A stretch of 64,000 nucleotides of DNA, taken from assembly GCA_945874145.1 (NCBI GenBank), contig CAMCFN010000004.1, positions 5,407-69,406 of the forward strand. Reading direction: 5' to 3'. Source of the DNA: Akkermansia muciniphila. Lineage in GTDB: Bacteria > Verrucomicrobiota > Verrucomicrobiia > Limisphaerales > SXTU01. Below are positions 1 through 64,000 of this stretch, one piece after another. Each line of letters opens with the position of its first letter. Positions within the stretch are counted from its first letter, which is position 1. Both the position numbers and the translations under genes were made by a program. A model generated the notes under the pieces. The model had not been told where the DNA came from. It worked only from the letters and a program-made list of their open reading frames with translations, and searched no databases.

Positions 1-97
1 CGGGGTAGCGCCCCTCGGCTGCCGGTCGGAACAGGTAGGTCCGCATCGGGCCGGCGGGCGTGGGAAGGTCCACAGCTTCAGAGTCGCGGATAATCAT
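1..97 (-). CDS. 5' end (32 codons) of a dienelactone-hydrolase-like gene that runs out of the window
   Basis: ATG at 97..95 on the minus strand. Translation MIIRDSEAVDLPTPAGPMRTYLFRPAAEGRYP resembles N-termini of dienelactone hydrolase family proteins. GC-rich third positions. Absent from the ORF track because there is no stop in the window. Confidence 0.4.
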   Translation of the reverse strand, partial: MIIRDSEAVDLPTPAGPMRTYLFRPAAEGRYP

Positions 98-214
98 GTC
101 GCCGCGTTGTAGGGGAGCTGGCCGGTGACGGCCAGCCCAAACGCCCACTTCCCGCAATCGGGGCCGCACGCGGAAGAACCTTGTGAATAGCCCTTCATAA
201 CCCCGCCTCTAAAA

Positions 215-2746
215 ATGCGTCGCCACTCACTTGCTGCAATGCCTAGTGCCATCCATCGCCATTGGTTTCCTCGCGTCGGGCTGGGCTTGCTTGCGTTTGT
301 CCTGCCGTTCGTCGCAGAGCCTATTTTTGCCGCCGAAACTCGCATTCATCCGCTGCCGCCGCTGCATGAGCGCATTGATGCGCTCATCGAGTCCGAGTTT
401 GCCGGGCCGTTGACGCCGCCAGCTAGCGACGCGGATTTTCTACGGCGCGCATATCTCGATCTCACCGGCCGGATTCCGGCTTGGGACGAGGCCGACCGGT
501 TCCTGCTCGACGCCTCTGGCCAAAAGCGGTCGCGGCTCGTGGACGGACTGCTCGCGACGCCGCAGCATGCGCGGCACCTCGCGACGTTTTTCGATGTGAT
601 GTTCATGGAGCGGCTGGCTGAGAAGCATGTGAAGGTGGCCGACTGGCAGCAGTTCCTCTTCGCCGCCTGTCTCACCAACCAGCCTTACCACGGCCTCGTT
701 CGTGAAATCCTCGCCGCCGACAGCGCGAACGAAAGGACCCGCGTGGCCAGCCGCTTCCAACTTGATCGGGAGGCCGATCCGGCCGCGCTCACGCGCGACA
801 CTGGACGCGTCTTTTTCGGCATGGACCTCTCTTGTGCGCAATGCCACGACCACCCGAACGTCGCGGACTATCTCCAGCGCGACTATCACGGCCTCTTCGC
901 CTTCTTCAACCGCACCTATCTCTTCACGCGCGACAGCGACAAGAAGGCGTTCATTGCGGAAAAGGCCGAGGGCGACGTGACGTTCACCTCGGTTTTCACC
1001 AAGGAAACCGGGGCCACCCGCCCGCGTCTGCCGGGCGCTGCGCAACTCCCGGAGCCAGCGCCACCGCGCGGTGCCGAGTATCTGGTGCCACCCGACCCGA
1101 AGAACAAAAACCTTCGGCCCGTGCCGCAACACAGCCGCCGCGCCGAGCTGGCCAAGGCTGCCACGGAGACGAACCACCGCGCCTTCAATCGCAACATCGT
1201 GAACCGGTTGTGGGCCATGCTGATGGGCCGCCCCCTCGCCGGTCCGGTGGACGAACTGCATTCCGCGAACCCGCCCGCCTATCCCGCGCTGCTGGACTTG
1301 CTCGCCCGTGAATTCGCCGCGAGCGGTTACGACACCCGGGCCTTCCTGCGCGAGTTGGCCTTGACGCGGGTTTACGGCCGCAGCTTTGAGCTGCCGACGG
1401 CGATCGGTTCGCCGCGCGGGTTGGCGGCCACTTGGATTCCCGTGCTGGAAAACCGCCACCGGCAGGTGACCAACGAAGTGGCTTCCGCCGAGGTGTTCGT
1501 GAGGGAGGTGCGCGATCGCATCGCCGCGCAGCGGAAGGTTGCGCAACCAGTTGCAGACGAGCTGGCGAAGACCAATGCAGTCATCACCGAGGTGCGCAAA
1601 GCCTGCGACCCGGCGATCAATGCGCACCGCGATGCTGAGCGCGATTTGGTTCGGAAACGCGATGGCTTGAAGTCCGTGCAAGCCGCGCAGGCGGGGTTGG
1701 CTCAAGCGTTGGACAAATTGCCCGGCGACAAGGAGATCGTCGCCAGCGCGGACAAGCTCAAAGCGCGCGTCACCGAGTTGAACAAAGAGATCGAGGCGGC
1801 GGCGAAGGACGTGACGACGAAGGACACTGCCGCCAAGCCGTTGCGGGAAAAGCTCGCCGCCGCCGAGGCCACGGCGACTGCCATCCGCACCCGCTGGGCG
1901 GCCGAGGATCAAACGGCTGCGAAGCTCGACGCGGATCTCAGCACTGCGCTCACGCGCTGGCAGGACGCCAAGGCGGATGCCCGGCACCTTGAGCTGCGGC
2001 TGGAAACGGCCCAGACGCTGGTCGAGACCGACCGGCTGCGGGCCGAAGTTGAGCAGTTGCAGGGCAGCTTGGTGCGAGCCGTCCGTCCGGGTGTGACCTC
2101 CGCCCGGTCCGTCGCGCTGGAAGCGAAAGCGGATGTGCAGACGAAGGCCTTGAAGGAGGCCACGGACAAGCTCACGGGCGTGCTGGAAAAGTCCTTTGCC
2201 GTCGGCACCTTGACGCCGCTCACCCCGGAGCAACTGGCGTGGAGCATGATGCGCGCGGCGGGAGTGGTGGACGCCCACGAGGCCGCCGGCGCGGCCGAGT
2301 TCGACAAGAAAAACCCACCGACCACCGCGAACCAAAGCGATCCGGCGTTACCCGCCGAGCGCGCGAAGTTTGCGGAGCAATACACGTGGGACAAGCTCAA
2401 GGGCGGCGCGGCGGGCTTTGCGCCTTTCTTTGCCGCCGGTGCGGGGGAGCCGCAGGACGCCTTCTTCGCCACGGCGGATCAGGCGTTGTTCCTCAACAAC
2501 GGCAGCATGATGCGGAGCTGGCTCGCGCCGTCCGCCGACAACCTCACTGCACGGCTGGGCAAGCTCACCGACGCCGGTGCGCTGGCGAAGCAGCTCTATC
2601 TCAGCGTGCTTACGCGCTGGCCGACGGAGGCTGAAGTTGCGGCGGTGCAGAAGCAACTGGCGGCGCGGGAGAAGGATAAGCCCGCCGTGGTGCAGGAACT
2701 CGCTTGGGGTCTGCTGACCTCGGCGGAATTCCGGTTCAAGCACTGA
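215..2746 (+). CDS. DUF1549/DUF1553 (PSD1-type) secreted protein with a central coiled-coil insert
   Basis: 843-aa ORF with a hydrophobic signal-like N-terminus. DUF1549-type motifs RRAYLDLTGRIPAWDE and SCAQCHDHPN. An Ala/Glu/Lys/Arg-rich coiled-coil segment spans roughly aa 400-640. DUF1553-type C-terminus ends LLTSAEFRFKH. Confidence 0.85.
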   Translation: MRRHSLAAMPSAIHRHWFPRVGLGLLAFVLPFVAEPIFAAETRIHPLPPLHERIDALIESEFAGPLTPPASDADFLRRAYLDLTGRIPAWDEADRFLLDASGQKRSRLVDGLLATPQHARHLATFFDVMFMERLAEKHVKVADWQQFLFAACLTNQPYHGLVREILAADSANERTRVASRFQLDREADPAALTRDTGRVFFGMDLSCAQCHDHPNVADYLQRDYHGLFAFFNRTYLFTRDSDKKAFIAEKAEGDVTFTSVFTKETGATRPRLPGAAQLPEPAPPRGAEYLVPPDPKNKNLRPVPQHSRRAELAKAATETNHRAFNRNIVNRLWAMLMGRPLAGPVDELHSANPPAYPALLDLLAREFAASGYDTRAFLRELALTRVYGRSFELPTAIGSPRGLAATWIPVLENRHRQVTNEVASAEVFVREVRDRIAAQRKVAQPVADELAKTNAVITEVRKACDPAINAHRDAERDLVRKRDGLKSVQAAQAGLAQALDKLPGDKEIVASADKLKARVTELNKEIEAAAKDVTTKDTAAKPLREKLAAAEATATAIRTRWAAEDQTAAKLDADLSTALTRWQDAKADARHLELRLETAQTLVETDRLRAEVEQLQGSLVRAVRPGVTSARSVALEAKADVQTKALKEATDKLTGVLEKSFAVGTLTPLTPEQLAWSMMRAAGVVDAHEAAGAAEFDKKNPPTTANQSDPALPAERAKFAEQYTWDKLKGGAAGFAPFFAAGAGEPQDAFFATADQALFLNNGSMMRSWLAPSADNLTARLGKLTDAGALAKQLYLSVLTRWPTEAEVAAVQKQLAAREKDKPAVVQELAWGLLTSAEFRFKH

Positions 2747-2848
2747 CCACCGGTGCCGCTCCTTCCAGCGCGGAGAAAAATGGCCCTGCCAAGGCAAGAA
2801 AGCGAATTCATCCCCGCCCCCCGCAGTCTGATACCCCACAGCCCGCTT

Positions 2849-4138
2849 ATGAAGCCTTGCCAATACGCCTGTAATTCGGCCGACCACGTCATCGCCCGGC
2901 GCAATTTCCTCGGCAGTCTTGCGCTCGGTGCGGGCGTCGTGGGTGGTCTTGGCACCTTCGCACAGCCATCCGTGTCCGCCGCGCTGGCCAGGGATCAGAA
3001 GCGGATGCTCGTCATCAACATGCACGGCGGGCTTTCCCAGTTGGAGAGCTGGGATCCCAAACCGGGCACCGACACGGGCGGGCCGTTCCGCGCCATTCCC
3101 ACCAGCGTGCCCGGCCTGCACATCAGCGAACTTCTTCCGCACACGGCGAAGGTGATGCACCACCTCGCCGTCGTGCGGAGCATCAACACCAAGAACGACG
3201 ACCATGGCAAGGGCAGCTACATGATGGTCACGGGCCGTCGCAAGATGCCGGGCCAGAGCTACCCGGAAATTGGTGCGGTCGTCGCCAAGTGCCTGGATTC
3301 CCCTGCCCAGAGCCTGCCCGGCCACATCCGCATCACGGCGGGCGGCGGCGGCGGACGCAGCGCGGACTCCGCCTACCTCGGTCCGAAATACGCCAGCATC
3401 TCGCTCGATGGTGGCAAGCCCCCGCAGAACACCACCAAGCCCGAAACCCTGACCGACGTTTCACTCGCCGAGCAGAATGCCTTCCGCCGCCTGGCCAACG
3501 ACCACTTCCTCTCCCGCCGCCGCACGGCGATGACCGATGCCTACGTGCAAAGCTACGAGCAGGCGCTGGAGCTGATGAAGCAGCGCGAAGTCTTCGAGTT
3601 GAGCAAGGAGCCGGAGAAAGACCACGACCGCTACGGCAAACATGACTTCGGCCGGCACTGCCTCATGGCGCGGCGGCTGTTGGAGAAAGGCATCTCCTTC
3701 GTGCAGGTGTCGCACTCCAACTACGATACGCACAACGAGAACTTCAACTTTCACTTCGAGCAGGTGGGCGAGTTCGACAAGCCCTTCGCCACGCTCATCA
3801 CGGACCTGCACGAGCGCGGGATGCTGGAGAACACGCTGGTCGTGGTGCTCTCCGAGTTCGGGCGCACGCCGCGCATCAACCAGTATTACGGACGCGACCA
3901 CTGGGGCAAGGCGTGGAGCGTCTGTCTGGGCGGCGCGGGCCTCCAGCGGGGTGCAATCATCGGTGCGACCAACGCCAACGGCACCGAGGTGAAGGAACGC
4001 GAAGTGGACTGCGGCCATCTCTTCCACACCTACCTGCGCGCGCTGGGCCTCAGTTCCAAGTCGAGCTTTGACGTGGCCGGCCGTCAGGTGCTCATGGCTG
4101 ATCCGGCGTGCGGGCCGATCAAAGAATTGCTGGCGTAG
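2849..4138 (+). CDS. DUF1501 family protein (sulfatase-like fold) with twin-arginine leader
   Basis: Tat motif ARRNFLGSLALGAG. DUF1501-type blocks GGLSQLESWDPKPG, NDDHG, SEFGRTPRINQYYGRDHW. The frame opens at 2753, but ATG 2849 gives a normal Tat leader. Confidence 0.85.
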   Translation: MKPCQYACNSADHVIARRNFLGSLALGAGVVGGLGTFAQPSVSAALARDQKRMLVINMHGGLSQLESWDPKPGTDTGGPFRAIPTSVPGLHISELLPHTAKVMHHLAVVRSINTKNDDHGKGSYMMVTGRRKMPGQSYPEIGAVVAKCLDSPAQSLPGHIRITAGGGGGRSADSAYLGPKYASISLDGGKPPQNTTKPETLTDVSLAEQNAFRRLANDHFLSRRRTAMTDAYVQSYEQALELMKQREVFELSKEPEKDHDRYGKHDFGRHCLMARRLLEKGISFVQVSHSNYDTHNENFNFHFEQVGEFDKPFATLITDLHERGMLENTLVVVLSEFGRTPRINQYYGRDHWGKAWSVCLGGAGLQRGAIIGATNANGTEVKEREVDCGHLFHTYLRALGLSSKSSFDVAGRQVLMADPACGPIKELLA

Positions 4139-4206
4139 CTTCGCGCGGCGGCGCGGCCCACTCGTGAGTTGAAAACATTTGCCGGAAGCGGTTCATTTCC
4201 ATCGCC

Positions 4207-4449
4207 ATGAACTTCAAACAGCAAGACCTCCGCGACTTGGTTCTCCACGCTCCATTCCAAGCCTTCCGGTTGCATCTGTCCGATGGCAAACAACTCAAGG
4301 TTCCCCATCCTGACTTTGCCTTGCCGGGGGCCAGCTTGCTTGTCGTCGCCAATGAGCTGCCCAACGGTGCCCCGGGTGATGTGAACCTGATTTCCTACGA
4401 ACACATCGATCGGGTGGAGTTGCTGCCCAAGCGTTCGGTTAAAGTGTGA
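4207..4449 (+). CDS. hypothetical small protein (80 aa)
   Basis: ATG-initiated ORF 68 nt after the DUF1501 stop. Its stop overlaps the GTG of the next ORF (GTGA). No recognisable family. Confidence 0.45.
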   Translation: MNFKQQDLRDLVLHAPFQAFRLHLSDGKQLKVPHPDFALPGASLLVVANELPNGAPGDVNLISYEHIDRVELLPKRSVKV

Positions 4450-4874
4450 AGCCTGACTTCAAAACCGCCGCCGTTGCCACTGAAGCGCAGAGCCGCTTCA
4501 GTCAGGCGCGTCCTCTCACGGCGAAGATGACGGCGGTCACTGGGAGTCTGACCGCCTTGCTGCTCCTCTGGCATCCGTTGTCCGTGGTTCAATTTGTTAC
4601 AGGCATCTTGATCGGCGTTCTCTGCGCTGTGCTCGGTTTGAAGCAGATGACTAGCGACAGAGCCGTCTTCCCAACCTCTTTTCTTCCCCTGTTCGTCCTA
4701 CTCTTCGGAGCGACGATGATAGCGGACGCGAATGAGCCTGAATCTTCAGCCTTGTCGCTGGCCCATTCGCAATCGCTCATTTTGGCCGCTTGCGGGGCTG
4801 TGATGCTCATCTTCGAGAAACCCGTCCTTCGCCGCTTTGCAAAAGAAACGGCCGCTGAAACTCGCCGAACGTGA
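4446..4874 (+). CDS. hypothetical membrane protein (142 aa)
   Basis: GTG start in a GTGA overlap. About three hydrophobic helices (LTALLLLWHPLSVVQFVTGILIGVLCAVLGL, FLPLFVLLFGATMI, LILAACGAVMLIF). GC about 55%, below its neighbours. The first 13 codons mimic the start of the following WD40 gene. Confidence 0.45.
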   Translation: MKPDFKTAAVATEAQSRFSQARPLTAKMTAVTGSLTALLLLWHPLSVVQFVTGILIGVLCAVLGLKQMTSDRAVFPTSFLPLFVLLFGATMIADANEPESSALSLAHSQSLILAACGAVMLIFEKPVLRRFAKETAAETRRT

Positions 4875-5887
4875 AACCCGACTTCAAAGCCGCGCACGTC
4901 GCCGCCGAGTTCGACCACACGTCGCCGCTCATCACCTGCCGCTTTGACCCCACGGGCAGGTTCGTCTTCGCCACGGCCGAGGATCGCGCCATCCTGCGCT
5001 GGGATCTGGCCGACCCGAAGAAGAAGACCGTGTTCAGCGCGCATGATTCCTATGTCTGGGCGGTTGCGTTGTCGAAGGATGGCCAGATCCTTGTGAGCGC
5101 GGGCGGCGATGACACGCTCATCTGGTGGCCCGCCACGGCGGAGAAGCCTGAACCGCAGCGCAAGGTCGCGGCGCACAAGGGCTGGATTCGCGCCCTCGCC
5201 ATCAGCCCGGACGGCAAGCTCCTCGCCAGCGGTGGCAACGACCGGCTCGTTAAACTCTGGAATCTGGCCGACGGGAAAATGGTGCAGGAGTTCTCCGGCC
5301 ATGAGCTGGACGTTTACAGCGTCACGTTCCATCCCGACGGCAAATTTCTCCTCTCCGGCGACCTCATGGGCAAGGTGCACCAGTGGGATCTCGCCACGGG
5401 CAAGTCCGTGCGCGTGCTCGATGCAAAGGAGCTGCACCATTATGACAAGGGACAGCAAGTTCACTTCGGCGGCATGCGCGGCCTTGCCATTTCGCCGGAC
5501 CGGAAGAACCTCGCGTGCGGCGGGCTGCACAAGGCCACGAACCCCCTTGGCAACGTCCACGAGCCCATCGTCCAGCGCTACGACTGGGAAACCCACAAGT
5601 TGGTGAAGACGCACCTCGCCGAGGGTTTGACTAACTCGACCGTGTGGAACTGCCTCTTCCATCCCGACGGCACGCTCATCGCCGGTTGCGGCGGCGGCAG
5701 CGGCGGGCACCTGCTCTTCTGGGGCAAGGACGACGAGAAGCCCGCGCCCGCCTTCAAGCTCCCCGACATGGCCCGCGAAATGGATTTGCACCCCGACGGC
5801 CTCCAGATCGCCACGGTCCACTACGCCAAGAAACTGCGCCTGACCAAGCTCGCGCCCAAGCCCCCGGCACCCGCGAAGAAGGCGTGA
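4871..5887 (+). CDS. WD40 repeat (beta-propeller) protein, no signal peptide
   Basis: Repeated WD-like blocks (RWDL, LIWW, VKLWNL, VHQWDL). GTG start in a GTGA overlap with the upstream ORF. Paralogous to 40654..41655. Confidence 0.85.
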   Translation: MKPDFKAAHVAAEFDHTSPLITCRFDPTGRFVFATAEDRAILRWDLADPKKKTVFSAHDSYVWAVALSKDGQILVSAGGDDTLIWWPATAEKPEPQRKVAAHKGWIRALAISPDGKLLASGGNDRLVKLWNLADGKMVQEFSGHELDVYSVTFHPDGKFLLSGDLMGKVHQWDLATGKSVRVLDAKELHHYDKGQQVHFGGMRGLAISPDRKNLACGGLHKATNPLGNVHEPIVQRYDWETHKLVKTHLAEGLTNSTVWNCLFHPDGTLIAGCGGGSGGHLLFWGKDDEKPAPAFKLPDMAREMDLHPDGLQIATVHYAKKLRLTKLAPKPPAPAKKA

Positions 5888-5968
5888 GGCCGAACTCCAC
5901 AGTTGAAGGACCACTACCCGAGGCACATCTTACGTGTGGTGACATGAACTGAAACGCACGTTCACGCT

Positions 5969-6127
5969 ATGAAAGAAACCGTCCGTCTCTCCCGTCCGCC
6001 CAAGCCCGCCATGAAGGAAACCGTTCGCCTCGTCATGCCGCCGGCCAAATACGGCCCCGAGGAGCGGGCCAAACACGACGACTGGCTGAAGAAGCAGAAG
6101 TCGCCCGTCGAGCCGCCGCCGCAGTGA
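5969..6127 (+). CDS. possible small ORF (52 aa) with an internal tandem duplication
   Basis: MKETVRLSRPPKPA-MKETVRLVMPPAKYGPEERAKHDDWLKKQKSPVEPPPQ. GC-rich third positions. Below the ORF-track size cutoff, with no homolog recognised. Confidence 0.3.
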   Translation: MKETVRLSRPPKPAMKETVRLVMPPAKYGPEERAKHDDWLKKQKSPVEPPPQ

Positions 6128-6198
6128 CCGACTGCAAGGAAGCGGCTCGGTGGGGTTGCCCGGCAAGCTAGCCGTCTAAGCCCACCGCTTCTGAAGCA

Positions 6199-7131
6199 AT
6201 GTTGCAGCCCCTTGCCGAAGACTTCCTCTTCTCCCTGCGCCACGAGCGCGGGCAGGCGGAGCACACGCAACGCACCTACAAGGCGTTGCTGGACAAATTT
6301 ATCAACTGGGCGGAGCCCCGGGGGATCGAGCACTGGGGCCAGGTGCAGTTGAACCAACTCACCGAGTTTCTCCAGCACGAGTGTGACCGTAAGCTGGCCG
6401 ACGCACCAAAGGAGTCACAGGCGAAGCTCAGCCCCTCCAGCCTCTACCTGCAAATCGCCGCCCTGCGGGCTTTTTACCGCTGGGCCGAAACCGAGAAAAA
6501 GCTGGCCGCAAACCCGGCCGAGAACCTGTCGCTGCCGCGCCGTTGGAAGTTGCTCCCCAAGTCGCTGCCCATCGCGGAAATTGTTCAAATTCTTAAGCCG
6601 TTGCCCGTCAACGAACCTTGGGACCTATGTGATCAGGCGATCCTTGAACTCGCCTACGCCAGCGGCCTGCGGCTCGCGGAGCTGCGCAACTTGCGGCTGG
6701 AGCAGTTGCACCTGGAAGCTGGCTTTGTCACCGTGATTGGCAAGGGCAACAAGGAACGCGTGGTCCCGGTCGGCAAATTTGCGGCGGCCGCGCTGAACCG
6801 TTACCTCGAGGTCGCGCGGCCCAAGCTCGTCAGTCCGAGATCGCCGGCGAATGTCTTTCTCACCCGGCGGGGCACGGCCTTCGCGCATGTGACCATGTGG
6901 GCGCACATCAAGCAGCGGGTGCGGCGCGCGGGCATCGAGCGTCTCGTGACGCCACACATGCTGCGGCACAGCTTCGCCACGCATCTGCTGGAGCACGGCG
7001 CGGACCTGCGTGTGATTCAGGAGCTGCTGGGCCATTCGAGCATCAGCACCACGGAGGTTTACACGCACGTCGCCGGTCAGCGGCTGAGGGAGGTGCATGC
7101 GGAACACCATCCACGGGCCAAATTCTCATGA
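6199..7131 (+). CDS. tyrosine site-specific recombinase, XerC/XerD family
   Basis: 310 aa. C-terminal catalytic block HMLRHSFATHLLEHGADLRVIQELLGHSSISTTEVYTHV. N-terminal SAM-like core-binding region. Confidence 0.9.
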   Translation: MLQPLAEDFLFSLRHERGQAEHTQRTYKALLDKFINWAEPRGIEHWGQVQLNQLTEFLQHECDRKLADAPKESQAKLSPSSLYLQIAALRAFYRWAETEKKLAANPAENLSLPRRWKLLPKSLPIAEIVQILKPLPVNEPWDLCDQAILELAYASGLRLAELRNLRLEQLHLEAGFVTVIGKGNKERVVPVGKFAAAALNRYLEVARPKLVSPRSPANVFLTRRGTAFAHVTMWAHIKQRVRRAGIERLVTPHMLRHSFATHLLEHGADLRVIQELLGHSSISTTEVYTHVAGQRLREVHAEHHPRAKFS

Positions 7132-7206
7132 TCCCTGCAGGCTGCCAAAATGTTGCCCTGCCAACGACCGCTTGAAACCCTCCTTGGCGTTGTCCATTCT
7201 CCGCCC

Positions 7207-7992
7207 ATGATTACCCATCGCTTGGTCCCGCTGCTCCGTTTCGCACTCCTGCTCTCGCTCGTCTCCGTGTCCGCCGCCGCCGATTCAGCCATCGGCGTTG
7301 GAGCCAAGCCCATCGCCGGGGCGGAGGTGCTCATTGATGGCTCGCGCAAGCTGCTAGACGACAAGTGGACTTACTGGCAGGGACCGCGCTTCGCCTCCTC
7401 GCTGCCCATCAAGTGGAAGATCGTTGAGGATCCAGTGGACAAAGGCGGCACCGTGGTGATGACCGACGACCCGGTTGCGCTCGGCGGCAAATATGGCACC
7501 GCAGACATCGTGACCAAGAAGGCCTATCGCGACTTCCGGCTGCACATCGAGTTTTGCGTCATGAACCCGCGCGGCAACAGCGGCGTGTATCTCCAGAACC
7601 GCTACGAGATCCAGATCATGGAGGGTGACAAAACCAAGCACGGCATGGGCGCGGTGATTAACGAGACCGAGTCGCCCTACCATGCGTTCGCCGGCCTCGG
7701 GAAGTGGAACAGCTACGACATCGTCTTCCGCGCCGCGCGCTTCAAGGACGGCCAGCGCACTGAGAAGGCGATGGTCTCCATGTATTTTAACGGTCAGAAG
7801 GTCCACAAGAACATCGCAATCAACCAAGTCTGGGGCGGGGCAAACTCCGGTGTGGACGGCGGCAACGACAAGGGCCAAGGCATCACCGACACGCCGCAGG
7901 GCCTCAAGCTCCAATGCGAAGGCCACGACGTGCGGTATCGCAACAGCTGGATCAAGGAGCTGGATCTGAAGGAAGCGAACACGGACTTCTGA
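7207..7992 (+). CDS. DUF1080 (3-keto-disaccharide hydrolase / lectin-fold) secreted protein
   Basis: Signal peptide MITHRLVPLLRFALLLSLVSVSAAA. Motifs NSGVYLQNRYEIQI and LKLQCEGHDVRYRNSWIKEL are typical of DUF1080. The track ORF opens at 7150. Confidence 0.8.
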   Translation: MITHRLVPLLRFALLLSLVSVSAAADSAIGVGAKPIAGAEVLIDGSRKLLDDKWTYWQGPRFASSLPIKWKIVEDPVDKGGTVVMTDDPVALGGKYGTADIVTKKAYRDFRLHIEFCVMNPRGNSGVYLQNRYEIQIMEGDKTKHGMGAVINETESPYHAFAGLGKWNSYDIVFRAARFKDGQRTEKAMVSMYFNGQKVHKNIAINQVWGGANSGVDGGNDKGQGITDTPQGLKLQCEGHDVRYRNSWIKELDLKEANTDF

Positions 7993-8207
7993 GGCTTGGA
8001 GCGCGGTCCGCCGGTCCGCTTCGATCGAGCAAGTGCGCAGGCTACGATGGCATGCCAATTCTCATAGAGAATCGAAATCCTGAGTCAGGCGGAGGTGGTG
8101 CGTTTGGCCCTGCGACTCGCAAGGAAGCGGGCTTTGACGACCGAAGCGCCGCACGCGGCAATCCAACGCGGTCTTGTCTTCCAATTCGCGCGAGCTAAGT
8201 TCGCCCC

Positions 8208-8435
8208 ATGACCGCAGCCGCGCTGAAGGACATTGCAACCACCGCCGAGCAACTCCCGACGAAGGACCGGGCCTATCTCGCCGAGCGGCTCATCGCCAGT
8301 CTGGATGAAAGCGAGCTGGAGCAGCAGTGGGCCAGCGAGGCCATCCGCCGCCGCGACGAGGTGCGCTCGGGCAAGGTCAAGCCCATCCCCGCCGCAGAGG
8401 TCTATCGCCAGATTGAAAGCCTGCTGGCGAAGTGA
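8208..8435 (+). CDS. type II antitoxin, 'putative addiction module component' family
   Basis: 75 aa. LPTKDRAYLAERLIASLDE...WASEAIRRRDEVRSGKVKPIPAAEV matches the small addiction-module component family normally paired with RelE/ParE toxins. Confidence 0.75.
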   Translation: MTAAALKDIATTAEQLPTKDRAYLAERLIASLDESELEQQWASEAIRRRDEVRSGKVKPIPAAEVYRQIESLLAK

Positions 8436-8740
8436 TGCACGAGTTCCATCCCGAGGCGGCTGAGGAGTTCGCGGAGGCGGTCCAGTTCTACAAACAACGC
8501 GGGCGCACCTTGGGCCAGCGTTTCGCCTCGGAGGTTCGCGCCGCAATTGCCCGCGCCGTCGTGACACCGGAACGCTGGCGTGTTCTTGAGGACGACGTTC
8601 GGCAGTGTGTGGTGCGCGTGTTTCCCTACGCGGTCCTCTACACCATCGAGCCGGACTACCTGCTCATCATCGCCATCAAGCACGGGAAACGGCAGCCGGG
8701 CTATTGGCGGCACCGGGTCAAGGACAGGCCGCACAGTTGA
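8435..8740 (+). CDS. type II toxin, RelE/ParE family
   Basis: The ATG overlaps the antitoxin TGA by 1 nt (TGATG). FHPEAAEEFAEAVQFY...FPYAVLYTIEPDYLLIIAIKHGKRQPGYW is a typical RelE/ParE layout. Confidence 0.8.
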   Translation: MHEFHPEAAEEFAEAVQFYKQRGRTLGQRFASEVRAAIARAVVTPERWRVLEDDVRQCVVRVFPYAVLYTIEPDYLLIIAIKHGKRQPGYWRHRVKDRPHS

Positions 8741-8750
8741 CAGACACAAC

Positions 8751-9338
8751 TCAAAGGTCGCCGAGATGCCAGACGCACTGGCAGCGCTCGCAGGGGAGGA
8801 TCACTCCCGGTCGGCTGCGGTCGCGGGTCAGGGTGGTTTGGCATTGCCGGCATTTATAGCGATTCAACGCGCGGACATGCAGCCACCAGTAAACCGCCCC
8901 GCCAACCAGCAGCCACATCAGCATCCATTTCAAGTCGCTGTGTGCGAAGGGCGTCGTCATCGAAAGCTTGCGACCAGCGGCGAGCGGGACGACGAGTGGA
9001 AGGCCAAAGACCAGCCCGTAGCCGGTCGCTTGGTCGCGACAAATCCACCGCCAATCTGTCCGACGGTCTTCGGCAATCTCCCGGTAGGACTCTTCGCCGC
9101 CTTTTGGGTCATCCGCCACCAACGCCTGCCGAAAGCCTTCCCGTTCTTCCGCCGTCATGGTGCGGTAATCGTTCCGCAGCCGTCGCTCCATCGATCTGAG
9201 GTAAGCACTGAGCAGGAAGTAGAACAGCAAAGCTGCCCCGAGTAGCAGCCAGCCGGTGCGCTGGCTCACCTGGCTCTTCACGAACTGCCAGCCCACAACC
9301 CAGAGGACAGTGCCAAGCAACAGGGTGGTGGGCCTCAT
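8751..9338 (-). CDS. hypothetical membrane protein with C-terminal zinc-ribbon (CxxC...CxxC)
   Basis: 195 aa with several hydrophobic helices. C-terminus CRQCQTTLTRDRSRPGVILPCERCQCVW. Reads more protein-like than the overlapping plus-strand ORF. Confidence 0.55.
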   Translation of the reverse strand: MRPTTLLLGTVLWVVGWQFVKSQVSQRTGWLLLGAALLFYFLLSAYLRSMERRLRNDYRTMTAEEREGFRQALVADDPKGGEESYREIAEDRRTDWRWICRDQATGYGLVFGLPLVVPLAAGRKLSMTTPFAHSDLKWMLMWLLVGGAVYWWLHVRALNRYKCRQCQTTLTRDRSRPGVILPCERCQCVWHLGDL

Positions 9339-9351
9339 GAGCGGGTCAGCT

Positions 9352-10404
9352 TTACCCCAGCTTCTGCCGCAACGCCTCGGCGATTAGGATGAAGGGCTTG
9401 CCTTGCGGGTCCGCCGGGTGGGAGACGGCGACGGGGATGCCTTTGTCGCTGCCTTCGCGGATTTCGAGGAAGAGGGGGACTTCGCCAAGGAAGGGGATTT
9501 TCTGTCGCTCGGCCTCGGCGCGTCCGCCGCCGTGGCCGAAGATTTCCACGCGCTCGCCGCCGGGGGTGATGAAGTAACTCATGTTCTCCACGATGCCCAG
9601 GAGCGGGACGTTCACCTTCTGGAACATCGCGATGCCCTTGCGCACGACGCCGAGCGAGGCCTCCTGCGGGGTGGTGACGATGACGCCGCCGTCGAGCGGC
9701 ACGGTCTGGCAGAGGGAGAGCTGGGCGTCGCCGGTGCCGGGCGGGAGGTCCACGAGGAGGTAGTCGAGCTGGCCCCAGTCCACCTGCGAGATGAACTGCT
9801 GGATGGTCTTCTGAATCATCGGGCCGCGCCAGATGACCGGCTGGTCGTCGGTGAGGAGGAAGCCCATGCTCATGAGCTTCACGCCGTGGTTGCTGGGCGG
9901 GACGAGCTTCTCGTCGTCGTTGACGATGGGGCGCTGGTGGATGCCCATCATGAGCGGGATGCTGGGGCCGTAGATGTCGCAGTCCAGCAGGCCGACGCGC
10001 GCGCCGAGGTGGCTGAGGGCGCAGGCGAGGTTCACGGAGCAGGTGGACTTGCCCACGCCGCCCTTGCCGCTGGCCACGGCGACGATGCGCTTGATGCCGG
10101 GGACTTTGTTCTGGTTCTGAAACGCACCACCGGCTGCGGGCGCTGCACCGGGCGCGGGGCCAGCGGGCTGCTTCACCTCCACGAAGACGTGGGTGACGCC
10201 GGGTTGGGCGCGGATGACGTTCTCGCACTCGGCCTTCACGATGCGGGCGGCGTCGGCGTTGGGCGAGGTGAGTTCGAGGCGGACATTGACCGCGCCGCCA
10301 TTCACGGCGACGTGCTTGACGAGTCCGAACGAGATGATGTCACGCGAGTAGCCGGGGTATTTAACGGCCTTGAGTGCGTCGAGGATGGCTTCTTGAGTCA
10401 GCAT
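9352..10404 (-). CDS. apbC: Mrp/NBP35 family Fe-S cluster carrier ATPase
   Basis: N-terminal DUF59-like domain, deviant Walker A motif ASGKGGVGKST, and CDIYGPS / CxxC-region typical of ApbC/Mrp. Confidence 0.9.
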   Translation of the reverse strand: MLTQEAILDALKAVKYPGYSRDIISFGLVKHVAVNGGAVNVRLELTSPNADAARIVKAECENVIRAQPGVTHVFVEVKQPAGPAPGAAPAAGGAFQNQNKVPGIKRIVAVASGKGGVGKSTCSVNLACALSHLGARVGLLDCDIYGPSIPLMMGIHQRPIVNDDEKLVPPSNHGVKLMSMGFLLTDDQPVIWRGPMIQKTIQQFISQVDWGQLDYLLVDLPPGTGDAQLSLCQTVPLDGGVIVTTPQEASLGVVRKGIAMFQKVNVPLLGIVENMSYFITPGGERVEIFGHGGGRAEAERQKIPFLGEVPLFLEIREGSDKGIPVAVSHPADPQGKPFILIAEALRQKLG

Positions 10405-10610
10405 GGTTGCGGGTCAGTTGCTAAAATTAGGGCGCGAATGTCGGCGGAAGCGATGGGTTTGGCAACTGCACAGAAGACCCGCGAGGGGCTGGCATTTGCG
10501 GGTGAACCGCCGGGCCGCACAGGAGCCAAGGTGCGTGGAAGCAGGTGGTTGGGATGAGCGGCGTTTGCTTTCACGTCTCTGCGCCTTGGCGTTCAATCCG
10601 GCTGCCCGGT

Positions 10611-11402
10611 TCAGGCCTTCACCCGGCTGCGCTTGCGCGAAAGGGACTTCACGCCGGGCACGGCGAAGAGGGCGGCCCCGACGATGCCGGCGTCATTGCC
10701 CATCGTGGCGGGCACAATCTTGCACTCGGCGGTTTCCAGATAGCGGAAGAACCGTTCCGGATCCGCGCTCACGCCGCCGCCGATGATAAAGAGGTCGGGA
10801 GCCAGCATGTATTCGAGCGTAGTGAGATAGCGGTCCACGTTGCGGCCCCATTGTTCCCAGCTCCACTTGTTGCGTTCGCGGGCAACTGTGGAGGCGAACT
10901 GCTCGGCGTCCTGCCCGCCGATTTCGAGGTGGCCCAGCTCAGTGTCCGGCAGCAGTGAGCCGTTGTGCAGCACGGCGGAGCCGATGCCGGTGCCCAAGGT
11001 GACGAGCACCACGGTGCCGCGCACCCCGCGCCCTGCACCAAAGCGCGCCTCTGCCAGACCGGCGGCGTCAGCGTCGTTGCCCACCGCGACAAACGGGACG
11101 CCCAAGGCGCGCCGCAGGTGTTCTACGATCTCATGCCGCACCCAGGATGCGTCGAGGTTGGGTGCCCGCCGGACAACACCGTGCTTGATGAGGCCGGGAA
11201 AGCCAACGCCCACGGGCCCCTGCCACTTGAGCCGCTTCGCCAGTTCGCCAATCGCGACCACGACGCCCTTGGGCGTCGCAGGACGGGGCGTCTTGGTGCG
11301 GATGACGGCGGTGGCCAGCGTGCCTTTGCGGGTGTCCACCACGGCGGCCTTGATGCTGGTGCCGCCGATGTCCACGCCGAGGATGAGATGCGAGTCGTTC
11401 AT
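10611..11402 (-). CDS. ppgK: ROK family polyphosphate/ATP glucokinase
   Basis: ILGVDIGGTSIKAAVVD, TPRPATP, GVGFPGLIKHGVV..APNLD, TLGTGIGSA. The pattern matches PpgK-type ROK kinases. Confidence 0.8.
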   Translation of the reverse strand: MNDSHLILGVDIGGTSIKAAVVDTRKGTLATAVIRTKTPRPATPKGVVVAIGELAKRLKWQGPVGVGFPGLIKHGVVRRAPNLDASWVRHEIVEHLRRALGVPFVAVGNDADAAGLAEARFGAGRGVRGTVVLVTLGTGIGSAVLHNGSLLPDTELGHLEIGGQDAEQFASTVARERNKWSWEQWGRNVDRYLTTLEYMLAPDLFIIGGGVSADPERFFRYLETAECKIVPATMGNDAGIVGAALFAVPGVKSLSRKRSRVKA

Positions 11403-11453
11403 GTGCGAGGCTGGGCCCAGCCGCCCGTATGAAACCGTTTCTCCGGTCCCGGC

Positions 11454-13580
11454 TCAAGCCTTTGCCGGAGCTTCCTTGTCGCGCGCCGCAAAGACGGGAC
11501 CAGGCCGACGCGCCTCCAGCACGATGCGAAAGCCGACGATGTCCACCCGATGACCAGGGGAGTTCATTAGCCGGGCGGAAGAGAGCAGCATGTGCCGCTT
11601 GGCGCTGTGCCAGGATGCGCCACGCAGGACGCGGCAATTTTGGCCGCTGTCATAAGCATCCTGGCACCACTCCCAGACATTGCCGCCGAGGTCGTAAAGA
11701 CCGTGGCGGTTCGCCGGAAAACTGCCCACGGGCGAGGTGTAATCGAAGCCGCTGGGACGCAGTTCGGAGTCATAGTTGCCCGCGCCTTTCGGCGGCGGCC
11801 ATTGGGTGCCCCACGGATAGACATTGCGAATCTTGCCGTCGCGGTCGGCGGGCGTCGCGCCCGTTTCCTTGGGCAGATCCACTGCGGCGCTCCATTCGAG
11901 ATCCGTGGGCAGGCGGTAGGTGTCACGTTCGCCCAGCCGCCCGGCCTTGCGCTCGCGCTCGGTGAGCCACTGGCAAAAGGCGCGGGCATCGTCCCAACTG
12001 GTGTTCACCGCAGGGTGGGTCGGTTCCTGGCGGAACTTGGGCCGCGTCCACTTGTGCTGCTGCTCTCTCGCGAAGACGTCGTAGTCCTGCACCCGGACCG
12101 GCCAGATGCCAAAAAGCACCGTGGTGCCCGGCACCGGCACGAAGCGCACGCCGAGCGAGTTGGTGTAAGCCTCGCGGTTTAGCTGGGCACGGATCGCGCC
12201 GAGGCGGTTCCGCCGTCCCCAGTGGACCTGCACGGTCTTGGTCAACGGTTCGTAGAGGCTGGGATCAAGGGTGAGTTGGTAAGTGCCGGGCTCCAGCAGA
12301 TCGCCGGGGCGCACCACGCGGCCATTGAAAAACGCCCAAGCTTTCTCGGGGTCTTCCACGAGGTGTCCGCCCGCTTCGATTTGGAAATCCACGCGGGTCC
12401 GTGCGCGTAATGACCTCCCGAAGCGTTTGGCCCCTTGCACTAGCAGCACGATCGCCAGTCCGGGGCCGGCCACCGGCAGCAGTTGCTGGTGGAATCGCGC
12501 GCATAGCAACGCGACGGCGGCGACGCCGGCCAGCTCGCCGATCGCCCGTGTGCGCGCGGCGGCAAGTCGGGGTTCGAGGCCATGGCGCAAGTGGTCACAT
12601 TGCCGAACGAGCCGCTTGAACAGGGAATGTCCGTCACGCGCGTAGTCGGAGTTTTTCCATTCCTCAAGTCCGCCATGGAACTTGACGAGCCGGTCGTGGA
12701 AGACCTGGAGTCGGGCTTCCAGCTCCACTTTGCGGGGCGCAACTGTCCACGGCTGCGCGAAGGGCGCGCGCCACGGGGTTTCCAGTTCCACTTGGAGCTG
12801 GGTGAACTTGGTCTCCACTTCGCGGAGGTTTTTCCGCCAGTCCTCGATGGTTTCGTTGATGCTGTTGTAGGGCAGGTCAGCAAACTCCGTGGTGCATTCG
12901 GCCAGCAACGCTGCCGCCCGAGCGAAATCGCCGGCTTCCGCCAGCGCCAGGGCCTCCTCCAGCACCACGCTCTGATGGGTGTGCAGCTCCAGCAGCTCGG
13001 TGCCCGCGTCCCGCACACTGGCGAGGTGGTTGAACACCTGCGCATGCAGCTCGCCTTCGCCGTGCGCAAAGCCACACAGGGCAATGCGGTCCGCCAGCAA
13101 GAGTTTGGAATCAGGCCGGGCGGCCTGGGCGAAAGCGGGCAGTTCGGCGGCCAGGTCAATTGTCCCGTTGTCCATCACGAGATCTTTGTTCAGAAAACCC
13201 GCCGCCAGCCGGTGCTGGTGCTCCACCAGGTTGCGCAGAGCCAGCTCGGCAGCGGCTTGCCCCTCGACAAGCTGCTGGCGGGCGAGCGGGTTTTTCTTGG
13301 GGTCCAGCAGCGGCAGGGCCAGCTCCAACTGCTCCTTCACAAAATCCCCGATGGCTTGCAGCACGCGCTCCAGGCGCTCGACCTCGCGGTTCACGAAGCC
13401 AGCCGGATCGTCTGGGACATCCCCATCGGCGCGGTGGAGCGCCAGATATTCCGCCAGCTCGTTTTGAAACTCGCGGTGCGCGATCAGATCGGCTGTGTCG
13501 TGAAAGGTGTTGCTGGCATTCCGAAGGCTGCCGGCGGTCGCCTGCAAAACGGCCAGCTTACGGGTGAGGTCGAGGTTCAT
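11454..13580 (-). CDS. FGE-sulfatase (SUMF1-like) domain protein with large helical N-domain and TM hairpin; catalytic Cys pair absent
   Basis: C-terminal YPWG..NYD, NRHGLYDLGGNVWEWCQD and RVLRGASW are FGE-fold blocks. Central hydrophobic pair AIGELAGVAAVALLCARF / LLPVAGPGLAIVLLVQGA. ATG 13580 chosen because it forms an ATGA overlap with the upstream small ORF; the track ORF extends to 13757. Confidence 0.75.
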   Translation of the reverse strand: MNLDLTRKLAVLQATAGSLRNASNTFHDTADLIAHREFQNELAEYLALHRADGDVPDDPAGFVNREVERLERVLQAIGDFVKEQLELALPLLDPKKNPLARQQLVEGQAAAELALRNLVEHQHRLAAGFLNKDLVMDNGTIDLAAELPAFAQAARPDSKLLLADRIALCGFAHGEGELHAQVFNHLASVRDAGTELLELHTHQSVVLEEALALAEAGDFARAAALLAECTTEFADLPYNSINETIEDWRKNLREVETKFTQLQVELETPWRAPFAQPWTVAPRKVELEARLQVFHDRLVKFHGGLEEWKNSDYARDGHSLFKRLVRQCDHLRHGLEPRLAAARTRAIGELAGVAAVALLCARFHQQLLPVAGPGLAIVLLVQGAKRFGRSLRARTRVDFQIEAGGHLVEDPEKAWAFFNGRVVRPGDLLEPGTYQLTLDPSLYEPLTKTVQVHWGRRNRLGAIRAQLNREAYTNSLGVRFVPVPGTTVLFGIWPVRVQDYDVFAREQQHKWTRPKFRQEPTHPAVNTSWDDARAFCQWLTERERKAGRLGERDTYRLPTDLEWSAAVDLPKETGATPADRDGKIRNVYPWGTQWPPPKGAGNYDSELRPSGFDYTSPVGSFPANRHGLYDLGGNVWEWCQDAYDSGQNCRVLRGASWHSAKRHMLLSSARLMNSPGHRVDIVGFRIVLEARRPGPVFAARDKEAPAKA

Positions 13581-13882
13581 CCGAAGTGGCGCTTGAGCTG
13601 GCGCAAGGTCGCCACCGCATCCGCCATGCTCTGGCGCGAGACGACGACTTGCTGTTCGCGGGCGGCCTGCGCCTCCGTGGCGGCCTGCGCCTCGGCCAGG
13701 CGAGCTTGCTCGGCAGCGAGCTGCCGCTGGGCCATCGCCCGTTGCTCCTCCAAGCAAGTTTCCAGGACACGGAGCTGCCGGCGTTGCAGCGTGAGAAGTT
13801 GCATCAGGAGCACGACCATCCCGCCGACAAGGGCGAGCACAAGCATCCCGAGGTAGGGGTTCAACTGGTCCAGCGTGAGCAT
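13577..13882 (-). CDS. small membrane-anchored coiled-coil protein (101 aa)
   Basis: N-terminal TM LGMLVLALVGGMVVLLMQLL, followed by a Q/A/E/R-rich heptad-like helix. Its stop overlaps the ATG of the FGE-like gene (ATGA). Confidence 0.55.
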   Translation of the reverse strand: MLTLDQLNPYLGMLVLALVGGMVVLLMQLLTLQRRQLRVLETCLEEQRAMAQRQLAAEQARLAEAQAATEAQAAREQQVVVSRQSMADAVATLRQLKRHFG

Positions 13883-13960
13883 GGGAACGGCGCGAGACTA
13901 CTGGTTACGTCCTGCTGGACAACCGAGAAAACCGCAGCTCCGCGCCGAGCCATGCCCGGG

Positions 13961-14878
13961 CTACTTGGAGAGCGCCACGATGTAGCGCTGAAACCGCACG
14001 GTCTCTTCCGCAAGGTTCAGGCTGTTGTAGATGTGATGAAGGTTGGAGCAGACCCTTAGCAGCATGCGTCGCGGTGTGACGGACGCCAGAAAGCCGTCAT
14101 GAAACGCGTGCCCGGACTGGATCAGGAACTTGATGCAGTCCCCCTTGGTCATCAGCTTCCCCTTGCGGAAGGGATCGATGAACACCTCGCCGCGCGAGGT
14201 TTGAAACCGGCAGATGAAGTGCCCCGGCATGCCGATGCCCGTCACCGGCAGGCGCAGCCGCCGCGCCACGGCGAGATACACGATGGACAGGCTGATGGGG
14301 TTGCCCGTCCGGCGATCCATCACCCGGTTCAGGTAGCTGTTGTCCGGGTCCGAATAATCCTTCTCGTTGCCCGTGAAACCCAGGTCCGTGAAGAGGAAGT
14401 AGTTGATGGTCGCCAGAATCCGGTCCGGAGCCGCGCCGAAATCCACCCGCGTCCGCAGGTCCGCCGCATAACTGTCAAACAGCGCCGAGTAGGCGAGCGC
14501 GTTGATGTTCGGGTATTGCGTCTGGCACAGGAGCCACACGGCCTGTTCCAGATCGAAGTCCTCGCCCCGCGTCAGGCAGAAGGCGAGAAAGCGGTTGTCC
14601 GCCGCGCCTCGCTCGAAATGATCGACAATCTCCTGCGCCCGCCGCCGCAGCACCGGGTCGCTGCTCAGCGTGTGCGCCCGCAGCCAGTCCCGCGCGGGTT
14701 GGCCTTGCTCGATGATTTTGGACCGGATGATCTGGTAGATGGCGGGGTCGTCATCCGTCAGGAGGGTCAACAGCGCGGCGCGCTGGCCCTCGGTAAGGGC
14801 CGCCGGTGCGGGCGCGCTGGTGACGGGCAGATTCACGGCTACAGGCCGGACGGTGGCAAAGTCTGGCCACTGATTCAA
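13961..14878 (-). CDS. transglutaminase-like / SirB1 (UPF0162) family protein
   Basis: NYFLFTDLGFTGNEKDYSDPDNSYLNRVMDRRTGNPISLSIVYLAVARRLRLPVTGIGMPGHFICRF is the characteristic SirB1-type core. Confidence 0.7.
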   Translation of the reverse strand: MNQWPDFATVRPVAVNLPVTSAPAPAALTEGQRAALLTLLTDDDPAIYQIIRSKIIEQGQPARDWLRAHTLSSDPVLRRRAQEIVDHFERGAADNRFLAFCLTRGEDFDLEQAVWLLCQTQYPNINALAYSALFDSYAADLRTRVDFGAAPDRILATINYFLFTDLGFTGNEKDYSDPDNSYLNRVMDRRTGNPISLSIVYLAVARRLRLPVTGIGMPGHFICRFQTSRGEVFIDPFRKGKLMTKGDCIKFLIQSGHAFHDGFLASVTPRRMLLRVCSNLHHIYNSLNLAEETVRFQRYIVALSK

Positions 14879-14958
14879 CCAATTAACCGTGTCCGGACAG
14901 ATGAAGCAACGGCCGGTTCAGCTTTCCCTGCGCGGCCAGTTCATGCTTACCTGTCGGC

Positions 14959-16302
14959 ATGAAATCCACCGCGCGCCTCGCCTTTCTGTTGTGGCTGGCC
15001 GGGCTCCTGGCGGCCGGCAGCACTGCCGCCGCGAAGCCGAATCTCATCCTCTTCATGGCCGACGACCTCGGCTACGAGACCATCGGTGCGAACGGTGGCA
15101 CGAGCTACAAGACGCCCGTGCTAGACAAGCTGGCCGCCACCGGCGCGCGCTTCACGCACTGTTTCGTGCAGCCGCTCTGCACCCCGACGCGCGTGCAGCT
15201 CATGACCGGCCAATACAACGTGAGGAACTACATCAACTTCGGAAACATGGACCCGAAGCTCACCACCTTCGGCAACCTCCTCAAGTCCGCCGGCTACGCC
15301 ACGTGCATCACCGGCAAATGGCAGCTCGGCCGCGACGTGGACCTGCCGAAGAAGTTCGGCTTCGACGAGCATTGCCTCTGGCAGCACACGCGCCGCCCGC
15401 CGCGCTACGCGAACGCCGGCCTGGAAATCAACGGCGTCGAGAAGGACTACACGAACGGCGAATATGGCCCCGACCTCGTCAACGACTACGCCCTCGACTT
15501 CGTCACGCGGCACAAGGACAAGCCCTTCTTCCTCTACTACCCGATGATGCTCACGCACGACCCCTACCAGCCCACCCCCGACAGCAAGGATTGGAACCCG
15601 AAGGCACAGGGCGAGCAGGTGAACCGTGACCCCAAGCACTTCGGCGACATGGTGGAATACATGGACAAACTCATCGGCAAGCTCGTCACGCGGCTCGATG
15701 AACTGAAGCTACGCGACAACACGCTGCTCCTCTTCGTCGGCGACAACGGCACCGGCCGCGGCACGCGCTCAATGATGGGCGACAAGGTGGTCATCGGCGG
15801 CAAGGGCACGACAACCGAGTTCGGCATGCATGTCCCGCTCATCGCGAACTGGCCGGGCAAACTCGCCGCCGGAAAAGTCCACGCTGACCTCGCCGACAGC
15901 ACGGACTTCCTGCCGACGCTGTTGGACGCCGCCGGGGCGAAAGCGCCTGCCGGACTAAAGTTCGACGGTCGCAGCTTCCTGCCACAGGCGCGCGGGGAGA
16001 AAGGTCAGCCGCGCGAATGGGTTTACTCCTGGTATTCGCCGCGGCAGGGCGAGGACATGACGGTGCGCGAACTGGCCTTCAACCACCGCTTCAAGCTCTA
16101 CCGCTCCGGCGATTTCTTCGACCTCGAAAAGGACATCGCGGAGAAACAGCCGCTCCAAGTCGCGTCACTTACCGGCGAGGCCGCCGCCGCCGCGAAGCTG
16201 CTGCAAGGCGCGCTCGACCAGTTCAAGGACGTGCGACCAGTGAACCTCGACCAACCCGGCGCGAAGACCGACAAAGCCAAGGCGAAAAAGAAGGCGAAGT
16301 GA
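14959..16302 (+). CDS. Cys-type sulfatase (arylsulfatase A family)
   Basis: Signal peptide. [13 protein letters not shown]. Sulfatase signature [14 protein letters not shown] (C-x-P-x-R). Confidence 0.9.
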
Positions 16303-16306
16303 CTTT

Positions 16307-16514
16307 GGCTGCGTAGCAGCCGAACAAAAGTAGCCGTGGGTGACGCGAGCGCAGCAAGCGGAACCCACGGTTTCCAAGGTGGGACAGTCCACCGCGTAGC
16401 GGTGGCACATTGTTCAACCGCGACGCGGTTGCCGGCCTCTTTCGTGTCATCCGTGGGTTCCGTTCGCGGGGCGAACTCCACCCACGGCTATTGTTGTTTG
16501 GCCCCGCTGGAGCC
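16307..16514. repeat. MITE-like 208-bp nested palindromic element between convergent genes
   Basis: Imperfect terminal inverted repeats of about 64 nt (16307-16370 vs 16451-16514). Each arm is itself a hairpin: CCGTGGGT...ACCCACGG at 16334-16370 and 16451-16487. Two internal hairpins: CCACCGC-GTA-GCGGTGG at 16389-16405 and CAACCGCG-A-CGCGGTTG at 16415-16431. Confidence 0.6.
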
Positions 16515-16543
16515 AAAGCTCGAGGCTGTCAAAGTGAACCCAC

Positions 16544-17971
16544 TCACTTCCCGTCAAAGTTACCCTCCACCTTCGCCGCGCCTGCCGTGACCTCCTGCCC
16601 GTTCGCCAGCAAGTTTTGGAGAATCCAGTTGCCCTTCCCGCCGATGACTTGCAGCGAGCGCGTCGCCTTGCGCTCCACACGGTCGTCGCGAATCACGCAG
16701 CCGGCCACGCGCGTGTTCGTCGTGTCGCGCAGCAGCAGGCCAACGCCGTCGGAATCGAGGACGGTCGCGTTGGCGAGGTGGAAGCGGTCGCACTTCTCGA
16801 TGAGCACGGCGGCGGGTTTGCGCCACACGCCGTTGACGTGCAATCCGGTGAGCGTGCAATCGCGCGAGCCGCGAAAGACGAGGCCGCCGTTCACATTCGT
16901 GCTCGTGCCGTAGTTGTAGCGCGGATTGCGGTCGAAGACGTTCGGCCCGACGACCACGTTGCTCGAATCCTCCACGAGCAGGTCATGCTGGTAGCCCATC
17001 CAGAATGTGTTGCCCGTGAGCGTCACACCACGTGAGTTCTTCAAGTGGACGTTCACCTGCACGTCACTCAACACGTTGCCCGTGATCGTGACGTGGCCTT
17101 CCTGAGTTTTCGCCGAGCCGATGCGCCGTGCCAAAGCCGCGTCGTCGCCCTGCCCAAGGATGCGGATGTTCGCCGAGTCGGGGCCAACGCTGTTGTGCTG
17201 GATGGTGCAGCCGGTGATGGCGACCTCGCCGATGGAGCCGCCGGCGGAATCGAAGAGGACGTTCGCGGTGGGTGGCGCGTCCTTGGTCATGTTGCTTTCG
17301 ATGTCACAGTTGGCGATGTGGACGTTCCGCACGTTGCCGCCGCGCCCGACGATGCCGCCGCCCGCGCAATAGCTGATGTGGCTGCCGGTGATGTTGGACT
17401 GGTGGAGGTTCACGTTGTCGTAGAACACGCCGATGCCCGTGCAGTGGTAGATGTGGCAGTCGCTGATGAGCACGTTGCGATTGCGCACGGCGAGGTGGAT
17501 GCCGTGGCGCACGGAGCGGATGTGTGTGCGCGTGATGGTGATTTGCATCGTGCCCTCGGCCTCGATGCCGTCGGCCTCCGCGTGCGCGCCCTCGATGGCG
17601 AGCGAGTCCACGACCGGCATCCGCTGGCGCTCCCAGACGTTCGGCTTGAACTGATCGGGGTCCGCCGTGCCGCCGTGCGTGCCGAGGAACTTGAACGCCG
17701 GCCCCGCTCCCGCCATCACCACACGCGCCGTGCCATCGCCGACAAGCGAGACGAAGCCGGCCTTGTCCAAGTCCACGAGCACGGTCTTCGTAACCCGGTA
17801 GGTGCCCTTGGTGAAGCGCACGCCACCCCCCGCGTTGACTGCGCGCTGGATGGCCGTCGTGTCGTCCGTGCCGCCATCGCCTTTCGCCCCGAACTCGCGG
17901 ACATCGCTGGCGGCCGCGCTCCAGCTAATGGTGACAATGCCAAGCAGCCAGCTCATCGAGATGTGATTCAT
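16544..17971 (-). CDS. right-handed parallel beta-helix protein (pectate-lyase superfamily / GH28-related)
   Basis: Signal peptide MNHISMSWLLGIVTISWSAAA. FGAKGDGGTDDTTAIQRAVNAGGGVRF motif. Many NVxI/TGN beta-helix repeats. The track ORF extends to 18100. Confidence 0.8.
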   Translation of the reverse strand: MNHISMSWLLGIVTISWSAAASDVREFGAKGDGGTDDTTAIQRAVNAGGGVRFTKGTYRVTKTVLVDLDKAGFVSLVGDGTARVVMAGAGPAFKFLGTHGGTADPDQFKPNVWERQRMPVVDSLAIEGAHAEADGIEAEGTMQITITRTHIRSVRHGIHLAVRNRNVLISDCHIYHCTGIGVFYDNVNLHQSNITGSHISYCAGGGIVGRGGNVRNVHIANCDIESNMTKDAPPTANVLFDSAGGSIGEVAITGCTIQHNSVGPDSANIRILGQGDDAALARRIGSAKTQEGHVTITGNVLSDVQVNVHLKNSRGVTLTGNTFWMGYQHDLLVEDSSNVVVGPNVFDRNPRYNYGTSTNVNGGLVFRGSRDCTLTGLHVNGVWRKPAAVLIEKCDRFHLANATVLDSDGVGLLLRDTTNTRVAGCVIRDDRVERKATRSLQVIGGKGNWILQNLLANGQEVTAGAAKVEGNFDGK

Positions 17972-18079
17972 GCGGGCATTGGATGCCCACCGGCCGGGGC
18001 GATCAAGCGCAATGCCGCCGCCCCACTTTGCCATCACGCTCGCTTGACAGCGACGCCCGCCCAACGAAGCTCGGCGGCA

Positions 18080-19264
18080 ATGAACCCAGCCGAACGGCAA
18101 AGCCTTCTGTTCCCTGTTGGGAATCCCGCTTCCAATTGGCAGGCGCGTTTGGTCGCCGCCGTCGCCTTGGCTGGACTCCTCTCTTCAATGTCCCTGTCGG
18201 CGGCCGAATGGTTCGTCAACCCCGAGTCCGGCGCCGACAACAACTCTGGGGCGAAGGCCGCGCCATTCAAGACCGCCCAACTCGCCGTCAGCCGCGCGAA
18301 GCCGGGCGACATCATCCACCTGCTGCCCGAAGGTGCGGTCTATCGCCAGATGATCATGCTGGCGGGCAAGACTAACCTGACCATCGAAGGCCACGGCGTG
18401 ACCCTCACCGGGGCCGACCCGCTGCCGGCCGACGGCTGGGAACAGGTCGCGCCCGGGCTGCATCGCCGGCCGTTGCCCCGGACGCGCTTTGACCGCCACC
18501 TGCTCATCCGCGACGGCAAGGCGAACCGCATGGGCCGCAGCCCGTCGGTGGAGAAGCCATTTCCTGCGCCGGAGTCGTTGCGCGACCGCGAGTTTGCCTG
18601 GGTGCTGCAGCCCGACGAAAAGACCGGCTGGCTCTACGTGCGCGGCTTGACCGCGGGCTTGGAATGGAGCGTGCGCGACGCCGGCCTCGCCACCGGCGGC
18701 ACCAACCGCTTCATCACCGTCCGCAACCTCCGCACCCGCCACGCGCTCAACGACGGCTTCAACATTCATGGCGACTGCCGCGAGCTGCACTGCTATAACA
18801 TCAGCGGCTACGAAAACTTCGACGAGGGTTTCAGTGCCCACGACACCTGCCAGGTCTGGGTGACGGATGGAAAATTCTGGGGGAACGACAACGCCGTCGC
18901 CGACGTGAATCTGTGCGATTCCTACTACGTCCGCTGCGAGTTCCGCGACAGCGTGAGCGTGGAAGTGCTCTTCTCCGGCGGCGACCACCGGCTGGACGAC
19001 TGCCGGATCATCGCCTCGGGCAAGGTGGCCTTCTCGCTGTCCTCCGGCGGCAATCCGCGGACCAAGGAGCCAGGCACCGGAAAGTGCGCTGTGACCAAGA
19101 CCGAGATCTCCAGCGCCGACCAAACACCCCGCCCCCTGCGAATCGCTGAGCACAACGCAGCAACCTTCACGAACTGCCGGCTGCGCGGAATCGCCGTTTC
19201 GAATCGAGGAAAACTTACGGCCACCGAGTCCACGCTCGATGGCCTAGCCTGGCTTCCTCGCTAA
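18080..19264 (+). CDS. right-handed beta-helix protein (DUF1565-like N-terminus)
   Basis: WFVNPESGADNNSGAKAAPFKTAQLAVSRAKPGDIIHL. Only the part from ATG 18080 is taken as real. The upstream 345 codons of the 739-aa track ORF are antisense to the previous gene. Confidence 0.7.
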   Translation: MNPAERQSLLFPVGNPASNWQARLVAAVALAGLLSSMSLSAAEWFVNPESGADNNSGAKAAPFKTAQLAVSRAKPGDIIHLLPEGAVYRQMIMLAGKTNLTIEGHGVTLTGADPLPADGWEQVAPGLHRRPLPRTRFDRHLLIRDGKANRMGRSPSVEKPFPAPESLRDREFAWVLQPDEKTGWLYVRGLTAGLEWSVRDAGLATGGTNRFITVRNLRTRHALNDGFNIHGDCRELHCYNISGYENFDEGFSAHDTCQVWVTDGKFWGNDNAVADVNLCDSYYVRCEFRDSVSVEVLFSGGDHRLDDCRIIASGKVAFSLSSGGNPRTKEPGTGKCAVTKTEISSADQTPRPLRIAEHNAATFTNCRLRGIAVSNRGKLTATESTLDGLAWLPR

Positions 19265-19278
19265 ACACACCTCACCTC

Positions 19279-20451
19279 ATGAGTCCAGTTCCCAGCCAAG
19301 CTTCCTCCTTGAGTCGCCGTGGTTTCCTTGTTTCCTCCATGGCCGCCGCGCCGGTCTTCCTGCACACCGCCCGGTCCGCAGCGCCCGAGTTCAAGCTGCT
19401 CGACACCAAGGTTATTTCGCATCAGCCCGAGTATTACCACGGCTGGTCCACCGTTGCGCGCCGGAGCAATGGCGAGCTGTGGCTCGTGTGGTCCGGCGGA
19501 CGCGAGGCGCATGTGTGTCCCTTCGGCCAGGTGGTCGCCATGACTTCGCGCGACAACGGCACGACCTGGACCTGGCCGCGCGTGCTGCTGGACTGCGCCA
19601 TTGATGACCGCGACGCCGGGGTGCTGGAGACGGCGAAGGGCTCGCTGCTGGTAACGACCTTCAGTTCGCTCGCCTACGCGCCCGGCTTGGCGCAGGCCGA
19701 CAAGGACGGCAAATGGGCCGCGGCCAAACTTGCCCGTTGGCAGGCCGCGCACCATCGCCTCAGCCCTGAAGCACAGCAGAAGGAGCTTGGCCAATGGATG
19801 CTCCGCTCAACCGACGGCGGCGTGACGTGGTCGCCCCGCTACTCGTGCATTGTCAACAGCCCGCACGGGCCAATTCAGCTCCGCAACGGCCGCGTATTTT
19901 ACGCCGGCAAGGAACTCTGGACTGGGGAAAAACGCACCGGCGTGTGCGTGTCCGACGACGACGGACAGAACTGGCGCTGGCTGGCGGAAATTCCCGTCCG
20001 CGAGGGTGACTTGGCGAAGGACTACCACGAGTTGCACGCCGTCGAGTGCGCCAACGGCACGCTGCTGGTCCACATCCGCAATCACAACAAGCCGAACGCC
20101 GGCGAGACCTTGCAGACCGAGTCCACGGATGGCGGGAAGACGTGGAGCGAACCGCATTCCATCGGCGTCTGGGGTCTGCCTTCGCATTTGATGCGTCTGC
20201 GCGACGGCCGGCTCGTGATGAGCTACGGCCACCGCCGCGCTCCGCTCGGCAATCAAGCCTGCGTCAGCACCGACCACGGCAAGACTTGGAGCGAGCCGAT
20301 GATCATTTCCGGCGATGGCACCTCCGGCGATCTTGGCTATCCCAGCACCGTGCAGCTCGACGATGGTTCACTGCTCTCCGTCTGGTATGAGAAGTTGAGG
20401 GACCGCACCCAAGCCGTCCTGCGCCAGGCTCGCTGGACATTGGGTGCGTAG
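19279..20451 (+). CDS. BNR/Asp-box sialidase-family (GH33-like) protein with Tat leader
   Basis: SRRGFLVSSMAAAPVFL. Four Asp-box repeats: STDGGVTWS, SDDDGQNWRW, STDGGKTWSEP, STDHGKTWSEP. Confidence 0.85.
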   Translation: MSPVPSQASSLSRRGFLVSSMAAAPVFLHTARSAAPEFKLLDTKVISHQPEYYHGWSTVARRSNGELWLVWSGGREAHVCPFGQVVAMTSRDNGTTWTWPRVLLDCAIDDRDAGVLETAKGSLLVTTFSSLAYAPGLAQADKDGKWAAAKLARWQAAHHRLSPEAQQKELGQWMLRSTDGGVTWSPRYSCIVNSPHGPIQLRNGRVFYAGKELWTGEKRTGVCVSDDDGQNWRWLAEIPVREGDLAKDYHELHAVECANGTLLVHIRNHNKPNAGETLQTESTDGGKTWSEPHSIGVWGLPSHLMRLRDGRLVMSYGHRRAPLGNQACVSTDHGKTWSEPMIISGDGTSGDLGYPSTVQLDDGSLLSVWYEKLRDRTQAVLRQARWTLGA

Positions 20452-20464
20452 CTGTCAGACCACG

Positions 20465-22345
20465 ATGAATCGACTGTCATTGCTTCTCCTCACACTCGTC
20501 GCGTTCACAGCCCACGCGGCTGAACCGATCGACTTCACCGTGAAGCTCGAAACCGTCCTCCAGCACGACGACGGCAAGTTCCTCTGGTTCCACCCGCGCG
20601 CAGCCGCCATCCCCGGCACCAACCCGGCCGCACCGGCCGCGGTTATGACCATCCAGAAGCATCTCAAGGTCTCGGATTACTACTCCGGCCTGCATGTGAT
20701 GACCCGTGCCACACCCACCGCGCCGTGGACCGGCCCGGTGTTGCCGCCCGAGCTGGATTGGAAGCAACAGCCCGATGGCGTGACCATCAGCGTGGCGGAC
20801 GTGACGCCCGGCTGGCACGCGCCGACAGGCCGGCTCCTCGCCATCGGCTGCCAAGTCCGCTACAGCGAGAAAGGCAAGCAGCTCGACGACGTGAAGCGTG
20901 CCCACCAGACCGTGTATGCCGTGCTCGATCCGAAGACAGGCAAGTGGTCGCCGTGGCAGGTGCTGGAGATGCCGGCAGACGAAGAGTTCAACTTCGCCCG
21001 CAACGCCTGCGCCCAATGGCTCGTGCGCACCGACGGCTCCCTGCTCGTGCCGCTCTACACCGGCAAAAGTGCGAAGGACCGCTACAGCACCACCGTGGCG
21101 GAATGCCGCTTCGATGGCACCAAGCTCACCTTCGTGCGCCACGGCAGCGTGCTGCGGCTGCCGGTGGCACGCGGGCTTTATGAGCCGTCGCTCGTCGCAT
21201 TTCAGGGACGCTACTTCCTAACGCTGCGCAACGACCTGCGTGGCTACGTCAGCGTGAGCGACGACGGCCAGAACTTCGCCGAACCGAAGCCCTGGCTCTT
21301 TTACGACGGCACCGAACTCGGCAGCTACAACACGCAGCAGCACTGGCTCGCGCACAGCGATGGACTGTTCCTCATCTACACCCGGCGCGGCGCAAACAAC
21401 GACCACATCATCCGCCATCGCGCACCGCTCTTCATGGCCCAGGTGGACCCCGCCACGCTCCGCGTCCGCCGCGCCACCGAGAAAGTCGTCGTGCCCGAGC
21501 GTGGTGCGGAACTCGGCAACTTCGGCTGCAACATCTTCAGCGAAGCCGAGTCCTGGGTGACGGTGTCCGAAGGCATGTTCATGAAGGACTCGAAGCAGCG
21601 TGGCGCGGTAGGCGCGACCTTCGTGGCCCGCATTCTCTGGTCGAAGCCGAACCAGCTCGCCCGCGCAACCGCACCCACCGCGAGCAAGCTCCGCATCGTC
21701 ACGCTCGGAGACTCCATCACGAAAGGCGTCCGCCCCGGCGTGAAGGCAGAGGAGACCTTTGCCGCGCGCTTGGAAGCAGCCTTGCGCGCGGACGGCGTGG
21801 ACGCTTCCGTGGCCAACGTCGGCATTGGCGGCGAGCGCACGGATCAGGCGTTGAAGCGGCTGGCCAAGGACGTCCTCGCGCAAAAGCCGACCCTCGTAAC
21901 CATCATGTATGGCACCAACGACAGCTACGTGGACCAGAGCAAAAGCGCCTCGCGCATCACCGCCGACGAGTATCGCGCGAACCTCGGCCAGCTCGTGGAC
22001 GAACTGCGCGCCGCCGGAGTCACGTCGGTCCTGATGACCGAGCCGCGCTGGGGCAGGACGGCGAAGCTCAACGGCGTTGGCGAACACCCGAACGTGCAGC
22101 TCGAAAAGTATGTCGAAGCCTGCCGCGCCGTCGCGAAGGAGAAGCAAACGCCTCTCGTGGACCACTACCAGCACTGGACCAACGCGGAAGCCAAGGGCAC
22201 CGACATCGGCGCCTGGACCACCGACCAGTGCCACCCGAATCCCGCCGGCCATCGGGTGCTCACCGAAGTCATGCTGCCGGTCATACGCACTGGCTTGAAA
22301 TCACCCTTGTCGACTTTCCGCATCACTCCGATTCTCCACCCATGA
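20465..22345 (+). CDS. fusion protein: sialidase-like beta-propeller N-domain + SGNH/GDSL esterase C-domain
   Basis: Signal peptide MNRLSLLLLTLVAFTAHA. N-domain has an SDDGQNF Asp-box-like motif. C-domain has SGNH blocks I-V: TLGDSITKG, GIGGERT, MYGTNDS, DQCHPNPAGH. Confidence 0.75.
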   Translation: MNRLSLLLLTLVAFTAHAAEPIDFTVKLETVLQHDDGKFLWFHPRAAAIPGTNPAAPAAVMTIQKHLKVSDYYSGLHVMTRATPTAPWTGPVLPPELDWKQQPDGVTISVADVTPGWHAPTGRLLAIGCQVRYSEKGKQLDDVKRAHQTVYAVLDPKTGKWSPWQVLEMPADEEFNFARNACAQWLVRTDGSLLVPLYTGKSAKDRYSTTVAECRFDGTKLTFVRHGSVLRLPVARGLYEPSLVAFQGRYFLTLRNDLRGYVSVSDDGQNFAEPKPWLFYDGTELGSYNTQQHWLAHSDGLFLIYTRRGANNDHIIRHRAPLFMAQVDPATLRVRRATEKVVVPERGAELGNFGCNIFSEAESWVTVSEGMFMKDSKQRGAVGATFVARILWSKPNQLARATAPTASKLRIVTLGDSITKGVRPGVKAEETFAARLEAALRADGVDASVANVGIGGERTDQALKRLAKDVLAQKPTLVTIMYGTNDSYVDQSKSASRITADEYRANLGQLVDELRAAGVTSVLMTEPRWGRTAKLNGVGEHPNVQLEKYVEACRAVAKEKQTPLVDHYQHWTNAEAKGTDIGAWTTDQCHPNPAGHRVLTEVMLPVIRTGLKSPLSTFRITPILHP

Positions 22346-23307
22346 AGCACCTTTTCAGATTATTCCTCCTGTCCCTCCCGCTGCTCGCAAACGGCGTCGA
22401 GTTGAATCTCCCGCTGCATCCCGACGAGGTAAAAATCATCCAGGCCATCATCGCGATGGAAGGCGTCGAAGTCGAAGTCACCGATATGCCGGGTTACGCC
22501 AAAGGCAGCCTCTTCAAGACGCTCGAAGGCTACGGCGTCGATGCGAAATCGCTGAAGACCTTGGGCATCGCGTTGAAGGGCAAGCCGCAGGTGGCGCTCA
22601 CCTTTGCCTACAACCCAGCGGGCCGTGTCGTGGCCTTGCATGGCAACGGCCCGTGGCTGCGCAACAGCACGCTGCGCTCGTTCAAGGCTCTGCCGGAGCT
22701 GCGCATCATCCGCATGGACCACAATGGCTTCGTCGGCAACGAGCCGCGCATCCCGGAGTTCGATGGCAGCGGCTTTGACGCGCTCGTGGACTCGAAGCTC
22801 GCGGACATCAAAATCGGCCTCAGCTTTTCCGACAAAGGGATGGAGCAGTGCGCGAAAATCAAAACGCTGCGCAGTTTCTCTGTCGCTCATTCACAGGCCA
22901 CGGGGGCGGGCATCGCGTTCTTCGCCGGGCATCCGGGGCTGACGAGTTTCTCCATTAGCGAGATGGGCAAGCCGAGCGTCACCGAGAAGGCATTGGGAGC
23001 CATCGCGAAGATTCCGAATCTGAAGCGGGTGGGTTTGGGCGAGTGCTATGTGACGTATGCCGGCGGGTTCGCGCTCCTCGCGCCGTTCAAGGGCAAACTC
23101 ACCGAAATCAACCTCAGCATGTGCGTGGCGGCGCAGGCGGACTTGGACAAGCTGAAGGCCGACCATCCGCAGGCGAACATCATCACGACACCGGTGGCCG
23201 AGATTCCGAAGCGCCATATCGGCGTGGCGATGAGTCTCGCCAAACAGGTGCCGCCGGACCTCGCCGCGCCCCTGAACGCCGCCATCGAGCAGTTCCGCAA
23301 AAAGTAA
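22342..23307 (+). CDS. secreted leucine-rich-repeat (RNI-like) protein
   Basis: The ATG overlaps the upstream TGA (ATGA). Signal peptide MKHLFRLFLLSLPLLANG. Repeated L..L..L/C-containing units of about 25 aa. Confidence 0.55.
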   Translation: MKHLFRLFLLSLPLLANGVELNLPLHPDEVKIIQAIIAMEGVEVEVTDMPGYAKGSLFKTLEGYGVDAKSLKTLGIALKGKPQVALTFAYNPAGRVVALHGNGPWLRNSTLRSFKALPELRIIRMDHNGFVGNEPRIPEFDGSGFDALVDSKLADIKIGLSFSDKGMEQCAKIKTLRSFSVAHSQATGAGIAFFAGHPGLTSFSISEMGKPSVTEKALGAIAKIPNLKRVGLGECYVTYAGGFALLAPFKGKLTEINLSMCVAAQADLDKLKADHPQANIITTPVAEIPKRHIGVAMSLAKQVPPDLAAPLNAAIEQFRKK

Positions 23308-23319
23308 TCCGTCTTCGTC

Positions 23320-25914
23320 ATGCGCCTTGCCCCGATTCTCATTCTGCTGGTCTTCGCCCAAGGGCTCCAAGCGGTGCCCGATTTCGAGCGCGAGGTGCGC
23401 CCGTTTCTCAAGCAGAACTGTTACTCCTGCCACGATGCGAAGAAGGCGAAGGCGGGCTTCCGCATTGATGAATTGGGCACGGATTTCCTCAGCGGCAAGA
23501 CGGCGGACGCCTGGCACGAGGTCATCAACCAAATCAACAGCGGCGAGATGCCGCCGAAGAAAGAGCCGAGGCCGGATGCGAAGGCGGCGTTTGCCGTGGT
23601 GGAATGGGTGGGCGCGAATCTGAAGAACGCGGAGCGGCAGGCGCGCATGGCGGGCGGGCGCATCCTGATGCGGCGGCTGAACCGGCAGGAGTATGCGAAC
23701 ACCGTCGGCGATTTGTTCCGGCTCGACCCGAATTTTGTCGAGAAGCTGAAACGCGAACTGCCCGCCGATGGCAAAGCGGAGGGCTTCGACCGCATCGGCA
23801 GCGCGCTGTTTTTCGACCAGACGCAGATGCTCGGCTATCTCGACTGGGCCGGGCAGATTGCCCGCGAGGCGGTGCAGAGCGCGCCGCCGAAGGCGGAGAC
23901 CTATGTCTATGAGGCGGAGAAGCACCTCAACAGAAACGAAGGCCCGACCGTAGAAGTGGGGCAGGCCATCGACCATCAGATTCCCCTCGGCCCCACGTTC
24001 TACGACAAGAAAGCCACGGGCGTCGAGATTTGGGCGGGCCACGGCGGCAAGCCTGATGAAGATAATAAGACGTGGGCGATGGTGCCGTATGGACCGCGCC
24101 CGGACCTGACGAAGCTGGTCACGCAGGACGGCTACTATCGAGTGCGCGTTCATGCCGGGGCCTCGACTGGCGCGCGGGGGACTCCGGTGGTGATGCGCCT
24201 CACCTACGCCGTCGGCACGCCGCTGGAGAGCATCCATGACATCACCATCGAGGGAACTTTGGAGAAACCAGGTGTGGCGGAGACGCTGGTGTTCCTGCGG
24301 GCCGGGCAGCCCGACCAGCAGAAGCCCTTGGTGCCGTCTTGGAATGGCATCAACAACCTGCGCGTCAACAATCCCGAATGGGGTGCCGTCCACCTGCGTT
24401 GGCTCATATCGCAGGGCAAACTCTCAAAAGCTGCGGCTGCACGTGACGATGCCGAAGTCGCACGACTCAAGGTCGAGCGCGAGCAGGTGCTCAAGGACTT
24501 GAATGCCTTCACCGGGCCGCGCTGGATTCCGCATCCGACGCACAACCCGGCCACCGCGCCGCGCCTCTTCCTCGATAAAATCACGGTGGAAGGTCCGCTG
24601 CCAAAGGAGTGGCCACCGGCGAGCCATGCCCTGCTCGGACTCGATGACAAAACCCCGCAGGACGAAAACGGCCTGCGCTCGGTGTTCGCATCGCTGCTGC
24701 CGAGAGCGTATCGTCGGCCCGTCGAAAAAGCGGAAGTGGATAAGCTCGTGCGCATCGCCGCCGGTGCGATGCAGCGCGAGAAGATACCCTTTCCCGATGC
24801 GCTCCGACTTGGCCTGCAAACGATGCTTTGCTCGCCGGGCTTTGTTTTCATCCAGGAGCCGCAACCGCGCGCTGCTGCTGCCGCGAAGGGCACGCGTCAG
24901 CTGAACGACTTCGAACTCGCGAGCCGCCTTTCCTATTTCCTCTGGAGCAGCCAGCCGGACGACGCGCTGCTCGCGCTCGCGGACAAAGGCACCCTGAAGC
25001 AGCCCGCGACGCTCCGCGCCCAGGTCACGCGCCTGTTAGCGGATGCGAAGAGCCGGCGTTTCGTTGAGAATTTCGCCGGTCAGTGGCTCGATGTGGAGCA
25101 GTTCGGCAGCGTGGAGCCAGCGAAGGAATACAAGAGCTATGACAACGCGCTCAAGACCGCGAGCCGCGAGGAGCCGCTGGCGTTTTTCCAGCAGGTGCTC
25201 ACGGAAAATCTGCCGGTCGCGAGCTTCCTCGACTCCGACTTCCTCGTCATCAATGAACGCCTCGCGCGGCACTACGGCATCGAGGGCGTGAGCGGCGAGA
25301 CGTTTCAAAAAGCCGCGCTCAAGCCGGAGCATCATCGCGGCGGCGTCCTCGGCATGGCCGGGCTGCTGACCTTGCTGGCTGATGGCACCCGCACACTGCC
25401 AGTGCGGCGTGGGGCGTGGGTTTTGGAGAAGCTGCTCAACGACCCGTCACCGCCTCCGCCGCCGAACGCGGGCGACATCCAGCCGAATACCGCTGGCGCG
25501 AAACTCACCGTCCGCGAGCGCCTGCAAAAGCACCGCGACGAGCCGAGCTGCGCGAGTTGCCATGCCAAGCTCGACCCCTACGGCCTCGCATTGGAGAACT
25601 ACGACGCCATCGGCGCGTGGCGCGAGCGCCAAAATGGCGAGGGCATCGGCGGAAAAAATGCGCCGGTCATTGATGCCAGCGGCGCGCTCAAATCCGGACG
25701 CGCGTTCCAAGACCTCACCGGCTACAAGGCCGGATTGATGGCCGAGCAGGACAAGTTCATCCGCGCCTTCACGGAAAAGCTGCTCACCTACGCGCTCGGC
25801 CGCCCCGTGGGCTACGTGGACCACGCCACGATCGAAACCATCCTGAAATCCGAGCCGCGCCTGCAATCGCTCGTGCAAGCGGTCGTCGCCTCCGAACCTT
25901 TTCAAACCAAGTAA
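23320..25914 (+). CDS. DUF1587/DUF1592/DUF1595/DUF1588/DUF1585 multi-domain protein with N-terminal CxxCH (planctomycete cytochrome c-like) motif
   Basis: FEREVRPFLKQNCYSCHD, MRRLNRQEYANTVGDLF, LASRLSYFLWSSQPDD, FVENFAGQWLDV, SCASCHAKLDPYGLALENYDAIGAWR. Confidence 0.85.
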   Translation: MRLAPILILLVFAQGLQAVPDFEREVRPFLKQNCYSCHDAKKAKAGFRIDELGTDFLSGKTADAWHEVINQINSGEMPPKKEPRPDAKAAFAVVEWVGANLKNAERQARMAGGRILMRRLNRQEYANTVGDLFRLDPNFVEKLKRELPADGKAEGFDRIGSALFFDQTQMLGYLDWAGQIAREAVQSAPPKAETYVYEAEKHLNRNEGPTVEVGQAIDHQIPLGPTFYDKKATGVEIWAGHGGKPDEDNKTWAMVPYGPRPDLTKLVTQDGYYRVRVHAGASTGARGTPVVMRLTYAVGTPLESIHDITIEGTLEKPGVAETLVFLRAGQPDQQKPLVPSWNGINNLRVNNPEWGAVHLRWLISQGKLSKAAAARDDAEVARLKVEREQVLKDLNAFTGPRWIPHPTHNPATAPRLFLDKITVEGPLPKEWPPASHALLGLDDKTPQDENGLRSVFASLLPRAYRRPVEKAEVDKLVRIAAGAMQREKIPFPDALRLGLQTMLCSPGFVFIQEPQPRAAAAAKGTRQLNDFELASRLSYFLWSSQPDDALLALADKGTLKQPATLRAQVTRLLADAKSRRFVENFAGQWLDVEQFGSVEPAKEYKSYDNALKTASREEPLAFFQQVLTENLPVASFLDSDFLVINERLARHYGIEGVSGETFQKAALKPEHHRGGVLGMAGLLTLLADGTRTLPVRRGAWVLEKLLNDPSPPPPPNAGDIQPNTAGAKLTVRERLQKHRDEPSCASCHAKLDPYGLALENYDAIGAWRERQNGEGIGGKNAPVIDASGALKSGRAFQDLTGYKAGLMAEQDKFIRAFTEKLLTYALGRPVGYVDHATIETILKSEPRLQSLVQAVVASEPFQTK

Positions 25915-25919
25915 CCACC

Positions 25920-27284
25920 ATGAACATCCTCAAACACCGCTCCATCGACCGCCGCACATTCCTGCGCGGCACCGGCGTCTCGCTCGCGCTGCCCTGGCTT
26001 GAATCCATGTCCTCGCTGGCACGCGCGGCATCTACGGCGGGCGGCATCGCGGAGAGCGAGCGTCCGAAACGCGCCCTCTTCACCATGTGGGGCCTCGGCA
26101 TGAACGGCCGCGATTTCACGCCCGCGAACACGGGCCGCGATTGGGGCGTCACGCCCATCCTGAAGCCCGTGGCGCACCTGCGCGATGACTTCACCCTCAT
26201 CAGCGGCCTCAAACTCACGCACTCCGGCGGCCACGGCGGTGACCGCACCTTCTTGACCGGCACCGCCACGCACAAAGCCGACGCGAAGCTCCGCATCTCC
26301 GCCGACCAGGAAATCGCCGAGGCCATCGGCAAAGCCACGCGTTACCCCAGCCTCGTGCTCGGCATCAATCGCGGCACCGGCTTCGGCAGCGGCACCATTG
26401 ACAAGACGCTTGCCTGGACCCGCGGCGGCACGCCCATCCCGGCGGAAAACCGTCCGCACATCCTCTTCGACAAACTCTTCCGCGCCGAAAGCCCTGACGA
26501 AGTCGCCGCCCGCAGGGTCGGTGCCGGCCGCACCGGCAGCGTGCTCGACGCCGTGCGCGACGAGGCAAAGACCCTGCAAAACCGCCTCGGCAAAGACGAC
26601 CTCGCCAAGCTCGACGAATACTTCACCTCCATCCGCGACGTGGAGCAGAGCATCGCCACCGACCTCGCCTGGCTCGACAAGCCGAAGCCAAAAGTCGCCG
26701 CGATTGACTTCGGCAAGAACGTCCAGGCGCTCGACCCCGAGCTGCAAGCCAAGGGCAACTTCGACTACCGCCGCTACCAGCGCCTCATGTTCGATGTCAT
26801 CACCCTCGCGCTCCAGACCGACAGCACCCGCGTCATCAACTACTACGCCCGCCGCGACCTCAACGACGGCACCCATTGCTACGCCTACAAAGGCTGCCCC
26901 TACGGCTACCACGAAATGACCCACCACGGCGAAGACCCCGACAAGCTCAAGTGGCTCACCACCGTGGACACTTGGTATATGGAGGACTGGGCTTACTTCA
27001 TCGAAAAGCTCAAGAGCGCCAAGGAAGGCGACGGCACCCTGCTCGACCACACCATGCTCGTCTGGGGCAGCAGCGGCGGCACTGTCAACGCCCACAACAA
27101 CACCGAACTGCCCACCATGCTCGTCGGCGGTCAAAAAATCGGCATCAAGCACCAGGGCCACCTTGAGAAAAAGGACGTCCGTCTCGGCAACCTCTGGCAG
27201 ACGATGTTCGGCGTTATGGGCGTGAAAGTGCCCGACAAATTTCAAGGCGGCGAAGCGGATGGCATCGTGAAGGAAATCGTGTGA
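25920..27284 (+). CDS. DUF1552 family protein (usual partner of DUF1592 proteins)
   Basis: MNILKHRSIDRRTFLRGTGVSLALPWLESM Tat-like leader. Lies 5 nt downstream of the DUF1592-type gene. Confidence 0.85.
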   Translation: MNILKHRSIDRRTFLRGTGVSLALPWLESMSSLARAASTAGGIAESERPKRALFTMWGLGMNGRDFTPANTGRDWGVTPILKPVAHLRDDFTLISGLKLTHSGGHGGDRTFLTGTATHKADAKLRISADQEIAEAIGKATRYPSLVLGINRGTGFGSGTIDKTLAWTRGGTPIPAENRPHILFDKLFRAESPDEVAARRVGAGRTGSVLDAVRDEAKTLQNRLGKDDLAKLDEYFTSIRDVEQSIATDLAWLDKPKPKVAAIDFGKNVQALDPELQAKGNFDYRRYQRLMFDVITLALQTDSTRVINYYARRDLNDGTHCYAYKGCPYGYHEMTHHGEDPDKLKWLTTVDTWYMEDWAYFIEKLKSAKEGDGTLLDHTMLVWGSSGGTVNAHNNTELPTMLVGGQKIGIKHQGHLEKKDVRLGNLWQTMFGVMGVKVPDKFQGGEADGIVKEIV

Positions 27285-27489
27285 GGCCTGCCACAACCGG
27301 CTGTCGCATTTCTATGAAAAACCCGTTGCTGAAATGCAGCCACACCGGAAGAGGCGACCTGCCTGAAGCTCGGCATCAACCCGATCCATGAACCACCGCG
27401 CCGCTGAACGGTGTGCTTGAAAACGCCCGATGATGAATCGCCGGGCCGTGCCTATTCCACGAATGCCTTTCCGTTCCTCATCACCCACC

Positions 27490-28650
27490 ATGAAACCACT
27501 GCCTCTCCTCATCGCCACCCTCCTGTTCGCCGCCACACTGTCGGTCCAGGCCGCCTCGCCGCTCACGTCCGCCATCGAAGCCGCGCTCACCAGGGAGATC
27601 GCCGCCCACCACGCCGCCGGCGTCGTCACGCTCGTGATGCAGGACGGCAAGGTGATTCATCACGCTGCCACCGGACTCGCTGACCGCGACCAAAAGCTCC
27701 CGATGAAGGCCGATTCACTTTTCTGGATCGCCTCCATGACCAAGTCCGTGGCCGTCACCACGATCATGACGCTCGTGGACGAGGGCAAGCTCTCGCTCGA
27801 CGTTCCCGCGTCGCAGTGGCTGCCCGAGCTGGGCAAGGTCAAGCTCGCCAGCGGGCAGCCGCCCGCCCGCGCCATCACACTGCGTGACCTGCTGTCGCAC
27901 ACGGCGGGCATCGCGTTTCCGCCGCGCAAGTCCACCGATGGAGCGCACTCCCTCAAGGGCTACGTGGCGGAGTTGCTGCGCGCGCCCCTCGCCTTCGAGC
28001 CGGGTTCGGCCTACGAATACGGCTTTGGGATCACCGTCGCGGGCCGCATCGCGGAGCTGGTTTCCGGCAAGCCCTTTGAAGTGCTGATGCACGAGCGCGT
28101 CCTCGACCCGCTGGGCATGAAGGAGACCACGTTCCATCCCGACGCCCGCCAGCGCCCGCGCATCGCCCGCACTTACAAATCCGCCGAGGGCGGCGGCCTC
28201 GCACTGGCCAACAACGTCTTCGTCACGTCCGACCCCGCCGTGCGGCGCATGGCCGAGCCCTCGGGCGGGCTGTTCTCCACGGCGGCGGACATGGCCAAGT
28301 TCTACCAGATGATTCTCAACGGCGGCGTGCATGAGGGGAAACGCATCGTGTCGGAAAAGGCCGTCGCCGAGATGACGCGCCCGCACAAGGCCGGCGGCAA
28401 GACTCTGAACTACGGTCTCGGCTGGCAGACCGGCAACGGCGAGAGGCCGGCCGTTCCTGGTTTTTCCAAAACCGCCTTCGGCCACGGCGGCGCGTTCGCC
28501 ACGCACGGGTTCATTGATCCCGAGCGCAAACTGGTCACGGTGTTCATGGTGCAGAACGTCTTGGTGACCGGCAGCGGCGATGCGCGCAAGGCCTTCCATG
28601 ATGAAGTCAACCGCGCGCTGAAAAGCGGCGAAACAAGCTCGGCCCAGTGA
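27490..28650 (+). CDS. serine hydrolase, beta-lactamase (class C/PBP4-like) family
   Basis: Signal peptide MKPLPLLIATLLFAATLSVQA. S-x-x-K motif ASMTKSV, YEYGFG, HGGAF (KTG-equivalent region). The track ORF opens at 27430. Confidence 0.85.
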   Translation: MKPLPLLIATLLFAATLSVQAASPLTSAIEAALTREIAAHHAAGVVTLVMQDGKVIHHAATGLADRDQKLPMKADSLFWIASMTKSVAVTTIMTLVDEGKLSLDVPASQWLPELGKVKLASGQPPARAITLRDLLSHTAGIAFPPRKSTDGAHSLKGYVAELLRAPLAFEPGSAYEYGFGITVAGRIAELVSGKPFEVLMHERVLDPLGMKETTFHPDARQRPRIARTYKSAEGGGLALANNVFVTSDPAVRRMAEPSGGLFSTAADMAKFYQMILNGGVHEGKRIVSEKAVAEMTRPHKAGGKTLNYGLGWQTGNGERPAVPGFSKTAFGHGGAFATHGFIDPERKLVTVFMVQNVLVTGSGDARKAFHDEVNRALKSGETSSAQ

Positions 28651-31469
28651 ACTCACTCAAAGCCAGCCCAACCTTCCGCCAAGGTCCAGCGGCCATCTGG
28701 CCGCGCCTGTTCGCTGTGCTCTGCTTGGTTGGAGCAACGGGGCTTCACGCTGCGGAAAACACTTGGTGGTCGTATCAGCCCGTGGTCCGCCCCGCCTTGC
28801 CACCGGTGAAAAGTTCCACCTGGGTCCGCAACGACCTCGACCGCTTCATTCTCGCCAAATTGGAGGCGAAGGGGCTCCAACCCTCACCCGAGGCCGACCC
28901 GCGCACTTTGATTCGCCGCCTCTATTTCGACCTCCTCGGCCTGCCCCCTACGCCTGAGGAAGTTGAAGCGTTCGTGCGCGAGTGTTCCCCAATCGGCAAT
29001 CGGCAATCGGCAATCGCCAATCTCATTGACCGTCTCCTCGCCAGCCCGCACTACGGCGAACGCTGGGCGCGTCACTGGCTCGACATCGCCCACTACGCCG
29101 ACACCCACGGCTTCGAGCGCGACCAGCTTCGCCCCAACGCCTGGCGCTACCGCGACTACGTCATCGCCTCGCTCAACGCCGACAAGCCTTACGACCAATT
29201 CCTTCGCGAGCAAATCGCTGGCGACGTCCTCCCCCCAGCCCCCAAGCGTCAGACCCCAGACGCCATCGCCCTCGGCTTCCTCGCCGCCGGCCCGTGGGAT
29301 TTCGTCGGTCAGGTCGAGACCAAGAGCGACGTGCTCAAGCGCGCCGCCCGCGCGGACGACCTCGACGACATGGTCACGCAAGTCCTCACCGCCTCGATGG
29401 GCGTGACCATCAATTGCGCCCGCTGCCACGACCATAAGCTCGACCCCATTTCGCAGCGCGAATACTACGGCCTCTGGGCGGTCTTCGCCGGCGTGAAGCG
29501 CGGCGACCGCGAGCTGGACCCCGCCGCCACCGCGCGTCGCGAGACCGAGCGCAAGCAGCTCCAGACGCGTCTCCGCGAAGTCTCCGCCGAGTTGGGCCGC
29601 CTCACCGGCGAGGGCCTCGACCTCGCGGACATGGTCGGCGGCGGCAATGGTCGCGGCACGGGCACCAAGGGCGCGGGCCTCGACCTCCGCACCGGCAACG
29701 TGGTGAAGGACAAGCTCGGCTACCACCGCGACATCCAGCTCAACCTCCTGCAAAAGCCCGAGTGGCCGGACGCGAACACGCCGAAGTTCGTCCAGTGGGT
29801 TTTTGTGCCGGACGGCAAGTCGCCCGTGCCCGTCGCGCCGCAAGTCACCGTCAGCCACCTGCCGCCCACGTCTGGCCACGCGTGGGACGCGATTCGTAAT
29901 GGCGCGCTGAACGCCCTAGTCTCCACCAAACTCGACGGCGTGGACTTCGCGGTGGCTGGCCACTCGCTCCTTGGCCTGCATGCCAACGCCGGCATCACCT
30001 TCAACCTCGCTGAGATTCGCAAGGCCAGCGGCTTCGCGAAACTCCGCTTCACCGCACAGGTCGGCTTCGGCGCAGGACCGACTGCCGCTGCGACTCGCGC
30101 GGACTTCTCCGTTTTCGCCGGCAAGGAGCTGCTCTTCCAGAAGCTCAAACTCCGCAAAGACGAGTCCGCCCGCGTGGACGTGGCACTCCCGGACGCCGCC
30201 GAGACGCTCACGCTCGTCGCGACCGACGGCGGGGACGGCATCGGCAACGACCTGCTCTTCCTCGGCGACGCGAAGCTCTCGCTGACCGTGGAGGCGCAGA
30301 GCCTCGCCGCCGCTGACCGCGCGCGTCTGGAGACGTTGCGCGCGGAGGAGAAGCAGTTGAACACCGCCCTGGCCGCGAAGGCCGACGGCGACAAAGTCTA
30401 TGCCATCACCAGCACCGAGCCGCCCGTGGTAAAAGTCCTCCGCCGTGGCAACCCCGAGGACGCGCAGGAGGAAGTCGCGCCCGGTGTCCTCAGTTGCGTG
30501 AAGCACGCCGCCGCCGATTTCGCGCGCGCCAAGACCGAGGGCGAGCGCCGCCTCGCATTGGCCGAGTGGATTACGCATCCCGCAAACCCGCTCACCCGCC
30601 GCGTGCTCGTGAACCGCCTGTGGCACCACCACTTCGGCGTCGGTCTCGTGGACACGCCCAGCGACTTCGGCAAAGGCGGCGGCGCACCGTCGCACCCGGA
30701 GTTACTCGATTGGCTGGCGGAGGAATTCCTCGCGCGCGGCTGGTCGCTGAAGGCGATGCACCGGGTGATTTGCACGTCAGCGGCGTATCGGCAGAGTTCA
30801 GCGTTCAGTAATCAGTATTCAGTAAGCAGTGGGGGAAGCGCCAGTGTGCCGCGGAGCACCGGTCCCCCACTGAACACTGAACACTGGAAACTGAACACTG
30901 CCGCCGCCCAACACCTCGACGCCTCGAACCGCCTCCTCTGGCGTCAAAACCCCCGCCGCCTCGACGCCGAGTCCACGCGTGACGCCGTGCTTGCCGTCAG
31001 CGGCAAGCTGAACCTCACCGCCGGCGGCCCCGGCTACCGCGACTTCAAATACACCGAGGCCTACGCGCCCATCTACGACTACGTCACCGCCGACACGCCG
31101 GAGCTGTGGCGGCGCAGCATCTACCGCTTCGTCGTGCGCACCACGCCGCACACGTTCATGACCACGCTCGACTGTCCGAACCCCGCGAACCTCACGCCCG
31201 CCCGCACCGCCACCACCACCGCGCTGCAAGCCCTCGCGCTCTCGAACAACGAGTTCATCCTCCAGCAAGCCCGCCATTTCGCCGCCCGCGTGGAGCGCGA
31301 GGCGGGCGCGGACGCCGCCGCCCAAATAAACCGTGCCTTCCACCTCGCGTTCCCCCGTCCGCCCGGCTTGGCGGAACTGGCCGCCGCGCGTGACCTTGTC
31401 CGCACCGACGGCGTCTTTTCCCTGTGCCGCATGCTGCTCAACGCCAACGAATTTGTGTATGTGGATTGA
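28647..31469 (+). CDS. DUF1549/DUF1553 (PSD1-type) protein with NPCBM-like central module
   Basis: GTG start in a GTGA overlap with the upstream gene. [65 protein letters not shown]. The central segment ...[22 protein letters not shown] resembles NPCBM-type carbohydrate-binding modules. Confidence 0.85.
28991..29022 (+). repeat. in-frame heptanucleotide tandem array (AATCGGC)x3 + AATCGCC + AATC inside the CDS
   Basis: Read directly: aatcggc aatcggc aatcggc aatcgcc aatc. Encodes [10 protein letters not shown] just before the [11 protein letters not shown] block. Confidence 0.7.
30797..30900 (+). repeat. in-frame palindromic element: five TTCAGTN heptamers, 36-nt core, five NACTGAA heptamers
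   Basis: Left array at 30797-30831 and right array at 30868-30900. Perfect 10-bp stem CAGTGGGGGA/TCCCCCACTG plus 19/27 further pairs. AT-rich relative to the gene. Amounts to 87 extra nt compared with the paralog at 56804-56825. Confidence 0.75.
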
Positions 31470-31484
31470 GCCAGGCTCCTACTC

Positions 31485-32888
31485 ATGAAACCACTTTTGA
31501 ACCTCGCCTTCGCGGTGCTGCTGCTGGCCGCTTCCCCCGCCCTGACTGCCGCGCAGCCCAACCTCATCCTCTTCCTCGCCGATGACCTTGGCTACGGCGA
31601 TCTCGCATGCTTCGGCCACCCCATCATCAAGACGCCGAACCTCGACGCGTTCGCGAAGCAGGGCGTGCGGCTGACGCAGTGTTACTCGGCGAGCGCGGTG
31701 TGCAGTCCGTCGCGCTCGGCGCTGCTCACGGGGCGCACGCCGCATCGGAACGGCGTTTACACCTGGATTGCCGAGGGCGCGCCGGTGCATCTGCGCACGA
31801 GCGAAATCACGTTGCCCAAACTGCTCAAGAGCGCGGGCTACGCGACCTGTCACAGCGGCAAGTGGCACTTGAACGGCCTGTTCAACAACCCCGCCCAGCC
31901 GCAGCCCGGCGACCACGGTTACGACTGGTGGATGGCCACGCAGAACAACGCCGGGCCGTCGCACGAGAACCCGAGCAACTTCGTCCGCAATGGCCAGGCG
32001 GTCGGGCGGCTTGAAGGCTACTCCGCACCGCTCGTCGTCAGCGAAGCCGTGACGTGGCTGAAGGAAAAGCGCGACCCCGCGAAGCCGTTCTTCCTCGCGG
32101 TGTGGACGCACGAGCCGCACTACCCGATTAAGTCTGACCCGAAGTTCAAGGCGCTCTACCCCGACCTCGCCGACGACGTGCAGCGTGAGCATCACGCGAA
32201 CGTCACCCAGATGGACTTCGCCTTCGGCCAGCTCATGAAGGCGCTCGACGAGCAGAAGCTCGCGGACAGCACGTTCGTGTTCTTCACGTCGGACAACGGC
32301 CCGGAAGGCGATGGCATCAAGTCGCCGGGGCGCGGCTCCAGCGGCGGCTTGCGCGACCGCAAACGCTCGATGCACGAGGGCGGCATCCGCGTGCCGGGGA
32401 TCGCGCGCTGGCCCGGCAAAATCCCCGCCGGCATGACGAGCGAAGTGCCCGTCATCGGCAGCGATGTGTTCCCCACGATGCTCGGCATCGCCGGCGTTAA
32501 ACCGCCCACCGACCGCGTGCTCGACGGCGTGGATGTGTTGCCCGTGGTCACCGGCAAAGCGACGAAGGTGGAGCGTCCGCAGCCGCTCTTCTGGCGCTTG
32601 CACATGGCCCCGAACGCCAAAATCGCGATGCGTGTGGACGACTGGAAGATTCTCGCCAATGCCGAACTGACCGAGTTCGAGCTCTACAATCTCAAGACCG
32701 ACCCGAAGGAAGCCACCGACCTCAAGTCCGCCGAGCCGCAACGCTTCGCCGCGTTGCGCGAACAACTCGTGAAGCACAACGCCGCCGTGGATGCCGACGG
32801 GCCGGACTGGTGGAAAACTCTCAGCCCGAACGGCGGCAAAGCGAAGTCCGACGAGCCGCCCGCGAAGAAGAAGGGGAAGAAGAATTAG
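31485..32888 (+). CDS. Cys-type sulfatase
   Basis: NLILFLADDLGYGDL. Signature VCSPSRSALLTGRT. Signal peptide present. Confidence 0.9.
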   Translation: MKPLLNLAFAVLLLAASPALTAAQPNLILFLADDLGYGDLACFGHPIIKTPNLDAFAKQGVRLTQCYSASAVCSPSRSALLTGRTPHRNGVYTWIAEGAPVHLRTSEITLPKLLKSAGYATCHSGKWHLNGLFNNPAQPQPGDHGYDWWMATQNNAGPSHENPSNFVRNGQAVGRLEGYSAPLVVSEAVTWLKEKRDPAKPFFLAVWTHEPHYPIKSDPKFKALYPDLADDVQREHHANVTQMDFAFGQLMKALDEQKLADSTFVFFTSDNGPEGDGIKSPGRGSSGGLRDRKRSMHEGGIRVPGIARWPGKIPAGMTSEVPVIGSDVFPTMLGIAGVKPPTDRVLDGVDVLPVVTGKATKVERPQPLFWRLHMAPNAKIAMRVDDWKILANAELTEFELYNLKTDPKEATDLKSAEPQRFAALREQLVKHNAAVDADGPDWWKTLSPNGGKAKSDEPPAKKKGKKN

Positions 32889-32900
32889 CATCACAACAGG

Positions 32901-35372
32901 GTGAAAAACTATCTGGTCCTTCTGGCCGCCTTGCTGACGGCAACCTCAACCGCCCTGCGCGCCGCCGACTTGGTGCTGGTGGACAAGGCAGTTGCCCGGG
33001 CGGAAATCGTGGTCGCGGAGACGCGCCCGCGCATGGTCTCGCTGGCGGCACTCGAACTGCGGCACTTCGTCCACAAGATGAGCGGCGCGCGCTTGCCCAT
33101 CGTCACCCAACCCACGGCGGCGGTGCCGATGAAGATTCACATCGGGCGGAGCGCGGAGACGGACCGGCTGGGCGTCACGAGCGACGGGCTGCGCGATGGC
33201 GCGTATCGCATCGCCTCGGGGCCGGACTGGCTGGTGCTCATCGGGGAGGACCGGGACTTCAGCCCCGGCAAGATGCCGTGGCCGGTGAAGCGCAACGACG
33301 CGCCGCGCGCCGAGGCGGAGTGGACCAAGGCGACAGCGGGGAAGACCGACACGGTCTGGGGCTTTCCGTTCGCCGCCGGGTTCAAGGCGTTCTGGAATCC
33401 CGCTGATTTCACCACGCAGATGTCCACGCGCTATGGGGCGGACTTTCCCGCGCTCTGGTCGGCTGGCGCGACAGGGAGAGCCGGATTCTGGAACCACGAC
33501 ACCGGCGGCTCGCTCAACGCCACCTACGCCCTGCTGCGGCATCTGGGCGTGCGCTGGTTCATGCCCGGCGAACTCGGCGAAGTGGCGCCGAAGCAAACCA
33601 GTCTCGTGGTGCGGTCGCTCAAAGAGACCGTGGTGCCTGACTTTCCGGTGCGCGACTGGGGCTGGTATAACTTCAGCGGCTTCGACTACGAGGACATCAT
33701 CTGGGCGCGGCGGCTGGGCATGAACTCCTGTTACGAGCGGCTCGGCCCGGCCAAAGGCCCGCACGGCATGGTGCCAGTGATGTCCGAGCCGGCCATGAAG
33801 GCGAAGCACCCGGAATACTACGCGCTTATCGGCGGCCAGCGCGACACGGGGCATCGCGATGGCGGCACGCCGTGCTTCACTTCCACCGGGCTGGAGGGGG
33901 AGACCGTCCGCTATCTTCGCTTCCTCTTCGACAGTTACGACCTCCCCAGCGCGGACATCTGGCCCGTGGACGGGCTGCGGACTTGTCAGTGCGAGCAGTG
34001 CGCGGGCAAGTCCGCATCGGAACTGGTCTGGGGCTTCGCCGACCGCGTGGCGCAGCAGATTTACCAAAGCCATCCGGCCAAGCGCGTCACTTGCGGCGCT
34101 TACACGAGCTACGTCGAGCCGCCGAACAACATCGCAAAGTTCAGCCCAAATTTGGGCGTGTGGATTTCCAACTGTGGCCGGCCCAAGATGACGGACCCGG
34201 AGCACTGGTCGGACTACCTGACGCGCATCCAGCGGTGGCAGGCGAAAATCGCGCCAGGCAACATCCTCCGCCTTGAAAACAACCGCTATCATATCTGGGG
34301 CGAGGGCGAACCCATCGCGTATCCCGTGCTGCATCCGCGCGGTGCTGCGCGCGACTTGAAAATGCTCAAGGGGCTTTCCCTCGGTGACACCGGCGAGCAA
34401 AGCCAGGTCGGCGGCAAATGGCGCGTCCCCGCGCTGGAGCACATCACGCTCTATGTCCAGTCGCGCTTCCTCTGGGATTCGGCCCAAGACGTGGACGCGG
34501 TGCTCGACGAGTATTGCCGCCTGTTCTACGGCCCCGCTGCGAAGCAGATGCTTGAGGCCATCACCTACGCGGAGCAGAACCTCGCTTTCAAAGACCAAAG
34601 CCGCCGCGGACGCGGCAACCCGGCCAGCGTTTCCCTCGCCGTCAGCCTCCGACTCCGCGAGTTGTTGGCAGCAGCGCGCAGCGTCGCCGGTGACAGCGTT
34701 TACGGCCGGAGAGTTCAGGCCGTCCTCGCCGAACTTCAGCCCAAGGAGCAGCTCATCGCCAAGCGCCGCGAGCAGGACGAAGCTCTCGCGCAGGCGCGCG
34801 CCAAGGCGCCGGTGGCGAAGGGGGTCCAAGGCGCGGACTTTGCGCAGGCGGTCGTCTACTCGTTGAAGGACAACCGGACGCCCGCGAAGCCCGCCGCGCA
34901 AACCACCTTCCGCGTCGCTTGGGAGAAGGACGCCATCCTCTTCGACATCGTCTGCCAGGAGTCGGACATCAAGAGCCTGCGTGTCAGCAGCGACGTTTAC
35001 AGCGGTGACAACGTGGTCATCTCGCTCGAAACCCCGCTGCATTCCTACTACCACCTCGAAATCAGCCCGGTGGGCATCGTCGCCGAGGGCAATCCGGGGC
35101 CAAACTGGAAAGCCTTGGCCGACGTGAAAGTCGAGCGCGGCCTCGACTCCTGGCGCGTGCGCGTGCGCATCCCGGTGGTCGGCGAAGCCGAGGCGCAATC
35201 TGACCCGCGTCACCGGGTCGCCGGCCAGAAGCCAACGACGCAGGCACCGTGGTATTTCAACGTGGGACGCCAGCGTGTGCTCGACCTCAAGAAGGCCGAG
35301 TTGCAGGCGTTCTCCCCGACGAAAGCCGGTTGGCACCTGCCGGAGAAGTTCGGGAAGCTGGTGATTGATTAG
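32901..35372 (+). CDS. DUF4838-like glycoside-hydrolase-associated protein with C-terminal CBM9-like domain
   Basis: GTG start 12 nt after the sulfatase stop, with a signal peptide. The N-terminal pattern LVLVDKAVARAEIVV...AALELRHFVHKMSGARLPIV is typical of DUF4838 proteins. C-terminal TFRVAWEKDAILFDIVC...ISLETPLHSYYHLEISP is CBM9-like. The family call is from memory only. Confidence 0.6.
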   Translation: MKNYLVLLAALLTATSTALRAADLVLVDKAVARAEIVVAETRPRMVSLAALELRHFVHKMSGARLPIVTQPTAAVPMKIHIGRSAETDRLGVTSDGLRDGAYRIASGPDWLVLIGEDRDFSPGKMPWPVKRNDAPRAEAEWTKATAGKTDTVWGFPFAAGFKAFWNPADFTTQMSTRYGADFPALWSAGATGRAGFWNHDTGGSLNATYALLRHLGVRWFMPGELGEVAPKQTSLVVRSLKETVVPDFPVRDWGWYNFSGFDYEDIIWARRLGMNSCYERLGPAKGPHGMVPVMSEPAMKAKHPEYYALIGGQRDTGHRDGGTPCFTSTGLEGETVRYLRFLFDSYDLPSADIWPVDGLRTCQCEQCAGKSASELVWGFADRVAQQIYQSHPAKRVTCGAYTSYVEPPNNIAKFSPNLGVWISNCGRPKMTDPEHWSDYLTRIQRWQAKIAPGNILRLENNRYHIWGEGEPIAYPVLHPRGAARDLKMLKGLSLGDTGEQSQVGGKWRVPALEHITLYVQSRFLWDSAQDVDAVLDEYCRLFYGPAAKQMLEAITYAEQNLAFKDQSRRGRGNPASVSLAVSLRLRELLAAARSVAGDSVYGRRVQAVLAELQPKEQLIAKRREQDEALAQARAKAPVAKGVQGADFAQAVVYSLKDNRTPAKPAAQTTFRVAWEKDAILFDIVCQESDIKSLRVSSDVYSGDNVVISLETPLHSYYHLEISPVGIVAEGNPGPNWKALADVKVERGLDSWRVRVRIPVVGEAEAQSDPRHRVAGQKPTTQAPWYFNVGRQRVLDLKKAELQAFSPTKAGWHLPEKFGKLVID

Positions 35373-35474
35373 GTCGCAACGCATTCCAATGAATATAGCT
35401 TTCGCGTTAATTCCGCCGACCACGGCTGCAACAGCGGACCACGGGTTTGGCATTTTGGTATGCGTCAACAATTC

Positions 35475-36998
35475 ATGAAAAAACTCCTGCTCACTCTGTT
35501 GGTCGCTGGCTCCTTTGCCACCGCATTCGCTGCCGCGCCTGCCCAGCCCAACATCGTCATCATGCTCGTGGATGACATGGGCGTGATGGACACCTCGGTG
35601 CCGTTTCTTACGGACGAGGCGGGCAAGCCGAAGCGGTATCCGCTCAACGATTACTACCGCACGCCAAGTATGGAGCGGCTCGCAGCCCGTGGCATTCGCT
35701 TCAACAACTTCTACGCCATGAGCGTGTGCTCGCCCACGCGCATCTCCATCATGACCGGCCAGAACGCGGCGCGGCATCGCACGACGAACTGGATCAACCC
35801 CGACAACAACAACGCCGGCCCAAGCGGCCCGTCGCAGTGGAACTGGCGTGGCCTGAAGCAGGGCGACGTGACGTTGCCCCGCCTCCTGCAGGCGAACGGC
35901 TACCGCACCATCCACGTCGGCAAGGGTCACTTTGGCCCGCGCGACTCCGACGGCGCAGACCCGCGCAACTTGGGCTTCGACATCAATGCCGGCGGAGCGT
36001 CTATCGGCGCGCCAGCAAGCTACTACGGCACGCAGGATTTCGGTCTCAAGACGAAGAATGCAAAAGCCGGCGTGCGCGGCCTGGAGAAGTATCACGGTCA
36101 GGAAATCTTCCTCACCGAGGCGCTCACACTCGAAGCCAACACGCACGTCGCCGACGCGGTGAAGGCCGACAAACCATTCTTCCTCTACTTCGCGCAATAC
36201 GCCGTCCACGCACCGTTCAACTCCGACTCACGCTTCGCCGCGCACTACGCAAACTCCGGGAAACCCGCGAACGCGCAGGCCTTCGCCACGCTCATCGAGG
36301 GCATGGACAAGTCGCTTGGCGATGTGCTGAACCAGCTCGAAAAGTTAGGCGTCGCGGAGAACACGCTGTTTGTCTTCCTCGGTGACAACGGCTCCGACGC
36401 GCCGCTTGGGCACCAGCACGAGGTTGCCTGTGCCGCGCCGTTGCGCGGGAAGAAAGGCTCGCACTACGAAGGCGGCGTGCGCGTGCCGTTCATCGCCGCG
36501 TGGGCCAAGCCGGATGCGAACAACGCCTTCCAGAAACGCCTGCCCATCGCCGCCGGATCCATCCAGAGCCAGCAGGCCGCCGTCTATGACATGTTCCCCA
36601 CCCTCCTCGCGCTCACCGGCAAGCCCGCTCCGGCGAACCACGTCGTTGACGGTGCGCGCCTCGACACGCTGCTCACCGGCAAGCGCGATGCGAGCCGCGA
36701 AGAATCGTTCCTCATGCACTACCCCCACTCGCCGCACCGCACCGACTACTTCACCACCTACCGCAACGGCGATTGGAAAGTCATCTACCACTACTTCCCG
36801 GGCGAGGTGTCCGAGAGCTCCCACTACCAGCTCTTCAACCTAAAGGCCGACCCGTTCGAGCAGAAGAACCTCGCCACGACTGAACCGACCCAGCTCAAGC
36901 GATTGATGCAGGGCCTCGCCGCTGGCTTGGAGAAACAAGCCGCCGTGTATCCGGTGGACAAGGGGACGAAGCTCGCGCTGAAGCCGAAGTTGCCATGA
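35475..36998 (+). CDS. Cys-type sulfatase
   Basis: Signal peptide MKKLLLTLLVAGSFATAFA. NIVIMLVDDMG. Signature VCSPTRISIMTGQN. An alternative ATG lies at 35460. Confidence 0.9.
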   Translation: MKKLLLTLLVAGSFATAFAAAPAQPNIVIMLVDDMGVMDTSVPFLTDEAGKPKRYPLNDYYRTPSMERLAARGIRFNNFYAMSVCSPTRISIMTGQNAARHRTTNWINPDNNNAGPSGPSQWNWRGLKQGDVTLPRLLQANGYRTIHVGKGHFGPRDSDGADPRNLGFDINAGGASIGAPASYYGTQDFGLKTKNAKAGVRGLEKYHGQEIFLTEALTLEANTHVADAVKADKPFFLYFAQYAVHAPFNSDSRFAAHYANSGKPANAQAFATLIEGMDKSLGDVLNQLEKLGVAENTLFVFLGDNGSDAPLGHQHEVACAAPLRGKKGSHYEGGVRVPFIAAWAKPDANNAFQKRLPIAAGSIQSQQAAVYDMFPTLLALTGKPAPANHVVDGARLDTLLTGKRDASREESFLMHYPHSPHRTDYFTTYRNGDWKVIYHYFPGEVSESSHYQLFNLKADPFEQKNLATTEPTQLKRLMQGLAAGLEKQAAVYPVDKGTKLALKPKLP

Positions 36999-38485
36999 AC
37001 TCACCCTCCGCCTGCAATCTCCGCCAGCACTCCGCCTCCCGCCGGGACTTCCTCTGGCAACTCGGCGGCGGCCTCGGCGGCGTGGCGTTGACCGCGTTGC
37101 TTGCGGAGCAGGCTGCATGCGCCGCCGCCCAGACGCCAGACCCCATCCCCCATCCCCAAAACCCGCTCGCTCCCAAGCCCGCGCCACACCCCGCCCGCGC
37201 TCGCGCCGTCATCCAAATCTTCTGCCCCGGCGGCCTGAGCCATGTGGACTCGTGGGATTGGAAGCCGGAGCTGGCGAAGCGCACGGGCAAGCCGTTTGAC
37301 CCCACGGGCACGGTGCAATTCTTCGCGTCCAAGCCCGGCAACTGCCAAGGCAGCTATTGGCCGTTCCGCCAGCACGGGCAGTGCGGACGCTGGATGAGCG
37401 ACTTGTTCCCGCAGTTTGCCGCGTGCGTGGACGACGTCGCGTTCATCCACTCCATGCAGAGCAAGTCCGCGCTGCACGGTCCGGCGATGTTCATGGCCAA
37501 CAGCGGCTTCATCCTGCCCGGCTTTCCGAGCATGGGCGCGTGGGTCACCTACGGCCTCGGCAGCGAGAGCGAGAACCTCCCCGCGTTCGTCGTGCTGCCC
37601 GACCCGCGCGGCCTGCCGCCCGGCGGCGTCATCAACTGGGGTGCGGGCTTCCTCCCCGCCGTGCATCAAGGCACGCCGCTCAACACCGACCCCGAGCTCC
37701 CGCCCATCGCGGACCTGTTTCCGCCGAAGAACTTCGCCGGCATCACGCCGCAGGGCGAAGTGGCCGGGCGCAACTTTCTCCAAACCCTGAACCGTCAGCA
37801 CGCCGCAGCGCGCGCGGGCAACACGGAACTCGACGCCCGCATCGCCGCCTACGAGCTGGCCGCGCGGATGCAACTCAGCGCACCCGAAGTCACCGACCTG
37901 CGCGGCGAGAGCGACGCGACGAAGCAGCTCTACACCCTCGCCGATGAGGACATCGGGCCGTTCGGTCGCCAATGCCTGCTGGCGCGGCGGCTGGTCGAGC
38001 GCGGCGTGCGCTTCGTGCAGATTTTCTGCGGCGCGGAAAACACGGGCGCGAAGAAAATCCGTCCGAACTGGGACAGCCACGAAGACCTCGTCCGCGACCA
38101 CGGCTACTGGGGCCGCGTGCTGGACACCGGCGCGGCGGCGTTGCTTACGGACCTCAAGGCGCGCGGCCTGCTCGACTCGACGCTCGTCATTTGCACGTCG
38201 GAGTTCGGTCGCCAGCCCGGCGCGCAGGGCAAGGGCCGCGACCACAACGCCGGCGCGTTCACCGCGTGGCTTGCGGGCGGCGGCATCAAGGGCGGCACGG
38301 CTTACGGCACGACGGATGAACTCGGTTCCAAGGCCGAGGAGCACCCCGCATACAGCTACGACCTCCACGCCACCGCGTTGCACCAGCTCGGCGTGGACCA
38401 CGAGCGCCTGAGCTTTTACCACAACGGCGTCCAACGCCGCCTCACCGACGTGCATGGGCATGTCGTTCGGGAGATTTTGGCGTGA
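36995..38485 (+). CDS. DUF1501 family protein with twin-arginine leader
   Basis: ATGA overlap with the sulfatase stop. SRRDFLWQLGGGLGGVALTALLA. SEFGRQPGAQGKGRDHN. Confidence 0.85.
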   Translation: MNSPSACNLRQHSASRRDFLWQLGGGLGGVALTALLAEQAACAAAQTPDPIPHPQNPLAPKPAPHPARARAVIQIFCPGGLSHVDSWDWKPELAKRTGKPFDPTGTVQFFASKPGNCQGSYWPFRQHGQCGRWMSDLFPQFAACVDDVAFIHSMQSKSALHGPAMFMANSGFILPGFPSMGAWVTYGLGSESENLPAFVVLPDPRGLPPGGVINWGAGFLPAVHQGTPLNTDPELPPIADLFPPKNFAGITPQGEVAGRNFLQTLNRQHAAARAGNTELDARIAAYELAARMQLSAPEVTDLRGESDATKQLYTLADEDIGPFGRQCLLARRLVERGVRFVQIFCGAENTGAKKIRPNWDSHEDLVRDHGYWGRVLDTGAAALLTDLKARGLLDSTLVICTSEFGRQPGAQGKGRDHNAGAFTAWLAGGGIKGGTAYGTTDELGSKAEEHPAYSYDLHATALHQLGVDHERLSFYHNGVQRRLTDVHGHVVREILA

Positions 38486-39036
38486 CCGACGCCTCTCCCC
38501 CATCGCTGCCGAAGCCTCCGCGAAAGCGGTTCCTGTCGGTTGCCGTTGCGGTTGTCGTGGCTGCGCTGGTGGGAGCCGCATTCGCATATCACTCACTCGG
38601 TTTGCGCGACCCCAACTACAACAAGTGGCGGCGGGAGTGGAAGGACGCCGCCCTTGCAGCGCTTGCCAAACAGGCTTCGGACGCCGCCTGGGTGGCGAAA
38701 GAAACTAGGGCGGTGAAAGCAAAGCTCGGAGCGCAGGGAGAAGATGATGGCGGTTGGTTCTCCAGCAACCTTCTCTTGATGAAGAATGGTGACTGGATTG
38801 CCTACGCCAGCCGGTGCAGCAAAGAGGATTGGCGCATCAGGGACATCTTCATTGGCCGTGCCACGGACGGAAAATGGTATTACTCCACCTTCCACTTTTG
38901 TTGTGGCATGTTGACGCTGCGAGTGGAAGACCGCCCGGAGAGCTTGGACAAATTTATCACCGCCTACTCGCTCCGCGAGTTTGATGGCCGCTCCGACGAG
39001 TGCCTGAAGAAAACTTGGCCGAATCCGACGCAATGA
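38482..39036 (+). CDS. hypothetical membrane-anchored protein (184 aa)
   Basis: GTG in a GTGA overlap with the DUF1501 stop. One TM, FLSVAVAVVVAALVGAAFAY. GC lower than its neighbours. No family recognised. Confidence 0.5.
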   Translation: MTDASPPSLPKPPRKRFLSVAVAVVVAALVGAAFAYHSLGLRDPNYNKWRREWKDAALAALAKQASDAAWVAKETRAVKAKLGAQGEDDGGWFSSNLLLMKNGDWIAYASRCSKEDWRIRDIFIGRATDGKWYYSTFHFCCGMLTLRVEDRPESLDKFITAYSLREFDGRSDECLKKTWPNPTQ

Positions 39037-40646
39037 AACCAACGCGCACACCAAAGTCCAACCGAGACCCCCGACAATTGGCTGCTTCCTCCCTCACCCT
39101 GGCCCTCTCCCGCTGGGAGAGGGAGAACGGCAGCCAGCGCGTCCGGCAATCGCGCGCGTTCGACTTCAGCCCGTTGCGGACTGCGTTTTCCCCTCTCCCA
39201 GCGGGAGAGGGCTGGGGTGAGGGAGAACAGCTCGAAGTCAGACAGTCGTCTCCCATAGCCGAAGGCCCCAACCATTCCACCCGCCGCCAGTTCGTCCAGG
39301 CGACGGCCACCGCCACAGCCTTCGCCTCCCTTGCCACTCCCGTCCTCGCGCAGCCCGCCGGCAAATCGCTCGGCTCCAAAACGCTCAAGACCGACGTGCT
39401 GGTCTGCGGTGGCGGCTGCGCGGGCATTGCCGCCGCGCTCGCGGCCGCGCGACGCAGCGCGAAGGTGATGCTCGTGGAGAAGGCGCCGTTCGCCGGCGGC
39501 ATCATTACGTGCGTCGGGCTGCCTTACTTCGATGGCATCGCGAACATCAAGGACAACCGCATCGTCGTGCGCGGCATCGCGCTGGAGCTGTTGTCCAAGT
39601 CCGGCGTGTGCAAGCCCGACGCCACGCACACGGCGAAGCACAACCCGACCATCGGCAATTCCTTCGAGTTCAAGCTGCTGCTCGACCGCCTCATCCGCGA
39701 GCAGCGCGACCGGATCACCGTGCTGTTCAACTCCTTCGTCTGCGGCGTGCAGAGCAACGGCGGACGCATCCGCTCCGTGCAAATCGCCAACAAGGACGGC
39801 CTCGTGAACGTCGAGGCGAACACGGTGATTGATTGCACCGGCGATGCCGATGTCGCCGCGTGGGCGGGCGCGCCCTTCGAGCAGAACGCCGAGGTGCAAC
39901 CGCTCACGCTGCACTTCCGCATCGGGAACGTGAAGCGCGTCGGCAACCTCAGCCAGAACTGCCGCGCCGCGCTCGCGAAGGCGCAGGCCGCCGGCGAGTT
40001 GCCCTTCTATTACGGTCCCGGCGTGATGTTCCTCTACCACGAGAGCGAGGTTTACATCCACGGCATCCGCGTGCCCGCGAACCCGACCGATGCCGCCGAC
40101 CTCTCGCGCGCCGAGATGCAGGGCCGCGCGGATGCGTGGGCGATGTTCCAAGCGTGGCGGCGCGAGGTTCCGGGCTTCGAGCAGAGCTACTTCATCGAGG
40201 CGTATCCGTGGATTGGCGTGCGCGAGTCGCGTCGGCTCATCGGCCAATACGTGCTGAACGAGGACGACCTGATGAAGGCCCGCCGCTTCGACGACGCCAT
40301 CGCCACCGGCTGCTGGTATCTCGACCTGCACCCGAACAAGACCGTCATCGGCAGCGCGAACGACTTCGACCCCAAGAAGGTTCAGCCCGAACCCTACGAC
40401 ATCCCGTATCGCTCGTTGCTGCCGCAGCAGATTGAAAACCTGCTCGTCGCCGGCCGCTGCCACTCCGCCACGCGCGGCGCGCACGCCTCGACCCGCGTGA
40501 CCGTCACCGCGATGGCGATGGGCGAAGCCGCCGGAACAGCGGCGGCGATGGCCGTCACCGCGAAGAAGTCGGCTCAGGAAATCGGGGGTGTGAAGGTCCG
40601 CGATGCGCTGAAAGCCAGCGGCGCAGGGCCGTTCACAGACGCATGA
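39033..40646 (+). CDS. FAD-dependent oxidoreductase (PF12831-like) with a distal Tat motif; start uncertain
   Basis: Dinucleotide-binding motif DVLVCGGGCAGIAAALAAARR, with Tat-like STRRQFVQATATATAFASL upstream of it. The only in-frame ATG/GTG upstream of the RR motif are 39033 (ATGA overlap with the previous gene) and 39000. The intervening codons contain a repeat pair. Confidence 0.8.
   Translation: MKPTRTPKSNRDPRQLAASSLTLALSRWERENGSQRVRQSRAFDFSPLRTAFSPLPAGEGWGEGEQLEVRQSSPIAEGPNHSTRRQFVQATATATAFASLATPVLAQPAGKSLGSKTLKTDVLVCGGGCAGIAAALAAARRSAKVMLVEKAPFAGGIITCVGLPYFDGIANIKDNRIVVRGIALELLSKSGVCKPDATHTAKHNPTIGNSFEFKLLLDRLIREQRDRITVLFNSFVCGVQSNGGRIRSVQIANKDGLVNVEANTVIDCTGDADVAAWAGAPFEQNAEVQPLTLHFRIGNVKRVGNLSQNCRAALAKAQAAGELPFYYGPGVMFLYHESEVYIHGIRVPANPTDAADLSRAEMQGRADAWAMFQAWRREVPGFEQSYFIEAYPWIGVRESRRLIGQYVLNEDDLMKARRFDDAIATGCWYLDLHPNKTVIGSANDFDPKKVQPEPYDIPYRSLLPQQIENLLVAGRCHSATRGAHASTRVTVTAMAMGEAAGTAAAMAVTAKKSAQEIGGVKVRDALKASGAGPFTDA
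39089..39225. repeat. inverted pair of 35-nt REP-like hairpin repeats (34/36 identical) separated by 67 nt, embedded in the 5' coding region
   Basis: Copy 1 at 39089-39123: CTCCCTCACCCTGGCCCTCTCCCGCTGGGAGAGGG. Copy 2 at 39191-39225 is its reverse complement. Each contains a perfect 9-bp stem CCCTCTCCC/GGGAGAGGG. Confidence 0.75.
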
Positions 40647-40653
40647 AGTCGGC

Positions 40654-41655
40654 CTAGGCCGTCGCTTCCCACACCGTCAGCTTATTGTGTCCCGCCGTGT
40701 AGAAGCACGTGCCCGTCTCATCGAGCGTGAACTTGTGGAAGTGGTTTGAGGCCATCTCCTCGCGCAGGATTTTGCCGGACACCACGTCGAAGAACATCAC
40801 CAGCCCCTTGGAGTCGCCGCCCGCGCCCACGAGCCACTCGCCCTGCGGATGAAACGCCAGGTGCGTGATGAGGCCCTTGGCCTTGTCGCCCGAGAACTTC
40901 GCCACGCGCTCCTGCTTCCGCCAGTTAAAGACCTCGACGTGCGCCTTGCCTTCGAGATGGTCAATGTTCCCAACCTTGCCCATGCCGCCGACCGCGAGCT
41001 GCGTGCCATCCGGCGAGAAGGCCAGCGAGCGGATGCCGCCGATGGAGTGGATGCGCGCGCGCGGATCCCAGGTGTAAACTTCCGGCACTTCGAGCGTCCC
41101 CAAAGGCTTGCCGGATGCCACGTCCCACACGACCACATGACCGATCTTGTCGCCGGTGGCCAGCAGCGTGCTATCAGCGGAGAAGGCGCAGGCGTAGAGC
41201 ATGGAGCTGAAGTGGCTCGGCGTCAGCGTCGCGTGGCCGCGCAGTTCGTGCTTTGGCTTGCCGGTCGCAGCATCCCAGACGCGGCAGACCATGTCATCGG
41301 CCGTGCTGGCGACGAGCTTGCCGTCACGCGTCGCGACCACGTTGCGAATCCAGCGGTCGTGAGCCTTGAAGCCGCGCACCTTCTGGCGCGACTCCGCATC
41401 CCACCAGATGAGTTGGCCGTCGTAGGCACCGGAGACGACCTGCTTGCCCGCGACCGCGATGCCGGTGACGTAGCCGGTGTGGCCTTCCATCGCGATGCCC
41501 TCGGGCTTCTCCTCGGCGAGGTCGAAGTGATGCACGCAGCCGTCCGAGCTGCCCGCAAAGAGGCGCTTCGTCTCCGGCACGCGTGCGATGCAGAGCAGGA
41601 TGTCCTTCCGCGAAATCTCCTTCGCGACTTTGAACTTGGCGGGGTCGGTGGGCAT
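40654..41655 (-). CDS. WD40 repeat (beta-propeller) protein, no signal peptide
   Basis: ATG 41655 (MPTDPAKFKVAKEI...). WD-like blocks LIWWD, RVWDA, VVWDV. Paralog of 4871..5887. The track ORF opens at 41697 inside a heptamer array. Confidence 0.85.
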   Translation of the reverse strand: MPTDPAKFKVAKEISRKDILLCIARVPETKRLFAGSSDGCVHHFDLAEEKPEGIAMEGHTGYVTGIAVAGKQVVSGAYDGQLIWWDAESRQKVRGFKAHDRWIRNVVATRDGKLVASTADDMVCRVWDAATGKPKHELRGHATLTPSHFSSMLYACAFSADSTLLATGDKIGHVVVWDVASGKPLGTLEVPEVYTWDPRARIHSIGGIRSLAFSPDGTQLAVGGMGKVGNIDHLEGKAHVEVFNWRKQERVAKFSGDKAKGLITHLAFHPQGEWLVGAGGDSKGLVMFFDVVSGKILREEMASNHFHKFTLDETGTCFYTAGHNKLTVWEATA

Positions 41656-41662
41656 GGCGTGG

Positions 41663-41697
41663 GAGTTGAGAGATGAAGGTTGAGAGTTGAGAGGCAC
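41663..41697. repeat. heptanucleotide array (GAGTTGA-like x4-5; TCAACTC on the coding strand) in the 45-nt DUF1501-WD40 spacer
   Basis: Read directly: gagttga gagatga aggttga gagttga gaggcac. Confidence 0.6.
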
Positions 41698-41700
41698 TCC

Positions 41701-43002
41701 TTATGCCAGCACCTGCGTTATGGGCTTGATGCCGGGGTTCACCAGCGGGATGGGGCGCGCGCCGACGTGGTATTCCTTCTTCGGGTTCACGCCGATGGCG
41801 GCGAGCACCGTCGCGAAGAGTTCGCCCGCGCCCACCTGGTCTTCCACCACCGTCTGGCCATCCTTGTCCGTCTTGCCGAAAACCGCGCCGCCCTTGAGGC
41901 CGCAGCCGAACATCGCCGCGCTCCACGCGTTCGCGAAGTGGTCGCGGCCGAGGCTGGCGTTGATGGCCGGCGTGCGGCCGAACTCACCCACCGCCAGCAC
42001 CAGCGTGCGCTCCAGCAGCCCGCGCTGCTTCAGGTCGTCGTGCAGGGCGGACATCACGCGGTCCAGCTCCGGCACCATCTCCTGGTGCGTCTCGAAGTTC
42101 TGCCCGTGGCTGTCCCACCACGCGCGGCTCACGCGCACGAAGGGCACGCCCGCCTCGACCATCCGCCGCGCCATCAGCGCCTGCTCGCCGAAGAGCGTCG
42201 GGCCATAGGGCTCGCGCGCCTTGGCTGGTTCCTGCGACAGGTCGAAGAGCGTCTCGCTGCTCATCAGGCCGTGGACGCGCGCGTAGGCGTTCGCGTGGCT
42301 CTTCACCGGCCCGGTGCCGTGCCCGGCGACGAACTGGCTGTTAATCAACTGCTGCAACTCCGCGCGCGCGTGGTGGTCCAGCTCGGTGATGGACTCCAGC
42401 CGCTTCAAGTTCGGCGGCGTCATGCTCTCGGCGAGCTTCATCGGGGCGTAACGCGCGCCGAGGAAGCTGGAGCCTTGCCGCGAGAAGTCGCGCCCCTCGG
42501 TGGCGGCGTAGAAGGAAACGTAGTCGGGCACCTTGCTGTCCGCGCGGCCCAGCTCGCGCGCGAGCACCGCGCCCATGTCGGGATAGCGCAGACTCGGCTC
42601 GTCCGCCCGGCCGCGCATCATGAGCTGCGCGGCCCCGCCGTGGTCGCCGTTCCGGGTGTTTAGCCCGCGGATGACGCAGATGTCCTTCATGCGCTTGGCC
42701 ATCTGCGGCATCAGCTCGCTGATGTGGACGCCCGGCACGGAGGTGGGGATGGCCGCGAACGGCCCGCCCGTGGGCCGGCCCGGCTTCGGGTCCCACGTCT
42801 CCAACTGGCTCGCACCGCCCGCCAGCCAGAGCAGGATGACGCTCTTGCCGCCGGCCTTGAGCGTGTCGTTCAGCGCCGGTGTGGCGAAGGAATGCACCGC
42901 GCCGATGCCGCTGGCGGCCAAGCCCGTGCCCGCGCCGAGCGTGCGGAGGAAGGCGCGGCGGCTGACGTCGTGGTCGGAGGAGCCGCAGAAGTGGGAGGTC
43001 AT
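41701..43002 (-). CDS. DUF1501 family protein with twin-arginine leader
   Basis: SRRAFLRTLGAGTGLAASG, GGASQLETWDPKPGRPTGGPFAAIPTSVPGVHISEL, GEFGRTPAINASLGRDHF. Closest in-window paralog of 2849..4138. Confidence 0.85.
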   Translation of the reverse strand: MTSHFCGSSDHDVSRRAFLRTLGAGTGLAASGIGAVHSFATPALNDTLKAGGKSVILLWLAGGASQLETWDPKPGRPTGGPFAAIPTSVPGVHISELMPQMAKRMKDICVIRGLNTRNGDHGGAAQLMMRGRADEPSLRYPDMGAVLARELGRADSKVPDYVSFYAATEGRDFSRQGSSFLGARYAPMKLAESMTPPNLKRLESITELDHHARAELQQLINSQFVAGHGTGPVKSHANAYARVHGLMSSETLFDLSQEPAKAREPYGPTLFGEQALMARRMVEAGVPFVRVSRAWWDSHGQNFETHQEMVPELDRVMSALHDDLKQRGLLERTLVLAVGEFGRTPAINASLGRDHFANAWSAAMFGCGLKGGAVFGKTDKDGQTVVEDQVGAGELFATVLAAIGVNPKKEYHVGARPIPLVNPGIKPITQVLA

Positions 43003-43047
43003 AGAATTAAGTTTGGCAGCACGGTGATAATCTTTCTAGGCAAGGCT

Positions 43048-43839
43048 CTAAGGAAGCTCAACGCGTTTGACTCCCGCAGGTGGAGTTTCAGTTACGTCCT
43101 CAACAACCACCTTCCCGTAACCAAGGCCATTCTTCCGGTCAGCTTCAACGCGGCAAAAGAGCGTCAGGCCCTTTTCAGCCTTCGTGCTCATGCAGTTGTA
43201 TTGAGCGTTGGCCGGCGTTTCCTTCAAGTCATCGAAGGCAACCCCATCGGGGACTTTGGCAAAACCAAAGCCCTTGCTGGAGCGATGGAAGTCTAGAAAC
43301 GGTGTGTCGCCGAACATGTCGCCCCCTGATGCCTTCTGCCAAATCTGCCAGTCATGCTGGAAGTAGGGCAAACTCCCCCAGTGGGCGACCGCTGCTCGCC
43401 CCTCCTTGATGCTTTTGCCGGAAAGCTCTCGACCGCCCGAAGTGTTGAAAACGTAGCGCAACACCACGTATCGCTTGCGGTAAAGGTTTACTTTCATCTC
43501 ACTCGGCTCTCCCTTCCCTTGCTTCACTGTCAGACTCTGCCACTGAGCCGCATAGCCCGGAGAAGAGAAGAAAACCAAGTAGTCTCCGTCAGCCAAATCA
43601 GACAATCCCAGCGCGTTTGAACCTGGCTGCGCATCATCCAGCTTTTTCAGAACTTTAGGCGTCAGCTCCCCGGTCTGAATTTCCACCTTAATCTTCGCTG
43701 ACCGCATGTCCTCCATGGACAGATTAAGACGTAAGGAGGATTTAGTCGCCTCTGCTCCATCCTTTTGAGCCTGCTGGCCGTGAGCCCCCTCGTGAGAAAC
43801 GGCTACCATCAGTAGGATTGTCAGCGTAAGCGTTCGCAT
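43048..43839 (-). CDS. hypothetical secreted protein (263 aa), low-GC
   Basis: Signal peptide MRTLTLTILLMVAVSHEGAHG. GC about 52% in sampled 60-nt windows versus about 70% in the flanking DUF1501 gene. A possible CarboxypepD_reg-like segment (GDYLVFFSSPGYAAQWQSLTV). No confident family. Confidence 0.6.
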   Translation of the reverse strand: MRTLTLTILLMVAVSHEGAHGQQAQKDGAEATKSSLRLNLSMEDMRSAKIKVEIQTGELTPKVLKKLDDAQPGSNALGLSDLADGDYLVFFSSPGYAAQWQSLTVKQGKGEPSEMKVNLYRKRYVVLRYVFNTSGGRELSGKSIKEGRAAVAHWGSLPYFQHDWQIWQKASGGDMFGDTPFLDFHRSSKGFGFAKVPDGVAFDDLKETPANAQYNCMSTKAEKGLTLFCRVEADRKNGLGYGKVVVEDVTETPPAGVKRVELP

Positions 43840-43857
43840 GGCTCTCAGTGTGGGAAG

Positions 43858-43929
43858 CTAGTGATTAAACCGAAACTCCGTGCTGGTCAGGAGCGGCAAC
43901 GCGACCTGGCGCACGGTGTCGGTCGGACG
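43858..43929 (-). pseudogene. orphan 3' fragment (23 codons + stop) of a DUF1553-type gene
   Basis: Encodes RPTDTVRQVALPLLTSTEFRFNH*, versus RPTEAVRQVVWSLLTSTEFRFNH* at the end of the intact gene (44702...). The first 38 nt are 37/38 identical to 44702-44739. Confidence 0.6.
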
Positions 43930-43979
43930 AACCAGTGCGGAGTGCGGATACACCCAGTTCTTCCCGGCTTGGCCAACCG

Positions 43980-44222
43980 TTATTCCAGTGCGTCGTAAGG
44001 CTCCGCCGGCACGTTCGGCACCTTGGCGAGCACCCGCTGGAAGTCCGCTCGTGAACCGAGCGCTGCCTCGCGGCGGAGATACTCGGACCCCGCCAGCATC
44101 GCCGCGAGCTTCTCGCCCGCAGCGGCGGCAACCAACTGCTCCACGGAGGTGCCGCCGGCGTCCGCGAACTCGCGAAGCTTGCCGTGGAGGGAATCCGGTA
44201 GCTGGATGGTCAATGTGCTCAT
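43980..44222 (-). CDS. ribbon-helix-helix type antitoxin (80 aa)
   Basis: MSTLTIQLPDSLHGKLREFADAGGTSVEQLVAAAAGEKL has RHH-like beta-alpha-alpha features. The ATG overlaps the PIN gene stop (ATGA). The track ORF extends artificially to 44441. Confidence 0.7.
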   Translation of the reverse strand: MSTLTIQLPDSLHGKLREFADAGGTSVEQLVAAAAGEKLAAMLAGSEYLRREAALGSRADFQRVLAKVPNVPAEPYDALE

Positions 44223-44641
44223 GGTCGTAGTCCAGTAAGCCGCAAAAATGCGGCGGGTGCAACTGCGCGAACGCCGAAGCTCGCGGCGCTTGGGAAGTGA
44301 CGAAGGTTGTGGGTGACGATGTGCGTGGCCCCCGCTGCCACGGCCAATTCCAGCAGCATATCGTCCTTCGGGTCCGGCAGAAAGGAAGGCCAGAGGAAGT
44401 GAATCTCCTGGGCGTGGGCAATCGAGGCGAGGTAGCGGCACAGACCCTGGATGTCTGCCTGTGTGAAGGCTGGAGGCACCAACCCTGGGCGCAGGAGCAC
44501 GTCTTGATACTCAAGATAAACCGGCACCGAAAGAGCCAGCTCCCAACCGGAAACTGGCAGTGCGGACACAAGCGCGTAGGACGCACCCTGCGGCGAGCGG
44601 AGCGCGGCAACGAGAACATTGGTGTCGAGAACGAATCGCAC
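44219..44641 (-). CDS. PIN-domain toxin (VapC-like, PIN_3 type)
   Basis: MRFVLDTNVLVAAL...DDMLLELAVAAGATHIVTHNLRHF carries the acidic PIN residues (D6, E, D, N-type C-terminal block). Confidence 0.85.
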   Translation of the reverse strand: MRFVLDTNVLVAALRSPQGASYALVSALPVSGWELALSVPVYLEYQDVLLRPGLVPPAFTQADIQGLCRYLASIAHAQEIHFLWPSFLPDPKDDMLLELAVAAGATHIVTHNLRHFPSAASFGVRAVAPAAFLRLTGLRP

Positions 44642-44701
44642 GCTACAGATTGGTGGCAGTTCGCCAGTCGCATATCAAGGCAGAGGTTCGATGCGTTCCA
44701 C

Positions 44702-46696
44702 CTAGTGATTAAACCGAAACTCTGTGCTGGTCAGGAGCGACCACACCACTTGCCGCACCGCTTCGGTCGGGCGGTCGCTGCGTTTGTCGAGGTAGTCAGC
44801 AAGCACTTGCAACTCTCGCGCTTCGGGCGGGCGGGAGAGGACGTTCCACACGGCGGCGGTGGCCAGTTCGCGGTTGTCCTTGAGGTCCAGCAGCCCTTTG
44901 AGCAGGCGGTCGTTCGAAAGAGCCAGCAGCTCGCGCTGGACGCGGTCGCTGTTGCTGAAGAGCAGCGCCTCGTCCACGCCCACTTGGAAATCATCGCCGG
45001 GGCGTTCGAGCGAGCTGGCCCAGCCCTGGCCGGCGCGCTCCACCTGCTCGATGAACTTCTCCCGCTCCTCCGGTTTCGCATCCGACTTGAAGGCGTCCGG
45101 GCTGGTGACGGCGAACTGCAACGACGCACCGACCTGCTGCGGCGTGAGCGCCCGCGGCTGCGCCACTGCGAAGAGTCCCGCGTCCGGTCGCGCGCCGTCC
45201 CACCGGCTGCTGCGCGCGTAGGCGGCGCTTTGCACCAGTCCGCGCACGAGCCGGCGCACGTCGTAATCGTGCTGCACCAGGTCGCGGGCGAGCCACTGGA
45301 GCAGCGCGGGATGGCTCGGCGCGTTCTGTCCGTGCATCTGGTCCACCGGCATCACCAGGCCGTGGCCGAAGAGGCGTTGCCAGACTTGGTTCACCACCGC
45401 GCGGGCGAAGAAGCCTTCATGGCCGGACTTCAGGCTGGCCTCGGCGAGCAGCGCGCGGCGGCTGAACTTGGGCGCGGGCATGGGCTGCTTGTTCTTCTTC
45501 GTTTCTTCGAGCAGCCGTTTCTCCTCCTTCTTCTGCGCCTCGTTCGGCTCGGGCGCGGGCGGTTCCTCGACCGCGTCGCCGCTCAGGAACATCAGGCGCG
45601 CCTGCTTGGTATCGCCCGCCGTGGTCTTGAAGCTGATGGTGCCGTAGTCGCGCTCGGCCACGAAGTCGCCGTGCTCGAACGTGCGGCTGAAGAAGGACTT
45701 CATGCCGTAGTAATGGTCCTGCTTCCACGCGGGCACGAGCGGGTGGTCGTGGCACTGGGCGCAACTGATGTTCACGCCGAAGAAGCGCACGCTCACGTCG
45801 GTGACCAGCTTGTCGAGGTCCTTGGCGCGCGAGCGGAGGAAGGCGTCCGCACCCTTCGTCTCCGGCGTGGCGGTGTCCCCGGTGATGACTTCCTTGAAGA
45901 CGCGATCCCAGCGGCGGCCTTCGGAAATGGCCCGCGTGAGGTAGTCGCGGAAGCCACTGCCCTGCCCCTCGGTCAGCAGCCACTCAAACTCCGTCACCTG
46001 ATGCCGCACGAAGCCGGGCGCGGCTACCAACCGCTCCACGAGCCGGGAGGCCTTGTCCGGCTCGGTGGCCACGACATACGCGCGCACTTCCGCCGTCGTC
46101 GGGATGCGACCGGCGAGGTCGAGCGTGAGGCGGCGGATGAAGTTCGCGTCGCTCGCGGCAGGCGCGGGCTTGACCTTGGTCTGCGTGAGTTTCGCGGCGA
46201 CGTAGTGGTCCACGACCTCATGAATCGGACGCGCGGCGGGGATCAGGTCTTTCTCGGCAACCGTATCCCACCAAGGCTTGGCATCCTTCGCAGCAGTGGC
46301 TGATACCTCGGGGAAAGGCGCGCCAGCCTTCACCCACTTCTCGAAATTGGCGATGACCTCGTCAGGCAGTTTCCCATCCGGCGGCATGAGCTGGTCCTTG
46401 TCCGGGTGGCGGAGGGACTTGAGCAGGAGGCTGTCATCGGGCTTCTGCGATGAGATGGCCGGGCCGGTTTCGCCGCCCTTGAGCAGACCCTCGCGATGGT
46501 CCAGGCGCAGGCCACCCTTGAGCTTCACGGCCTTGGCGGAATGGCACTTGTAGCAATGCTCGGCCAGCGCGGGGCGAATCTTCTCCTCGAAGAACGTCAC
46601 GGAGCCGGGCGGGCTGGCCGCCATGACGGCGGCACTGCCCGCCGTGAGTAACGTGGCCAAGACAGAGTGAAGGAGTTGTTGGCTGGAGCCGTGCAT
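44702..46696 (-). CDS. PSCyt (CxxCH) + DUF1549 + DUF1553 protein
   Basis: ATG 46696 (MHGSSQQLLHSVLATLLTAGSAAVMA signal). FFEEKIRPALAEHCYKCHS, RRLTLDLAGRIPT, ISCAQCHDHPL, C-terminus LLTSTEFRFNH. The track ORF to 47182 would overlap the GntR gene. Confidence 0.85.
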   Translation of the reverse strand: MHGSSQQLLHSVLATLLTAGSAAVMAASPPGSVTFFEEKIRPALAEHCYKCHSAKAVKLKGGLRLDHREGLLKGGETGPAISSQKPDDSLLLKSLRHPDKDQLMPPDGKLPDEVIANFEKWVKAGAPFPEVSATAAKDAKPWWDTVAEKDLIPAARPIHEVVDHYVAAKLTQTKVKPAPAASDANFIRRLTLDLAGRIPTTAEVRAYVVATEPDKASRLVERLVAAPGFVRHQVTEFEWLLTEGQGSGFRDYLTRAISEGRRWDRVFKEVITGDTATPETKGADAFLRSRAKDLDKLVTDVSVRFFGVNISCAQCHDHPLVPAWKQDHYYGMKSFFSRTFEHGDFVAERDYGTISFKTTAGDTKQARLMFLSGDAVEEPPAPEPNEAQKKEEKRLLEETKKNKQPMPAPKFSRRALLAEASLKSGHEGFFARAVVNQVWQRLFGHGLVMPVDQMHGQNAPSHPALLQWLARDLVQHDYDVRRLVRGLVQSAAYARSSRWDGARPDAGLFAVAQPRALTPQQVGASLQFAVTSPDAFKSDAKPEEREKFIEQVERAGQGWASSLERPGDDFQVGVDEALLFSNSDRVQRELLALSNDRLLKGLLDLKDNRELATAAVWNVLSRPPEARELQVLADYLDKRSDRPTEAVRQVVWSLLTSTEFRFNH

Positions 46697-46864
46697 GTGG
46701 ACAAACGCCCGCCTGACTGGAGGCGAGTTGGTGCCGATTTCAGCAATGCCGACTAGGGGCTTTGCACGGGTATTCAAGCGGGCGCCGGGTTGATCAGCGC
46801 TGGCAAAGGGACCCGTCCACTGCCAGTCGGGATACCGTCTCCGCAAAGCTCCGACAAAACCCGG

Positions 46865-46892
46865 TTGACAGCCAAAACTTGAGTGGTATGAC
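46865..46892 (+). promoter_or_regulatory. sigma70-like promoter candidate for the GntR gene
   Basis: TTGACA (46865-70), a 16-nt spacer ending in TGg (extended -10), then TATGAC (46887-92), 9 nt before the ATG. This would give a near-leaderless mRNA. GT-N3-AC (GGTATGACC) overlaps the -10. Confidence 0.3.
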
Positions 46893-46901
46893 CTCACACC
46901 A

Positions 46902-47618
46902 ATGACCCTTTCCGCCATCGCTCGGCCCGCCTCGCTGGTCGAGGACGTCTGCCAGCGGCTCGCCACGGAAATCCGCGCGGAGCGCAACGGCGGCGACGGC
47001 TGGCTGCCTCCTGAGCGCCAGCTCGCCGAGCAACTGGGCGTGAGCCGCACCGTCATCCGCGAAGCGACCAAGCGGCTGGAGTTGCAGGGGCTGATCGAGG
47101 TCCAGCACGGCATCGGCATCAAGGTGGTGGACAAGCTGCACAAGCCGCTCAACGGCTCGCTGGCCCTGCTGATTCCCGACACAGCGGACCGCCTGCGCCA
47201 GCTCGTCGAGGTGCGCCTGCTGGTGGAGCCGGAAGTGGCCCGCCTCGCCGCCGAGCGCGTGAAGCCAGTCGCCCTGCGAGCCTTGAAGCAAGTTCAAGCC
47301 CGGCTTGCCGCCGCCACGGACATGGAGGAGGCCATCGAGCTGGACCTTGAGTTTCATCGCCAACTCGCCCGCGCTTCCGGCAATGAAGTGCTGGTGTTGC
47401 TGCTGGAGTCGCTCGGCGACCTGGGCCGCAAGAGCCGCTCAGTGACGGTCTCCACCACGGGCATCGCGCGCGCCCACGAGCAGCATGAGGCCGTGTTGGC
47501 CGCCGTCGCGGCTGGCGATGCGGACCGTGCGCATGCAGCCATGCAGTTTCACATCCGCGAAGCGGCTGCGGACCTCGCCCGTCTGCTCAAGCAGCCCGCC
47601 GCCAAAGCCACCCGTTGA
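46902..47618 (+). CDS. GntR family transcriptional regulator (FadR/FCD subfamily)
   Basis: wHTH LPPERQLAEQLGVSRTVIREATKRLELQGLIEVQHGIGIKV plus a helical FCD-like C-domain. Confidence 0.9.
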   Translation: MTLSAIARPASLVEDVCQRLATEIRAERNGGDGWLPPERQLAEQLGVSRTVIREATKRLELQGLIEVQHGIGIKVVDKLHKPLNGSLALLIPDTADRLRQLVEVRLLVEPEVARLAAERVKPVALRALKQVQARLAAATDMEEAIELDLEFHRQLARASGNEVLVLLLESLGDLGRKSRSVTVSTTGIARAHEQHEAVLAAVAAGDADRAHAAMQFHIREAAADLARLLKQPAAKATR

Positions 47619-47622
47619 ACGC

Positions 47623-49122
47623 ATGAAGAACGATTCCCCCTTCCACCGCATCGCTCCCAGCCGCCCCCAGTCACGCCGCGAGTTCCTCTGGCAAAGCGGC
47701 GGCGGCCTCGGCGGCATTGCGCTGGCCGGCCTGCTCAGTCGCGCCGGTGCGCTCGCCGCGAATCCCCAGACCCCAGACGCCAGACCCCATTTCCCCGCCA
47801 AGGCCAAGCGTGTCGTCCAGCTCTTCATGGCCGGCGCGGCAAGTCATGTTGACCTCTTCGACTTCAAGCCCGAGCTGGTGAAGCGCGATGGGCAGGCCAG
47901 CGAGTTCGGCGAGTCGGTCGAGGCGTTTCAAAATGGGCTGGGGCCGTGGAAGAAGCCGGTGTGGGACTTCAAGCCCTACGGCCAGAGCGGCAAGATGTTG
48001 AGCGACGCAGTAGCCGATCTTGGGCACGTGGCGGACGAGCTGGCCTTTATCCACAACCTCGTCGGCAAGACCGGGGTCCACTCGCAGGCCACGTTCTTGC
48101 AGGCGACAGGCTTCAACCTGCCCGGCTTTCCCGGCATGGGCAGTTGGGTCAGCTATGGCCTCGGCACGGAGAACGAGAACCTCCCGACCTTCGTCGTGCT
48201 CCCCGACCATCGCGGCCTCGCCAGCAACGGCACGAAGAACTGGGATGCCGCCTTCCTCCCGCAGCAGCACAGCGGCACAGTGATTTATCCCGGAATGGAG
48301 ACACCGATTGCCGACCTGTTTCCTCACAAGAAGGGCGACTTCGTCACGCGCGACAGCGAGGCGGCCGGGCACGCGGTCATGGCGCGATTGAATCAGGTTC
48401 ATGCCGCGTCGCGCGCGGGCGACGACCGGCTGGAATCCCGCATCCGCAGCTACGAACTTGCCGCGCGGATGCAACTCGCCGCGCCCGAGGCGCTCGACAT
48501 CTCGAAGGAGCCCGACCACCTGCTGCGCGCCTATGGCATCAACAACACGCGCAAGGAATGGCCCAAGGAAATCAACGCCGAAGAAGAGGCCGACATTTTC
48601 GGGCGCAAGTGCCTTGTCGCCCGCCGGCTCTTGGAGCGCGGCGTGCGCTTCGTGCAAATCTGGAGCGGCAACGATAACGGCTTCCCGCGCCGCAACTGGG
48701 ATTCGCACGAGGACATTGAGCGTGATCACGGCCCGCTCGCGCGCGGCATGGCGCGCGGTGCCTCCGCCCTCATCCAAGACCTCAAGCAGCGCGGCCTGCT
48801 CGACGACACCATCATTCTCTGGACCACTGAGTTTGGCCGGATGCCCAGCACGCAGGGCGGCAAGGGCCGGGACCACAACCCGTTTGTGTTCACGAACTGG
48901 CTCTGCGGCGGTGGCATCAAGGGCGGGGTCACGCACGGGGAGAGCGACCAATGGGGTTACAAGCCGTTGAACCGCAACGCGCCCACAACCTGCTACGACA
49001 TCCACGCCACCATGCTGCATCTGCTGGGCATCCACCACGAACAGCTCACTTTCCGACACAACGGCATCGACCGCCGCCTCACCGACGTTCACGGCGAAAT
49101 CATCAAAGACTTATTGGCATGA
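47623..49122 (+). CDS. DUF1501 family protein with twin-arginine leader
   Basis: ATG 47623, 4 nt after the GntR stop. SRREFLWQSGGGLGGIALAGLLS. TEFGRMPSTQGGKGRDHN. The track ORF opens at 47485 inside GntR. Confidence 0.85.
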   Translation: MKNDSPFHRIAPSRPQSRREFLWQSGGGLGGIALAGLLSRAGALAANPQTPDARPHFPAKAKRVVQLFMAGAASHVDLFDFKPELVKRDGQASEFGESVEAFQNGLGPWKKPVWDFKPYGQSGKMLSDAVADLGHVADELAFIHNLVGKTGVHSQATFLQATGFNLPGFPGMGSWVSYGLGTENENLPTFVVLPDHRGLASNGTKNWDAAFLPQQHSGTVIYPGMETPIADLFPHKKGDFVTRDSEAAGHAVMARLNQVHAASRAGDDRLESRIRSYELAARMQLAAPEALDISKEPDHLLRAYGINNTRKEWPKEINAEEEADIFGRKCLVARRLLERGVRFVQIWSGNDNGFPRRNWDSHEDIERDHGPLARGMARGASALIQDLKQRGLLDDTIILWTTEFGRMPSTQGGKGRDHNPFVFTNWLCGGGIKGGVTHGESDQWGYKPLNRNAPTTCYDIHATMLHLLGIHHEQLTFRHNGIDRRLTDVHGEIIKDLLA

Positions 49123-50438
49123 AAACACCCTTCTCACTCGATTTACCATCGTGTGCGCTCCAGCTTGCGCTCCTCGCGCTGACATGGTCCGTCGCTTCCG
49201 GCAGCGCTCAGGATTTTCCTCTCTCGCCCGTCCAGGAGTGCCGCCCGCGCAACGGCCTGCCGAACTTCTTCGCGAAGGCGACCACCGCCGGGGCCGAGGT
49301 GAAAATCGCCTATCTTGGCGGCTCCATCACCGCACAGCCGGGCTGGCGCCCAAAAACGCTGGCGCACTTCCAGAAGACGTTTCCGACGGCGAAGTTCTCC
49401 GAAATCAACGCGGCCATCGGCGGCACCGGCTCGGACCTCGGCGTGTTCCGGCTCAAGCAAGACGTGTTGGATGCGAAGCCGGACCTGCTCTTCGTCGAGT
49501 TCGCCGTGAATGACGGCGGGGCGGAACCGCAGCAGATTTTTCGCTGCATGGAGGGCATCGTGCGGCAGACGTGGCGCACGCTGCCGCAGTGCGACATCGC
49601 GTTCGTTTACACCATCACCGAGCAGCTCTCGCCAGCGTTGCTGGAGGGTCGGTTTCCGCGCGCCGCCAGCGCGATGGAGAAGGTCGCCGACCACTACGGC
49701 ATCCCGACGATCCACATGTGCATGGAGGTCGCGCGGCTGGCGAAAGCTGGCAAGCTCGTATGGAAAGCACCGCTGCCCAAGACGCCGGAGGAGAAGGCCA
49801 AGCTCGGCGGCCAGTTCGTCTTCGCGCCGGACGGCGTGCATCCGCACATCGAGACGGGGCATGAGCTATATTTGCAGGCGGTGGTGCGGTCGTTGCCGGT
49901 GATGCGCGAGGCCTCGAAGTCCACGAGCGCGCACAAGCTGGGCACGCCATTCATCGCGACGAACTACGAGCACGCGAAGCTGTTGCCCATCAGCGAAGCG
50001 GTGCTCTCCAAAGACTTCACCCTGCTCGACGCGAAGACCGACGCCTTCGGCAAGCGCTGGGCGAATCGCATGACTTCGCTGCACAAAGGCTCGCAGCCGG
50101 GCGCGACGCTCACCTTCAAGTTCAAGGGCACGCGCTGCTCCATCTATGACATCATCGGCCCTGACTGCGGGCAGGTCATCGTCACGGTGGACAACCAGCC
50201 GCCGCGCACGGTGCCGCGCTTCGACAGCTACTGCACCTATCACCGGCTAGCGACCCTGGGGCTCGGCACCGAACTGCCGGACACGATCCACACCGTGAGA
50301 ATTGAGGTTCACCCCGAGCAGCCCGACAAGGCGAAGATTCTCGCCACACGCAACAACACGATGGACAAGCCGGAGCGCTACCACGGCACCGCCTTTTACC
50401 CCGGCGCAATTCTGCTCGTAGGGGAACTGGTCAAATAA
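49119..50438 (+). CDS. SGNH/GDSL-type hydrolase with extra C-terminal domain
   Basis: ATGA overlap with the DUF1501 stop, and a signal peptide. Blocks IAYLGGSIT, GGTGSDLG, EFAVNDG, DGVHPH. Confidence 0.75.
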   Translation: MKTPFSLDLPSCALQLALLALTWSVASGSAQDFPLSPVQECRPRNGLPNFFAKATTAGAEVKIAYLGGSITAQPGWRPKTLAHFQKTFPTAKFSEINAAIGGTGSDLGVFRLKQDVLDAKPDLLFVEFAVNDGGAEPQQIFRCMEGIVRQTWRTLPQCDIAFVYTITEQLSPALLEGRFPRAASAMEKVADHYGIPTIHMCMEVARLAKAGKLVWKAPLPKTPEEKAKLGGQFVFAPDGVHPHIETGHELYLQAVVRSLPVMREASKSTSAHKLGTPFIATNYEHAKLLPISEAVLSKDFTLLDAKTDAFGKRWANRMTSLHKGSQPGATLTFKFKGTRCSIYDIIGPDCGQVIVTVDNQPPRTVPRFDSYCTYHRLATLGLGTELPDTIHTVRIEVHPEQPDKAKILATRNNTMDKPERYHGTAFYPGAILLVGELVK

Positions 50439-50457
50439 GCGTCAAACTCCGACCTCG

Positions 50458-53214
50458 ATGCAACGCACCCTAGCAACGGCATTCGCGATCTGCGGCCTGG
50501 TTCTGGCCAGCGACGCAGCCGAGCACCGTGGCAAGGCACCGTCGGGCGACTGGTGGTCGCTGAAGCCGTTGGTGAAACCGGCCGTTCCTCAAATCGGCAA
50601 CCGGCAGGCGGCAAGCGCCAATCCCATTGACGCCTTCATCCTGGCCAGGCTCCGCGAGCAGAAGCTCACGCCCTCGCCCGCCGCCGACCGGGGCACGTTG
50701 ATTCGCCGGCTGACCTTCGATTTGCACGGTCTGCCGCCCACGCCGGAGGAGGTGGACCGGTTTGAGCAGGACGCCGCCGCGCAAGCGTATGAGCGACTGG
50801 TGGAGCGGCTGCTCGCCTCGCCACGCTACGGCGAGCGTTGGGCGCGGCACTGGCTGGACGTGGTTCACTACGGCGAGTCGAACGGCTTCGGCATGGACCG
50901 GCCAAGGCTGCAGGCGTGGCCATATCGGGACTACGTCATCGCCGCCTTGAACACCGACAAGCCCTACGCCCGTTTTGTGCAGGAGCAGCTCGCGGCGGAT
51001 GCGTTGTTCCCCGAGGACGCGGCGCTCGTGCCCGCGCTCGGCTTTGCGGCGGCGGGACCGTTCAACCAGAGCGCGCTCGTCGAGCAGGTGGACGGCACGG
51101 ACTGCAAGCGCATGGCGCTGAACCTCGACCGCGATGACATGGTCGCGAGCACGGCCAGCACGTTTCTCAGCCTCACGGTGCATTGCGCACGTTGTCATGA
51201 GCACAAGTTCGACCCGATTTCCCAGCAGGATTACTACCGGCTCCAAGCGGTCTTCGCGGGCGTGGGCCGCGCCGAACGGGCCTTCGATGCCGATCCCCAA
51301 GTTCGCACCCGGCGCGCCGGACTGCGCGGGCTCATCGCGGACTTGGAGAAAAATCCCGACGCCCACCCAGCGACCGCCGCCGAGCGCGACTCGCTCGCCA
51401 CCGCGCAGGCGGCGTGGGAAAAGTCCCTCGCCTCGCAGACGGTGAACTGGACTCTGCTGCCCGTGGAGCAAGTCACCTCCACGAACAGCACAACTACGTT
51501 CACCAAGCTGGATGACGGCTCGTGGCTGGCCGCCGGCACTGCGGCGGACAAGGATGTTTACACCGTGCGAGCGAGGGTCACCCTGCCCACAGTCACCGCC
51601 CTTCGGCTCGAAGTGCTCCCGGATGACCGCCTCCCGACTCGTGGTCCCGGTCGCCAGGACAATGGCAATCTGCACCTCTCGGAAATCCGCGTGAGTTTGG
51701 CGGGGACGAATGTGGCCGAGAAGCCGAAGTCGATTGCCCTGCGCAACGCCTCGGCGGATTTCAACCAGACGGGCTGGGGCATCGAGCGCGCCTTGGATGG
51801 CAAACCTGAGACGGCGTGGGGCATTCATCCGCAGGTTGGCAAGCTGCATCACGCGGTCTTTGAGTTGACCCAGCCGTCCGCTGCAACCAACGGGGTGACG
51901 CTGGTCATTCAACTGGATCAACTTCACGGCCAGCGGCATCTCATCGGGCGCTTCCGCCTGTCGGCCACCGACAAGCCCCTGCCTGTGCGGGCGCCCACGC
52001 TGCCGGTGGAGCTGCTCGCCAAGCTGGCCCGCCCGGACACCGAGCGCACCGAGGCGGAGCGCAAGCAGCTCTTCGACCTGCATCGCCTGGTGTTCTTGCG
52101 GGAACAGCTCGCGCAGCTTCCCGCCGAGCAGCGGGTCTGGGCCATCGCTGCGGACTTCGCCCCCCTGCGTAACTACAAGCCCACGAAGGAGCCGCTGCCC
52201 ATCGCGGTGCTGCACCGCGGCGACATCAAGCAGCCGCTGGCCACGGTCGGCCCCGGCGCGCTCGCAGCGGTGGGCACGCTGCCGGCGGAGTTTGCGCTCG
52301 CGAATGCGCAGGACGAATCCGCTCGCCGGGCCGCGCTGGCCCGCTGGATCACGGCCCCGGAGAACATGCTGACCTGGCGCAGCATCGTGAATCGCGTCTG
52401 GCACTGGCACTTCGGTCGCGGCCTGGTGGACACCCCGAACGACTTCGGCCGCATGGGTTCGCCGCCCACTCATCCGGAGCTGCTGGACTGGCTGGCCATC
52501 GAGTTTCGCGACAACGGCGGCACACTGAAGCAGTTGCACAAGCTCATCGTGACCAGCGCCACCTATCGGCAGATCTCCGCCACCGCCGAGGCAGGAAGGC
52601 GGAACCCTGGGATGCTCCCTGTCCGCCTTCAAACCTCGCCGGCTGCGACCGATTCGGACAACCGCTTCCTCTGGCGCATGAACCGTCCGCGCCTCGATGC
52701 GGAGGCCGTCCGCGACGCGCTGCTGGCCGCCAGCGGCAAGCTGAACCTCACGATGGGCGGTCCCTCGGCCATGCAGTTCAAGTTCGATGATCCGAACGTG
52801 AACGTCAGCCCGCGCGTGGACTACGCCGCCTTCGATCCCGACAGTCCGGCCAGCTACCGGCGCAGCGTGTATCGCTTCCTGTTTCGCAATTTGAACGATC
52901 CGCTGCTGGAAGCGCTGGACGCTGTGGACCCCTCGCTTTCCACGCCCAAGCGGAACTCGACCATCACGCCGCTTCAAGCGCTGTCGCTCTGGAACAACCG
53001 GTTCGTCCTGCGTCAGTGCGAGCACCTGGCCACGCGCGTCGAGCAGGAGGCGACCGGCCTCGAAGCCCAGATCACCCGCGCCTTCAGCCTGCTCTGCGCC
53101 CGCGCGCCATCGCGAGAGGAGATGGCACTGCTCACCGAGCACGCCCGCCGTCATGGTTTGGCCCACGCGTGCCGCGTGGTGGTGAACCTGAACGACTTCC
53201 TGTTTGTGAACTGA
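50458..53214 (+). CDS. DUF1549/DUF1553 (PSD1-type) protein
   Basis: [66 protein letters not shown] central beta-rich module reads ERALDGKPETAWGIHP. Confidence 0.85.
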   Translation: MQRTLATAFAICGLVLASDAAEHRGKAPSGDWWSLKPLVKPAVPQIGNRQAASANPIDAFILARLREQKLTPSPAADRGTLIRRLTFDLHGLPPTPEEVDRFEQDAAAQAYERLVERLLASPRYGERWARHWLDVVHYGESNGFGMDRPRLQAWPYRDYVIAALNTDKPYARFVQEQLAADALFPEDAALVPALGFAAAGPFNQSALVEQVDGTDCKRMALNLDRDDMVASTASTFLSLTVHCARCHEHKFDPISQQDYYRLQAVFAGVGRAERAFDADPQVRTRRAGLRGLIADLEKNPDAHPATAAERDSLATAQAAWEKSLASQTVNWTLLPVEQVTSTNSTTTFTKLDDGSWLAAGTAADKDVYTVRARVTLPTVTALRLEVLPDDRLPTRGPGRQDNGNLHLSEIRVSLAGTNVAEKPKSIALRNASADFNQTGWGIERALDGKPETAWGIHPQVGKLHHAVFELTQPSAATNGVTLVIQLDQLHGQRHLIGRFRLSATDKPLPVRAPTLPVELLAKLARPDTERTEAERKQLFDLHRLVFLREQLAQLPAEQRVWAIAADFAPLRNYKPTKEPLPIAVLHRGDIKQPLATVGPGALAAVGTLPAEFALANAQDESARRAALARWITAPENMLTWRSIVNRVWHWHFGRGLVDTPNDFGRMGSPPTHPELLDWLAIEFRDNGGTLKQLHKLIVTSATYRQISATAEAGRRNPGMLPVRLQTSPAATDSDNRFLWRMNRPRLDAEAVRDALLAASGKLNLTMGGPSAMQFKFDDPNVNVSPRVDYAAFDPDSPASYRRSVYRFLFRNLNDPLLEALDAVDPSLSTPKRNSTITPLQALSLWNNRFVLRQCEHLATRVEQEATGLEAQITRAFSLLCARAPSREEMALLTEHARRHGLAHACRVVVNLNDFLFVN
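50592..50626 (+). repeat. degenerate heptanucleotide array (AATCGGC AACCGGC AGGCGGC AAGCGCC AATCCCA) in frame
   Basis: Read directly. The paralog 54672 has only two units at the homologous site. The 21-nt difference equals exactly three units, and it sits after an identical 22-nt flank. Confidence 0.55.
52595..52630 (+). repeat. perfect 9-bp inverted repeat GAAGGCGGA...TCCGCCTTC (18-nt loop) inside the CDS
   Basis: Read directly. It lies in the same post-YRQ(S/I)S linker where the paralog 28647 carries the heptamer palindrome. Confidence 0.6.
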
Positions 53215-53220
53215 CGCGCC

Positions 53221-54651
<1,431 letters not shown>

Positions 54652-54671
54652 CCTTCAGACCACACCACTCG

Positions 54672-57395
54672 ATGCATCGCTTCAATCTCTCCTGCCCGCC
54701 GCTGCTGCGGACCCTCTCAATCGCTGCACTGGCTTCCACGCTGGTGGGCTCGGCCCCCAGCGCGGCTGCCGAGGACAAGCCCAAGTCATCGCCCACCCCG
54801 GCAGCGAAGGCCGGCGCCTCGCGTGACTGGTGGTCGTTGAAGCCGCTGGTGAAACCGGCCGTTCCTCAAACCGGCAATCCGATCGATGCCTTCATCCGTG
54901 CGAAGCTCGCGGAGAAGCAGCTTCAGCCCGCACCCGAGGCCGAGCCGCGCGTGTTGATCCGGCGACTCTACTTCGACCTCCTCGGCCTGCCACCGAAGCC
55001 CGAAGAGGTTGCGGAGTTCGAACGGGCCTGCTCAATCGGCGACCGGCAATCGGCAACCAGCAGTCTCGTGGACAAGTTGCTCGCCTCGCCGCACTACGGC
55101 GAGCGTTGGGCGCGGCACTGGCTCGACGTGGTTCACTACGGGGACACGCACGGCTACGACAAGGACAAGCCGCGCCCGAACGCCTGGCCTTACCGCGACT
55201 ACGTCATCCGTGCCTTCAACGAGGACCGGCCCTACGCACGGTTCATCCAGGAGCAGGTTGCCGGGGATGTGCTTTTTCCCAGCACGCGGGATGGCATCGA
55301 GGCGCTGGGCTTCATCGCGGCGGGGCCGTGGGACTTCATCGGCCACGCGGAGGTGCCGGAGACCAAGATTGACGGGAAGATCGCGCGCCACCTCGACCGT
55401 GACGACATGGTCGCCAACACCTTGCAGACCTTCAACAGCCTGACCGTCGGCTGCGCGCAGTGCCACGACCACAAGTTTGACCCCATCCCGCAGCGCGATT
55501 ACTACCGGCTGCACGCCGTCTTCGCCGCGCTGGACCGGGCGGACAAAAAGTATTTTACCGACGCGAAGCTCACGGCGCGCTTTGCCGAGCTGGAGCACCG
55601 TCAACGCACGCTGACCGCGCAGCGCACGGCCTTGGAGAACAAGCCGAAGCTCACTGCCGGCAAGGAACTCGAATCGCTCGACCAGCAAATCGAAGCCGCG
55701 AGCAAAGCCAAGGGCGGGCTCCGTCCCGAGTATGGCTACCACAGCGCCGTCTCACCAACGCAGGTCACGACGAAGTGGGTGCAAGTGGATTTGGGCCGCA
55801 GTGTGGCGATTGACCGCGTGGTGTTGCGGCCATGCTACGATGACTTCAACAAGATCGGCGCGGGCTTTGGTTTTCCGGTGCGTTTCAAGGTGGAAGCCAG
55901 CGAGGATGCGCAGTTTAAGTCGGGCGTGGTGGCCATCGCGGACAAGACCGCAGCGGACTTTGCCAATCCCGGCATCGCACCGCAGATCTTCAAGAGCACC
56001 GGTGCGACGGCGCGCTTCCTCCGCGTCACGGTCACCAAGCTCGCACTCCGGCAGAACGACTACATCCTCGCCCTGGCGGAGGTGCAGGTCTTCGACAGCA
56101 CCGGAAACAACGTCGCGCTCAAGGGCGGCGTCACCGCGCTCGACTCGATCGAGGCCGCGCCGCGCTGGCGAAAGGCCAACCTGACGGACGACGTCGCCCC
56201 CGCCGCCGACAACTCCGGCGCACTGGCCGAACTGCGCGCCAAGCGGGAGGCCCTGCTCGCGAAGTTCACGGACGACACGGCCCGTGCCCAACTCGCCGCA
56301 CTGGCGAAGGACATGGAACACGTGGCGGCGGAATTGAAGCAGTTTCCTAAGCCGGATGTGGTGTATGCCGGCACGGTGCATTATGGCGGTGGGGCCTTTT
56401 CCGGCACGGGACCAGCCGGGGGCAAGCCGCGCGTCATCAAGGTGCTGCATCGCGGGGATGTGAAGCAGCCCAAGGACGAGGTCATTCCCGGCGCACCGGG
56501 CTATCTCACAGGCCTGCCCGGCGAGTTCACGCTGCCTGCCGAGCACGCCGAGGGCGAACGCCGCGCCGCGCTGGCCAGGTGGCTTTCCTCAACCGACAAC
56601 TCGCTGACTTGGCGCAGCATCGTGAATCGCGTCTGGCAGTATCACTTCGGTCGCGGCCTGGTGGAGACGCCGAACGACTTCGGCCGCATGGGCGCGCTGC
56701 CGACGCACCCGGAGCTACTTGACTGGCTGGCCGTCGAGTTTCGCGACAACGGCGGCACACTGAAGCAGTTGCACAAGCTCATCGTGTCGAGCACGACGTA
56801 TCGGCAGAGTTCAAGTGTTCAGCGTGCCGCCGCCACTGACTCCGCTAACTCGCTTCTCTGGCGTCAAAACCGCCGTAAGCTCGACGCCGAGGCGGTGCGC
56901 GATGCGACGCTCTTCGTCGCCGGCAAACTGGATCCGAAGCTGGGCGGACCGGCGTTTCAGGACTTCATCGTCGAGAAGCCGGAACACTCGCCGCACTACC
57001 AGTATCATCTGCACGATCCGGAAGATCCGCGTTCGCACCGGCGTTCCGTGTATCGCTTCCTCGTGCGCTCGCAGACGCAGCCGTTCATGACCACGCTCGA
57101 CTGCGCAGACCCTTCGATGCAGGTGGGCAAGCGCAACGAAAGCGTCTCCGCGCTGCAAGCCCTCGCGTTGTTGAACAACGGACTCATGGTCACGATGTCG
57201 AAACACTTTGCTGCGAAGCTCGACGCGGGCGGCGGCGATTTAAATGCCAAAGTGGAACGCGCCTTCCGCGAAGCGCTGTCCCGAGCGCCCTCACCAGAGG
57301 AAAAGGGCGGCCTCACTGCTTACGCCCAGCAGCACGGACTGGCAAATGCCTGCCGCGTGCTTTTCAACCTGAACGAGTTCGCCTTCGTGGATTGA
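54672..57395 (+). CDS. DUF1549/DUF1553 (PSD1-type) protein with central F5/8 type C (discoidin) domain
   Basis: [59 protein letters not shown]. The central KWVQVDLGRSVAIDRVVLRP...ARFLRVTVTKL...LALAEVQVFD is discoidin-like. Confidence 0.85.
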   Translation: MHRFNLSCPPLLRTLSIAALASTLVGSAPSAAAEDKPKSSPTPAAKAGASRDWWSLKPLVKPAVPQTGNPIDAFIRAKLAEKQLQPAPEAEPRVLIRRLYFDLLGLPPKPEEVAEFERACSIGDRQSATSSLVDKLLASPHYGERWARHWLDVVHYGDTHGYDKDKPRPNAWPYRDYVIRAFNEDRPYARFIQEQVAGDVLFPSTRDGIEALGFIAAGPWDFIGHAEVPETKIDGKIARHLDRDDMVANTLQTFNSLTVGCAQCHDHKFDPIPQRDYYRLHAVFAALDRADKKYFTDAKLTARFAELEHRQRTLTAQRTALENKPKLTAGKELESLDQQIEAASKAKGGLRPEYGYHSAVSPTQVTTKWVQVDLGRSVAIDRVVLRPCYDDFNKIGAGFGFPVRFKVEASEDAQFKSGVVAIADKTAADFANPGIAPQIFKSTGATARFLRVTVTKLALRQNDYILALAEVQVFDSTGNNVALKGGVTALDSIEAAPRWRKANLTDDVAPAADNSGALAELRAKREALLAKFTDDTARAQLAALAKDMEHVAAELKQFPKPDVVYAGTVHYGGGAFSGTGPAGGKPRVIKVLHRGDVKQPKDEVIPGAPGYLTGLPGEFTLPAEHAEGERRAALARWLSSTDNSLTWRSIVNRVWQYHFGRGLVETPNDFGRMGALPTHPELLDWLAVEFRDNGGTLKQLHKLIVSSTTYRQSSSVQRAAATDSANSLLWRQNRRKLDAEAVRDATLFVAGKLDPKLGGPAFQDFIVEKPEHSPHYQYHLHDPEDPRSHRRSVYRFLVRSQTQPFMTTLDCADPSMQVGKRNESVSALQALALLNNGLMVTMSKHFAAKLDAGGGDLNAKVERAFREALSRAPSPEEKGGLTAYAQQHGLANACRVLFNLNEFAFVD
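55034..55061 (+). repeat. degenerate heptanucleotide array (AATCGGC GACCGGC AATCGGC AACCAGC) in frame
   Basis: Read directly. Encodes IGDRQSATS at the site homologous to 28991-29022. Confidence 0.5.
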
Positions 57396-57496
57396 TCCGT
57401 CGCGGCTTTCACGCCGCAGAGGGGCAGAAGGAAAATGCGCTGGAAGCTTCCTGAACCGCTCACATTTCTGCGGCCTGAAGGCCGCGCCTCACGCGG

Positions 57497-57883
57497 TTAC
57501 TTGTCCCGAATCTGCAACCGATACGGCGGGGACAGGACGCTGTTGGAGCGCGGGGCGGGGATGGCGTTGTATTCGAAGTCCACCTTTACCCGGTAATCGG
57601 CCACATTGGTGGAGGCGGGCACAGGCAGCAGGGTTTCCCAGCGGTTTTCCAGGCGCGGGGTGCGGCGCATGGGGTAGTTGTTGTCGCCCACCTGAAGGTA
57701 GGGTTTCAGCGTCTCCTTCTTGAGCGCCTGCATGTTGGTGCGAAACTCAACTTCGACCGGGTAGAGCCCCTCGGCGTTGCGCATCTGGGTGCGGGGGGAG
57801 AGCAGGGTGACTGTGGAAGTGGTGCCGCAGCCGGCGAGCAAAACCGCGGCTGCCAGACTGCCAAACTGTAGTGCCTTGCGCAT
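57497..57883 (-). CDS. small lipoprotein (128 aa)
   Basis: ATG 57883 gives MRKALQFGSLAAAVLLAGC with a lipobox LAGC. The track ORF extends to 58048 across the dapL start. Confidence 0.6.
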   Translation of the reverse strand: MRKALQFGSLAAAVLLAGCGTTSTVTLLSPRTQMRNAEGLYPVEVEFRTNMQALKKETLKPYLQVGDNNYPMRRTPRLENRWETLLPVPASTNVADYRVKVDFEYNAIPAPRSNSVLSPPYRLQIRDK

Positions 57884-58028
57884 GAGGCCGGGAGTGTGGC
57901 GGTGCCGTGCGCGCCCGTAAAGCCGGTTTTGCCACTTGCGAAAAACCGCCTCCTCGCTACCGTCTGCCCCCTGAAAATCGCGGCTCGACCGCACGCAATT
58001 TGACCTCAATTTCAACGCCCATTCCATC

Positions 58029-59267
58029 ATGGCTTTTCTAAACGACAACTACCTCAAGCTCAAAGCTGGCTACCTGTTTCCGGAGATCGGACGCCGGGTG
58101 AAAGTCTTCTGCGAAGCCAATCCAGAGGCCGCCAAGCGTCTCATTCGGTGCGGCATCGGCGATGTCACGGAACCGCTTCCGCCAGCGGTGGTGGCGGCGC
58201 TGCACCAAGCCGTGGATGAGATGGGCGCGCGCCCGAGCTTCAAGGGTTACGGGCCGGAACAAGGCTACGACTGGCTGCGCGGGGCCATCGCGAAGCACGA
58301 CTTCCGCGACCGGGGCATCGAGGTGGCCGACGATGAGATTTTCGTCAGCGATGGTTCAAAGTGCGATTGCGGCAACATCCTAGACATTCTGGGCCACGAG
58401 AACCGTTTGGCCATCAGCGACCCGGTGTATCCGGTCTATGTGGACACCAATGTCATGGCTGGCCACACCGGAGCGGCCGACGATTCGGGAGCTTATGCCG
58501 GCATCATTTATCTGCCCTGCACGCCAGCGAACGGCTTCATCCCGGAGCCCCCGAAGGAGCATGTGGACGTCATCTACCTTTGCTCGCCGAACAACCCCAC
58601 CGGCGCCGTGGCGACGCGGGCGCAGCTTGAGGCGTGGGTGAAGTATGCGATCGAACACAAGGCGGTCATCCTATTCGATGCGGCTTACGAGGCTTACATC
58701 AATGATCCCGCCATCCCGCACTCCATCTACGAGATTCCCGGTGCCCGCGAGTGCGCCATCGAGTTCCGCAGCTTTTCGAAGAACGGTGGTTTCACCGGGG
58801 TGCGGTGCGCGTTCATCGTCGTGCCCAAGACGCTCAACGCCCAGACCCAGTCTGGGGAGTCCAAGCCGTTGCATCCGCTGTGGCTGCGCCGGATGACGAC
58901 GAAGTTCAACGGGGTTTCCTACCTCGTGCAGCGGGCGGCCGAGGCACTGTATTCGTCCGCCGGCAAGGCGCAGGTGAAGGCGCTCATCGAGCATTACATG
59001 GGCAATGCGAAGGTGTTGCGCGAAGGGGCGACCAAGGCCGGGCTACAGGTCTTCGGCGGCGTCAACGCCCCCTACATCTGGGTCCGCACCCCGGTCGGCG
59101 TCACGAGTTGGCAGGCTTTCGACAAAATTCTTGGCGACGCCAATGTGGTCATCACGCCCGGCAGCGGCTTTGGCTCGCAGGGCGAGGGTTACTTCCGCAT
59201 CAGCAGCTTCAACAGCCGCGCCAATGCGGAGGAAGTGGCGCGCCGCTTGCAGGAATTGAAGTGGTGA
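58029..59267 (+). CDS. dapL: LL-diaminopimelate aminotransferase
   Basis: [47 protein letters not shown] (PLP lysine region). 412 aa, typical of DapL. Confidence 0.85.
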
Positions 59268-59289
59268 GCGTCCGCCCCGTCGAAGTGCG

Positions 59290-59883
59290 ATGAATTGCTT
59301 GCTCCGCTCGGTCTTGCTGGCCTGCGCCGTCGTTCTGCTGCCTGCGTTTGTTGTGCGCGCCGTGGACGGCGAATTTCAACCGCTGTTCACTGGGAAGGAT
59401 TTCAGCGGCTGGCGTTTCTCCCTGCAAAAGGCCGGGGATCCGTGGCCGGAGAACTGGAAGGTGAAGGACGGCGTGATCTCCCTGCTCGGCGGCATGCGCC
59501 CGCATCTGGTGACCGCGCGCGCGTATTCAGACTTCGAGGTGCGGTTTGAGTGGCGGGCGTTGAAAGATAAATTCAACGGCGGCTTTTACATCCGGTGCAA
59601 GCCGGACGCCGGCAACAACCAGATCCGAATCGACAAGGGGACCGAAGGGGCATTTCTGGTCGGCAAGATCAACGGTGCGGTCGGAGTGCCGACGTTGCAG
59701 AAAGCGATCGGCGAGTGGAATGAGTGGCGCGTGCTGGTGAAGGCCGACAAAGTAAGCCTTTGGTGCAACGGCAAGCTCGCGTGGGAGGGCACGGGGCTGA
59801 CGCCCGAGCGTGGCCACATTGGGCTTCAGGCCGAGGGGGCTCCGCTCGAATTCCGCAATCTACAGGTGCGCGAGCTCAAGTGA
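59290..59883 (+). CDS. DUF1080 (lectin-fold) secreted protein
   Basis: Signal peptide. FQPLFTGKDFSGWRF, WKVKDGVI, DFEVRFEWR, GHIGLQAEGAPLEFRNLQVREL. Confidence 0.8.
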   Translation: MNCLLRSVLLACAVVLLPAFVVRAVDGEFQPLFTGKDFSGWRFSLQKAGDPWPENWKVKDGVISLLGGMRPHLVTARAYSDFEVRFEWRALKDKFNGGFYIRCKPDAGNNQIRIDKGTEGAFLVGKINGAVGVPTLQKAIGEWNEWRVLVKADKVSLWCNGKLAWEGTGLTPERGHIGLQAEGAPLEFRNLQVRELK

Positions 59884-59957
59884 CTGTGGGCGGTTGGAAT
59901 TCGCCGGCCTTGCCGCTACTTCGCCAAACACGCTAGCCTCCCTCGTCACCTCGACTC

Positions 59958-60800
59958 GTGAGCGCGGGAAAAACATACCTCAAGTGCAAGTGCCCCCACT
60001 GCGGGGCGGAGGTTGCCTATCCTGATTATGCCGGTGGGGGGGCGAGCAGTTGTGGCCAGTGTGGTAAAACCGTTTTGCTCCCCAAAGCCGCTGCCCCGCC
60101 TGCCTCGGGGCCGGCCAAACCTGCGCCGGCCAAGACAGTGCCGGCTGCGTCTCCCGCTCCCAGCCCTGCGCCCCAGCCGCCACCTGCTGCCAGCAAGCGT
60201 GTGGCCCCGGCCGCCATCCGCGCGGTGGGGCCAAGTCCGGCGGTGCGCGGAAAGAACCAGTGGCTCCGCCTGTGTTTGTGGACCGTGAACTTTGCGGTCG
60301 TCATCGCGGTCCTCGTGGTGGTGGGCGCTCATGTAAGGCAGCGGGGCGATCAATCGCCCGATGGCTCGGCGCCCAATGAGTCGGAGCCGCCTGCCGCCAA
60401 GAGCGGTCCCCAACCGACCGCCCCAACTGCCAGCCCAGCCTCAGCTCCGGCCGCCAAGACACCTTCAAGCACCGCCCCAACGCCCGCACCGGCACCGGTG
60501 CCAAAGGGGCCCAAGCTCATCGGTGATTTGAAGGTCACTCAAGTCGCCCTCGACCAGCCCAAAGGCGCGAAAGGCAGCCGGCTGGTCTATGTCACCGGCC
60601 TGCTGAAGAACGATTCCGAACAACAGCGTCTCGGCGTCCGGGTCGAACTCGACATGTTGGACGCTTCCGGTGCCAAGGTCGGGACCGCCACGGACTACCG
60701 GCAGACCATCGATCCCAGAGCCACCTGGCAGTTCCGGGCGATCGTCACCGACCGCCGGGCCACGGCCGCCAAACTCGTCAATGTGAAGGAAGATGAGTGA
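59958..60800 (+). CDS. zinc-ribbon / TM / Pro-Ala-rich linker protein with C-terminal beta domain (FxLYD-like, tentative)
   Basis: GTG start. CPHCGAEV...CGQCGKTV, TM LRLCLWTVNFAVVIAVLVVVGA, and a low-complexity PA-rich region. Confidence 0.55.
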   Translation: MSAGKTYLKCKCPHCGAEVAYPDYAGGGASSCGQCGKTVLLPKAAAPPASGPAKPAPAKTVPAASPAPSPAPQPPPAASKRVAPAAIRAVGPSPAVRGKNQWLRLCLWTVNFAVVIAVLVVVGAHVRQRGDQSPDGSAPNESEPPAAKSGPQPTAPTASPASAPAAKTPSSTAPTPAPAPVPKGPKLIGDLKVTQVALDQPKGAKGSRLVYVTGLLKNDSEQQRLGVRVELDMLDASGAKVGTATDYRQTIDPRATWQFRAIVTDRRATAAKLVNVKEDE

Positions 60801-60865
60801 GGCTGCTGAGAGTCTAGTTCAGTAGTTGACGCGCTACTCCGAAGCCGTAGTTTACCGTTAGACTT

Positions 60866-61660
60866 ATGTTTACAGCAACCCGTAGCCATCGCCGCCGTTC
60901 GGCCGCCTTTACCCTCATCGAACTGCTGGTCGTGATCGCCATCATTGCCATCCTCGCGGGCATGTTGCTACCAGCGCTATCGAAGGCCAAGGCCAAGGCC
61001 GGGGCGATCAAATGCACCAACAACGTCAAACAGATTGGCCTCGCCTTCCTGATCTATGCCGACGATCACGACGGCAAGCTGCCGGATCTCTACAACGGTT
61101 ATTGGACGGCGGGCGGCATGATTCCCGCCGGGCAGCAATGGTATTTCCAGACCATGACCAACGGGAATTACATGACCTCCCACACCGTTTCCAACAATGT
61201 CTGGCGGTGTCCCACGGTCAGGGATCAGGACCGATCCACGTTCGCGGGCATTCGCTGGGAAGGCTATGGCCCGCAGGAGGGAAACATCATTCGTTACGCA
61301 ATGAACCCCTCCAATCCGACCCAGGAGCTGCACAGCCGTCGGGTTCAGGAAGTGAGCCGCGCCAGTTCCCTCTGGCTGATCGGAGACGTGGGCTATCCGC
61401 GCCAGAACTCGCTACCACCCTCTGGCGGTTACATGACTGAAATTGTTACGTTTGCCCCCAAAGCCGACGGCCATTTCGGCCAAGGCAATGCGGCTGATCC
61501 CTCTGGTATCAGTAACGGCGGCGTGGCGAAGCAGCCTGCCTGTCGTCACGGCGGCGGCCGTGCCAACATCACCATGGTGGACGGGCATGTGGAATCCCGC
61601 GTTTATCAAGAGATCACCAATAACGTGGGGAACATCTTCGGCGTGGGTGGGGTGCTTTAG
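60866..61660 (+). CDS. prepilin-type N-terminal cleavage/methylation domain protein (DUF1559 / H-X9-DG type)
   Basis: [32 protein letters not shown], and C-terminal [18 protein letters not shown]. Confidence 0.85.
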
Positions 61661-62037
61661 CGCGCCCCGCAGGCCGCGCAGCCGTATTCGCCACTGTTCG
61701 CCACCATCAGCGGCGCGCGCCTTTACGGCTTTACCTCGCCGGACTCGGATTTCGACTTGCGCGGCGCGCATGTGCTGCCATTGGCAGGCATCATCGGCTT
61801 GGATGTGCGCGCCGAGACGGTGGGGGATGCGCGCGTCATTGAAGGGTTGGAGATGGACATTGTGAGCCACGACGTGGGCAAGTTCCTGAACTGCTGCTCA
61901 AAAAGAACTGTTGCGTGCTGGAGCAAGTGTGCTCGCCGCTCATCGTCCACACGACGCCAGAGCACTCGGAGTTGAAAGCCATCGCGCCCGGCTGCATCAC
62001 GAAGCATCACTCCCAGATGTTAGCCAGCCAGATTTGA
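61661..62037 (+). pseudogene. decayed nucleotidyltransferase (PF10127/RlaP-like): 5'-truncated, frameshifted, 3'-truncated
   Basis: Frame 1 reads ...PLFATISGARLYGFTSPDSDFDLRGAHVLP...DIVSHDVGKFL with no start codon after the upstream TAG. After a -1 shift at about 61888 it continues ELLLKKNCCVLEQVCSPLIVHTTPEHSELKAIAPGCITKHH and then stops. Restoring one G in CTG(G)AA rejoins the frames. Confidence 0.6.
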
Positions 62038-62454
62038 ATAGCGGACCGTGACCGCCCTGCCAAAACCGGCCATGTCTGCCAAGCGCTGCTGGCCATTGGT
62101 GGGCGAGCGCGCACCTGTAGCCGCGCTCTTGTCATGGGGTTCGGTGGCGGCCGGGCACTCCCGTCTGAAGCTGTGGCGTTGAGGGGCAATTGGGTTCGTT
62201 TCCTGCCAGGTCCGAACTTGCCGGAGCGAGCAATTCAGGCCCAAGCTATTGTTATCCAAGGCTTTTGGGATTTGGGATGAGCCCTTGGAGCCGGACGATG
62301 AATTGGGCTAAACTCTGCGGCTTTGACGCGACATAGCGGCTCAGTTGTGACTTCCACGGCGCGCTCTGCATGTGTGCTCCGGTGCAAGGCAGGCTCATTA
62401 TCGGCCAATTCTCATGCTTCTGCTATTGGCACTGCGAGTGCAGGGTAATCTAGC

Positions 62455-64000
62455 ATGAACATGGACCGTTTCACCACCAAGGCGCAGCAGGCGCTCCAGG
62501 ACGCGCAGCGCCTCGCCCACGGCTACAGCCATCAGGAACTTGACGGCGAGCACTTGCTCCTCGCGCTCATCGAGCAGCCGGAGAGCCTCGTGCCGCTCGT
62601 GGTTCAGAAGCTCGGCGTCGCGGTGCCCGCGCTGAAGGCGGACTTGGAAAAGGAGCTGACGCGCCGGCACAAAGTGGAGGGCACCAGCTCCAGCGACGTT
62701 TACCTCGGGCAGAACCTGAAGAAGACCTTCGACGCCGCCGAGGCCGAGGCGCGCAAGTTGAAGGACGAATTCTTCTCCACCGAACACCTGCTCCTCGGCC
62801 TGCTCGCGGAAGGCGGTGAGCCGCTCAAGAAGTTGTTCAAGGCCCACAAGCTCACGCGCGACGCGGTGCTCAAGGCGCTCGCCGACTTGCGCGGCAACCA
62901 GCGCGTGACGGACCAGAACCCGGAGGAGAAATTCCAGACGCTCGAGAAATACGGCAAGGACCTCACCGCCCTCGCGCGCCAGGGGAAGATTGACCCGGTC
63001 ATCGGACGCGATGACGAAATCCGCCGCGTGATGCAGGTGCTCACCCGCCGCACGAAGAACAACCCCGTGCTCATCGGCGAGCCGGGCGTGGGCAAAACCG
63101 CCATCGTCGAGGGCCTCGCCAAGCGCATCGTGGACGGCGACGTGCCGGAGTCGCTCAAGAACAAGCGCGTCGTGGCAATGGACCTTTCGGCGATGGTCGC
63201 GGGCGCGAAATTTCGCGGCGAGTTCGAGGAGCGGCTCAAAGCGTTTCTGAAAGAAGTCACTTCCGCCGAGGGCCGCATCATTCTCTTCATTGACGAGCTG
63301 CACACCATCGTCGGCGCGGGCAAGGCCGAGGGTTCCGCTGACGCCGCGAACATGCTCAAGCCCCAGCTCGCGCGTGGCGAACTTCGTTGCGTCGGCGCGA
63401 CCACGCTCGACGAGTATCGCAAGCACATCGAGAAAGACCCGGCGCTGGAGCGGCGTTTCCAGCCGGTGTTTGTCGCCGAGCCGAGTGTCGAGAACACCAT
63501 CGCGATTCTGCGCGGGCTGAAGGAGCGCTACGAAGTCCACCACGGGGTGCGCATTCAAGACACGGCGCTCGTGGCGGCGGCGACCTTAAGCCATCGCTAC
63601 ATCGCGGACCGTTTCCTGCCGGACAAGGCCGTGGACCTCGTGGATGAATCGGCGTCACGGCTTAAGATGGAGTTGGACTCGAAGCCCACGGACATTGACA
63701 AGCTCGACCGTGCGATTCTCCAACTCGAAATCGAGCGCACGTCACTCGCGAAGGAGAAGGACGACGCCAGCAAACAGCGGCTCAAGAAACTTGAGGTCGA
63801 GCTGGCGAACCTCAAGGAGCGCTCCGGCGCGCTCACCGCGCAGTGGCAGAACGAGAAGGCCTCCACCAACGCCGTGAGCGTGATTCAGTCGCAGATTGAC
63901 GCCGCGAAGACGGAGCTGGAGCAGGCGCAGCGCAAAGGTAACTTGCAGAAGTCGGCGGAAATCCAATACGGCAAGCTGCCGGAGCTGGAGAAGAAGCTCG
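62455..64000 (+). CDS. clpB: ATP-dependent chaperone ClpB (N-terminal ~515 codons; continues beyond the window)
   Basis: [18 protein letters not shown]..., Walker [31 protein letters not shown], the RFQPVFV sensor, then the coiled-coil M-domain. Absent from the ORF track because there is no stop in the window. Confidence 0.95.

Follow-up and report, generated by a model that had tools for sequence, protein, structure and literature searches.

Heptanucleotide arrays translated in frame in loops of DUF1549/DUF1553 proteins of a freshwater Verrucomicrobia genome

Three genes for secreted PSCyt2(DUF1549)+PSD1(DUF1553) proteins lie in the window, a 64-kb stretch of a freshwater Verrucomicrobia genome that was analysed at its full length (Table 1). 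Their closest proteins belong to Limisphaerales/Pedosphaera-type Verrucomicrobiota, so that a planctomycete origin, which the PSD1/PSCyt domains had at first suggested, was rejected. Each gene carries an AATCGGC-type heptanucleotide array that is read in frame. In the first gene the array consists, from 28991 to 29022, of three aatcggc units followed by aatcgcc and aatc; Tandem Repeats Finder describes 28990-29022 as period 7 with 4.7 copies and 96% matches, and its period-7 rows at 50595 and 55033 cover the other two tracts, both of which are 76-80% matching. The unit composition of those two tracts, at 55034-55061 and 50592-50626, is as the original prediction gave it. The window contains AATCGGCAATCGGC, with two mismatches or fewer, seven times where 0.85 are expected, a count reached by 0 of 100 shuffles. 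The arrays encode residues 46-55, 115-124 and 122-130 of their ORFs, positions at which the number of units sets the reading frame. The original prediction had named these three in-frame arrays, and the sequence, the ORFs and the shuffles bear it out and mark them as non-random. It had not listed the further period-7 arrays of the window at 30805-30900, 37136-37157, 41663-41693 and 47763-47789. The spacer filled by the array at 41663-41693 extends from the end of the DUF1501 gene at 41701 to the inferred WD40 ATG at 41655 on the minus strand. The CCCCAGA array variant had a sole match among the sampled loci (L209) and five viral matches.

Table 1. Genes, arrays, hairpin inserts and probable conversion tracts in the window
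Feature	Position	Strand	Remarks
Host gene 1, PSCyt2 + NPCBM + PSD1 protein	28647..31469	+	940 aa
Host gene 2, PSCyt2 + PSD1 protein	50458..53214	+	918 aa
Host gene 3, PSCyt2 + F5/8 type C + PSD1 protein	54672..57395	+	907 aa
AATCGGC-type array, site A, ORF 28647-31469	28990..29022	+	(CAATCGG)4.7; aa 115-124, inside PSCyt2/DUF1549 domain
Degenerate AATCGGC-type array, site A, ORF 54672-57395	55033..55062	+	encodes IGDRQSATS
Degenerate five-unit array, site B, ORF 50458-53214	50592..50626	+	encodes IGNRQAASAN; adjoins Asn-Pro codons AATCCC of NPID motif
Short form of site B (AACCGGC AATCCG), ORF 54672-57395	54869..54881	+	exactly 21 nt less than long form
Probable gene-conversion tract with 54825-54870	50548..50593	+	44/46 nt, last 24 exact
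Probable gene-conversion tract with 56734-56786	52499..52551	+	53-nt exact match; ends about 30 nt before site C insert
In-frame hairpin insert, site C, ORF 28647-31469	30799..30900	+	two 38-nt arms, 26-nt loop
Smaller in-frame hairpin insert, site C, ORF 50458-53214	52585..52643	+	
CCAGACC/CCCCATC array	37136..37157	+	QTPDPIPHP; linker after Tat-type signal, DUF1501 ORF 36995-38485
(CCCCAGA)3.7 array	47763..47789	+	NPQTPDARPH; equivalent linker, DUF1501 ORF 47485-49122
(GAGTTGA)4.4 intergenic array	41663..41693	unassigned (.)	fills DUF1501-WD40 spacer

Period-7 arrays of three or more units number five in the window, where 0.55 are expected. In 456 kb of related loci we counted 26 against one expected, compared with six arrays of period 8 and none of periods 9-11, and 845 kb of loci selected for AATCGGC held 355 against one expected, 211 of them built from other heptamers. 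Across loci, period 8 was rare and periods 9-11 were absent or nearly so. The over-representation of period-7 arrays in this material is about 10- to 25-fold, and the heptamer excess beyond chance that the original prediction implied is present both in the window and in related loci. Exact (AATCGGC)3 was found at more than 120 loci among the matches listed for a species-representative genome set, whereas our own arithmetic gives an expectation of about 0.3, and a pattern scan placed (AATCGGC)3 or longer in Acidobacteriota, Verrucomicrobiota, Planctomycetota and other phyla, including Chloroflexota. The tracts occur in coding and non-coding DNA alike: among 129 AATCGGC arrays, 57 were intergenic, 15 lay at gene ends and 57 were intragenic, with coding status taken from a GC3-filtered ORF caller, a heuristic that probably counts as intragenic some arrays that are intergenic and overlain by spurious ORFs. 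A stop-free-span test of coding status was dropped because GC-rich DNA makes it unreliable. The intragenic arrays are short ones, for the most part of four to five units, with an orientation ratio of 45:12 for the NRQSAIG-encoding strand, and their hosts include PheT, AlaRS, DnaG, MetH and RibD. Placing the arrays in PSD1-type paralogs was therefore correct for the three DUF1549/DUF1553 hosts and too narrow overall, since unrelated housekeeping genes and intergenic DNA of several phyla carry them as well. Some MAGs have AATCGGC at three to six unrelated loci, and many other units coexist. In viral contigs, a weaker proxy for bacterial genomes, control heptamers of the same composition were found at 1, 3 and 9 loci compared with 11 for AATCGGC, all far above chance; because the controls also exceed chance to this degree, the process appears to be generic rather than unit-specific.

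AlphaFold places the site A array of ORF 28647-31469 in an inter-helix loop and the first turn of the helix at 119-132, and about half of the array is a confidently modelled helix start. All of about a dozen orthologs at 80-88% identity retain a 10-aa loop at this site, and some relatives have wholly different inserts in place of the array. The two paralogs with site A arrays measure 69 and 66 nt there, a difference of one codon outside the array. The earlier claim that paralog arrays differ by exact three-unit steps thus fails for the 28991/55034 site and stands for the site at 50592, where ORFs 50458 and 54672 do share the identical 22-nt flank and differ by exactly 21 nt. At this second site, site B, all long-form orthologs have period 7 in their DNA with varied units (AATCGGC, AATCCGC, AATYGCC, AAGTTCA, GAAGTCA), every long form adjoins conserved AATCCN codons, and the short forms lack exactly 21 nt. 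A less decayed form, IGSRQSAIGN, is present in the relatives of ORF 50458 that cluster with it at 90% identity or more. The site B loop is 19 aa long in 63 of 100 cases and 12 aa in 7, with no 26-aa state among the 100. On the tree of 44 orthologs there were at least four independent exact 21-nt changes, all read as losses, a recurrence that agrees with the predicted slippage-type tracts changing in threes. Different lineages have different heptamer units at equal loop length, and array-bearing and array-free homologs are also about equal (69 nt at site A; 57 vs 54 nt at site B; 33 aa with an array and 32-33 aa without one in the PheT loop).

Two probable gene-conversion tracts join ORFs 50458 and 54672 (Table 1), the first of which ends exactly at the site B array in paralogs that are 58% identical overall. 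One protein (P0155) is chimeric, and both paralog groups carry identical insert types, three of which recur at site A. Because the paralogs exchange sequence, the three arrays should not be counted as independent events.

We consider it probable that the arrays are heptanucleotide SSRs of the STRR/LSSR kind, made by slippage or misalignment and filtered for frame in permissive loops of DUF1549/DUF1553 proteins. Slippage or misalignment with a strong preference for the 7-nt register would make and homogenise arrays genome-wide, and most copies would end in intergenic DNA or be lost. Intragenic survivors would be those that are free of stops, keep the frame (a net change in multiples of 3 nt) and lie in tolerant loops, with selection acting as the filter of both frame and length; retention of the frame would therefore impose three-unit steps, equal to 21 nt and 7 aa. 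The permissive loops A, B and C of the paralogs would have taken up arrays again and again, either singly or as inverted pairs that form long hairpins, and gene conversion between paralogs would then spread the arrays. Once fixed, an array would behave as ordinary loop-coding sequence, decaying by point substitution and only rarely losing three units or being re-homogenised.

Repeats of this kind are known from other bacteria. Cyanobacterial STRRs are tandem 7-bp units, of several sequences per genome and in many copies, that often form hairpins, are often intergenic or near start codons and have no established function (PMC2670836; bioRxiv 10.1101/2022.06.06.494920). The present arrays share with them head-to-tail 7-nt copies, occurrence in intergenic DNA and at gene ends, and inverted sets able to form hairpins, as in the window's intergenic array at 41663-41693 and heptamer-armed hairpin at 30799-30900. 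They differ in occurring in Verrucomicrobiota (and, by pattern scan, in Planctomycetota, Acidobacteriota and Chloroflexota), in their GC-richer units, and in the large fraction translated in frame inside conserved proteins. The TAACTGA repeats of marine Beggiatoaceae, some Cyanobacteria and Bacteroidetes form sets of 2-6 copies, mostly intergenic and just upstream of start codons; a minority within ORFs has the stop-free orientation and repeats the heptapeptide LSVISYQ. In that survey each genome strongly favoured a single heptamer, and repeats inside ORFs were few and lay mostly at the ends of proteins (MacGregor 2015, PMC4679880). The TCAGTAA and CACTGAA arms in the window contain the same ACTGA core, but here many units coexist, internal loops of conserved domains are occupied and inverted pairs are common. 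According to the account of Mrazek et al. 2007 given in PMC4679880, heptanucleotide repeats exceed other unit lengths, with polymerase slippage and a 7-nt footprint invoked, and repeats in coding regions have mainly unit lengths in multiples of three. The period spectrum found here, in which period 7 greatly exceeds period 8 and periods 9-11 hardly occur, resembles those long SSRs as so described, whereas the non-triplet units here stay in frame through three-unit steps and partial units. Both the heptamer excess with the polymerase-slippage idea (Mrazek et al. 2007, via PMC4679880) and hairpin-forming 7-bp STRRs (PMC2670836) are already published.

Some observations count against slippage. 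Re-expansion from the short form of 1.9 units, if slippage added one unit at a time, would cross out-of-frame intermediates, none of which was seen, and the inverted partners of one third of the arrays would not be created by slippage alone. Simple slippage also predicts insertions, so the equal loop lengths need either strong length selection or rewriting in place.

The inverted partners might instead mean that the arrays are remnants of small mobile hairpin elements (MITE-, REP- or RPE-like) inserted in frame into permissive loops, a lone array being the arm that survives once the second arm and the loop have gone, which we regard as unlikely. An inverted two-unit partner lies within 150 nt of 42 of the 129 (AATCGGC)n arrays, compared with about 1 of 129 for scrambled controls, and many lineages have complete hairpin inserts, periodic in their arms, at sites A and C (z -2.8 to -11.8, the exception being the L127 site A insert at z -1.3). 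The right arms of the site A hairpin inserts, made of ATTCCGC units, stop where the AATCGGC array stops, the three insert types at that site are common to two paralog groups, and the presence of one unit at several unrelated sites in some genomes hints at dispersal. In-frame palindromic elements are also known from Rickettsia, where palindromic DNA lies in frame in unrelated genes at fold-compatible sites, in families about 150 bp long whose sequence and encoded peptide are conserved (PMC10969869); the in-frame hairpin inserts at sites A and C resemble them, although they are 40-100 nt long, lineage-specific in sequence and tandem-periodic in their arms. The arms of the insert at 30799-30900 are built of TCAGTAA and CACTGAA heptamers and are terminal inverted repeats (79% complementary), and the insert supplies about 31 additional residues to the PSD1 domain, predicted by AlphaFold to be disordered. 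The three AATCGGC arrays, on the other hand, have no terminal inverted repeats and no inverted partner within 200 nt, and the lone array gives no RNA folding signal (z = +1.0). Within the 64-kb window the site C core occurs only once, no target-site duplication was obvious by eye at the insert borders, and no transposase is evident. Because the arms vary greatly in their units from lineage to lineage (7-, 8- and 9-nt periods with unrelated sequences), there is no single recognition sequence. The site B and PheT arrays are anchored on conserved host codons that match the unit and replace an equal length rather than adding to it, and arbitrary control heptamers form arrays as well. Covariation in the site C hairpin amounted to one compensatory pair and about ten broken ones (term +1.9) among only three distinct sequences, a comparison of little power that lends no support to a putative selected structure. 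The dispersed 'AADVRR…LLTSAAT' hairpin stem had no match in the window, and an Rfam scan of the window at the gathering threshold returned no family.

Arrays and their inverted copies might also be written in place into permissive loops, each in exchange for a stretch of about equal length, by template misalignment or switching during replication or repair, a mechanism that would be unusually active in Verrucomicrobiota, Planctomycetota and Acidobacteriota and that we think distinctly improbable. If it operated, the arrays would be the footprint of a distinct mutational mechanism that repeatedly rewrites and homogenises the DUF1549/DUF1553 loops, and even those of housekeeping enzymes, and that also nucleates gene-conversion tracts between paralogs.

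The original prediction left two roles for the tracts, tolerated linkers or on/off switches. As phase-variable contingency loci, they would toggle secreted proteins by slipped-strand gain or loss of single heptamers in the manner of NeuO, the E. coli K1 O-acetyltransferase, whose (AAGACTC)n repeat in the 5' coding region permits full-length protein only if the units are divisible by three (PMC13001214). The heptamer tracts here likewise lie in the 5' part of the coding sequence, are translated as heptapeptide repeats and keep the frame only by multiples of three, exact 21-nt differences separate paralogs and orthologs, and an individual host copy may be dispensable because the family of exported paralogs is large. 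In NeuO, however, the unit number ranges over 3-53 and changes within cultures, and 65.6% of genomes carry it out of frame (PMC13001214), whereas the tracts here have 2-5 units without such variation. None is long and near-perfect: they reach 4.7 units at best, and all but one of the three are degenerate. Over 2,823 nt, 0 differences separate three independent samples of this organism; in the 19-member cluster of ORF 50458 (at least 90% identity), each of the 15 members listed is 918 aa long and has a 10-aa loop that differs by substitutions only. The anticipated unit-number polymorphism among strains was absent from both sets. No frameshifted or out-of-frame allele was found in about 90 orthologous DNA loci, and the conserved site A loop and its helix start speak against switching too. 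Arrays are also present in PheT, AlaRS and DnaG, essential genes that a cell could not switch off and survive. We therefore consider a switch highly improbable, and rare length variants may still occur at the tracts. The rare 21-nt turnover, the invariance within species and the lack of an out-of-frame allele, together with the loop location, support the linker alternative: the arrays are translated loop filler that changes rarely and in 21-base steps, with no sign of switching, and the view that they reveal a new regulatory switch is not supported.

It is equally doubtful, to the point of being very improbable, that selection acts on the heptapeptide IGNRQSA as a protein motif, with DNA periodicity as a by-product of its repetition: the conserved 10-aa length of site A and the sense-strand bias among intragenic arrays would suit it, but site B orthologs encode unlike peptides (VQGSKFKVQN, GEKSEVRSQN, IRNPQSAIRN) with only the 7-nt DNA periodicity in common, a 7-aa repeat could be encoded without the same codons recurring in every unit, intergenic DNA often contains the array, and relatives have entirely different inserts in its place.

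The heptanucleotide repeats known from cyanobacteria, Beggiatoaceae and SSR surveys are also abundant in Verrucomicrobiota, Planctomycetota and Acidobacteriota, and they can enter the coding sequence of conserved proteins because three 7-nt units are exactly seven codons. Peptides such as ADCRLPI in MAG proteomes are translated SSRs rather than motifs. Loops that bear arrays are a source of noise in alignment and homology search, and they mark structurally permissive sites. The ortholog series, with its constant loop length and varied units, its repeated losses of 21 nt and the conversion tracts next to the arrays, is a natural data set on why 7 nt is favoured as the slippage register.

The three AATCGGC-type tracts singled out by the original prediction agree exactly with the window sequence at all three positions, and their in-frame placement was confirmed in ORFs 28647-31469, 50458-53214 and 54672-57395 (paralogs 1, 2 and 3), which encode PSCyt2(DUF1549)+PSD1(DUF1553) proteins with a central NPCBM or F5/8-type-C domain. 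A two-unit AATCGGC probe allowing up to 2 mismatches gave 7 matches in the window (G+C content of 64.7%), all confined to the three arrays, with 0.85 expected and none of 100 shuffles reaching 7. The arrays are a real, non-random feature. The window has 5 period-7 arrays with three or more units vs 0.55 expected, and none of periods 8-12. The paralogs had been said to differ by exact three-unit steps. This holds for paralogs 2 and 3, where both the identical 22-nt flank and the exact 21-nt difference were recovered at site B, but not for the 28991/55034 site (site A), where the loops of the two paralogs measure 69 vs 66 nt owing to one codon outside the array, with no heptamer step.

Heptamer arrays, hairpin inserts and shared tracts of the window
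Feature	Coordinates	Description
AATCGGC-type array, site A, paralog 1	28990-29022	Period 7, 4.7 copies, 96% matches (Tandem Repeats Finder)
AATCGGC-type array, site A, paralog 3	55033-55062	Weaker period-7 row (Tandem Repeats Finder)
AATCGGC-type array, site B, paralog 2	50592-50626	Weaker period-7 row at 50595-50621 (Tandem Repeats Finder)
Hairpin insert, site C, paralog 1	30799-30900	In frame, ~100 nt, ~31 aa in PSD1 domain; two inverted 38-nt arms built from TCAGTAA and CACTGAA heptamers; RNA fold -57.5 kcal/mol, z = -5.3
Smaller hairpin insert, site C, paralog 2	52585-52643	In frame, z -4.1
CCCCAGA/CCAGACC-type arrays, two DUF1501 paralogs	37136-37157 and 47763-47789	Linker after Tat-type signal; encode QTPDP / PQTPDARP
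(GAGTTGA)4.4 array	41663-41693	Fills short spacer from DUF1501 gene end to WD40-repeat gene, just upstream of the latter's inferred ATG (41655, minus strand)
Shared tract, paralogs 2 / 3	50548-50593 / 54825-54870	44/46 nt; ends exactly at site B array
Shared tract, paralogs 2 / 3	52499-52551 / 56734-56786	53 nt, exact; ~30 nt before site C

The position of the GAGTTGA array resembles that of the short tandemly repeated repetitive (STRR) and TAACTGA repeats found just upstream of start codons. A scan of the whole window against Rfam gave no match. An AADVRR…LPTSAAT variant of the smaller hairpin is present in close relatives, and a locus from elsewhere (L209) has a hairpin insert whose loop holds a near-identical CCCCAGA-type array with the same imperfect unit. 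Across the whole window, DUF1549/DUF1553 and PSCyt1/PSD2-5 proteins are densely clustered with a DUF1501 gene beside each, interspersed with sulfatase genes (annotated in L001), a DUF4838 protein and a GDSL lipase; such an organisation is typical of PVC bacteria. The host protein has letter-for-letter matches on ENA freshwater metagenome scaffolds, and among named relatives those nearest to it are Limisphaerales/Pedosphaera-type Verrucomicrobiota, such as Pedosphaera sp. Tous-C6FEB.

Heptamer enrichment extends beyond the window. Exact (AATCGGC)3 occurs at more than 120 loci, a lower bound from a species-representative genome set, where ~0.3 would be expected by chance according to our own arithmetic. 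Acidobacteriota, Verrucomicrobiota and Planctomycetota dominate among the matches listed, with some Chloroflexota, Proteobacteria, Bacteroidota and Cyanobacteria. The 129 arrays among these matches have 3-23 units (mode 4-5), and 42 of them lie no more than 150 nt from an inverted partner, compared to ~1 for scrambled units. As classified heuristically by a GC3-filtered ORF caller, 57 are intergenic, 15 lie at gene ends and 57 lie inside genes. The intragenic arrays listed are short, and the orientation encoding NRQSAIG outnumbers the opposite one by 45:12. Only two of the hosts among the matches listed are DUF1549 proteins, the others including PheT, AlaRS, DnaG, MetH, RibD, a class I aaRS and an aminotransferase. 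One AlaRS gene of a Phycisphaera MAG (L115) carries three separate heptamer-derived inserts, namely an inverted pair (LPISNCQLPI…[11 protein letters not shown]), an STIDNRQSG stretch and a VQSSKFKVQ array. Two contigs are labelled as a Klebsiella pneumoniae MAG (L010 and L065); L065 bears a Verrucomicrobia-type DUF1549 gene with the site A array, most likely through bin contamination. The AATCGGC-selected loci also hold 211 period-7 arrays of other units, 30 arrays of period 8 and 6 of periods 9-11. In viral contigs, AATCGGC was found at 11 loci and three control heptamers of the same composition at 1, 3 and 9, all far above chance. Judged by the viral contigs at least, the process thus concerns period 7 in general and not AATCGGC in particular.

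Alignment of 24 paralog 1 orthologs (77-100% identity), 120 paralog 3 homologs and ~90 DNA loci revealed three hypervariable loops, sites A, B and C. Site A (aa ~115) has a family baseline of 54 nt. All orthologs bearing the AATCGGC-type loop have it at 69 nt (66 nt in paralog 3), and substitutions are the sole differences among these ([30 protein letters not shown] and others). In other lineages this position is taken by a hairpin, either a 120-nt (GTGCGGA)n…(TCCGCAT)n form or a 123-nt form with octamer arms. Site C (aa ~720; baseline 39-45 nt) has received at least 8 different hairpin inserts across orthologs, with arms that are mostly tandem-periodic (period 7, 8 or 9) and folds of z -2.8 to -11.8; its length is fixed within a lineage, being 132 nt in the window and in L124, L125 and L128. 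At site B (aa ~46), 63 of 100 paralog-3-type proteins have 19 aa and 7 have 12 aa; 20 and 13 aa are minor states, and no protein of this set has 26 aa. At the DNA level, all long forms examined repeat every 7 nt, but in a unit that varies by lineage ((AATCGGC)3, (AATCCGC)4, AATYGCC, AAGTTCA or GAAGTCA); all arrays end on conserved Asn-Pro codons (AATCCN), and short forms lack exactly 21 nt. On a neighbour-joining tree of 44 orthologs, parsimony requires at least 4 changes between long and short, with long ancestral. Three-unit steps thus do occur, repeatedly but slowly. Given the fixed unit differences between lineages, the array has undergone either concerted evolution or repeated rebirth.

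Paralogs 2 and 3 share 58% DNA identity overall, and the two tracts that they hold in common (Table) are probable gene-conversion tracts, for which heptamer repeats might serve as boundaries or initiators. P0155, a homolog of paralog 3, is a chimera of a paralog-1-type N-terminal region (VKNSAWPR loop, IGNRQSAVAN) and a paralog-3-type body, and gives direct evidence for paralog exchange. At site A, both ortholog groups show the same three types of insert. Taken together, these observations make gene conversion, and not independent origin, the most likely reason why the paralogs have arrays in common.

The tracts had been proposed to be either on/off switches or tolerated linkers. The switch reading was not borne out: the gene shows no nucleotide difference among three independent samples, the 15 listed of 19 members of the paralog 2 cluster (at least 90% identity) are all 918 aa, and a motif-bracketing test found no frameshift at the sites in any orthologous locus. 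The length polymorphism anticipated among close relatives was likewise not found in those samples and cluster members, the site B loop being 10 aa in 15/15 with only substitutions differing; the window's copy is more decayed than those of its relatives. NeuO of E. coli K1, a proven heptamer switch, has 3-53 units, is out of frame in 65.6% of genomes and is mixed in length within a culture (PMC13001214). In an AlphaFold model built from 75 sequences (mean pLDDT 78, pTM 0.71), [10 protein letters not shown] covers the loop joining helix 103-112 to helix 119-132, together with the first turn of the second helix (pLDDT ~88-96), and the site C insert (aa 720-751; pLDDT <50) is predicted to be disordered. 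Both locations fit tolerated loop filler; site A is a loop within a domain and does not link two domains.

Array-bearing loops nearly match array-free homologous loops in length. The 69 nt of site A recur in distant array-free homologs, and site B has 57 nt with the array vs 54 nt in the family. PheT, which is single-copy, has an array loop (CAATCGG x4 + CAATCTT) equal in length to that of its closest ortholog, where the corresponding positions show a degenerate period-7 pattern; a less closely related ortholog retains only the last unit, overlying conserved Q/E-S-A codons. These equal lengths reflect either strict selection on loop length or periodicity spread in place by transient misalignment or templated substitution. 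A mutational process that rewrites loops in place is, in our estimation, unlikely.

An excess of prokaryotic heptanucleotide simple sequence repeats (SSRs), with a polymerase-slippage rationale, was reported by Mrazek et al. 2007, according to the account given in PMC4679880. Intergenic 7-bp STRRs that form hairpins are a classic feature of filamentous cyanobacteria (PMC2670836), TAACTGA repeats of Beggiatoaceae, Cyanobacteria and Bacteroidetes lie mostly upstream of start codons and are sometimes translated as LSVISYQ (PMC4679880), and Rickettsia palindromic elements are known in-frame palindromic inserts (PMC10969869). In the literature searched, we found no description of such arrays in Verrucomicrobiota, Planctomycetota or Acidobacteriota. 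The window arrays are heptanucleotide SSR or STRR-like repeats translated as loop filler, and both slippage and the tolerated-linker reading are supported on an evolutionary timescale. To this is added a picture of hotspot loops, of inverted, heptamer-armed hairpin inserts, of unit turnover at constant length, of occupied housekeeping proteins and of adjoining conversion tracts.

Follow-up and report, generated by a model that had tools for sequence, protein, structure and literature searches.

The locus described here raises the question of how a long, hairpin-forming repeat came to lie in frame within a conserved domain of an intact protein gene, and whether it was inserted, grew in place or has always belonged to the protein. 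It was studied in a 64,000-nt stretch of verrucomicrobial DNA, hereafter the window, to which all unqualified coordinates refer. The host gene (28647–31469, + strand) encodes a 940-aa secreted-type protein with the Pfam domains PSCyt2 (DUF1549), NPCBM and PSD1 (DUF1553), and a database protein (P0001) is 100% identical to its product. A preliminary description of this DNA had claimed that a hairpin repeat is accommodated in this gene without breaking its frame, and the host ORF is indeed intact.

The element has two arms separated by a core. The left arm (30797–30831, + strand; 40% GC) consists of five (N)TTCAGT-type heptamers, in order TTCAGCG, TTCAGTA, ATCAGTA, TTCAGTA and AGCAGTG. The core (30832–30867, + strand) is GC-rich (78%) and contains a small hairpin of its own (palindrome at 30841–30862). 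The right arm (30868–30900, + strand; 45% GC) is the reverse complement of the left and is made up of five ACTGAA(N)-type heptamers, namely CACTGAA, CACTGAA, CACTGGA, AACTGAA and CACTG. Both the sequence and the repeat search agreed with the preliminary description on this architecture and on a perfect 10-bp stem, CAGTGGGGGA (30827–30836) with TCCCCCACTG (30863–30872). Further pairing outward of the stem was also present, although a recount gave 20 of the next 28 positions instead of the 19 of 27 claimed. With the outer pairs CGGCAG/CTGCCG included, the whole hairpin occupies 30789–30908 (+ strand), a segment of 120 nt that was aligned with five orthologues; its outer CGGCAG supplies the Arg-Gln codons of the YRQ motif.

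The repeat search returned arms of 38 nt, 79% complementary and spaced by 26 nt. TRF detected periods of 7 and 14 in the element, with 3.7 and 4.7 copies at period 7. The pattern TTCAGTNTTCAGT, with up to two mismatches allowed, matched eight times in the window, every time within the element, while shuffled sequences gave a mean of 1.8 matches and reached eight in 0 of 100 cases; tandem 7-nt units are thus present beyond chance. The predicted RNA fold was a single long hairpin of −55.4 kcal/mol, compared with −34.3 ± 3.7 kcal/mol for shuffles (z = −5.76; as good a fold in 0 of 200 shuffles). The tract had been called AT-rich, which holds for both arms, the core excepted, against a window value of 65% GC; only 0.3% of 35-nt windows were as AT-rich as the left arm. 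The element forms an imperfect palindrome of the Rickettsia-type size class (~100–150 nt), and its terminal inverted repeats, of the kind looked for in MITEs, are inverted heptamer arrays.

Only one of the three forward frames is free of stop codons across the element, and it is the frame used by the host ORF. Its translation, about residues 719–751 of the protein, is of low complexity, as had been reported from the ORF, and forms a loop of the PSD1 domain after the conserved ...TSAAYRQ(S)S and before the next conserved motif. In the AlphaFold2 model (mean pLDDT 73.5, with much of the C-terminal domain, 796–858, also poor), confident helices at residues 701–715 (pLDDT about 95) preceded the low-confidence insert, where pLDDT fell below 50 at residues 721–743 and 746–750. 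A PDB search for a PSD1 structure returned a match to the NPCBM-like middle domain only. The low model confidence, together with the tolerance of insertions at this site, suggests that the insert lies in a surface loop. No out-of-frame insert was found at the located sites in the 88 related sequences examined. Translational bypassing of the gene 60 or 'byp' kind was set aside because all inserts are open and in frame, and a terminator was rejected since no T-run follows the stem.

Comparison with homologues separated occupied from empty sites. About 45 distinct homologous sites carry a segment of 36–54 nt (a loop of 16–22 aa) whose fold does not stand out (z from −1.8 to +1.8), and the loop was ancestrally short and devoid of structure; most homologues have 16–20 aa here, with z about 0. 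Of the 19 distinct longer sites (≥60 nt), 18 are strong hairpins (z from −3.1 to −11.8); the exception, L128, is a decayed copy (z = −0.8) in a host gene that still gives a full-length protein match. The site is empty in the close orthologues L005 and L134, and the copies in L004, L007, L129 and L133 share the insert with its palindrome retained. The segment had been proposed to be an insertion, a claim at odds with a homologous, non-palindromic peptide in all orthologues; the orthologues as a set do not show this, and most homologues lack the segment, so the proposal stands. Within a sub-clade of Limisphaerales-like Verrucomicrobiota the insert has been passed down vertically. Recombination found no support as the reason why L004 shares it at 64% protein identity, the identity profile along the protein not being mosaic.

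Among orthologues, the arms are 75–93% identical and the core 57–75%, compared with 62–80% at synonymous third positions of the flanks; the core is the fastest-changing part of the element. The number of units is the same (4.4–4.7 copies per arm) in orthologues that are 80–86% identical. The consensus fold of six orthologous copies contained 39 pairs, mostly invariant and one compensatory, and with a single compensatory pair in six copies, a set of little power, covariation lends a selected structure no support. Alignment with the empty sites in L005 and L134 revealed no target-site duplication beside the arms; instead, the two flanks of the element pair with each other (CGGCAG/CTGCCG). The empty site already carries a small inverted repeat at its base (GGCAG...CTGCC).

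Two paralogues within the window differ from the host gene at this loop. The paralogue at 50458–53214 has a different hairpin at the same loop (52578–52647, + strand), with the stem GAAGGCGGA/TCCGCCTTC, 26-nt arms and a fold of −49.8 kcal/mol (z = −3.3); in L140, the orthologue of this paralogue (89% identical) has a hairpin of the TTCAGT type in its place. The loop of the paralogue at 54672–57395 is short (56805–56825, + strand) and contains two TTCA-type units, TTCAAGTG and TTCAGCGT. The host gene is 87 nt (29 codons) longer than this paralogue, as stated in the preliminary description, but the distances given there between the shared anchors (109 and 22 nt) were incorrect: GCAGAG and GCCGCCGCC are 103 nt apart in the host gene and 16 nt apart in the paralogue. 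The two TTCA-type units had been read as a footprint of the element. The units are real, and their status as a remnant is plausible by alignment with L140 (19483–19640), where a hairpin is present and the junctions on both sides of the gap are common to the two sequences; the short loop is thus possibly what a deletion left of a TTCAGT-type hairpin.

In orthologues and paralogues together, at least ten unrelated hairpin sequences occupy this loop. Some are heptamer-array hairpins with the units TTCAGT, TTAGT, GTTGAAG, TTACG, CTCAGT and GAGTGTG, some are GTAG...CTAC palindromes (L002, L139, L136 and L146), and others are present in L148, in L149 and in the paralogue insert at 52578–52647. Three paralogues on the L140 contig each have a different hairpin at the loop. 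The TTCAGT type also occurs there in a paralogue lineage only 44% identical, where the similarity of the arms far exceeds that of the genes. The 88 related sequences imply roughly a dozen independent gains, and by a rough count the occupancy of the loop is more than 10 times the per-site occupancy of intergenic DNA on the same contigs. Given this excess, tolerance alone may not explain the hotspot.

Heptamer arrays were also found in other loops of the gene family. Another loop of the host gene contains a direct array of five CAATCGG heptamers (28989–29024, + strand; TRF), a repeat of the same kind without an inverted partner. CAATCGG units lie at the same loop in L002, L003, L006, L131 and the paralogue (55033–55062); other paralogues have them in a different loop. 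A third variable loop (29226–29270, + strand) contains degenerate CCCCAGA-type units and exceeds by 9 nt the 36-nt baseline seen in 61 of 82 homologues; relatives have other heptamer arrays or hairpins at this position. A few heptamer units recur at non-orthologous sites and between genes. Related contigs contained 45 tandem arrays of period 7 against one in shuffles, compared with 7 arrays of period 6 and 14 of period 8. PSCyt2/PSD1 genes, which make up 29% of this sequence, held 32 of the 45, a figure inflated by shared ancestry. Strong inverted repeats were not significantly enriched in these genes (22 of 58 in the same 29% of sequence, p = 0.08), and many strong hairpins in the related contigs are intergenic.

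The existence of a family of such elements, suggested in the preliminary description, was borne out at the level of a class spread over many phyla, not by a second copy nearby. The pattern ACTGNANACTGNANACTGNANACTG matched at least 120 loci, against about 4 expected by chance according to our own estimate, in Planctomycetota, Acidobacteriota, Chloroflexota, Bacteroidota and Verrucomicrobiota, so that arrays of the ACTGNAN type are dispersed across loci and taxa in the manner of heptanucleotide repeats. The matches listed included about 25 inverted pairs, mostly intergenic and mostly without an open frame across them, and all but one had the arrangement (NNNCAGT)n-core-(ACTGNNN)n. In L096, a fabF-like gene is flanked by two copies that share their core; cores are otherwise unrelated between loci.

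A pattern search of the window revealed no second copy of the element. Across related contigs totalling 1.15 Mb, the arms matched only at this same PSD1 loop, and no further CAGT-heptamer hairpin of this type was found outside it; other heptamer hairpins on these contigs lie in another loop and between genes. A HMMER search of 1.84 billion representative proteins did not find the insert peptide in other protein families, the only hits being two unrelated repetitive proteins. A known RNA family was rejected as a candidate, since all that Rfam searches of the region and the window turned up were generic miRNA-precursor hairpins below threshold, and nothing in the whole window reached the gathering score. 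Neither the window element nor any of its orthologous copies has a conserved GTAG or CGTC tag at either end, and no transposase was detected among the 18 window ORFs scanned against Pfam.

The element shares features with several known systems. Rickettsia palindromic elements (RPEs; Ogata et al. 2000, 2002, summarized in PMC10969869) are in-frame palindromes in functional protein genes; they are considered selfish, and the peptide they encode is compatible with the host protein fold. Like an RPE, our element is a palindromic repeat of ~100–150 nt that lies in frame in a protein gene and is read as an extra peptide. It differs in that its arms are arrays of 7-nt units, in its single copy in 64 kb, where RPE families are multi-copy in one small genome, and in its setting, a free-living, GC-rich verrucomicrobium with many unrelated elements at one site. 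The GTAG/CGTC REPs (Di Nocera et al. 2013) are dispersed short palindromes, mostly intergenic; those in frame in ORFs encode 20–30 aa, the intragenic count is highest in the verrucomicrobium Opitutus terrae, and different REPs were found at about the same place in Xanthomonas recB genes (PMC3733652). The same-loop hairpins of L002, L139, L136 and L146 resemble REPs in starting with GTAG and ending with CTAC. The window element itself departs from REPs in having no conserved tag, arms of 38 nt instead of the usual 6–13 bp, and tandem heptamers.

In most genomes surveyed, heptamers outnumber every other class of long simple repeat, and where the TAACTGA repeats (MacGregor 2015) known from Beggiatoaceae, Cyanobacteria and Bacteroidetes fall within ORFs, they encode LSVISYQ (PMC4679880). 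Reading of the TAACTGA repeats in ORFs of reverse orientation gives LSVISYQ-like peptides, and the corresponding peptides here are FSNQYSV and VISNQYSV. The cyanobacterial heptamer repeats of Calothrix PCC7601 are the STRR repeats. Likeness to the TAACTGA and STRR repeats extends to the 7-nt unit with its ACTGA/TCAGT core (TCAGTAA here and TCAGTTA there, one base apart), to the short, dispersed and phylogenetically patchy arrays, and to the limitation of usable frames by stop codons. However, those repeats form direct arrays that lie mainly ahead of start codons, whereas here facing arrays around a core form a long hairpin within a conserved domain; of the 170 sets described, only one was an indirect repeat (PMC4679880). 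The Xanthomonas GGGAATC repeats (Rehm et al. 2015) are intergenic heptamer arrays (PMC4692102), some of them, as here, inverted repeats with possible stem-loops or cruciforms; unlike our arrays they are G-rich, G-quadruplex-forming and intergenic only, none being reported in frame in genes. Bacterial MITEs are small, non-autonomous, inter- and intragenic and sometimes produce in-frame fusions (PMC2229807; review PMC10969869). The element has inverted terminal arms able to fold, as MITEs do, and differs in that no target-site duplication, related autonomous insertion sequence or internal sequence conserved among the copies was evident.

Together, these data mark the element as a heptamer repeat with hairpin-forming arms that was inserted secondarily and in frame, and that is probably non-functional and tolerated in a permissive loop. 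The repeat would have landed or grown in the loop of the PSD1 domain and survived because this loop tolerates an additional disordered, Ser/Gly/Thr/Pro-rich peptide, with purifying selection removing any version that has a stop codon or a length not divisible by three. The number of heptamers would change by slipped-strand mispairing, and the arms may remain complementary because one serves as template for correcting the other within the hairpin or because unpaired arms are selected against. We infer that the element contributes no function to the protein and belongs to a dispersed class of repeat DNA, akin to heptamer repeats of the STRR/TAACTGA type and palindromes of the REP/RPE type. The chances that it arrived as a copy, by transposition or by short-patch conversion between paralogues, appear about even. 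Against this reading stand the lack of a target-site duplication, transposase partner or GTAG tag for the element, the single copy in the window, the restriction of arm matches in related contigs to this one loop, and the failure of the HMMER search to find the peptide in another protein family.

Alternatively, the element was never mobile, a heptamer in the loop having been expanded by slippage and its inverted partner copied by fold-back or template switching, after which slippage and intra-hairpin correction kept the arms alike. Such local growth is a possible but less favored explanation. It agrees with the excess of period-7 arrays over shuffles in these genomes (45 to 1), with partnerless direct arrays in other loops of the same gene family, with the GGCAG...CTGCC inverted repeat that pre-exists at the empty site, with the absence of a target-site duplication and of a second copy in the window, and with cores that are unrelated between loci; heptamer excess has also been attributed to polymerase slippage (PMC4679880, PMC4692102). 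However, purely local slippage would not make the same few units recur at non-orthologous and intergenic sites, and the roughly 25-to-1 bias in arrangement argues for an element with defined ends or for a polar mechanism. Neighbors at the same loop include GTAG-tagged, REP-like palindromes, a class thought to be mobilized by RAYTs, and the arms in the 44% identical lineage, so much more similar than the genes, likewise speak against local growth. Another reading takes the hotspot as the product of an active, directed process in the PVC lineage that installs specific heptamer arrays, single or as inverted hairpin pairs, into fixed loops. Its units may be CAATCGG, ATTCCGC, CCCCAGA, CTCTCAA and NTTCAGT, its targets may be four or five fixed loops of the greatly expanded PSCyt2/PSD1 family and the N-termini of DUF1501 proteins, and the loop after YRQ may then be a targeted hotspot, not merely a tolerant one. 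We consider this rather unlikely.

Selection on the hairpin itself, at the RNA or DNA level, could also make unrelated hairpins recur at exactly one PSD1 site, if, say, the stem-loop paused translation between folding units, affected mRNA stability or bound a protein. Unrelated hairpins do share one codon-level site in orthologues and paralogues, occupancy is above that of intergenic DNA by the rough estimate given, and conservation of the arms exceeds that of synonymous positions in the flanks, with the core left to drift, so the hairpin could be maintained for a reason. Nevertheless, most homologues, including close ones, have no structure at the site, similar hairpins are intergenic in many phyla, and the stem lacks the T-run of a terminator. 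With one compensatory pair in 39, a decayed copy in L128 whose host gene is still a full-length match, and no Rfam family match, there is little sign of a selected structure, and a functional hairpin is decidedly unlikely. A contingency locus is very improbable. Because 7 cannot be divided by three, adding or dropping a single unit would toggle the gene and create population heterogeneity in the large paralogous family, and heptanucleotide repeats drive phase variation in Haemophilus (PMC8262952); the concentration of period-7 arrays in PSCyt2/PSD1 genes (32 of 45 in 29% of sequence, uncorrected for ancestry) fits this idea. Yet unit number and loop length are constant in orthologues 80–86% identical, no frameshifted allele occurs at the located sites in 88 related sequences, and an array with just four or five imperfect units is on the short side for slippage to be efficient. 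An ancestral low-complexity linker with incidental palindromy would account for the collinear loop of 47 aa, identical in length in several orthologues including L004 (64% identity). It is scarcely credible, since orthologues and paralogues at 54–66% identity most often have a short loop without structure, insert types are intermixed on the tree, and 18 of the 19 distinct long loops are palindromic.

In-frame palindromes are best known from Rickettsia and, according to the 2013 REP survey, occur in other bacteria as well; the present case, in a free-living, GC-rich verrucomicrobium, extends them to a different kind of element, built from inverted 7-nt arrays. The fixed arrangement across phyla and the small set of recurring units make the origin of bacterial heptamer repeats testable. 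To our knowledge, the origin of STRR-type heptamer repeats is still unexplained; a directed process, if real, would offer a handle on it and would represent a mechanism of repeat insertion that diversifies the loops of one protein family. For annotation, low-complexity segments of PSCyt2/PSD1 and DUF1501 proteins are to be read as repeat-derived and not as functional motifs. The loop constitutes a clean natural experiment: among close relatives, a single position in a single domain carries at least ten hairpin inserts that are unrelated to one another. Because every insert longer than the baseline is a hairpin or a decayed hairpin, our results suggest that loop-length variation in the PSCyt2/PSD1 family stems largely from hairpin and heptamer repeat DNA, not from ordinary indels.

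The element at 30797–30900 lies within an open reading frame (28647–31469) encoding a 940-aa protein with PSCyt2 (DUF1549), NPCBM and PSD1 (DUF1553) domains, whose nearest database matches are labelled Verrucomicrobiota or Limisphaerales. It is placed between a conserved ...TSAAYRQSS and a conserved 12-residue motif, in a PSD1 loop referred to here as the YRQ loop. Two of the three forward frames across the element contain stops; the open one is the frame in use, in line with the preliminary description, which held that the frame was kept despite the hairpin repeat. In an AlphaFold2 model (75 homologues), pLDDT was below 50 at residues 721–743 and 746–750 and approximately 95 in the preceding helices. 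PSCyt/PSD-family genes are densely clustered in the window (215–57395), whose gene content is typical of PVC bacteria: family members occupy 215–2746, 23320–25914, 28647–31469, 50458–53214, 54672–57395 and, on the minus strand, 44702–47182, together with partner DUF1501 genes (36995–38485, 47485–49122, 53221–54651) and sulfatase genes (31485–32888, 35460–36998).

On the forward strand, the left arm starts at 30797 (TTCAGCG, TTCAGTA, ATCAGTA, TTCAGTA, AGCAGTG) and is followed by a 36-nt core containing its own small palindrome and a right arm ending at 30900 (CACTGAA, CACTGAA, CACTGGA, AACTGAA, CACTG). The arms are 79% complementary over 38 nt and include a perfect 10-bp stem, CAGTGGGGGA/TCCCCCACTG. 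The two-unit heptamer pattern, with up to two mismatches, matched eight times in the window, always inside the element (shuffle mean 1.8). RNA folding of a 116-nt stretch with the element gave −55.4 kcal/mol (z = −5.76). Sequence, arm complementarity and fold thus bear out the facing heptamer arrays and perfect stem described earlier, and the reported AT-richness agrees with an arm GC-content of 40–45% versus 65% in the window. The 87-nt difference in anchor distance from paralogue 54672–57395 was reproduced, but the lengths quoted for it were off by six, the true values being 103 and 16 nt.

Whether the segment is an insertion or an ancestral linker was evaluated on the DNA of seven orthologues (exact protein look-up) and 80 related loci (metagenome scan). 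At about 45 distinct sites the YRQ loop was 16–22 aa long and its DNA folded at shuffle level (z −1.8 to +1.8), while of 19 distinct longer sites all but one folded as strong hairpins, with z between −3.1 and −11.8; the remaining site, in locus L128, has a copy of the element with visible decay. Close orthologues L005 and L134 have an empty site. The loop was therefore originally short and unstructured. The claimed insertion stands, since orthologues have empty sites and short loops rather than all sharing a homologous non-palindromic peptide, and an ancestral linker is hardly credible.

Six collinear copies of the element align without gaps, with identity to the window copy of 75–93% in the arms, 57–75% in the core and 62–80% at third codon positions of the flanks. 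The arms have thus been kept more similar than neutral sites. Of the 39 pairs in the consensus fold nearly all are invariant and one shows a compensatory change, so that covariation gives no sign of selection on the structure. Given this gap-free alignment, the measured identities and the near-invariant fold, the element is vertically inherited in its sub-clade.

The YRQ loop is an insertion hotspot, and its inserts belong to more than one family. Heptamer hairpins are of TTCAGT type in the window element and in related loci L004, L007, L129 and L133; of TTAGT type, with the same layout and probably a TTCAGT derivative altered in both arms, in L001 and L131; and of GTTGAAG (L003), TTACG (L006), GAGTGTG/CCTCACT (L132) and, in a paralogue, CTCAGT (L181, L185) types. 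Palindromes starting with GTAG and ending with CTAC were found in L002, L146, L139, L136 and L163, and other inserts in L148, L149 and L204. Gene 50458–53214, a 41%-identical paralogue of the host, carries an unrelated hairpin in exactly the same loop (52578–52647; 26-nt arms, z −3.3, core stem GAAGGCGGA/TCCGCCTTC), which in its 89%-identical orthologue (L140 17362–20172) is replaced by a TTCAGT-type hairpin; three paralogues in L140 have three different YRQ-loop hairpins. In paralogue 54672–57395 the short loop contains two TTCA units, and the junctions there agree with those on either side of the L140 hairpin. The footprint suggested for this paralogue is thus plausible, being consistent with, although not proof of, a deletion remnant. 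On a poorly resolved neighbour-joining tree of about 60 homologues, built with the loop masked, insert types were intermixed, which would imply that inserts were gained or replaced some ten times or more.

Other inverted repeats were also observed. In-frame hairpins occur in other PSCyt2/PSD1 loops of related loci (L006 3566–3662, L007 3552–3625, L129 10483–10581, L134 4347–4426, L204 5639–5693); they include GTTCAAG and GAGTGCG heptamer types and a GGGACA...TGTCCC palindrome, which is seen again close to the N-terminus of an ORF unrelated to this family. The strongest inverted repeat of the window (39089–39225; 50-nt arms, 84% complementary; CTCCCTCACCCTGGCCCTCTCCCGCTGGGAGAGGG..., read as LTPALSRWERE) spans codons 30–75 of ORF 39000–40646, an FAD-dependent oxidoreductase. 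It probably lies 5′ of the true start codon, because it is about 55 codons ahead of the Pfam domain (from residue 132) and precedes a likely twin-arginine (RRQF) signal motif; the same palindrome is found at the equivalent place in L133 (8129–8265). A further inverted repeat (57401–57486), whose 20-nt arms are 90% complementary and separated by 46 nt, directly follows the stop codon of gene 54672–57395; it probably forms a hairpin of REP-like or terminator-like kind between genes.

Period-7 tandem arrays numbered 45 in 1.15 Mb of related contigs versus 1 in shuffles, with 7 arrays of period 6 and 14 of period 8. In the window, 13 of 36 tandem-repeat finder rows were of period 7, representing 11 separate arrays. 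PSCyt2/PSD1 genes, 29% of the related-contig sequence, held 32 of the 45, a count that ignores shared ancestry. The arrays occupy four or five fixed places: before NPIDAF, before an 11-residue motif, between IAGDVL and GFLAAGPW, in the YRQ loop, and at the DUF1501 N-terminus before HFPAKAK. At each place units differ between lineages, and a small number of units is shared among non-orthologous sites and intergenic DNA. Direct in-frame CAATCGG arrays (28989–29024, 55033–55062, 50590–50625; peptide IGNRQSA) occupy two different loops in three paralogous PSCyt2/PSD1 genes. Relatives (L002, L003, L006, L131, L140) carry this unit, similarly flanked, in both loops, and it is near-perfectly kept among 80–86%-identical orthologues. 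CCCCAGA/CCCCATC-type arrays (47764–47789 in DUF1501 gene 47485–49122, 29226–29270 and 37141–37157, with CCCCAGA as the unit at the first two) are located immediately ahead of the DUF1501 domain, and also in a third loop of the host gene; the ATTCCGC unit, seen in relatives only, takes the equivalent DUF1501 position in L131 (3643). CTCTCAA (GAGTTGA on the plus strand) is intergenic at 41663–41693, just upstream of a minus-strand WD40-repeat gene; in L131 and L132 the same unit fills a loop encoded by PSCyt2/PSD1 orthologues.

A scan for ACTGNANACTGNANACTGNANACTG over 185,579 species genomes returned at least 120 loci, against about 4 expected by chance according to our own estimate. The matches listed include Planctomycetota, Acidobacteriota, Chloroflexota, Bacteroidota, Kiritimatiellia, Verrucomicrobiota and other phyla. 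Among them, about 25 elements are paired with a second array in inverted orientation, with CAGT arrays 5′ of ACTG arrays in all but one; most lack an open frame across the element and are therefore intergenic. In L096, a fabF-like gene is flanked by two copies that share the same core. The fixed CAGT-then-ACTG order points to a defined element, or to a mechanism with polarity, rather than to random inverted duplication.

Similar repeats are known elsewhere. TAACTGA repeats of Beggiatoaceae, Cyanobacteria and Bacteroidetes, one base off the element's unit, are translated as LSVISYQ in some ORFs (PMC4679880), and Xanthomonas GGGAATC arrays form inverted pairs in some cases (PMC4692102). In-frame palindromes are described in Rickettsia (PMC10969869). 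Intragenic GTAG REPs, which encode 20–30 aa, reach their highest number in Opitutus terrae, itself a verrucomicrobium, and different REPs occupy about one place in Xanthomonas recB genes (PMC3733652). The element works as Rickettsia palindromic elements and intragenic REPs do; it lacks the GTAG tag of REPs and the target-site duplication of MITEs. Our literature search found no paper on heptamer hairpins in PVC bacteria or on inserts in DUF1553 proteins.

Regarding origin, we give about an even chance to arrival of the element as a copy. In most surveyed genomes heptamers outnumber every other class of long simple repeat, an abundance attributed to slippage of the polymerase (Mrazek et al. 2007, cited in both PMC4679880 and PMC4692102), and local slippage with fold-back is a possible, less favoured source of the element. 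Slippage alone is insufficient, because it fails to explain units recurring at non-orthologous and intergenic sites and differing per lineage within a site. Less likely than either is a functional hairpin, which is improbable; a phase-variation switch, like the ancestral linker, also ranks below both origins and is very improbable. A more novel idea, a directed heptamer-installing process aimed at loops of the PSCyt2/PSD1 family, has a fairly low probability. The element is a genuine hairpin repeat, secondary in origin and read in frame, which a permissive loop most probably tolerates.

Follow-up and report, generated by a model that had tools for sequence, protein, structure and literature searches.

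A two-gene toxin-antitoxin cassette in a window of 64 kb (the whole stretch of DNA analysed) from an uncultured member of the Verrucomicrobiota is probably an old "insertion with long target duplication" into the end of a DUF1549/DUF1553 gene, acting as an addiction module. Nobusato et al. reportedly used this term in 2000 (Gene 259:99) for insertions of restriction-modification gene units. The insert of 772 nt (~0.77 kb) sits in the DUF1549/1553-DUF1501 gene string, immediately behind the large gene's stop codon; its cargo consists of the two toxin-antitoxin genes only, and it is bracketed by two copies of the final 72 nt of that gene (Table 1).

A repeat search placed the 72-nt direct repeat, well over 30 bp, at 44702-44773 (copy 1) and 43858-43929 (copy 2), with 85% identity and a spacing of 844 nt. 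The initial annotation had reported that the last 38 nt of the gene recur with one mismatch and that protein homology continues for 23 codons; both observations were confirmed by the window search and BLASTP. In a pattern search the 38-mer had exactly two copies in the window (43858-43895 and 44702-44739; 0 of 100 shuffles), identical at 37 of 38 positions with a single C/T difference, and the 23 codons translate as RPTDTVRQVALPLLTSTEFRFNH and RPTEAVRQVVWSLLTSTEFRFNH, each followed by a stop, with no BLASTP similarity past these 23 residues. As had also been described, the PIN toxin and its ribbon-helix-helix (RHH) partner are the sole genes between the copies, toxin first, co-oriented and with an ATGA overlap (tcat on the + strand at 44219-44222), the RHH assignment holding at the family level; the remaining ORFs between the repeats lie in overlapping frames and have no homology support. 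For the target gene, gene callers on identical contigs (L001) give a 664-aa product (44702-46696). Copy 2 is a displaced duplicate that is no longer translated within any gene. The arrangement is not an assembly artefact, because at least eight independent metagenome assemblies show the same layout.

Table 1. Features at the cassette insertion site (window coordinates).
Feature	Position	Strand	Remarks
DUF1501 gene, usual downstream partner of DUF1553 gene	41701..43002	-	PF07394 E = 5e-95
263-aa secreted-type protein gene, low GC	43048..43839	-	GC 0.51-0.58 vs ~0.67 in flanks
Repeat copy 2, 3' block	43858..43895	-	37/38 vs copy 1; continuous with ancestral downstream DNA
18-mer GGAGTTTCGGTTTAATCA in copy 2	43862..43879	-	invariant in non-coding copy, 4/4 lineages
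Repeat copy 2, 5' arm	43896..43929	-	non-coding, decaying duplicate of codons RPT..S
Insert right end	43930..43979	-	50 nt between antitoxin stop and repeat copy 2
Antitoxin gene, ribbon-helix-helix type	43980..44222	-	80 aa, downstream of toxin, ATGA overlap
Toxin gene, PIN_3 family	44219..44641	-	140 aa, GTG start; PF13470 E = 3e-17
Cassette left end	44642..44701	-	60 nt upstream of toxin gene
Repeat copy 1	44702..44773	-	working final 23 codons and stop of DUF1553 gene
DUF1549/DUF1553 gene (PSCyt1-PSCyt2-PSD1), insertion target	44702..47182	-	Pfam PSCyt2 2e-35, PSD1 1e-28, PSCyt1 2e-15

The toxin matches TIGR00305 ("putative TA toxin, PIN family") above the cut-off, with a match to the classical PIN family PF01850 at E = 0.008 only. 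Residues D6, D90, D93, D94, E98, T110 and N112 are invariant among 24 homologues, the acidic D6, D90, D93, D94 and E98 being active-site residues, and no solved structure was detectable for the toxin by sequence search. The RHH label of the antitoxin is supported at the level of its family and is not visible directly in the window protein, which alone has no Pfam match below E = 0.01, gives a weak FitA-like RHH match (E = 0.016) and returned noise only in a sequence search against solved structures. Within the family RHH_1 was detected in 19 of 29 members (best E = 3.7e-6) and RHH_5 in 17 of 29, with the family profile matching ParD at E = 0.008 and CopG and VapB26 weakly (E = 0.2-0.45). The AF2 model (pLDDT 84) predicts a strand region at the N-terminus, followed by two helices and another one at the C-terminus, and its top Foldseek matches are RHH antitoxins, not significant at E > 0.1. 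More than 50 loci carry both genes together and in this order, and both are under purifying selection with dN/dS of ~0.1 (toxin 0.08-0.15, antitoxin 0.07-0.15). No PADLOC defence model matched the toxin, the antitoxin or the neighbouring 263-aa protein. In common with VapBC-type modules (FitAB and VapBC26, among the structural matches), the cassette encodes a PIN toxin whose acidic residues are conserved, next to a small RHH protein that is extended at its C-terminus; it differs from them in a toxin assigned to Pfam PIN_3 and TIGR00305, not to classical PIN, and in the order toxin then antitoxin.

The uninterrupted site expected in related genomes was found in L016-L021, where the 72 nt are single-copy and both flanks align at 87-95%. 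In the close relative L016, with flanks ~94% identical, the site is cleanly empty and holds a single copy of the repeat; the locus is therefore an insertion/deletion polymorphism with target duplication. The peptide of copy 1 is identical to that of L016, and in the 3' block of copy 2 the last 29 nt are identical to L016, the flank running into the same downstream gene. The cassette was found at the same site in three more diverged lineages (L112, L111 and L110), with DUF1553 p-distances of 0.06-0.19, such that the insertion is common to lineages up to 19% diverged. L110 and L112 have the same left repeat boundary (between T and CGNCCG), which argues that the insertion is old; L111 has a truncated copy 2, its start shifted inward by 12 nt. 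The left end of the cassette is 95-98% identical in L111 and L112. When the upstream regions of the window, L110, L106, L108, L027 and L069 were aligned, ~50-55 nt of it (TCGAAC..CTTGAT..CACCAAT) proved common to homologous cassettes at unrelated sites.

Related cassettes at other genes also lie between duplicated gene ends, unrelated in sequence and 26 to ~145 nt long, so that the duplication varies in both sequence and length between insertions. The end of a sulfatase gene is duplicated over 26 nt at L070, the last ~31 codons of an unnamed 592-aa gene over ~101 nt at L082 and approximately the last 48 codons of a ThuA-like gene over ~145 nt at L071, while at L106 a different PIN cassette is flanked by a duplicated adh_short end of 130 nt (98.5%). 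A bracket score of at least 17.5 was reached in 10 of 32 loci and a score of 15 in none of 151 positional controls; integron-like arrays (L039-L042, L030, L034, L046 and perhaps L074), in which the repeats are part of the cassettes and not of the target, were left out of the target-duplication count. We infer that the repeats at these other loci are target-derived; no empty site came to light for any of them.

The two parts of copy 2 have diverged from copy 1 to very different extents, with 10 differences in the 34 nt of the 5' arm and one in the 38 nt of the 3' block (Fisher p = 0.002). Four changes in the arm, at first or second codon positions, are private and non-synonymous, and the arm has two states in common with L016, while at positions 12, 15 and 24 it matches the distant L110 copies and copy 1 matches L016. 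The arm decays differently per lineage, L112 having other private changes. Since the insertion is common to such diverged lineages and the decay differs in each, the arm is better explained by age. Alternatively, a circle or linear fragment from a related lineage may have re-integrated, or transferred the filled allele, through a crossover inside the 38-nt block, in which case the arm would be donor DNA. The sharply two-tiered identity and the L110-like positions of the arm are in keeping with such a transfer, as is the dS of the PIN gene between the window and L112 (0.57, twice the flank value of 0.26), suggesting allele exchange. The lineage tree is star-like, with informative sites for the branching of the window, L016 and L112 split 18, 15 and 11, consistent with recombination. 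The dS of the antitoxin in the same comparison is 0.28, however, close to that of the flank, and the private changes and L016 states of the arm do not point to a donor, with no sampled lineage being donor-like. Transfer of this kind is rather unlikely as an explanation in its own right and, although it would account for spread and homogenisation, it leaves unexplained how the duplication arose, and it does not conflict with an old insertion with target duplication. The informative sites are compatible with loss of the cassette from L016 as well as with horizontal spread of the filled allele.

Under the old insertion with target duplication, the 5' 34 nt of copy 2 would drift freely and the 3' block would be kept like copy 1 by concerted evolution, either through gene conversion confined to the still-identical stretch or through cycles of excision and re-integration via the repeats. 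The two copies have lineage-specific states in common, both ending ..CACTAG in the window and L112 and ..CATTGA in L110, and copy 2 of L111 ends ..CACCAC without a stop. Within copy 2, none of the 18 positions of the 18-mer is variable across the lineages compared with 21 of 50 elsewhere (p = 6e-4); in the coding copy 2 of the 18 are variable, so the non-coding copy is the more conserved. The 18-mer could mark a cis-acting site, plain gene conversion fitting its conservation only loosely, and constraint on this core may add to the conservation of the 3' block. A promoter was considered as the cause of the conservation and rejected, as a consensus scan of 42900-44900 gave no sigma-70-like site.

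The proposed course of events is that the cassette would have entered immediately behind the large gene's stop codon, duplicating the final 72 nt of that gene; we would guess that the duplication was produced by a host replication or repair process, for example template switching. The filled allele would then have been passed on by descent or by homologous recombination among related lineages, and recombination between the repeats would delete the cassette precisely, leaving an empty site such as that of the closest relative. A stable PIN nuclease toxin is predicted to be neutralised by a labile, DNA-binding RHH antitoxin, making the pair a selfish addiction module, and addiction would select against cells losing the cassette through repeat recombination. 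As regards the 72-nt duplication this explanation is in part descriptive rather than mechanistic. A bolder possibility, to which we give little credence, is that toxin-antitoxin cassettes of the Verrucomicrobiota are autonomous, recombinase-free units that use the duplications of 26-145 nt as recombination sites, with the 18-mer a cis element of the cycle. Entry immediately beyond a host gene's stop codon by replication template switching or by repair of a long staggered break, with the duplication serving excision, re-integration and spread, is put forward with the same reserve. If true, it would provide a testable signature for toxin-antitoxin integration and make the restriction-modification signature independent of restriction cleavage; if the pattern is a mere by-product of ordinary recombination, the locus is a routine accessory toxin-antitoxin insertion.

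The initial annotation had interpreted the repeats as the scar of an element that integrates at the 3' end of a gene and carries a replacement terminus, with the integrase and the bulk of the genes since lost. Insertion at the gene end stands, as the terminus is duplicated and a relative is empty, and direct repeats at a gene 3' end together with a clean empty site are what an att island would show; att-type specificity does not, as related cassettes have unrelated repeats. The invariance of the 18-nt core even in the non-coding copy would suit an attachment site in the DUF1553 3' end, and different genes begin right after the core in different lineages, which suggests a hot-spot-like junction. 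The reported absence of an integrase was borne out, with no integrase, transposase or recombinase gene among the called genes within 6 kb either side. The cassette is, however, a tight two-gene unit in all four lineages with homologous flanks where these are comparable (the 60 nt upstream; the right-end spacer is homologous and alignable only in part in L112, shortened in L110 and absent in L111), unlike a random deletion remnant. Nor is the working terminus foreign: within the 38-nt block copy 1 differs from L016 at 3 positions and copy 2 at 2, making copy 1 as host-like as the displaced copy, and the element does not appear to have brought a replacement terminus. The repeats around homologous cassettes elsewhere are unrelated and vary in length, which argues against a fixed att site; no att-type core is common to the cassette family. 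The 18-mer core was found at this locus only (113 loci), had no match in viral contigs, which were searched for a phage attP, and has no copy after the 263-aa gene. An integrase-driven origin thus appears improbable.

Descent of copy 2 from a different gene was also considered. Recombination with a paralogous gene end had been suggested, but when the termini of all DUF1549/1553 paralogues in the window were listed, the only similar one (215-2746, ...LLTSAEFRFKH) differs at many synonymous sites, and the fragment groups with its own gene and the orthologues of that gene; none of the paralogues in the window is the donor. That copy 2 is the last remnant of an independently decayed DUF1553 paralogue, with the toxin-antitoxin genes between two paralogues, is scarcely credible. 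Several DUF1549/1553 genes are present here, and a similar LL(T/N)..EF.F.. motif closes all of them, but the terminal block matches its own gene at 37 of 38 nt, and the paralogue in the window with the most similar peptide differs at many synonymous sites. The relative with the empty site shows a single copy and no trace of a paralogue, and when the 271-aa in-frame ORF was compared with the gene by BLASTP, the last 23 residues alone were recovered, with no degraded DUF1553 homology upstream.

Restriction-modification units carry the same signature, often spanning a stop or start codon and without a mobility gene (Furuta, Abe and Kobayashi 2010, PMC2853133). The repeats around them exceed 30 bp, occur once where a related genome has the empty site, and vary in length and sequence from one insertion to another; double-strand cleavage by the restriction enzyme was suspected by the authors in long target duplication (PMC2853133). 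The cassette resembles these insertions in being a small selfish unit without transposase or integrase, flanked by repeats of more than 30 bp, with an empty site and an intact target gene; it differs in its cargo, a type II toxin-antitoxin pair and not restriction-modification genes, and in being old enough for one repeat arm to decay. PIN toxins of this kind are generally RNases, and the restriction-cleavage idea would therefore not transfer to the cassette. With no DNA endonuclease in the cargo, a signature of this type points towards a process of the host rather than restriction cleavage. Homologues of the pair (43-56% toxin identity) also occur in the integron-like arrays L039-L042, L030, L034 and L046, in which cassettes are separated by ~120-nt imperfect palindromes with AAC...GTT ends, and attC-like sites are present in the integron-like relatives L041 and L046 (-75 and -64 kcal/mol). 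The window repeats, in contrast, are target DNA that is single-copy at the empty site, and there is no attC-like hairpin in the 3' flank: in a single-strand DNA fold, the 146 nt that follow the antitoxin did no better than shuffles (z = -0.9).

The route by which toxin-antitoxin modules integrate into chromosomes is still unknown according to reviews (PMC7167474). A toxin-antitoxin pair reviewed in 2020 is co-oriented with the two functionally linked genes on either side of it, which are direct neighbours in strains without the pair; its locus is plastic, with other accessory DNA in other strains, and its integration mechanism is called "unelucidated" (PMC7167474). The cassette differs from that pair in its toxin-first order and in the long duplication of the upstream gene terminus, which is absent from the review's description. 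The present locus is ordinary as a toxin-antitoxin system and modestly interesting as a lead on toxin-antitoxin mobility. It offers a filled and an empty site, four diverged filled lineages and at least four further toxin-antitoxin insertions between duplicated ends of other genes, together with a duplication seen in the course of ageing, in which one arm is decaying while the other keeps pace with the working terminus through concerted evolution. Insertion with a duplicated end may hint at the way in which such modules move around.

The large gene is indeed separated from its DUF1501 partner, as had been noted, but the cassette is not alone in doing so, as the 263-aa gene also intervenes, even in a relative without the cassette. 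The 263-aa gene is an insertion in its own right at this gene junction, lineage-specific and outside the cassette; it is present in L016, which lacks the cassette, is absent in L110, where the DUF1501 gene comes directly after repeat copy 2, and has homologues in unrelated contexts. No direct repeats were found around it, and serial site-specific insertion via a third core copy after it was rejected, the local alignment being no better than shuffles. The genes that start right after the 18-nt core in the different lineages are the 263-aa gene, a TIR_2 gene and an unknown gene.

A pattern search of the 64-kb window found exactly two copies of the terminal 38-mer of the DUF1549/1553 gene, differing at a single base (no match in 100 shuffles), and ungapped extension lengthened the repeat to 72 nt of 85% identity with the copies 844 nt apart start to start. 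On the minus strand copy 1, the terminus of the working gene, translates as RPTEAVRQVVWSLLTSTEFRFNH and copy 2, a displaced fragment, as RPTDTVRQVALPLLTSTEFRFNH, each followed by a stop codon. The 772 nt between the copies hold two genes, a PIN_3 toxin gene and an antitoxin gene overlapping it in an ATGA, and pattern search, translation and gene positions all bear out the initial description of a duplicated DUF1553 terminus around a toxin-first PIN/RHH pair. No second short-range repeat of this kind occurs across the 64 kb, the remaining repeat families being two tandem paralogous DUF1549/1553 genes with stretches of 73-92% identity. An ORF of 271 aa with an ATG start spans the whole cassette in the frame of the fragment and off the frame of the TA genes; its homology is confined to the last 23 residues and it is probably a chance high-GC ORF, which a gene caller could take for a real gene.

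Coordinates of the features discussed, in the window and on comparison contigs (L-numbers)
Sequence	Feature	Coordinates	Strand	Remark
Window	Copy 1 (proximal), 72 nt	44702-44773	-	working gene terminus
Window	38-mer, copy 1	44702-44739	-	
Window	18-mer, copy 1	44706-44723		
Window	Toxin gene, 140 aa	44219-44641	-	PIN_3 (Pfam)
Window	Antitoxin gene, 80 aa	43980-44222	-	
Window	Copy 2 (distal), 72 nt	43858-43929	-	displaced duplicate
Window	5' arm of copy 2	43896-43929	-	
Window	3' block of copy 2 (38-mer)	43858-43895	-	
Window	18-mer, copy 2	43862-43879		
Window	271-aa ORF	43858-44673	-	
Window	263-aa gene	43048-43839	-	signal-peptide-like start; GC 0.51-0.58 in region of ~0.67
Window	DUF1549/DUF1553 genes	215-2746, 28647-31469, 50458-53214, 54672-57395		
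Window	DUF1501 genes	36995-38485, 41701-43002, 47485-49122		
Window	PSD2-PSD5/PSCyt3 gene	23320-25914		
L106	Two stacked TA cassettes	5001-7625		
L111	TIR_2 protein gene, 282 aa	1006-1854		
L112	Gene starting MSNFSE	2695 onward		
L074	~75-nt segments	3650-3730, 5863-5939, 6655-6731		

The initial annotation had proposed a comparison with uninterrupted relatives, and a clean empty allele was found in the close relatives L016-L021 (including NCBI GCA_965076155.1), in which the end of the DUF1553 gene (about 94% nucleotide identity) is followed after 26 nt by the start of an 89% identical homologue of the 263-aa gene. In these contigs the 72 nt are single-copy and align with copy 1 and copy 2 alike, and both flanks can be aligned to the window, such that the cassette together with one repeat copy constitutes an insertion/deletion polymorphism. 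The empty site also matches the last 29 nt of copy 2 and the DNA beyond, indicating that the distal copy runs on into the ancestral downstream DNA. The TA cassette has been inserted directly past the stop codon with a 72-nt target duplication.

The insertion is old and common to several lineages. The cassette follows the same DUF1553 gene in three further lineages, L112 (DUF1553 p-distance 0.08), L110 (0.19) and L111, whose contig covers no more of the DUF1553 gene than about its final 120 nt (89% identical). In the window, L112 and L110 the distal copy has an identical starting position (T|CGNCCG). The 50-nt spacer is partly common to the window and L112 and shortened in L110; L111 lacks it along with the repeat's first 12 nt. 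The antitoxin gene shows a synonymous divergence between the window and L112 (0.28) close to that of the flanking DUF1553 gene (0.26); that of the toxin gene (0.57) is about double both, an excess suggesting that the toxin gene alone has undergone allele exchange or mutates under a different regime. Informative sites for the branching order of the window, L016 and L112 split 18, 15 and 11. Given that the outlier L110 has the same boundary, one old gain with precise loss in L016 is the simplest reading, although the filled allele may instead have spread via recombination. The empty-site contigs L016 and L018 encode an identical 263-aa protein despite DUF1553 genes that are 5% apart, a sign of recombination within the population, and this signal limits tree-based dating of the insertion.

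The initial annotation had favored an element that integrates into the 3′ end of a gene and carries a replacement terminus. A recombinase, a foreign terminus, a viral core and an extra core copy were all looked for without evidence for such an integrase-type element: no recombinase genes lie within 6 kb of the cassette, the displaced terminus is no more host-like than the working one, the viral contigs lack the core and no core copy follows the 263-aa gene. An integron cassette at this locus was rejected as the 3′ flank has no attC-like fold, and a paralogue within the window was rejected as source of the repeat as the most similar terminus differs at synonymous sites. A decayed neighboring DUF1553 paralogue, which had been named as a finding that would refute the integrating element, is ruled out as DUF1553 similarity ends at 23 residues.

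The two arms of the repeat have aged differently, with one decaying and the other evolving in concert with the gene end. In the window, copy 1 and copy 2 disagree at 10 of the 34 positions of the 5′ arm and at 1 of the 38 of the 3′ block (Fisher p = 0.002). Four changes in the 5′ arm are private, at first or second codon positions, and the distal copy of L112 has private changes unlike those of the window, such decay being what a non-coding duplicate does over such a time span. In the 3′ block both copies end …CACTAG in the window and L112 and …CATTGA in L110, with the truncated distal copy of L111 ending …CACCAC without a stop; lineage-specific states common to both 3′ blocks require either that the copies evolve in concert or that duplication has been repeated. 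The 3′ block would be kept alike by gene conversion, or by excision and re-integration, confined to the still-identical stretch. Within the block lies the 18-mer GGAGTTTCGGTTTAATCA, of which no position varies in the non-coding copy, in contrast to 21 variable positions among the first 50 of that copy (p = 6e-4; four lineages, up to 19% diverged), while two synonymous sites vary in the coding copy. A promoter scan of the region around copy 2 found no promoter-like site to explain this conservation, and the 18-mer may have a function of its own.

The gene pair is accepted as a PIN/RHH toxin-antitoxin pair, with toxicity as a prediction, and as a TA system it is ordinary. The toxin matches Pfam PIN_3 (E = 3e-17) and NCBIfam TIGR00305 (“putative toxin-antitoxin system toxin component, PIN family”), an annotation also carried by plasmid-borne relatives of at most 44% identity, and residues D6, D90, D93, D94, E98, T110 and N112 are invariant among 24 homologues with identity down to 51%. 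The 80-aa partner alone has no Pfam match at E < 0.01; among 29 members of its family 19 match RHH_1 and 17 match RHH_5, with the family profile matching ParD (E = 0.008) and weakly CopG and VapB26 (E = 0.2-0.45). In its AlphaFold model (pLDDT 84) an extended N-terminus is joined by two helices and a long C-terminal helix. RHH antitoxins are the best Foldseek matches, none reaching significance with a protein this short. Purifying selection acts on both genes (dN/dS 0.07-0.15 vs. four relatives).

Bracketing by repeats recurs at other loci. In a sample of 81 loci encoding toxin relatives, the bracket score (best local alignment of the 300 nt before the toxin gene with the 300 nt after the antitoxin gene) was at least 17.5 in 10 of 32 loci outside integron-like arrays, some of these being duplicates of one locus, while none of 151 positional controls scored at least 15. 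In the clear cases it is the end of the upstream gene that has been duplicated: about the last 48 codons and stop of a ThuA-like gene (L071), about the last 31 codons, stop and 8 nt of an unnamed 592-aa gene (L082), 26 nt of a sulfatase gene (L070) and, around a different PIN cassette, 130 nt (98.5% identical) comprising the last 41 codons and stop of an adh_short gene (L106). The distal copy usually starts 1-25 nt past the antitoxin stop and the proximal copy ends 30-85 nt ahead of the toxin start, with repeat length and sequence varying from site to site. About 50 nt of upstream sequence are common to related cassettes at unrelated sites, indicating that the moving unit is the two genes plus a short leader. 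At the 3′ end of the adh_short gene in L106 two TA cassettes are stacked, the first a PIN_3/RHH pair without flanking repeats whose toxin is 87% identical to that of the window, the second, the bracketed one, a classical antitoxin-first PIN (PF01850) cassette.

Relatives of the TA pair also occur in arrays of short cassettes from freshwater metagenomes (L039-L042, L030, L034, L046), separated by imperfect palindromes of 110-130 nt with fold free energies of -64 to -75 kcal/mol and …AAC/GTT… ends. These are integron-like cassette arrays, a separate and known route of travel for such TA pairs. In L074 three copies of a ~75-nt segment ending GACGTT were found, of which two bracket the TA pair and the third overlaps a 205-aa gene at its end, with two copies of a 358-aa transposase-like gene nearby; these segments may be a target duplication or a small cassette array.

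The signature of the cassette is that of “insertion with long target duplication”, known from restriction-modification units (PMC2853133, citing Nobusato et al., 2000), with which it has four traits in common: a small selfish unit lacking a mobility gene, long direct repeats that vary in length, a single-copy empty site and a stop or start codon that is often spanned. For these units an involvement of double-strand breakage was suspected, and a cycle was proposed in which the unit inserts, is amplified through the repeats and is released (PMC2853133). Type II TA systems have been described as sitting between operon cistrons that are intact in strains lacking them, at plastic insertion loci and by an “unelucidated” integration mechanism (PMC7167474, a 2020 review). 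Full-text search of an incomplete collection found no literature tying TA pairs to long target duplication, apart from citations of the restriction-modification work. The duplication would stem from replication or repair by the host and not from a recombinase, and the repeats would mediate precise loss and possibly re-integration, with the addiction property of the pair counter-selecting loss. As an insertion the cassette illustrates well, across several lineages, a signature that has been little studied, and offers a lead on the open question of TA integration.

The DUF1553-DUF1501 junction is a hot spot for accessory genes, possibly of defence type. The family of the 263-aa gene is small (36 proteins found) and gave no match in Pfam, NCBIfam or PADLOC. 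The gene is present in the cassette-free relative and absent in L110, and elsewhere its homologues have unrelated neighbours, being preceded by a response regulator in L022 and by a sigma factor in L024. It appears to be a second insertion at the junction, independent of the cassette and without flanking repeats. Right after the distal copy, L111 carries a TIR_2 protein gene with weak PADLOC matches, the junction (AATCAC|CAC) deleting the stop codon of the fragment, and L112 carries another gene, starting MSNFSE. The window contains at least five DUF1549/DUF1553 genes, and all its DUF1553 proteins end LL(T/N)..(E/D)F.F..
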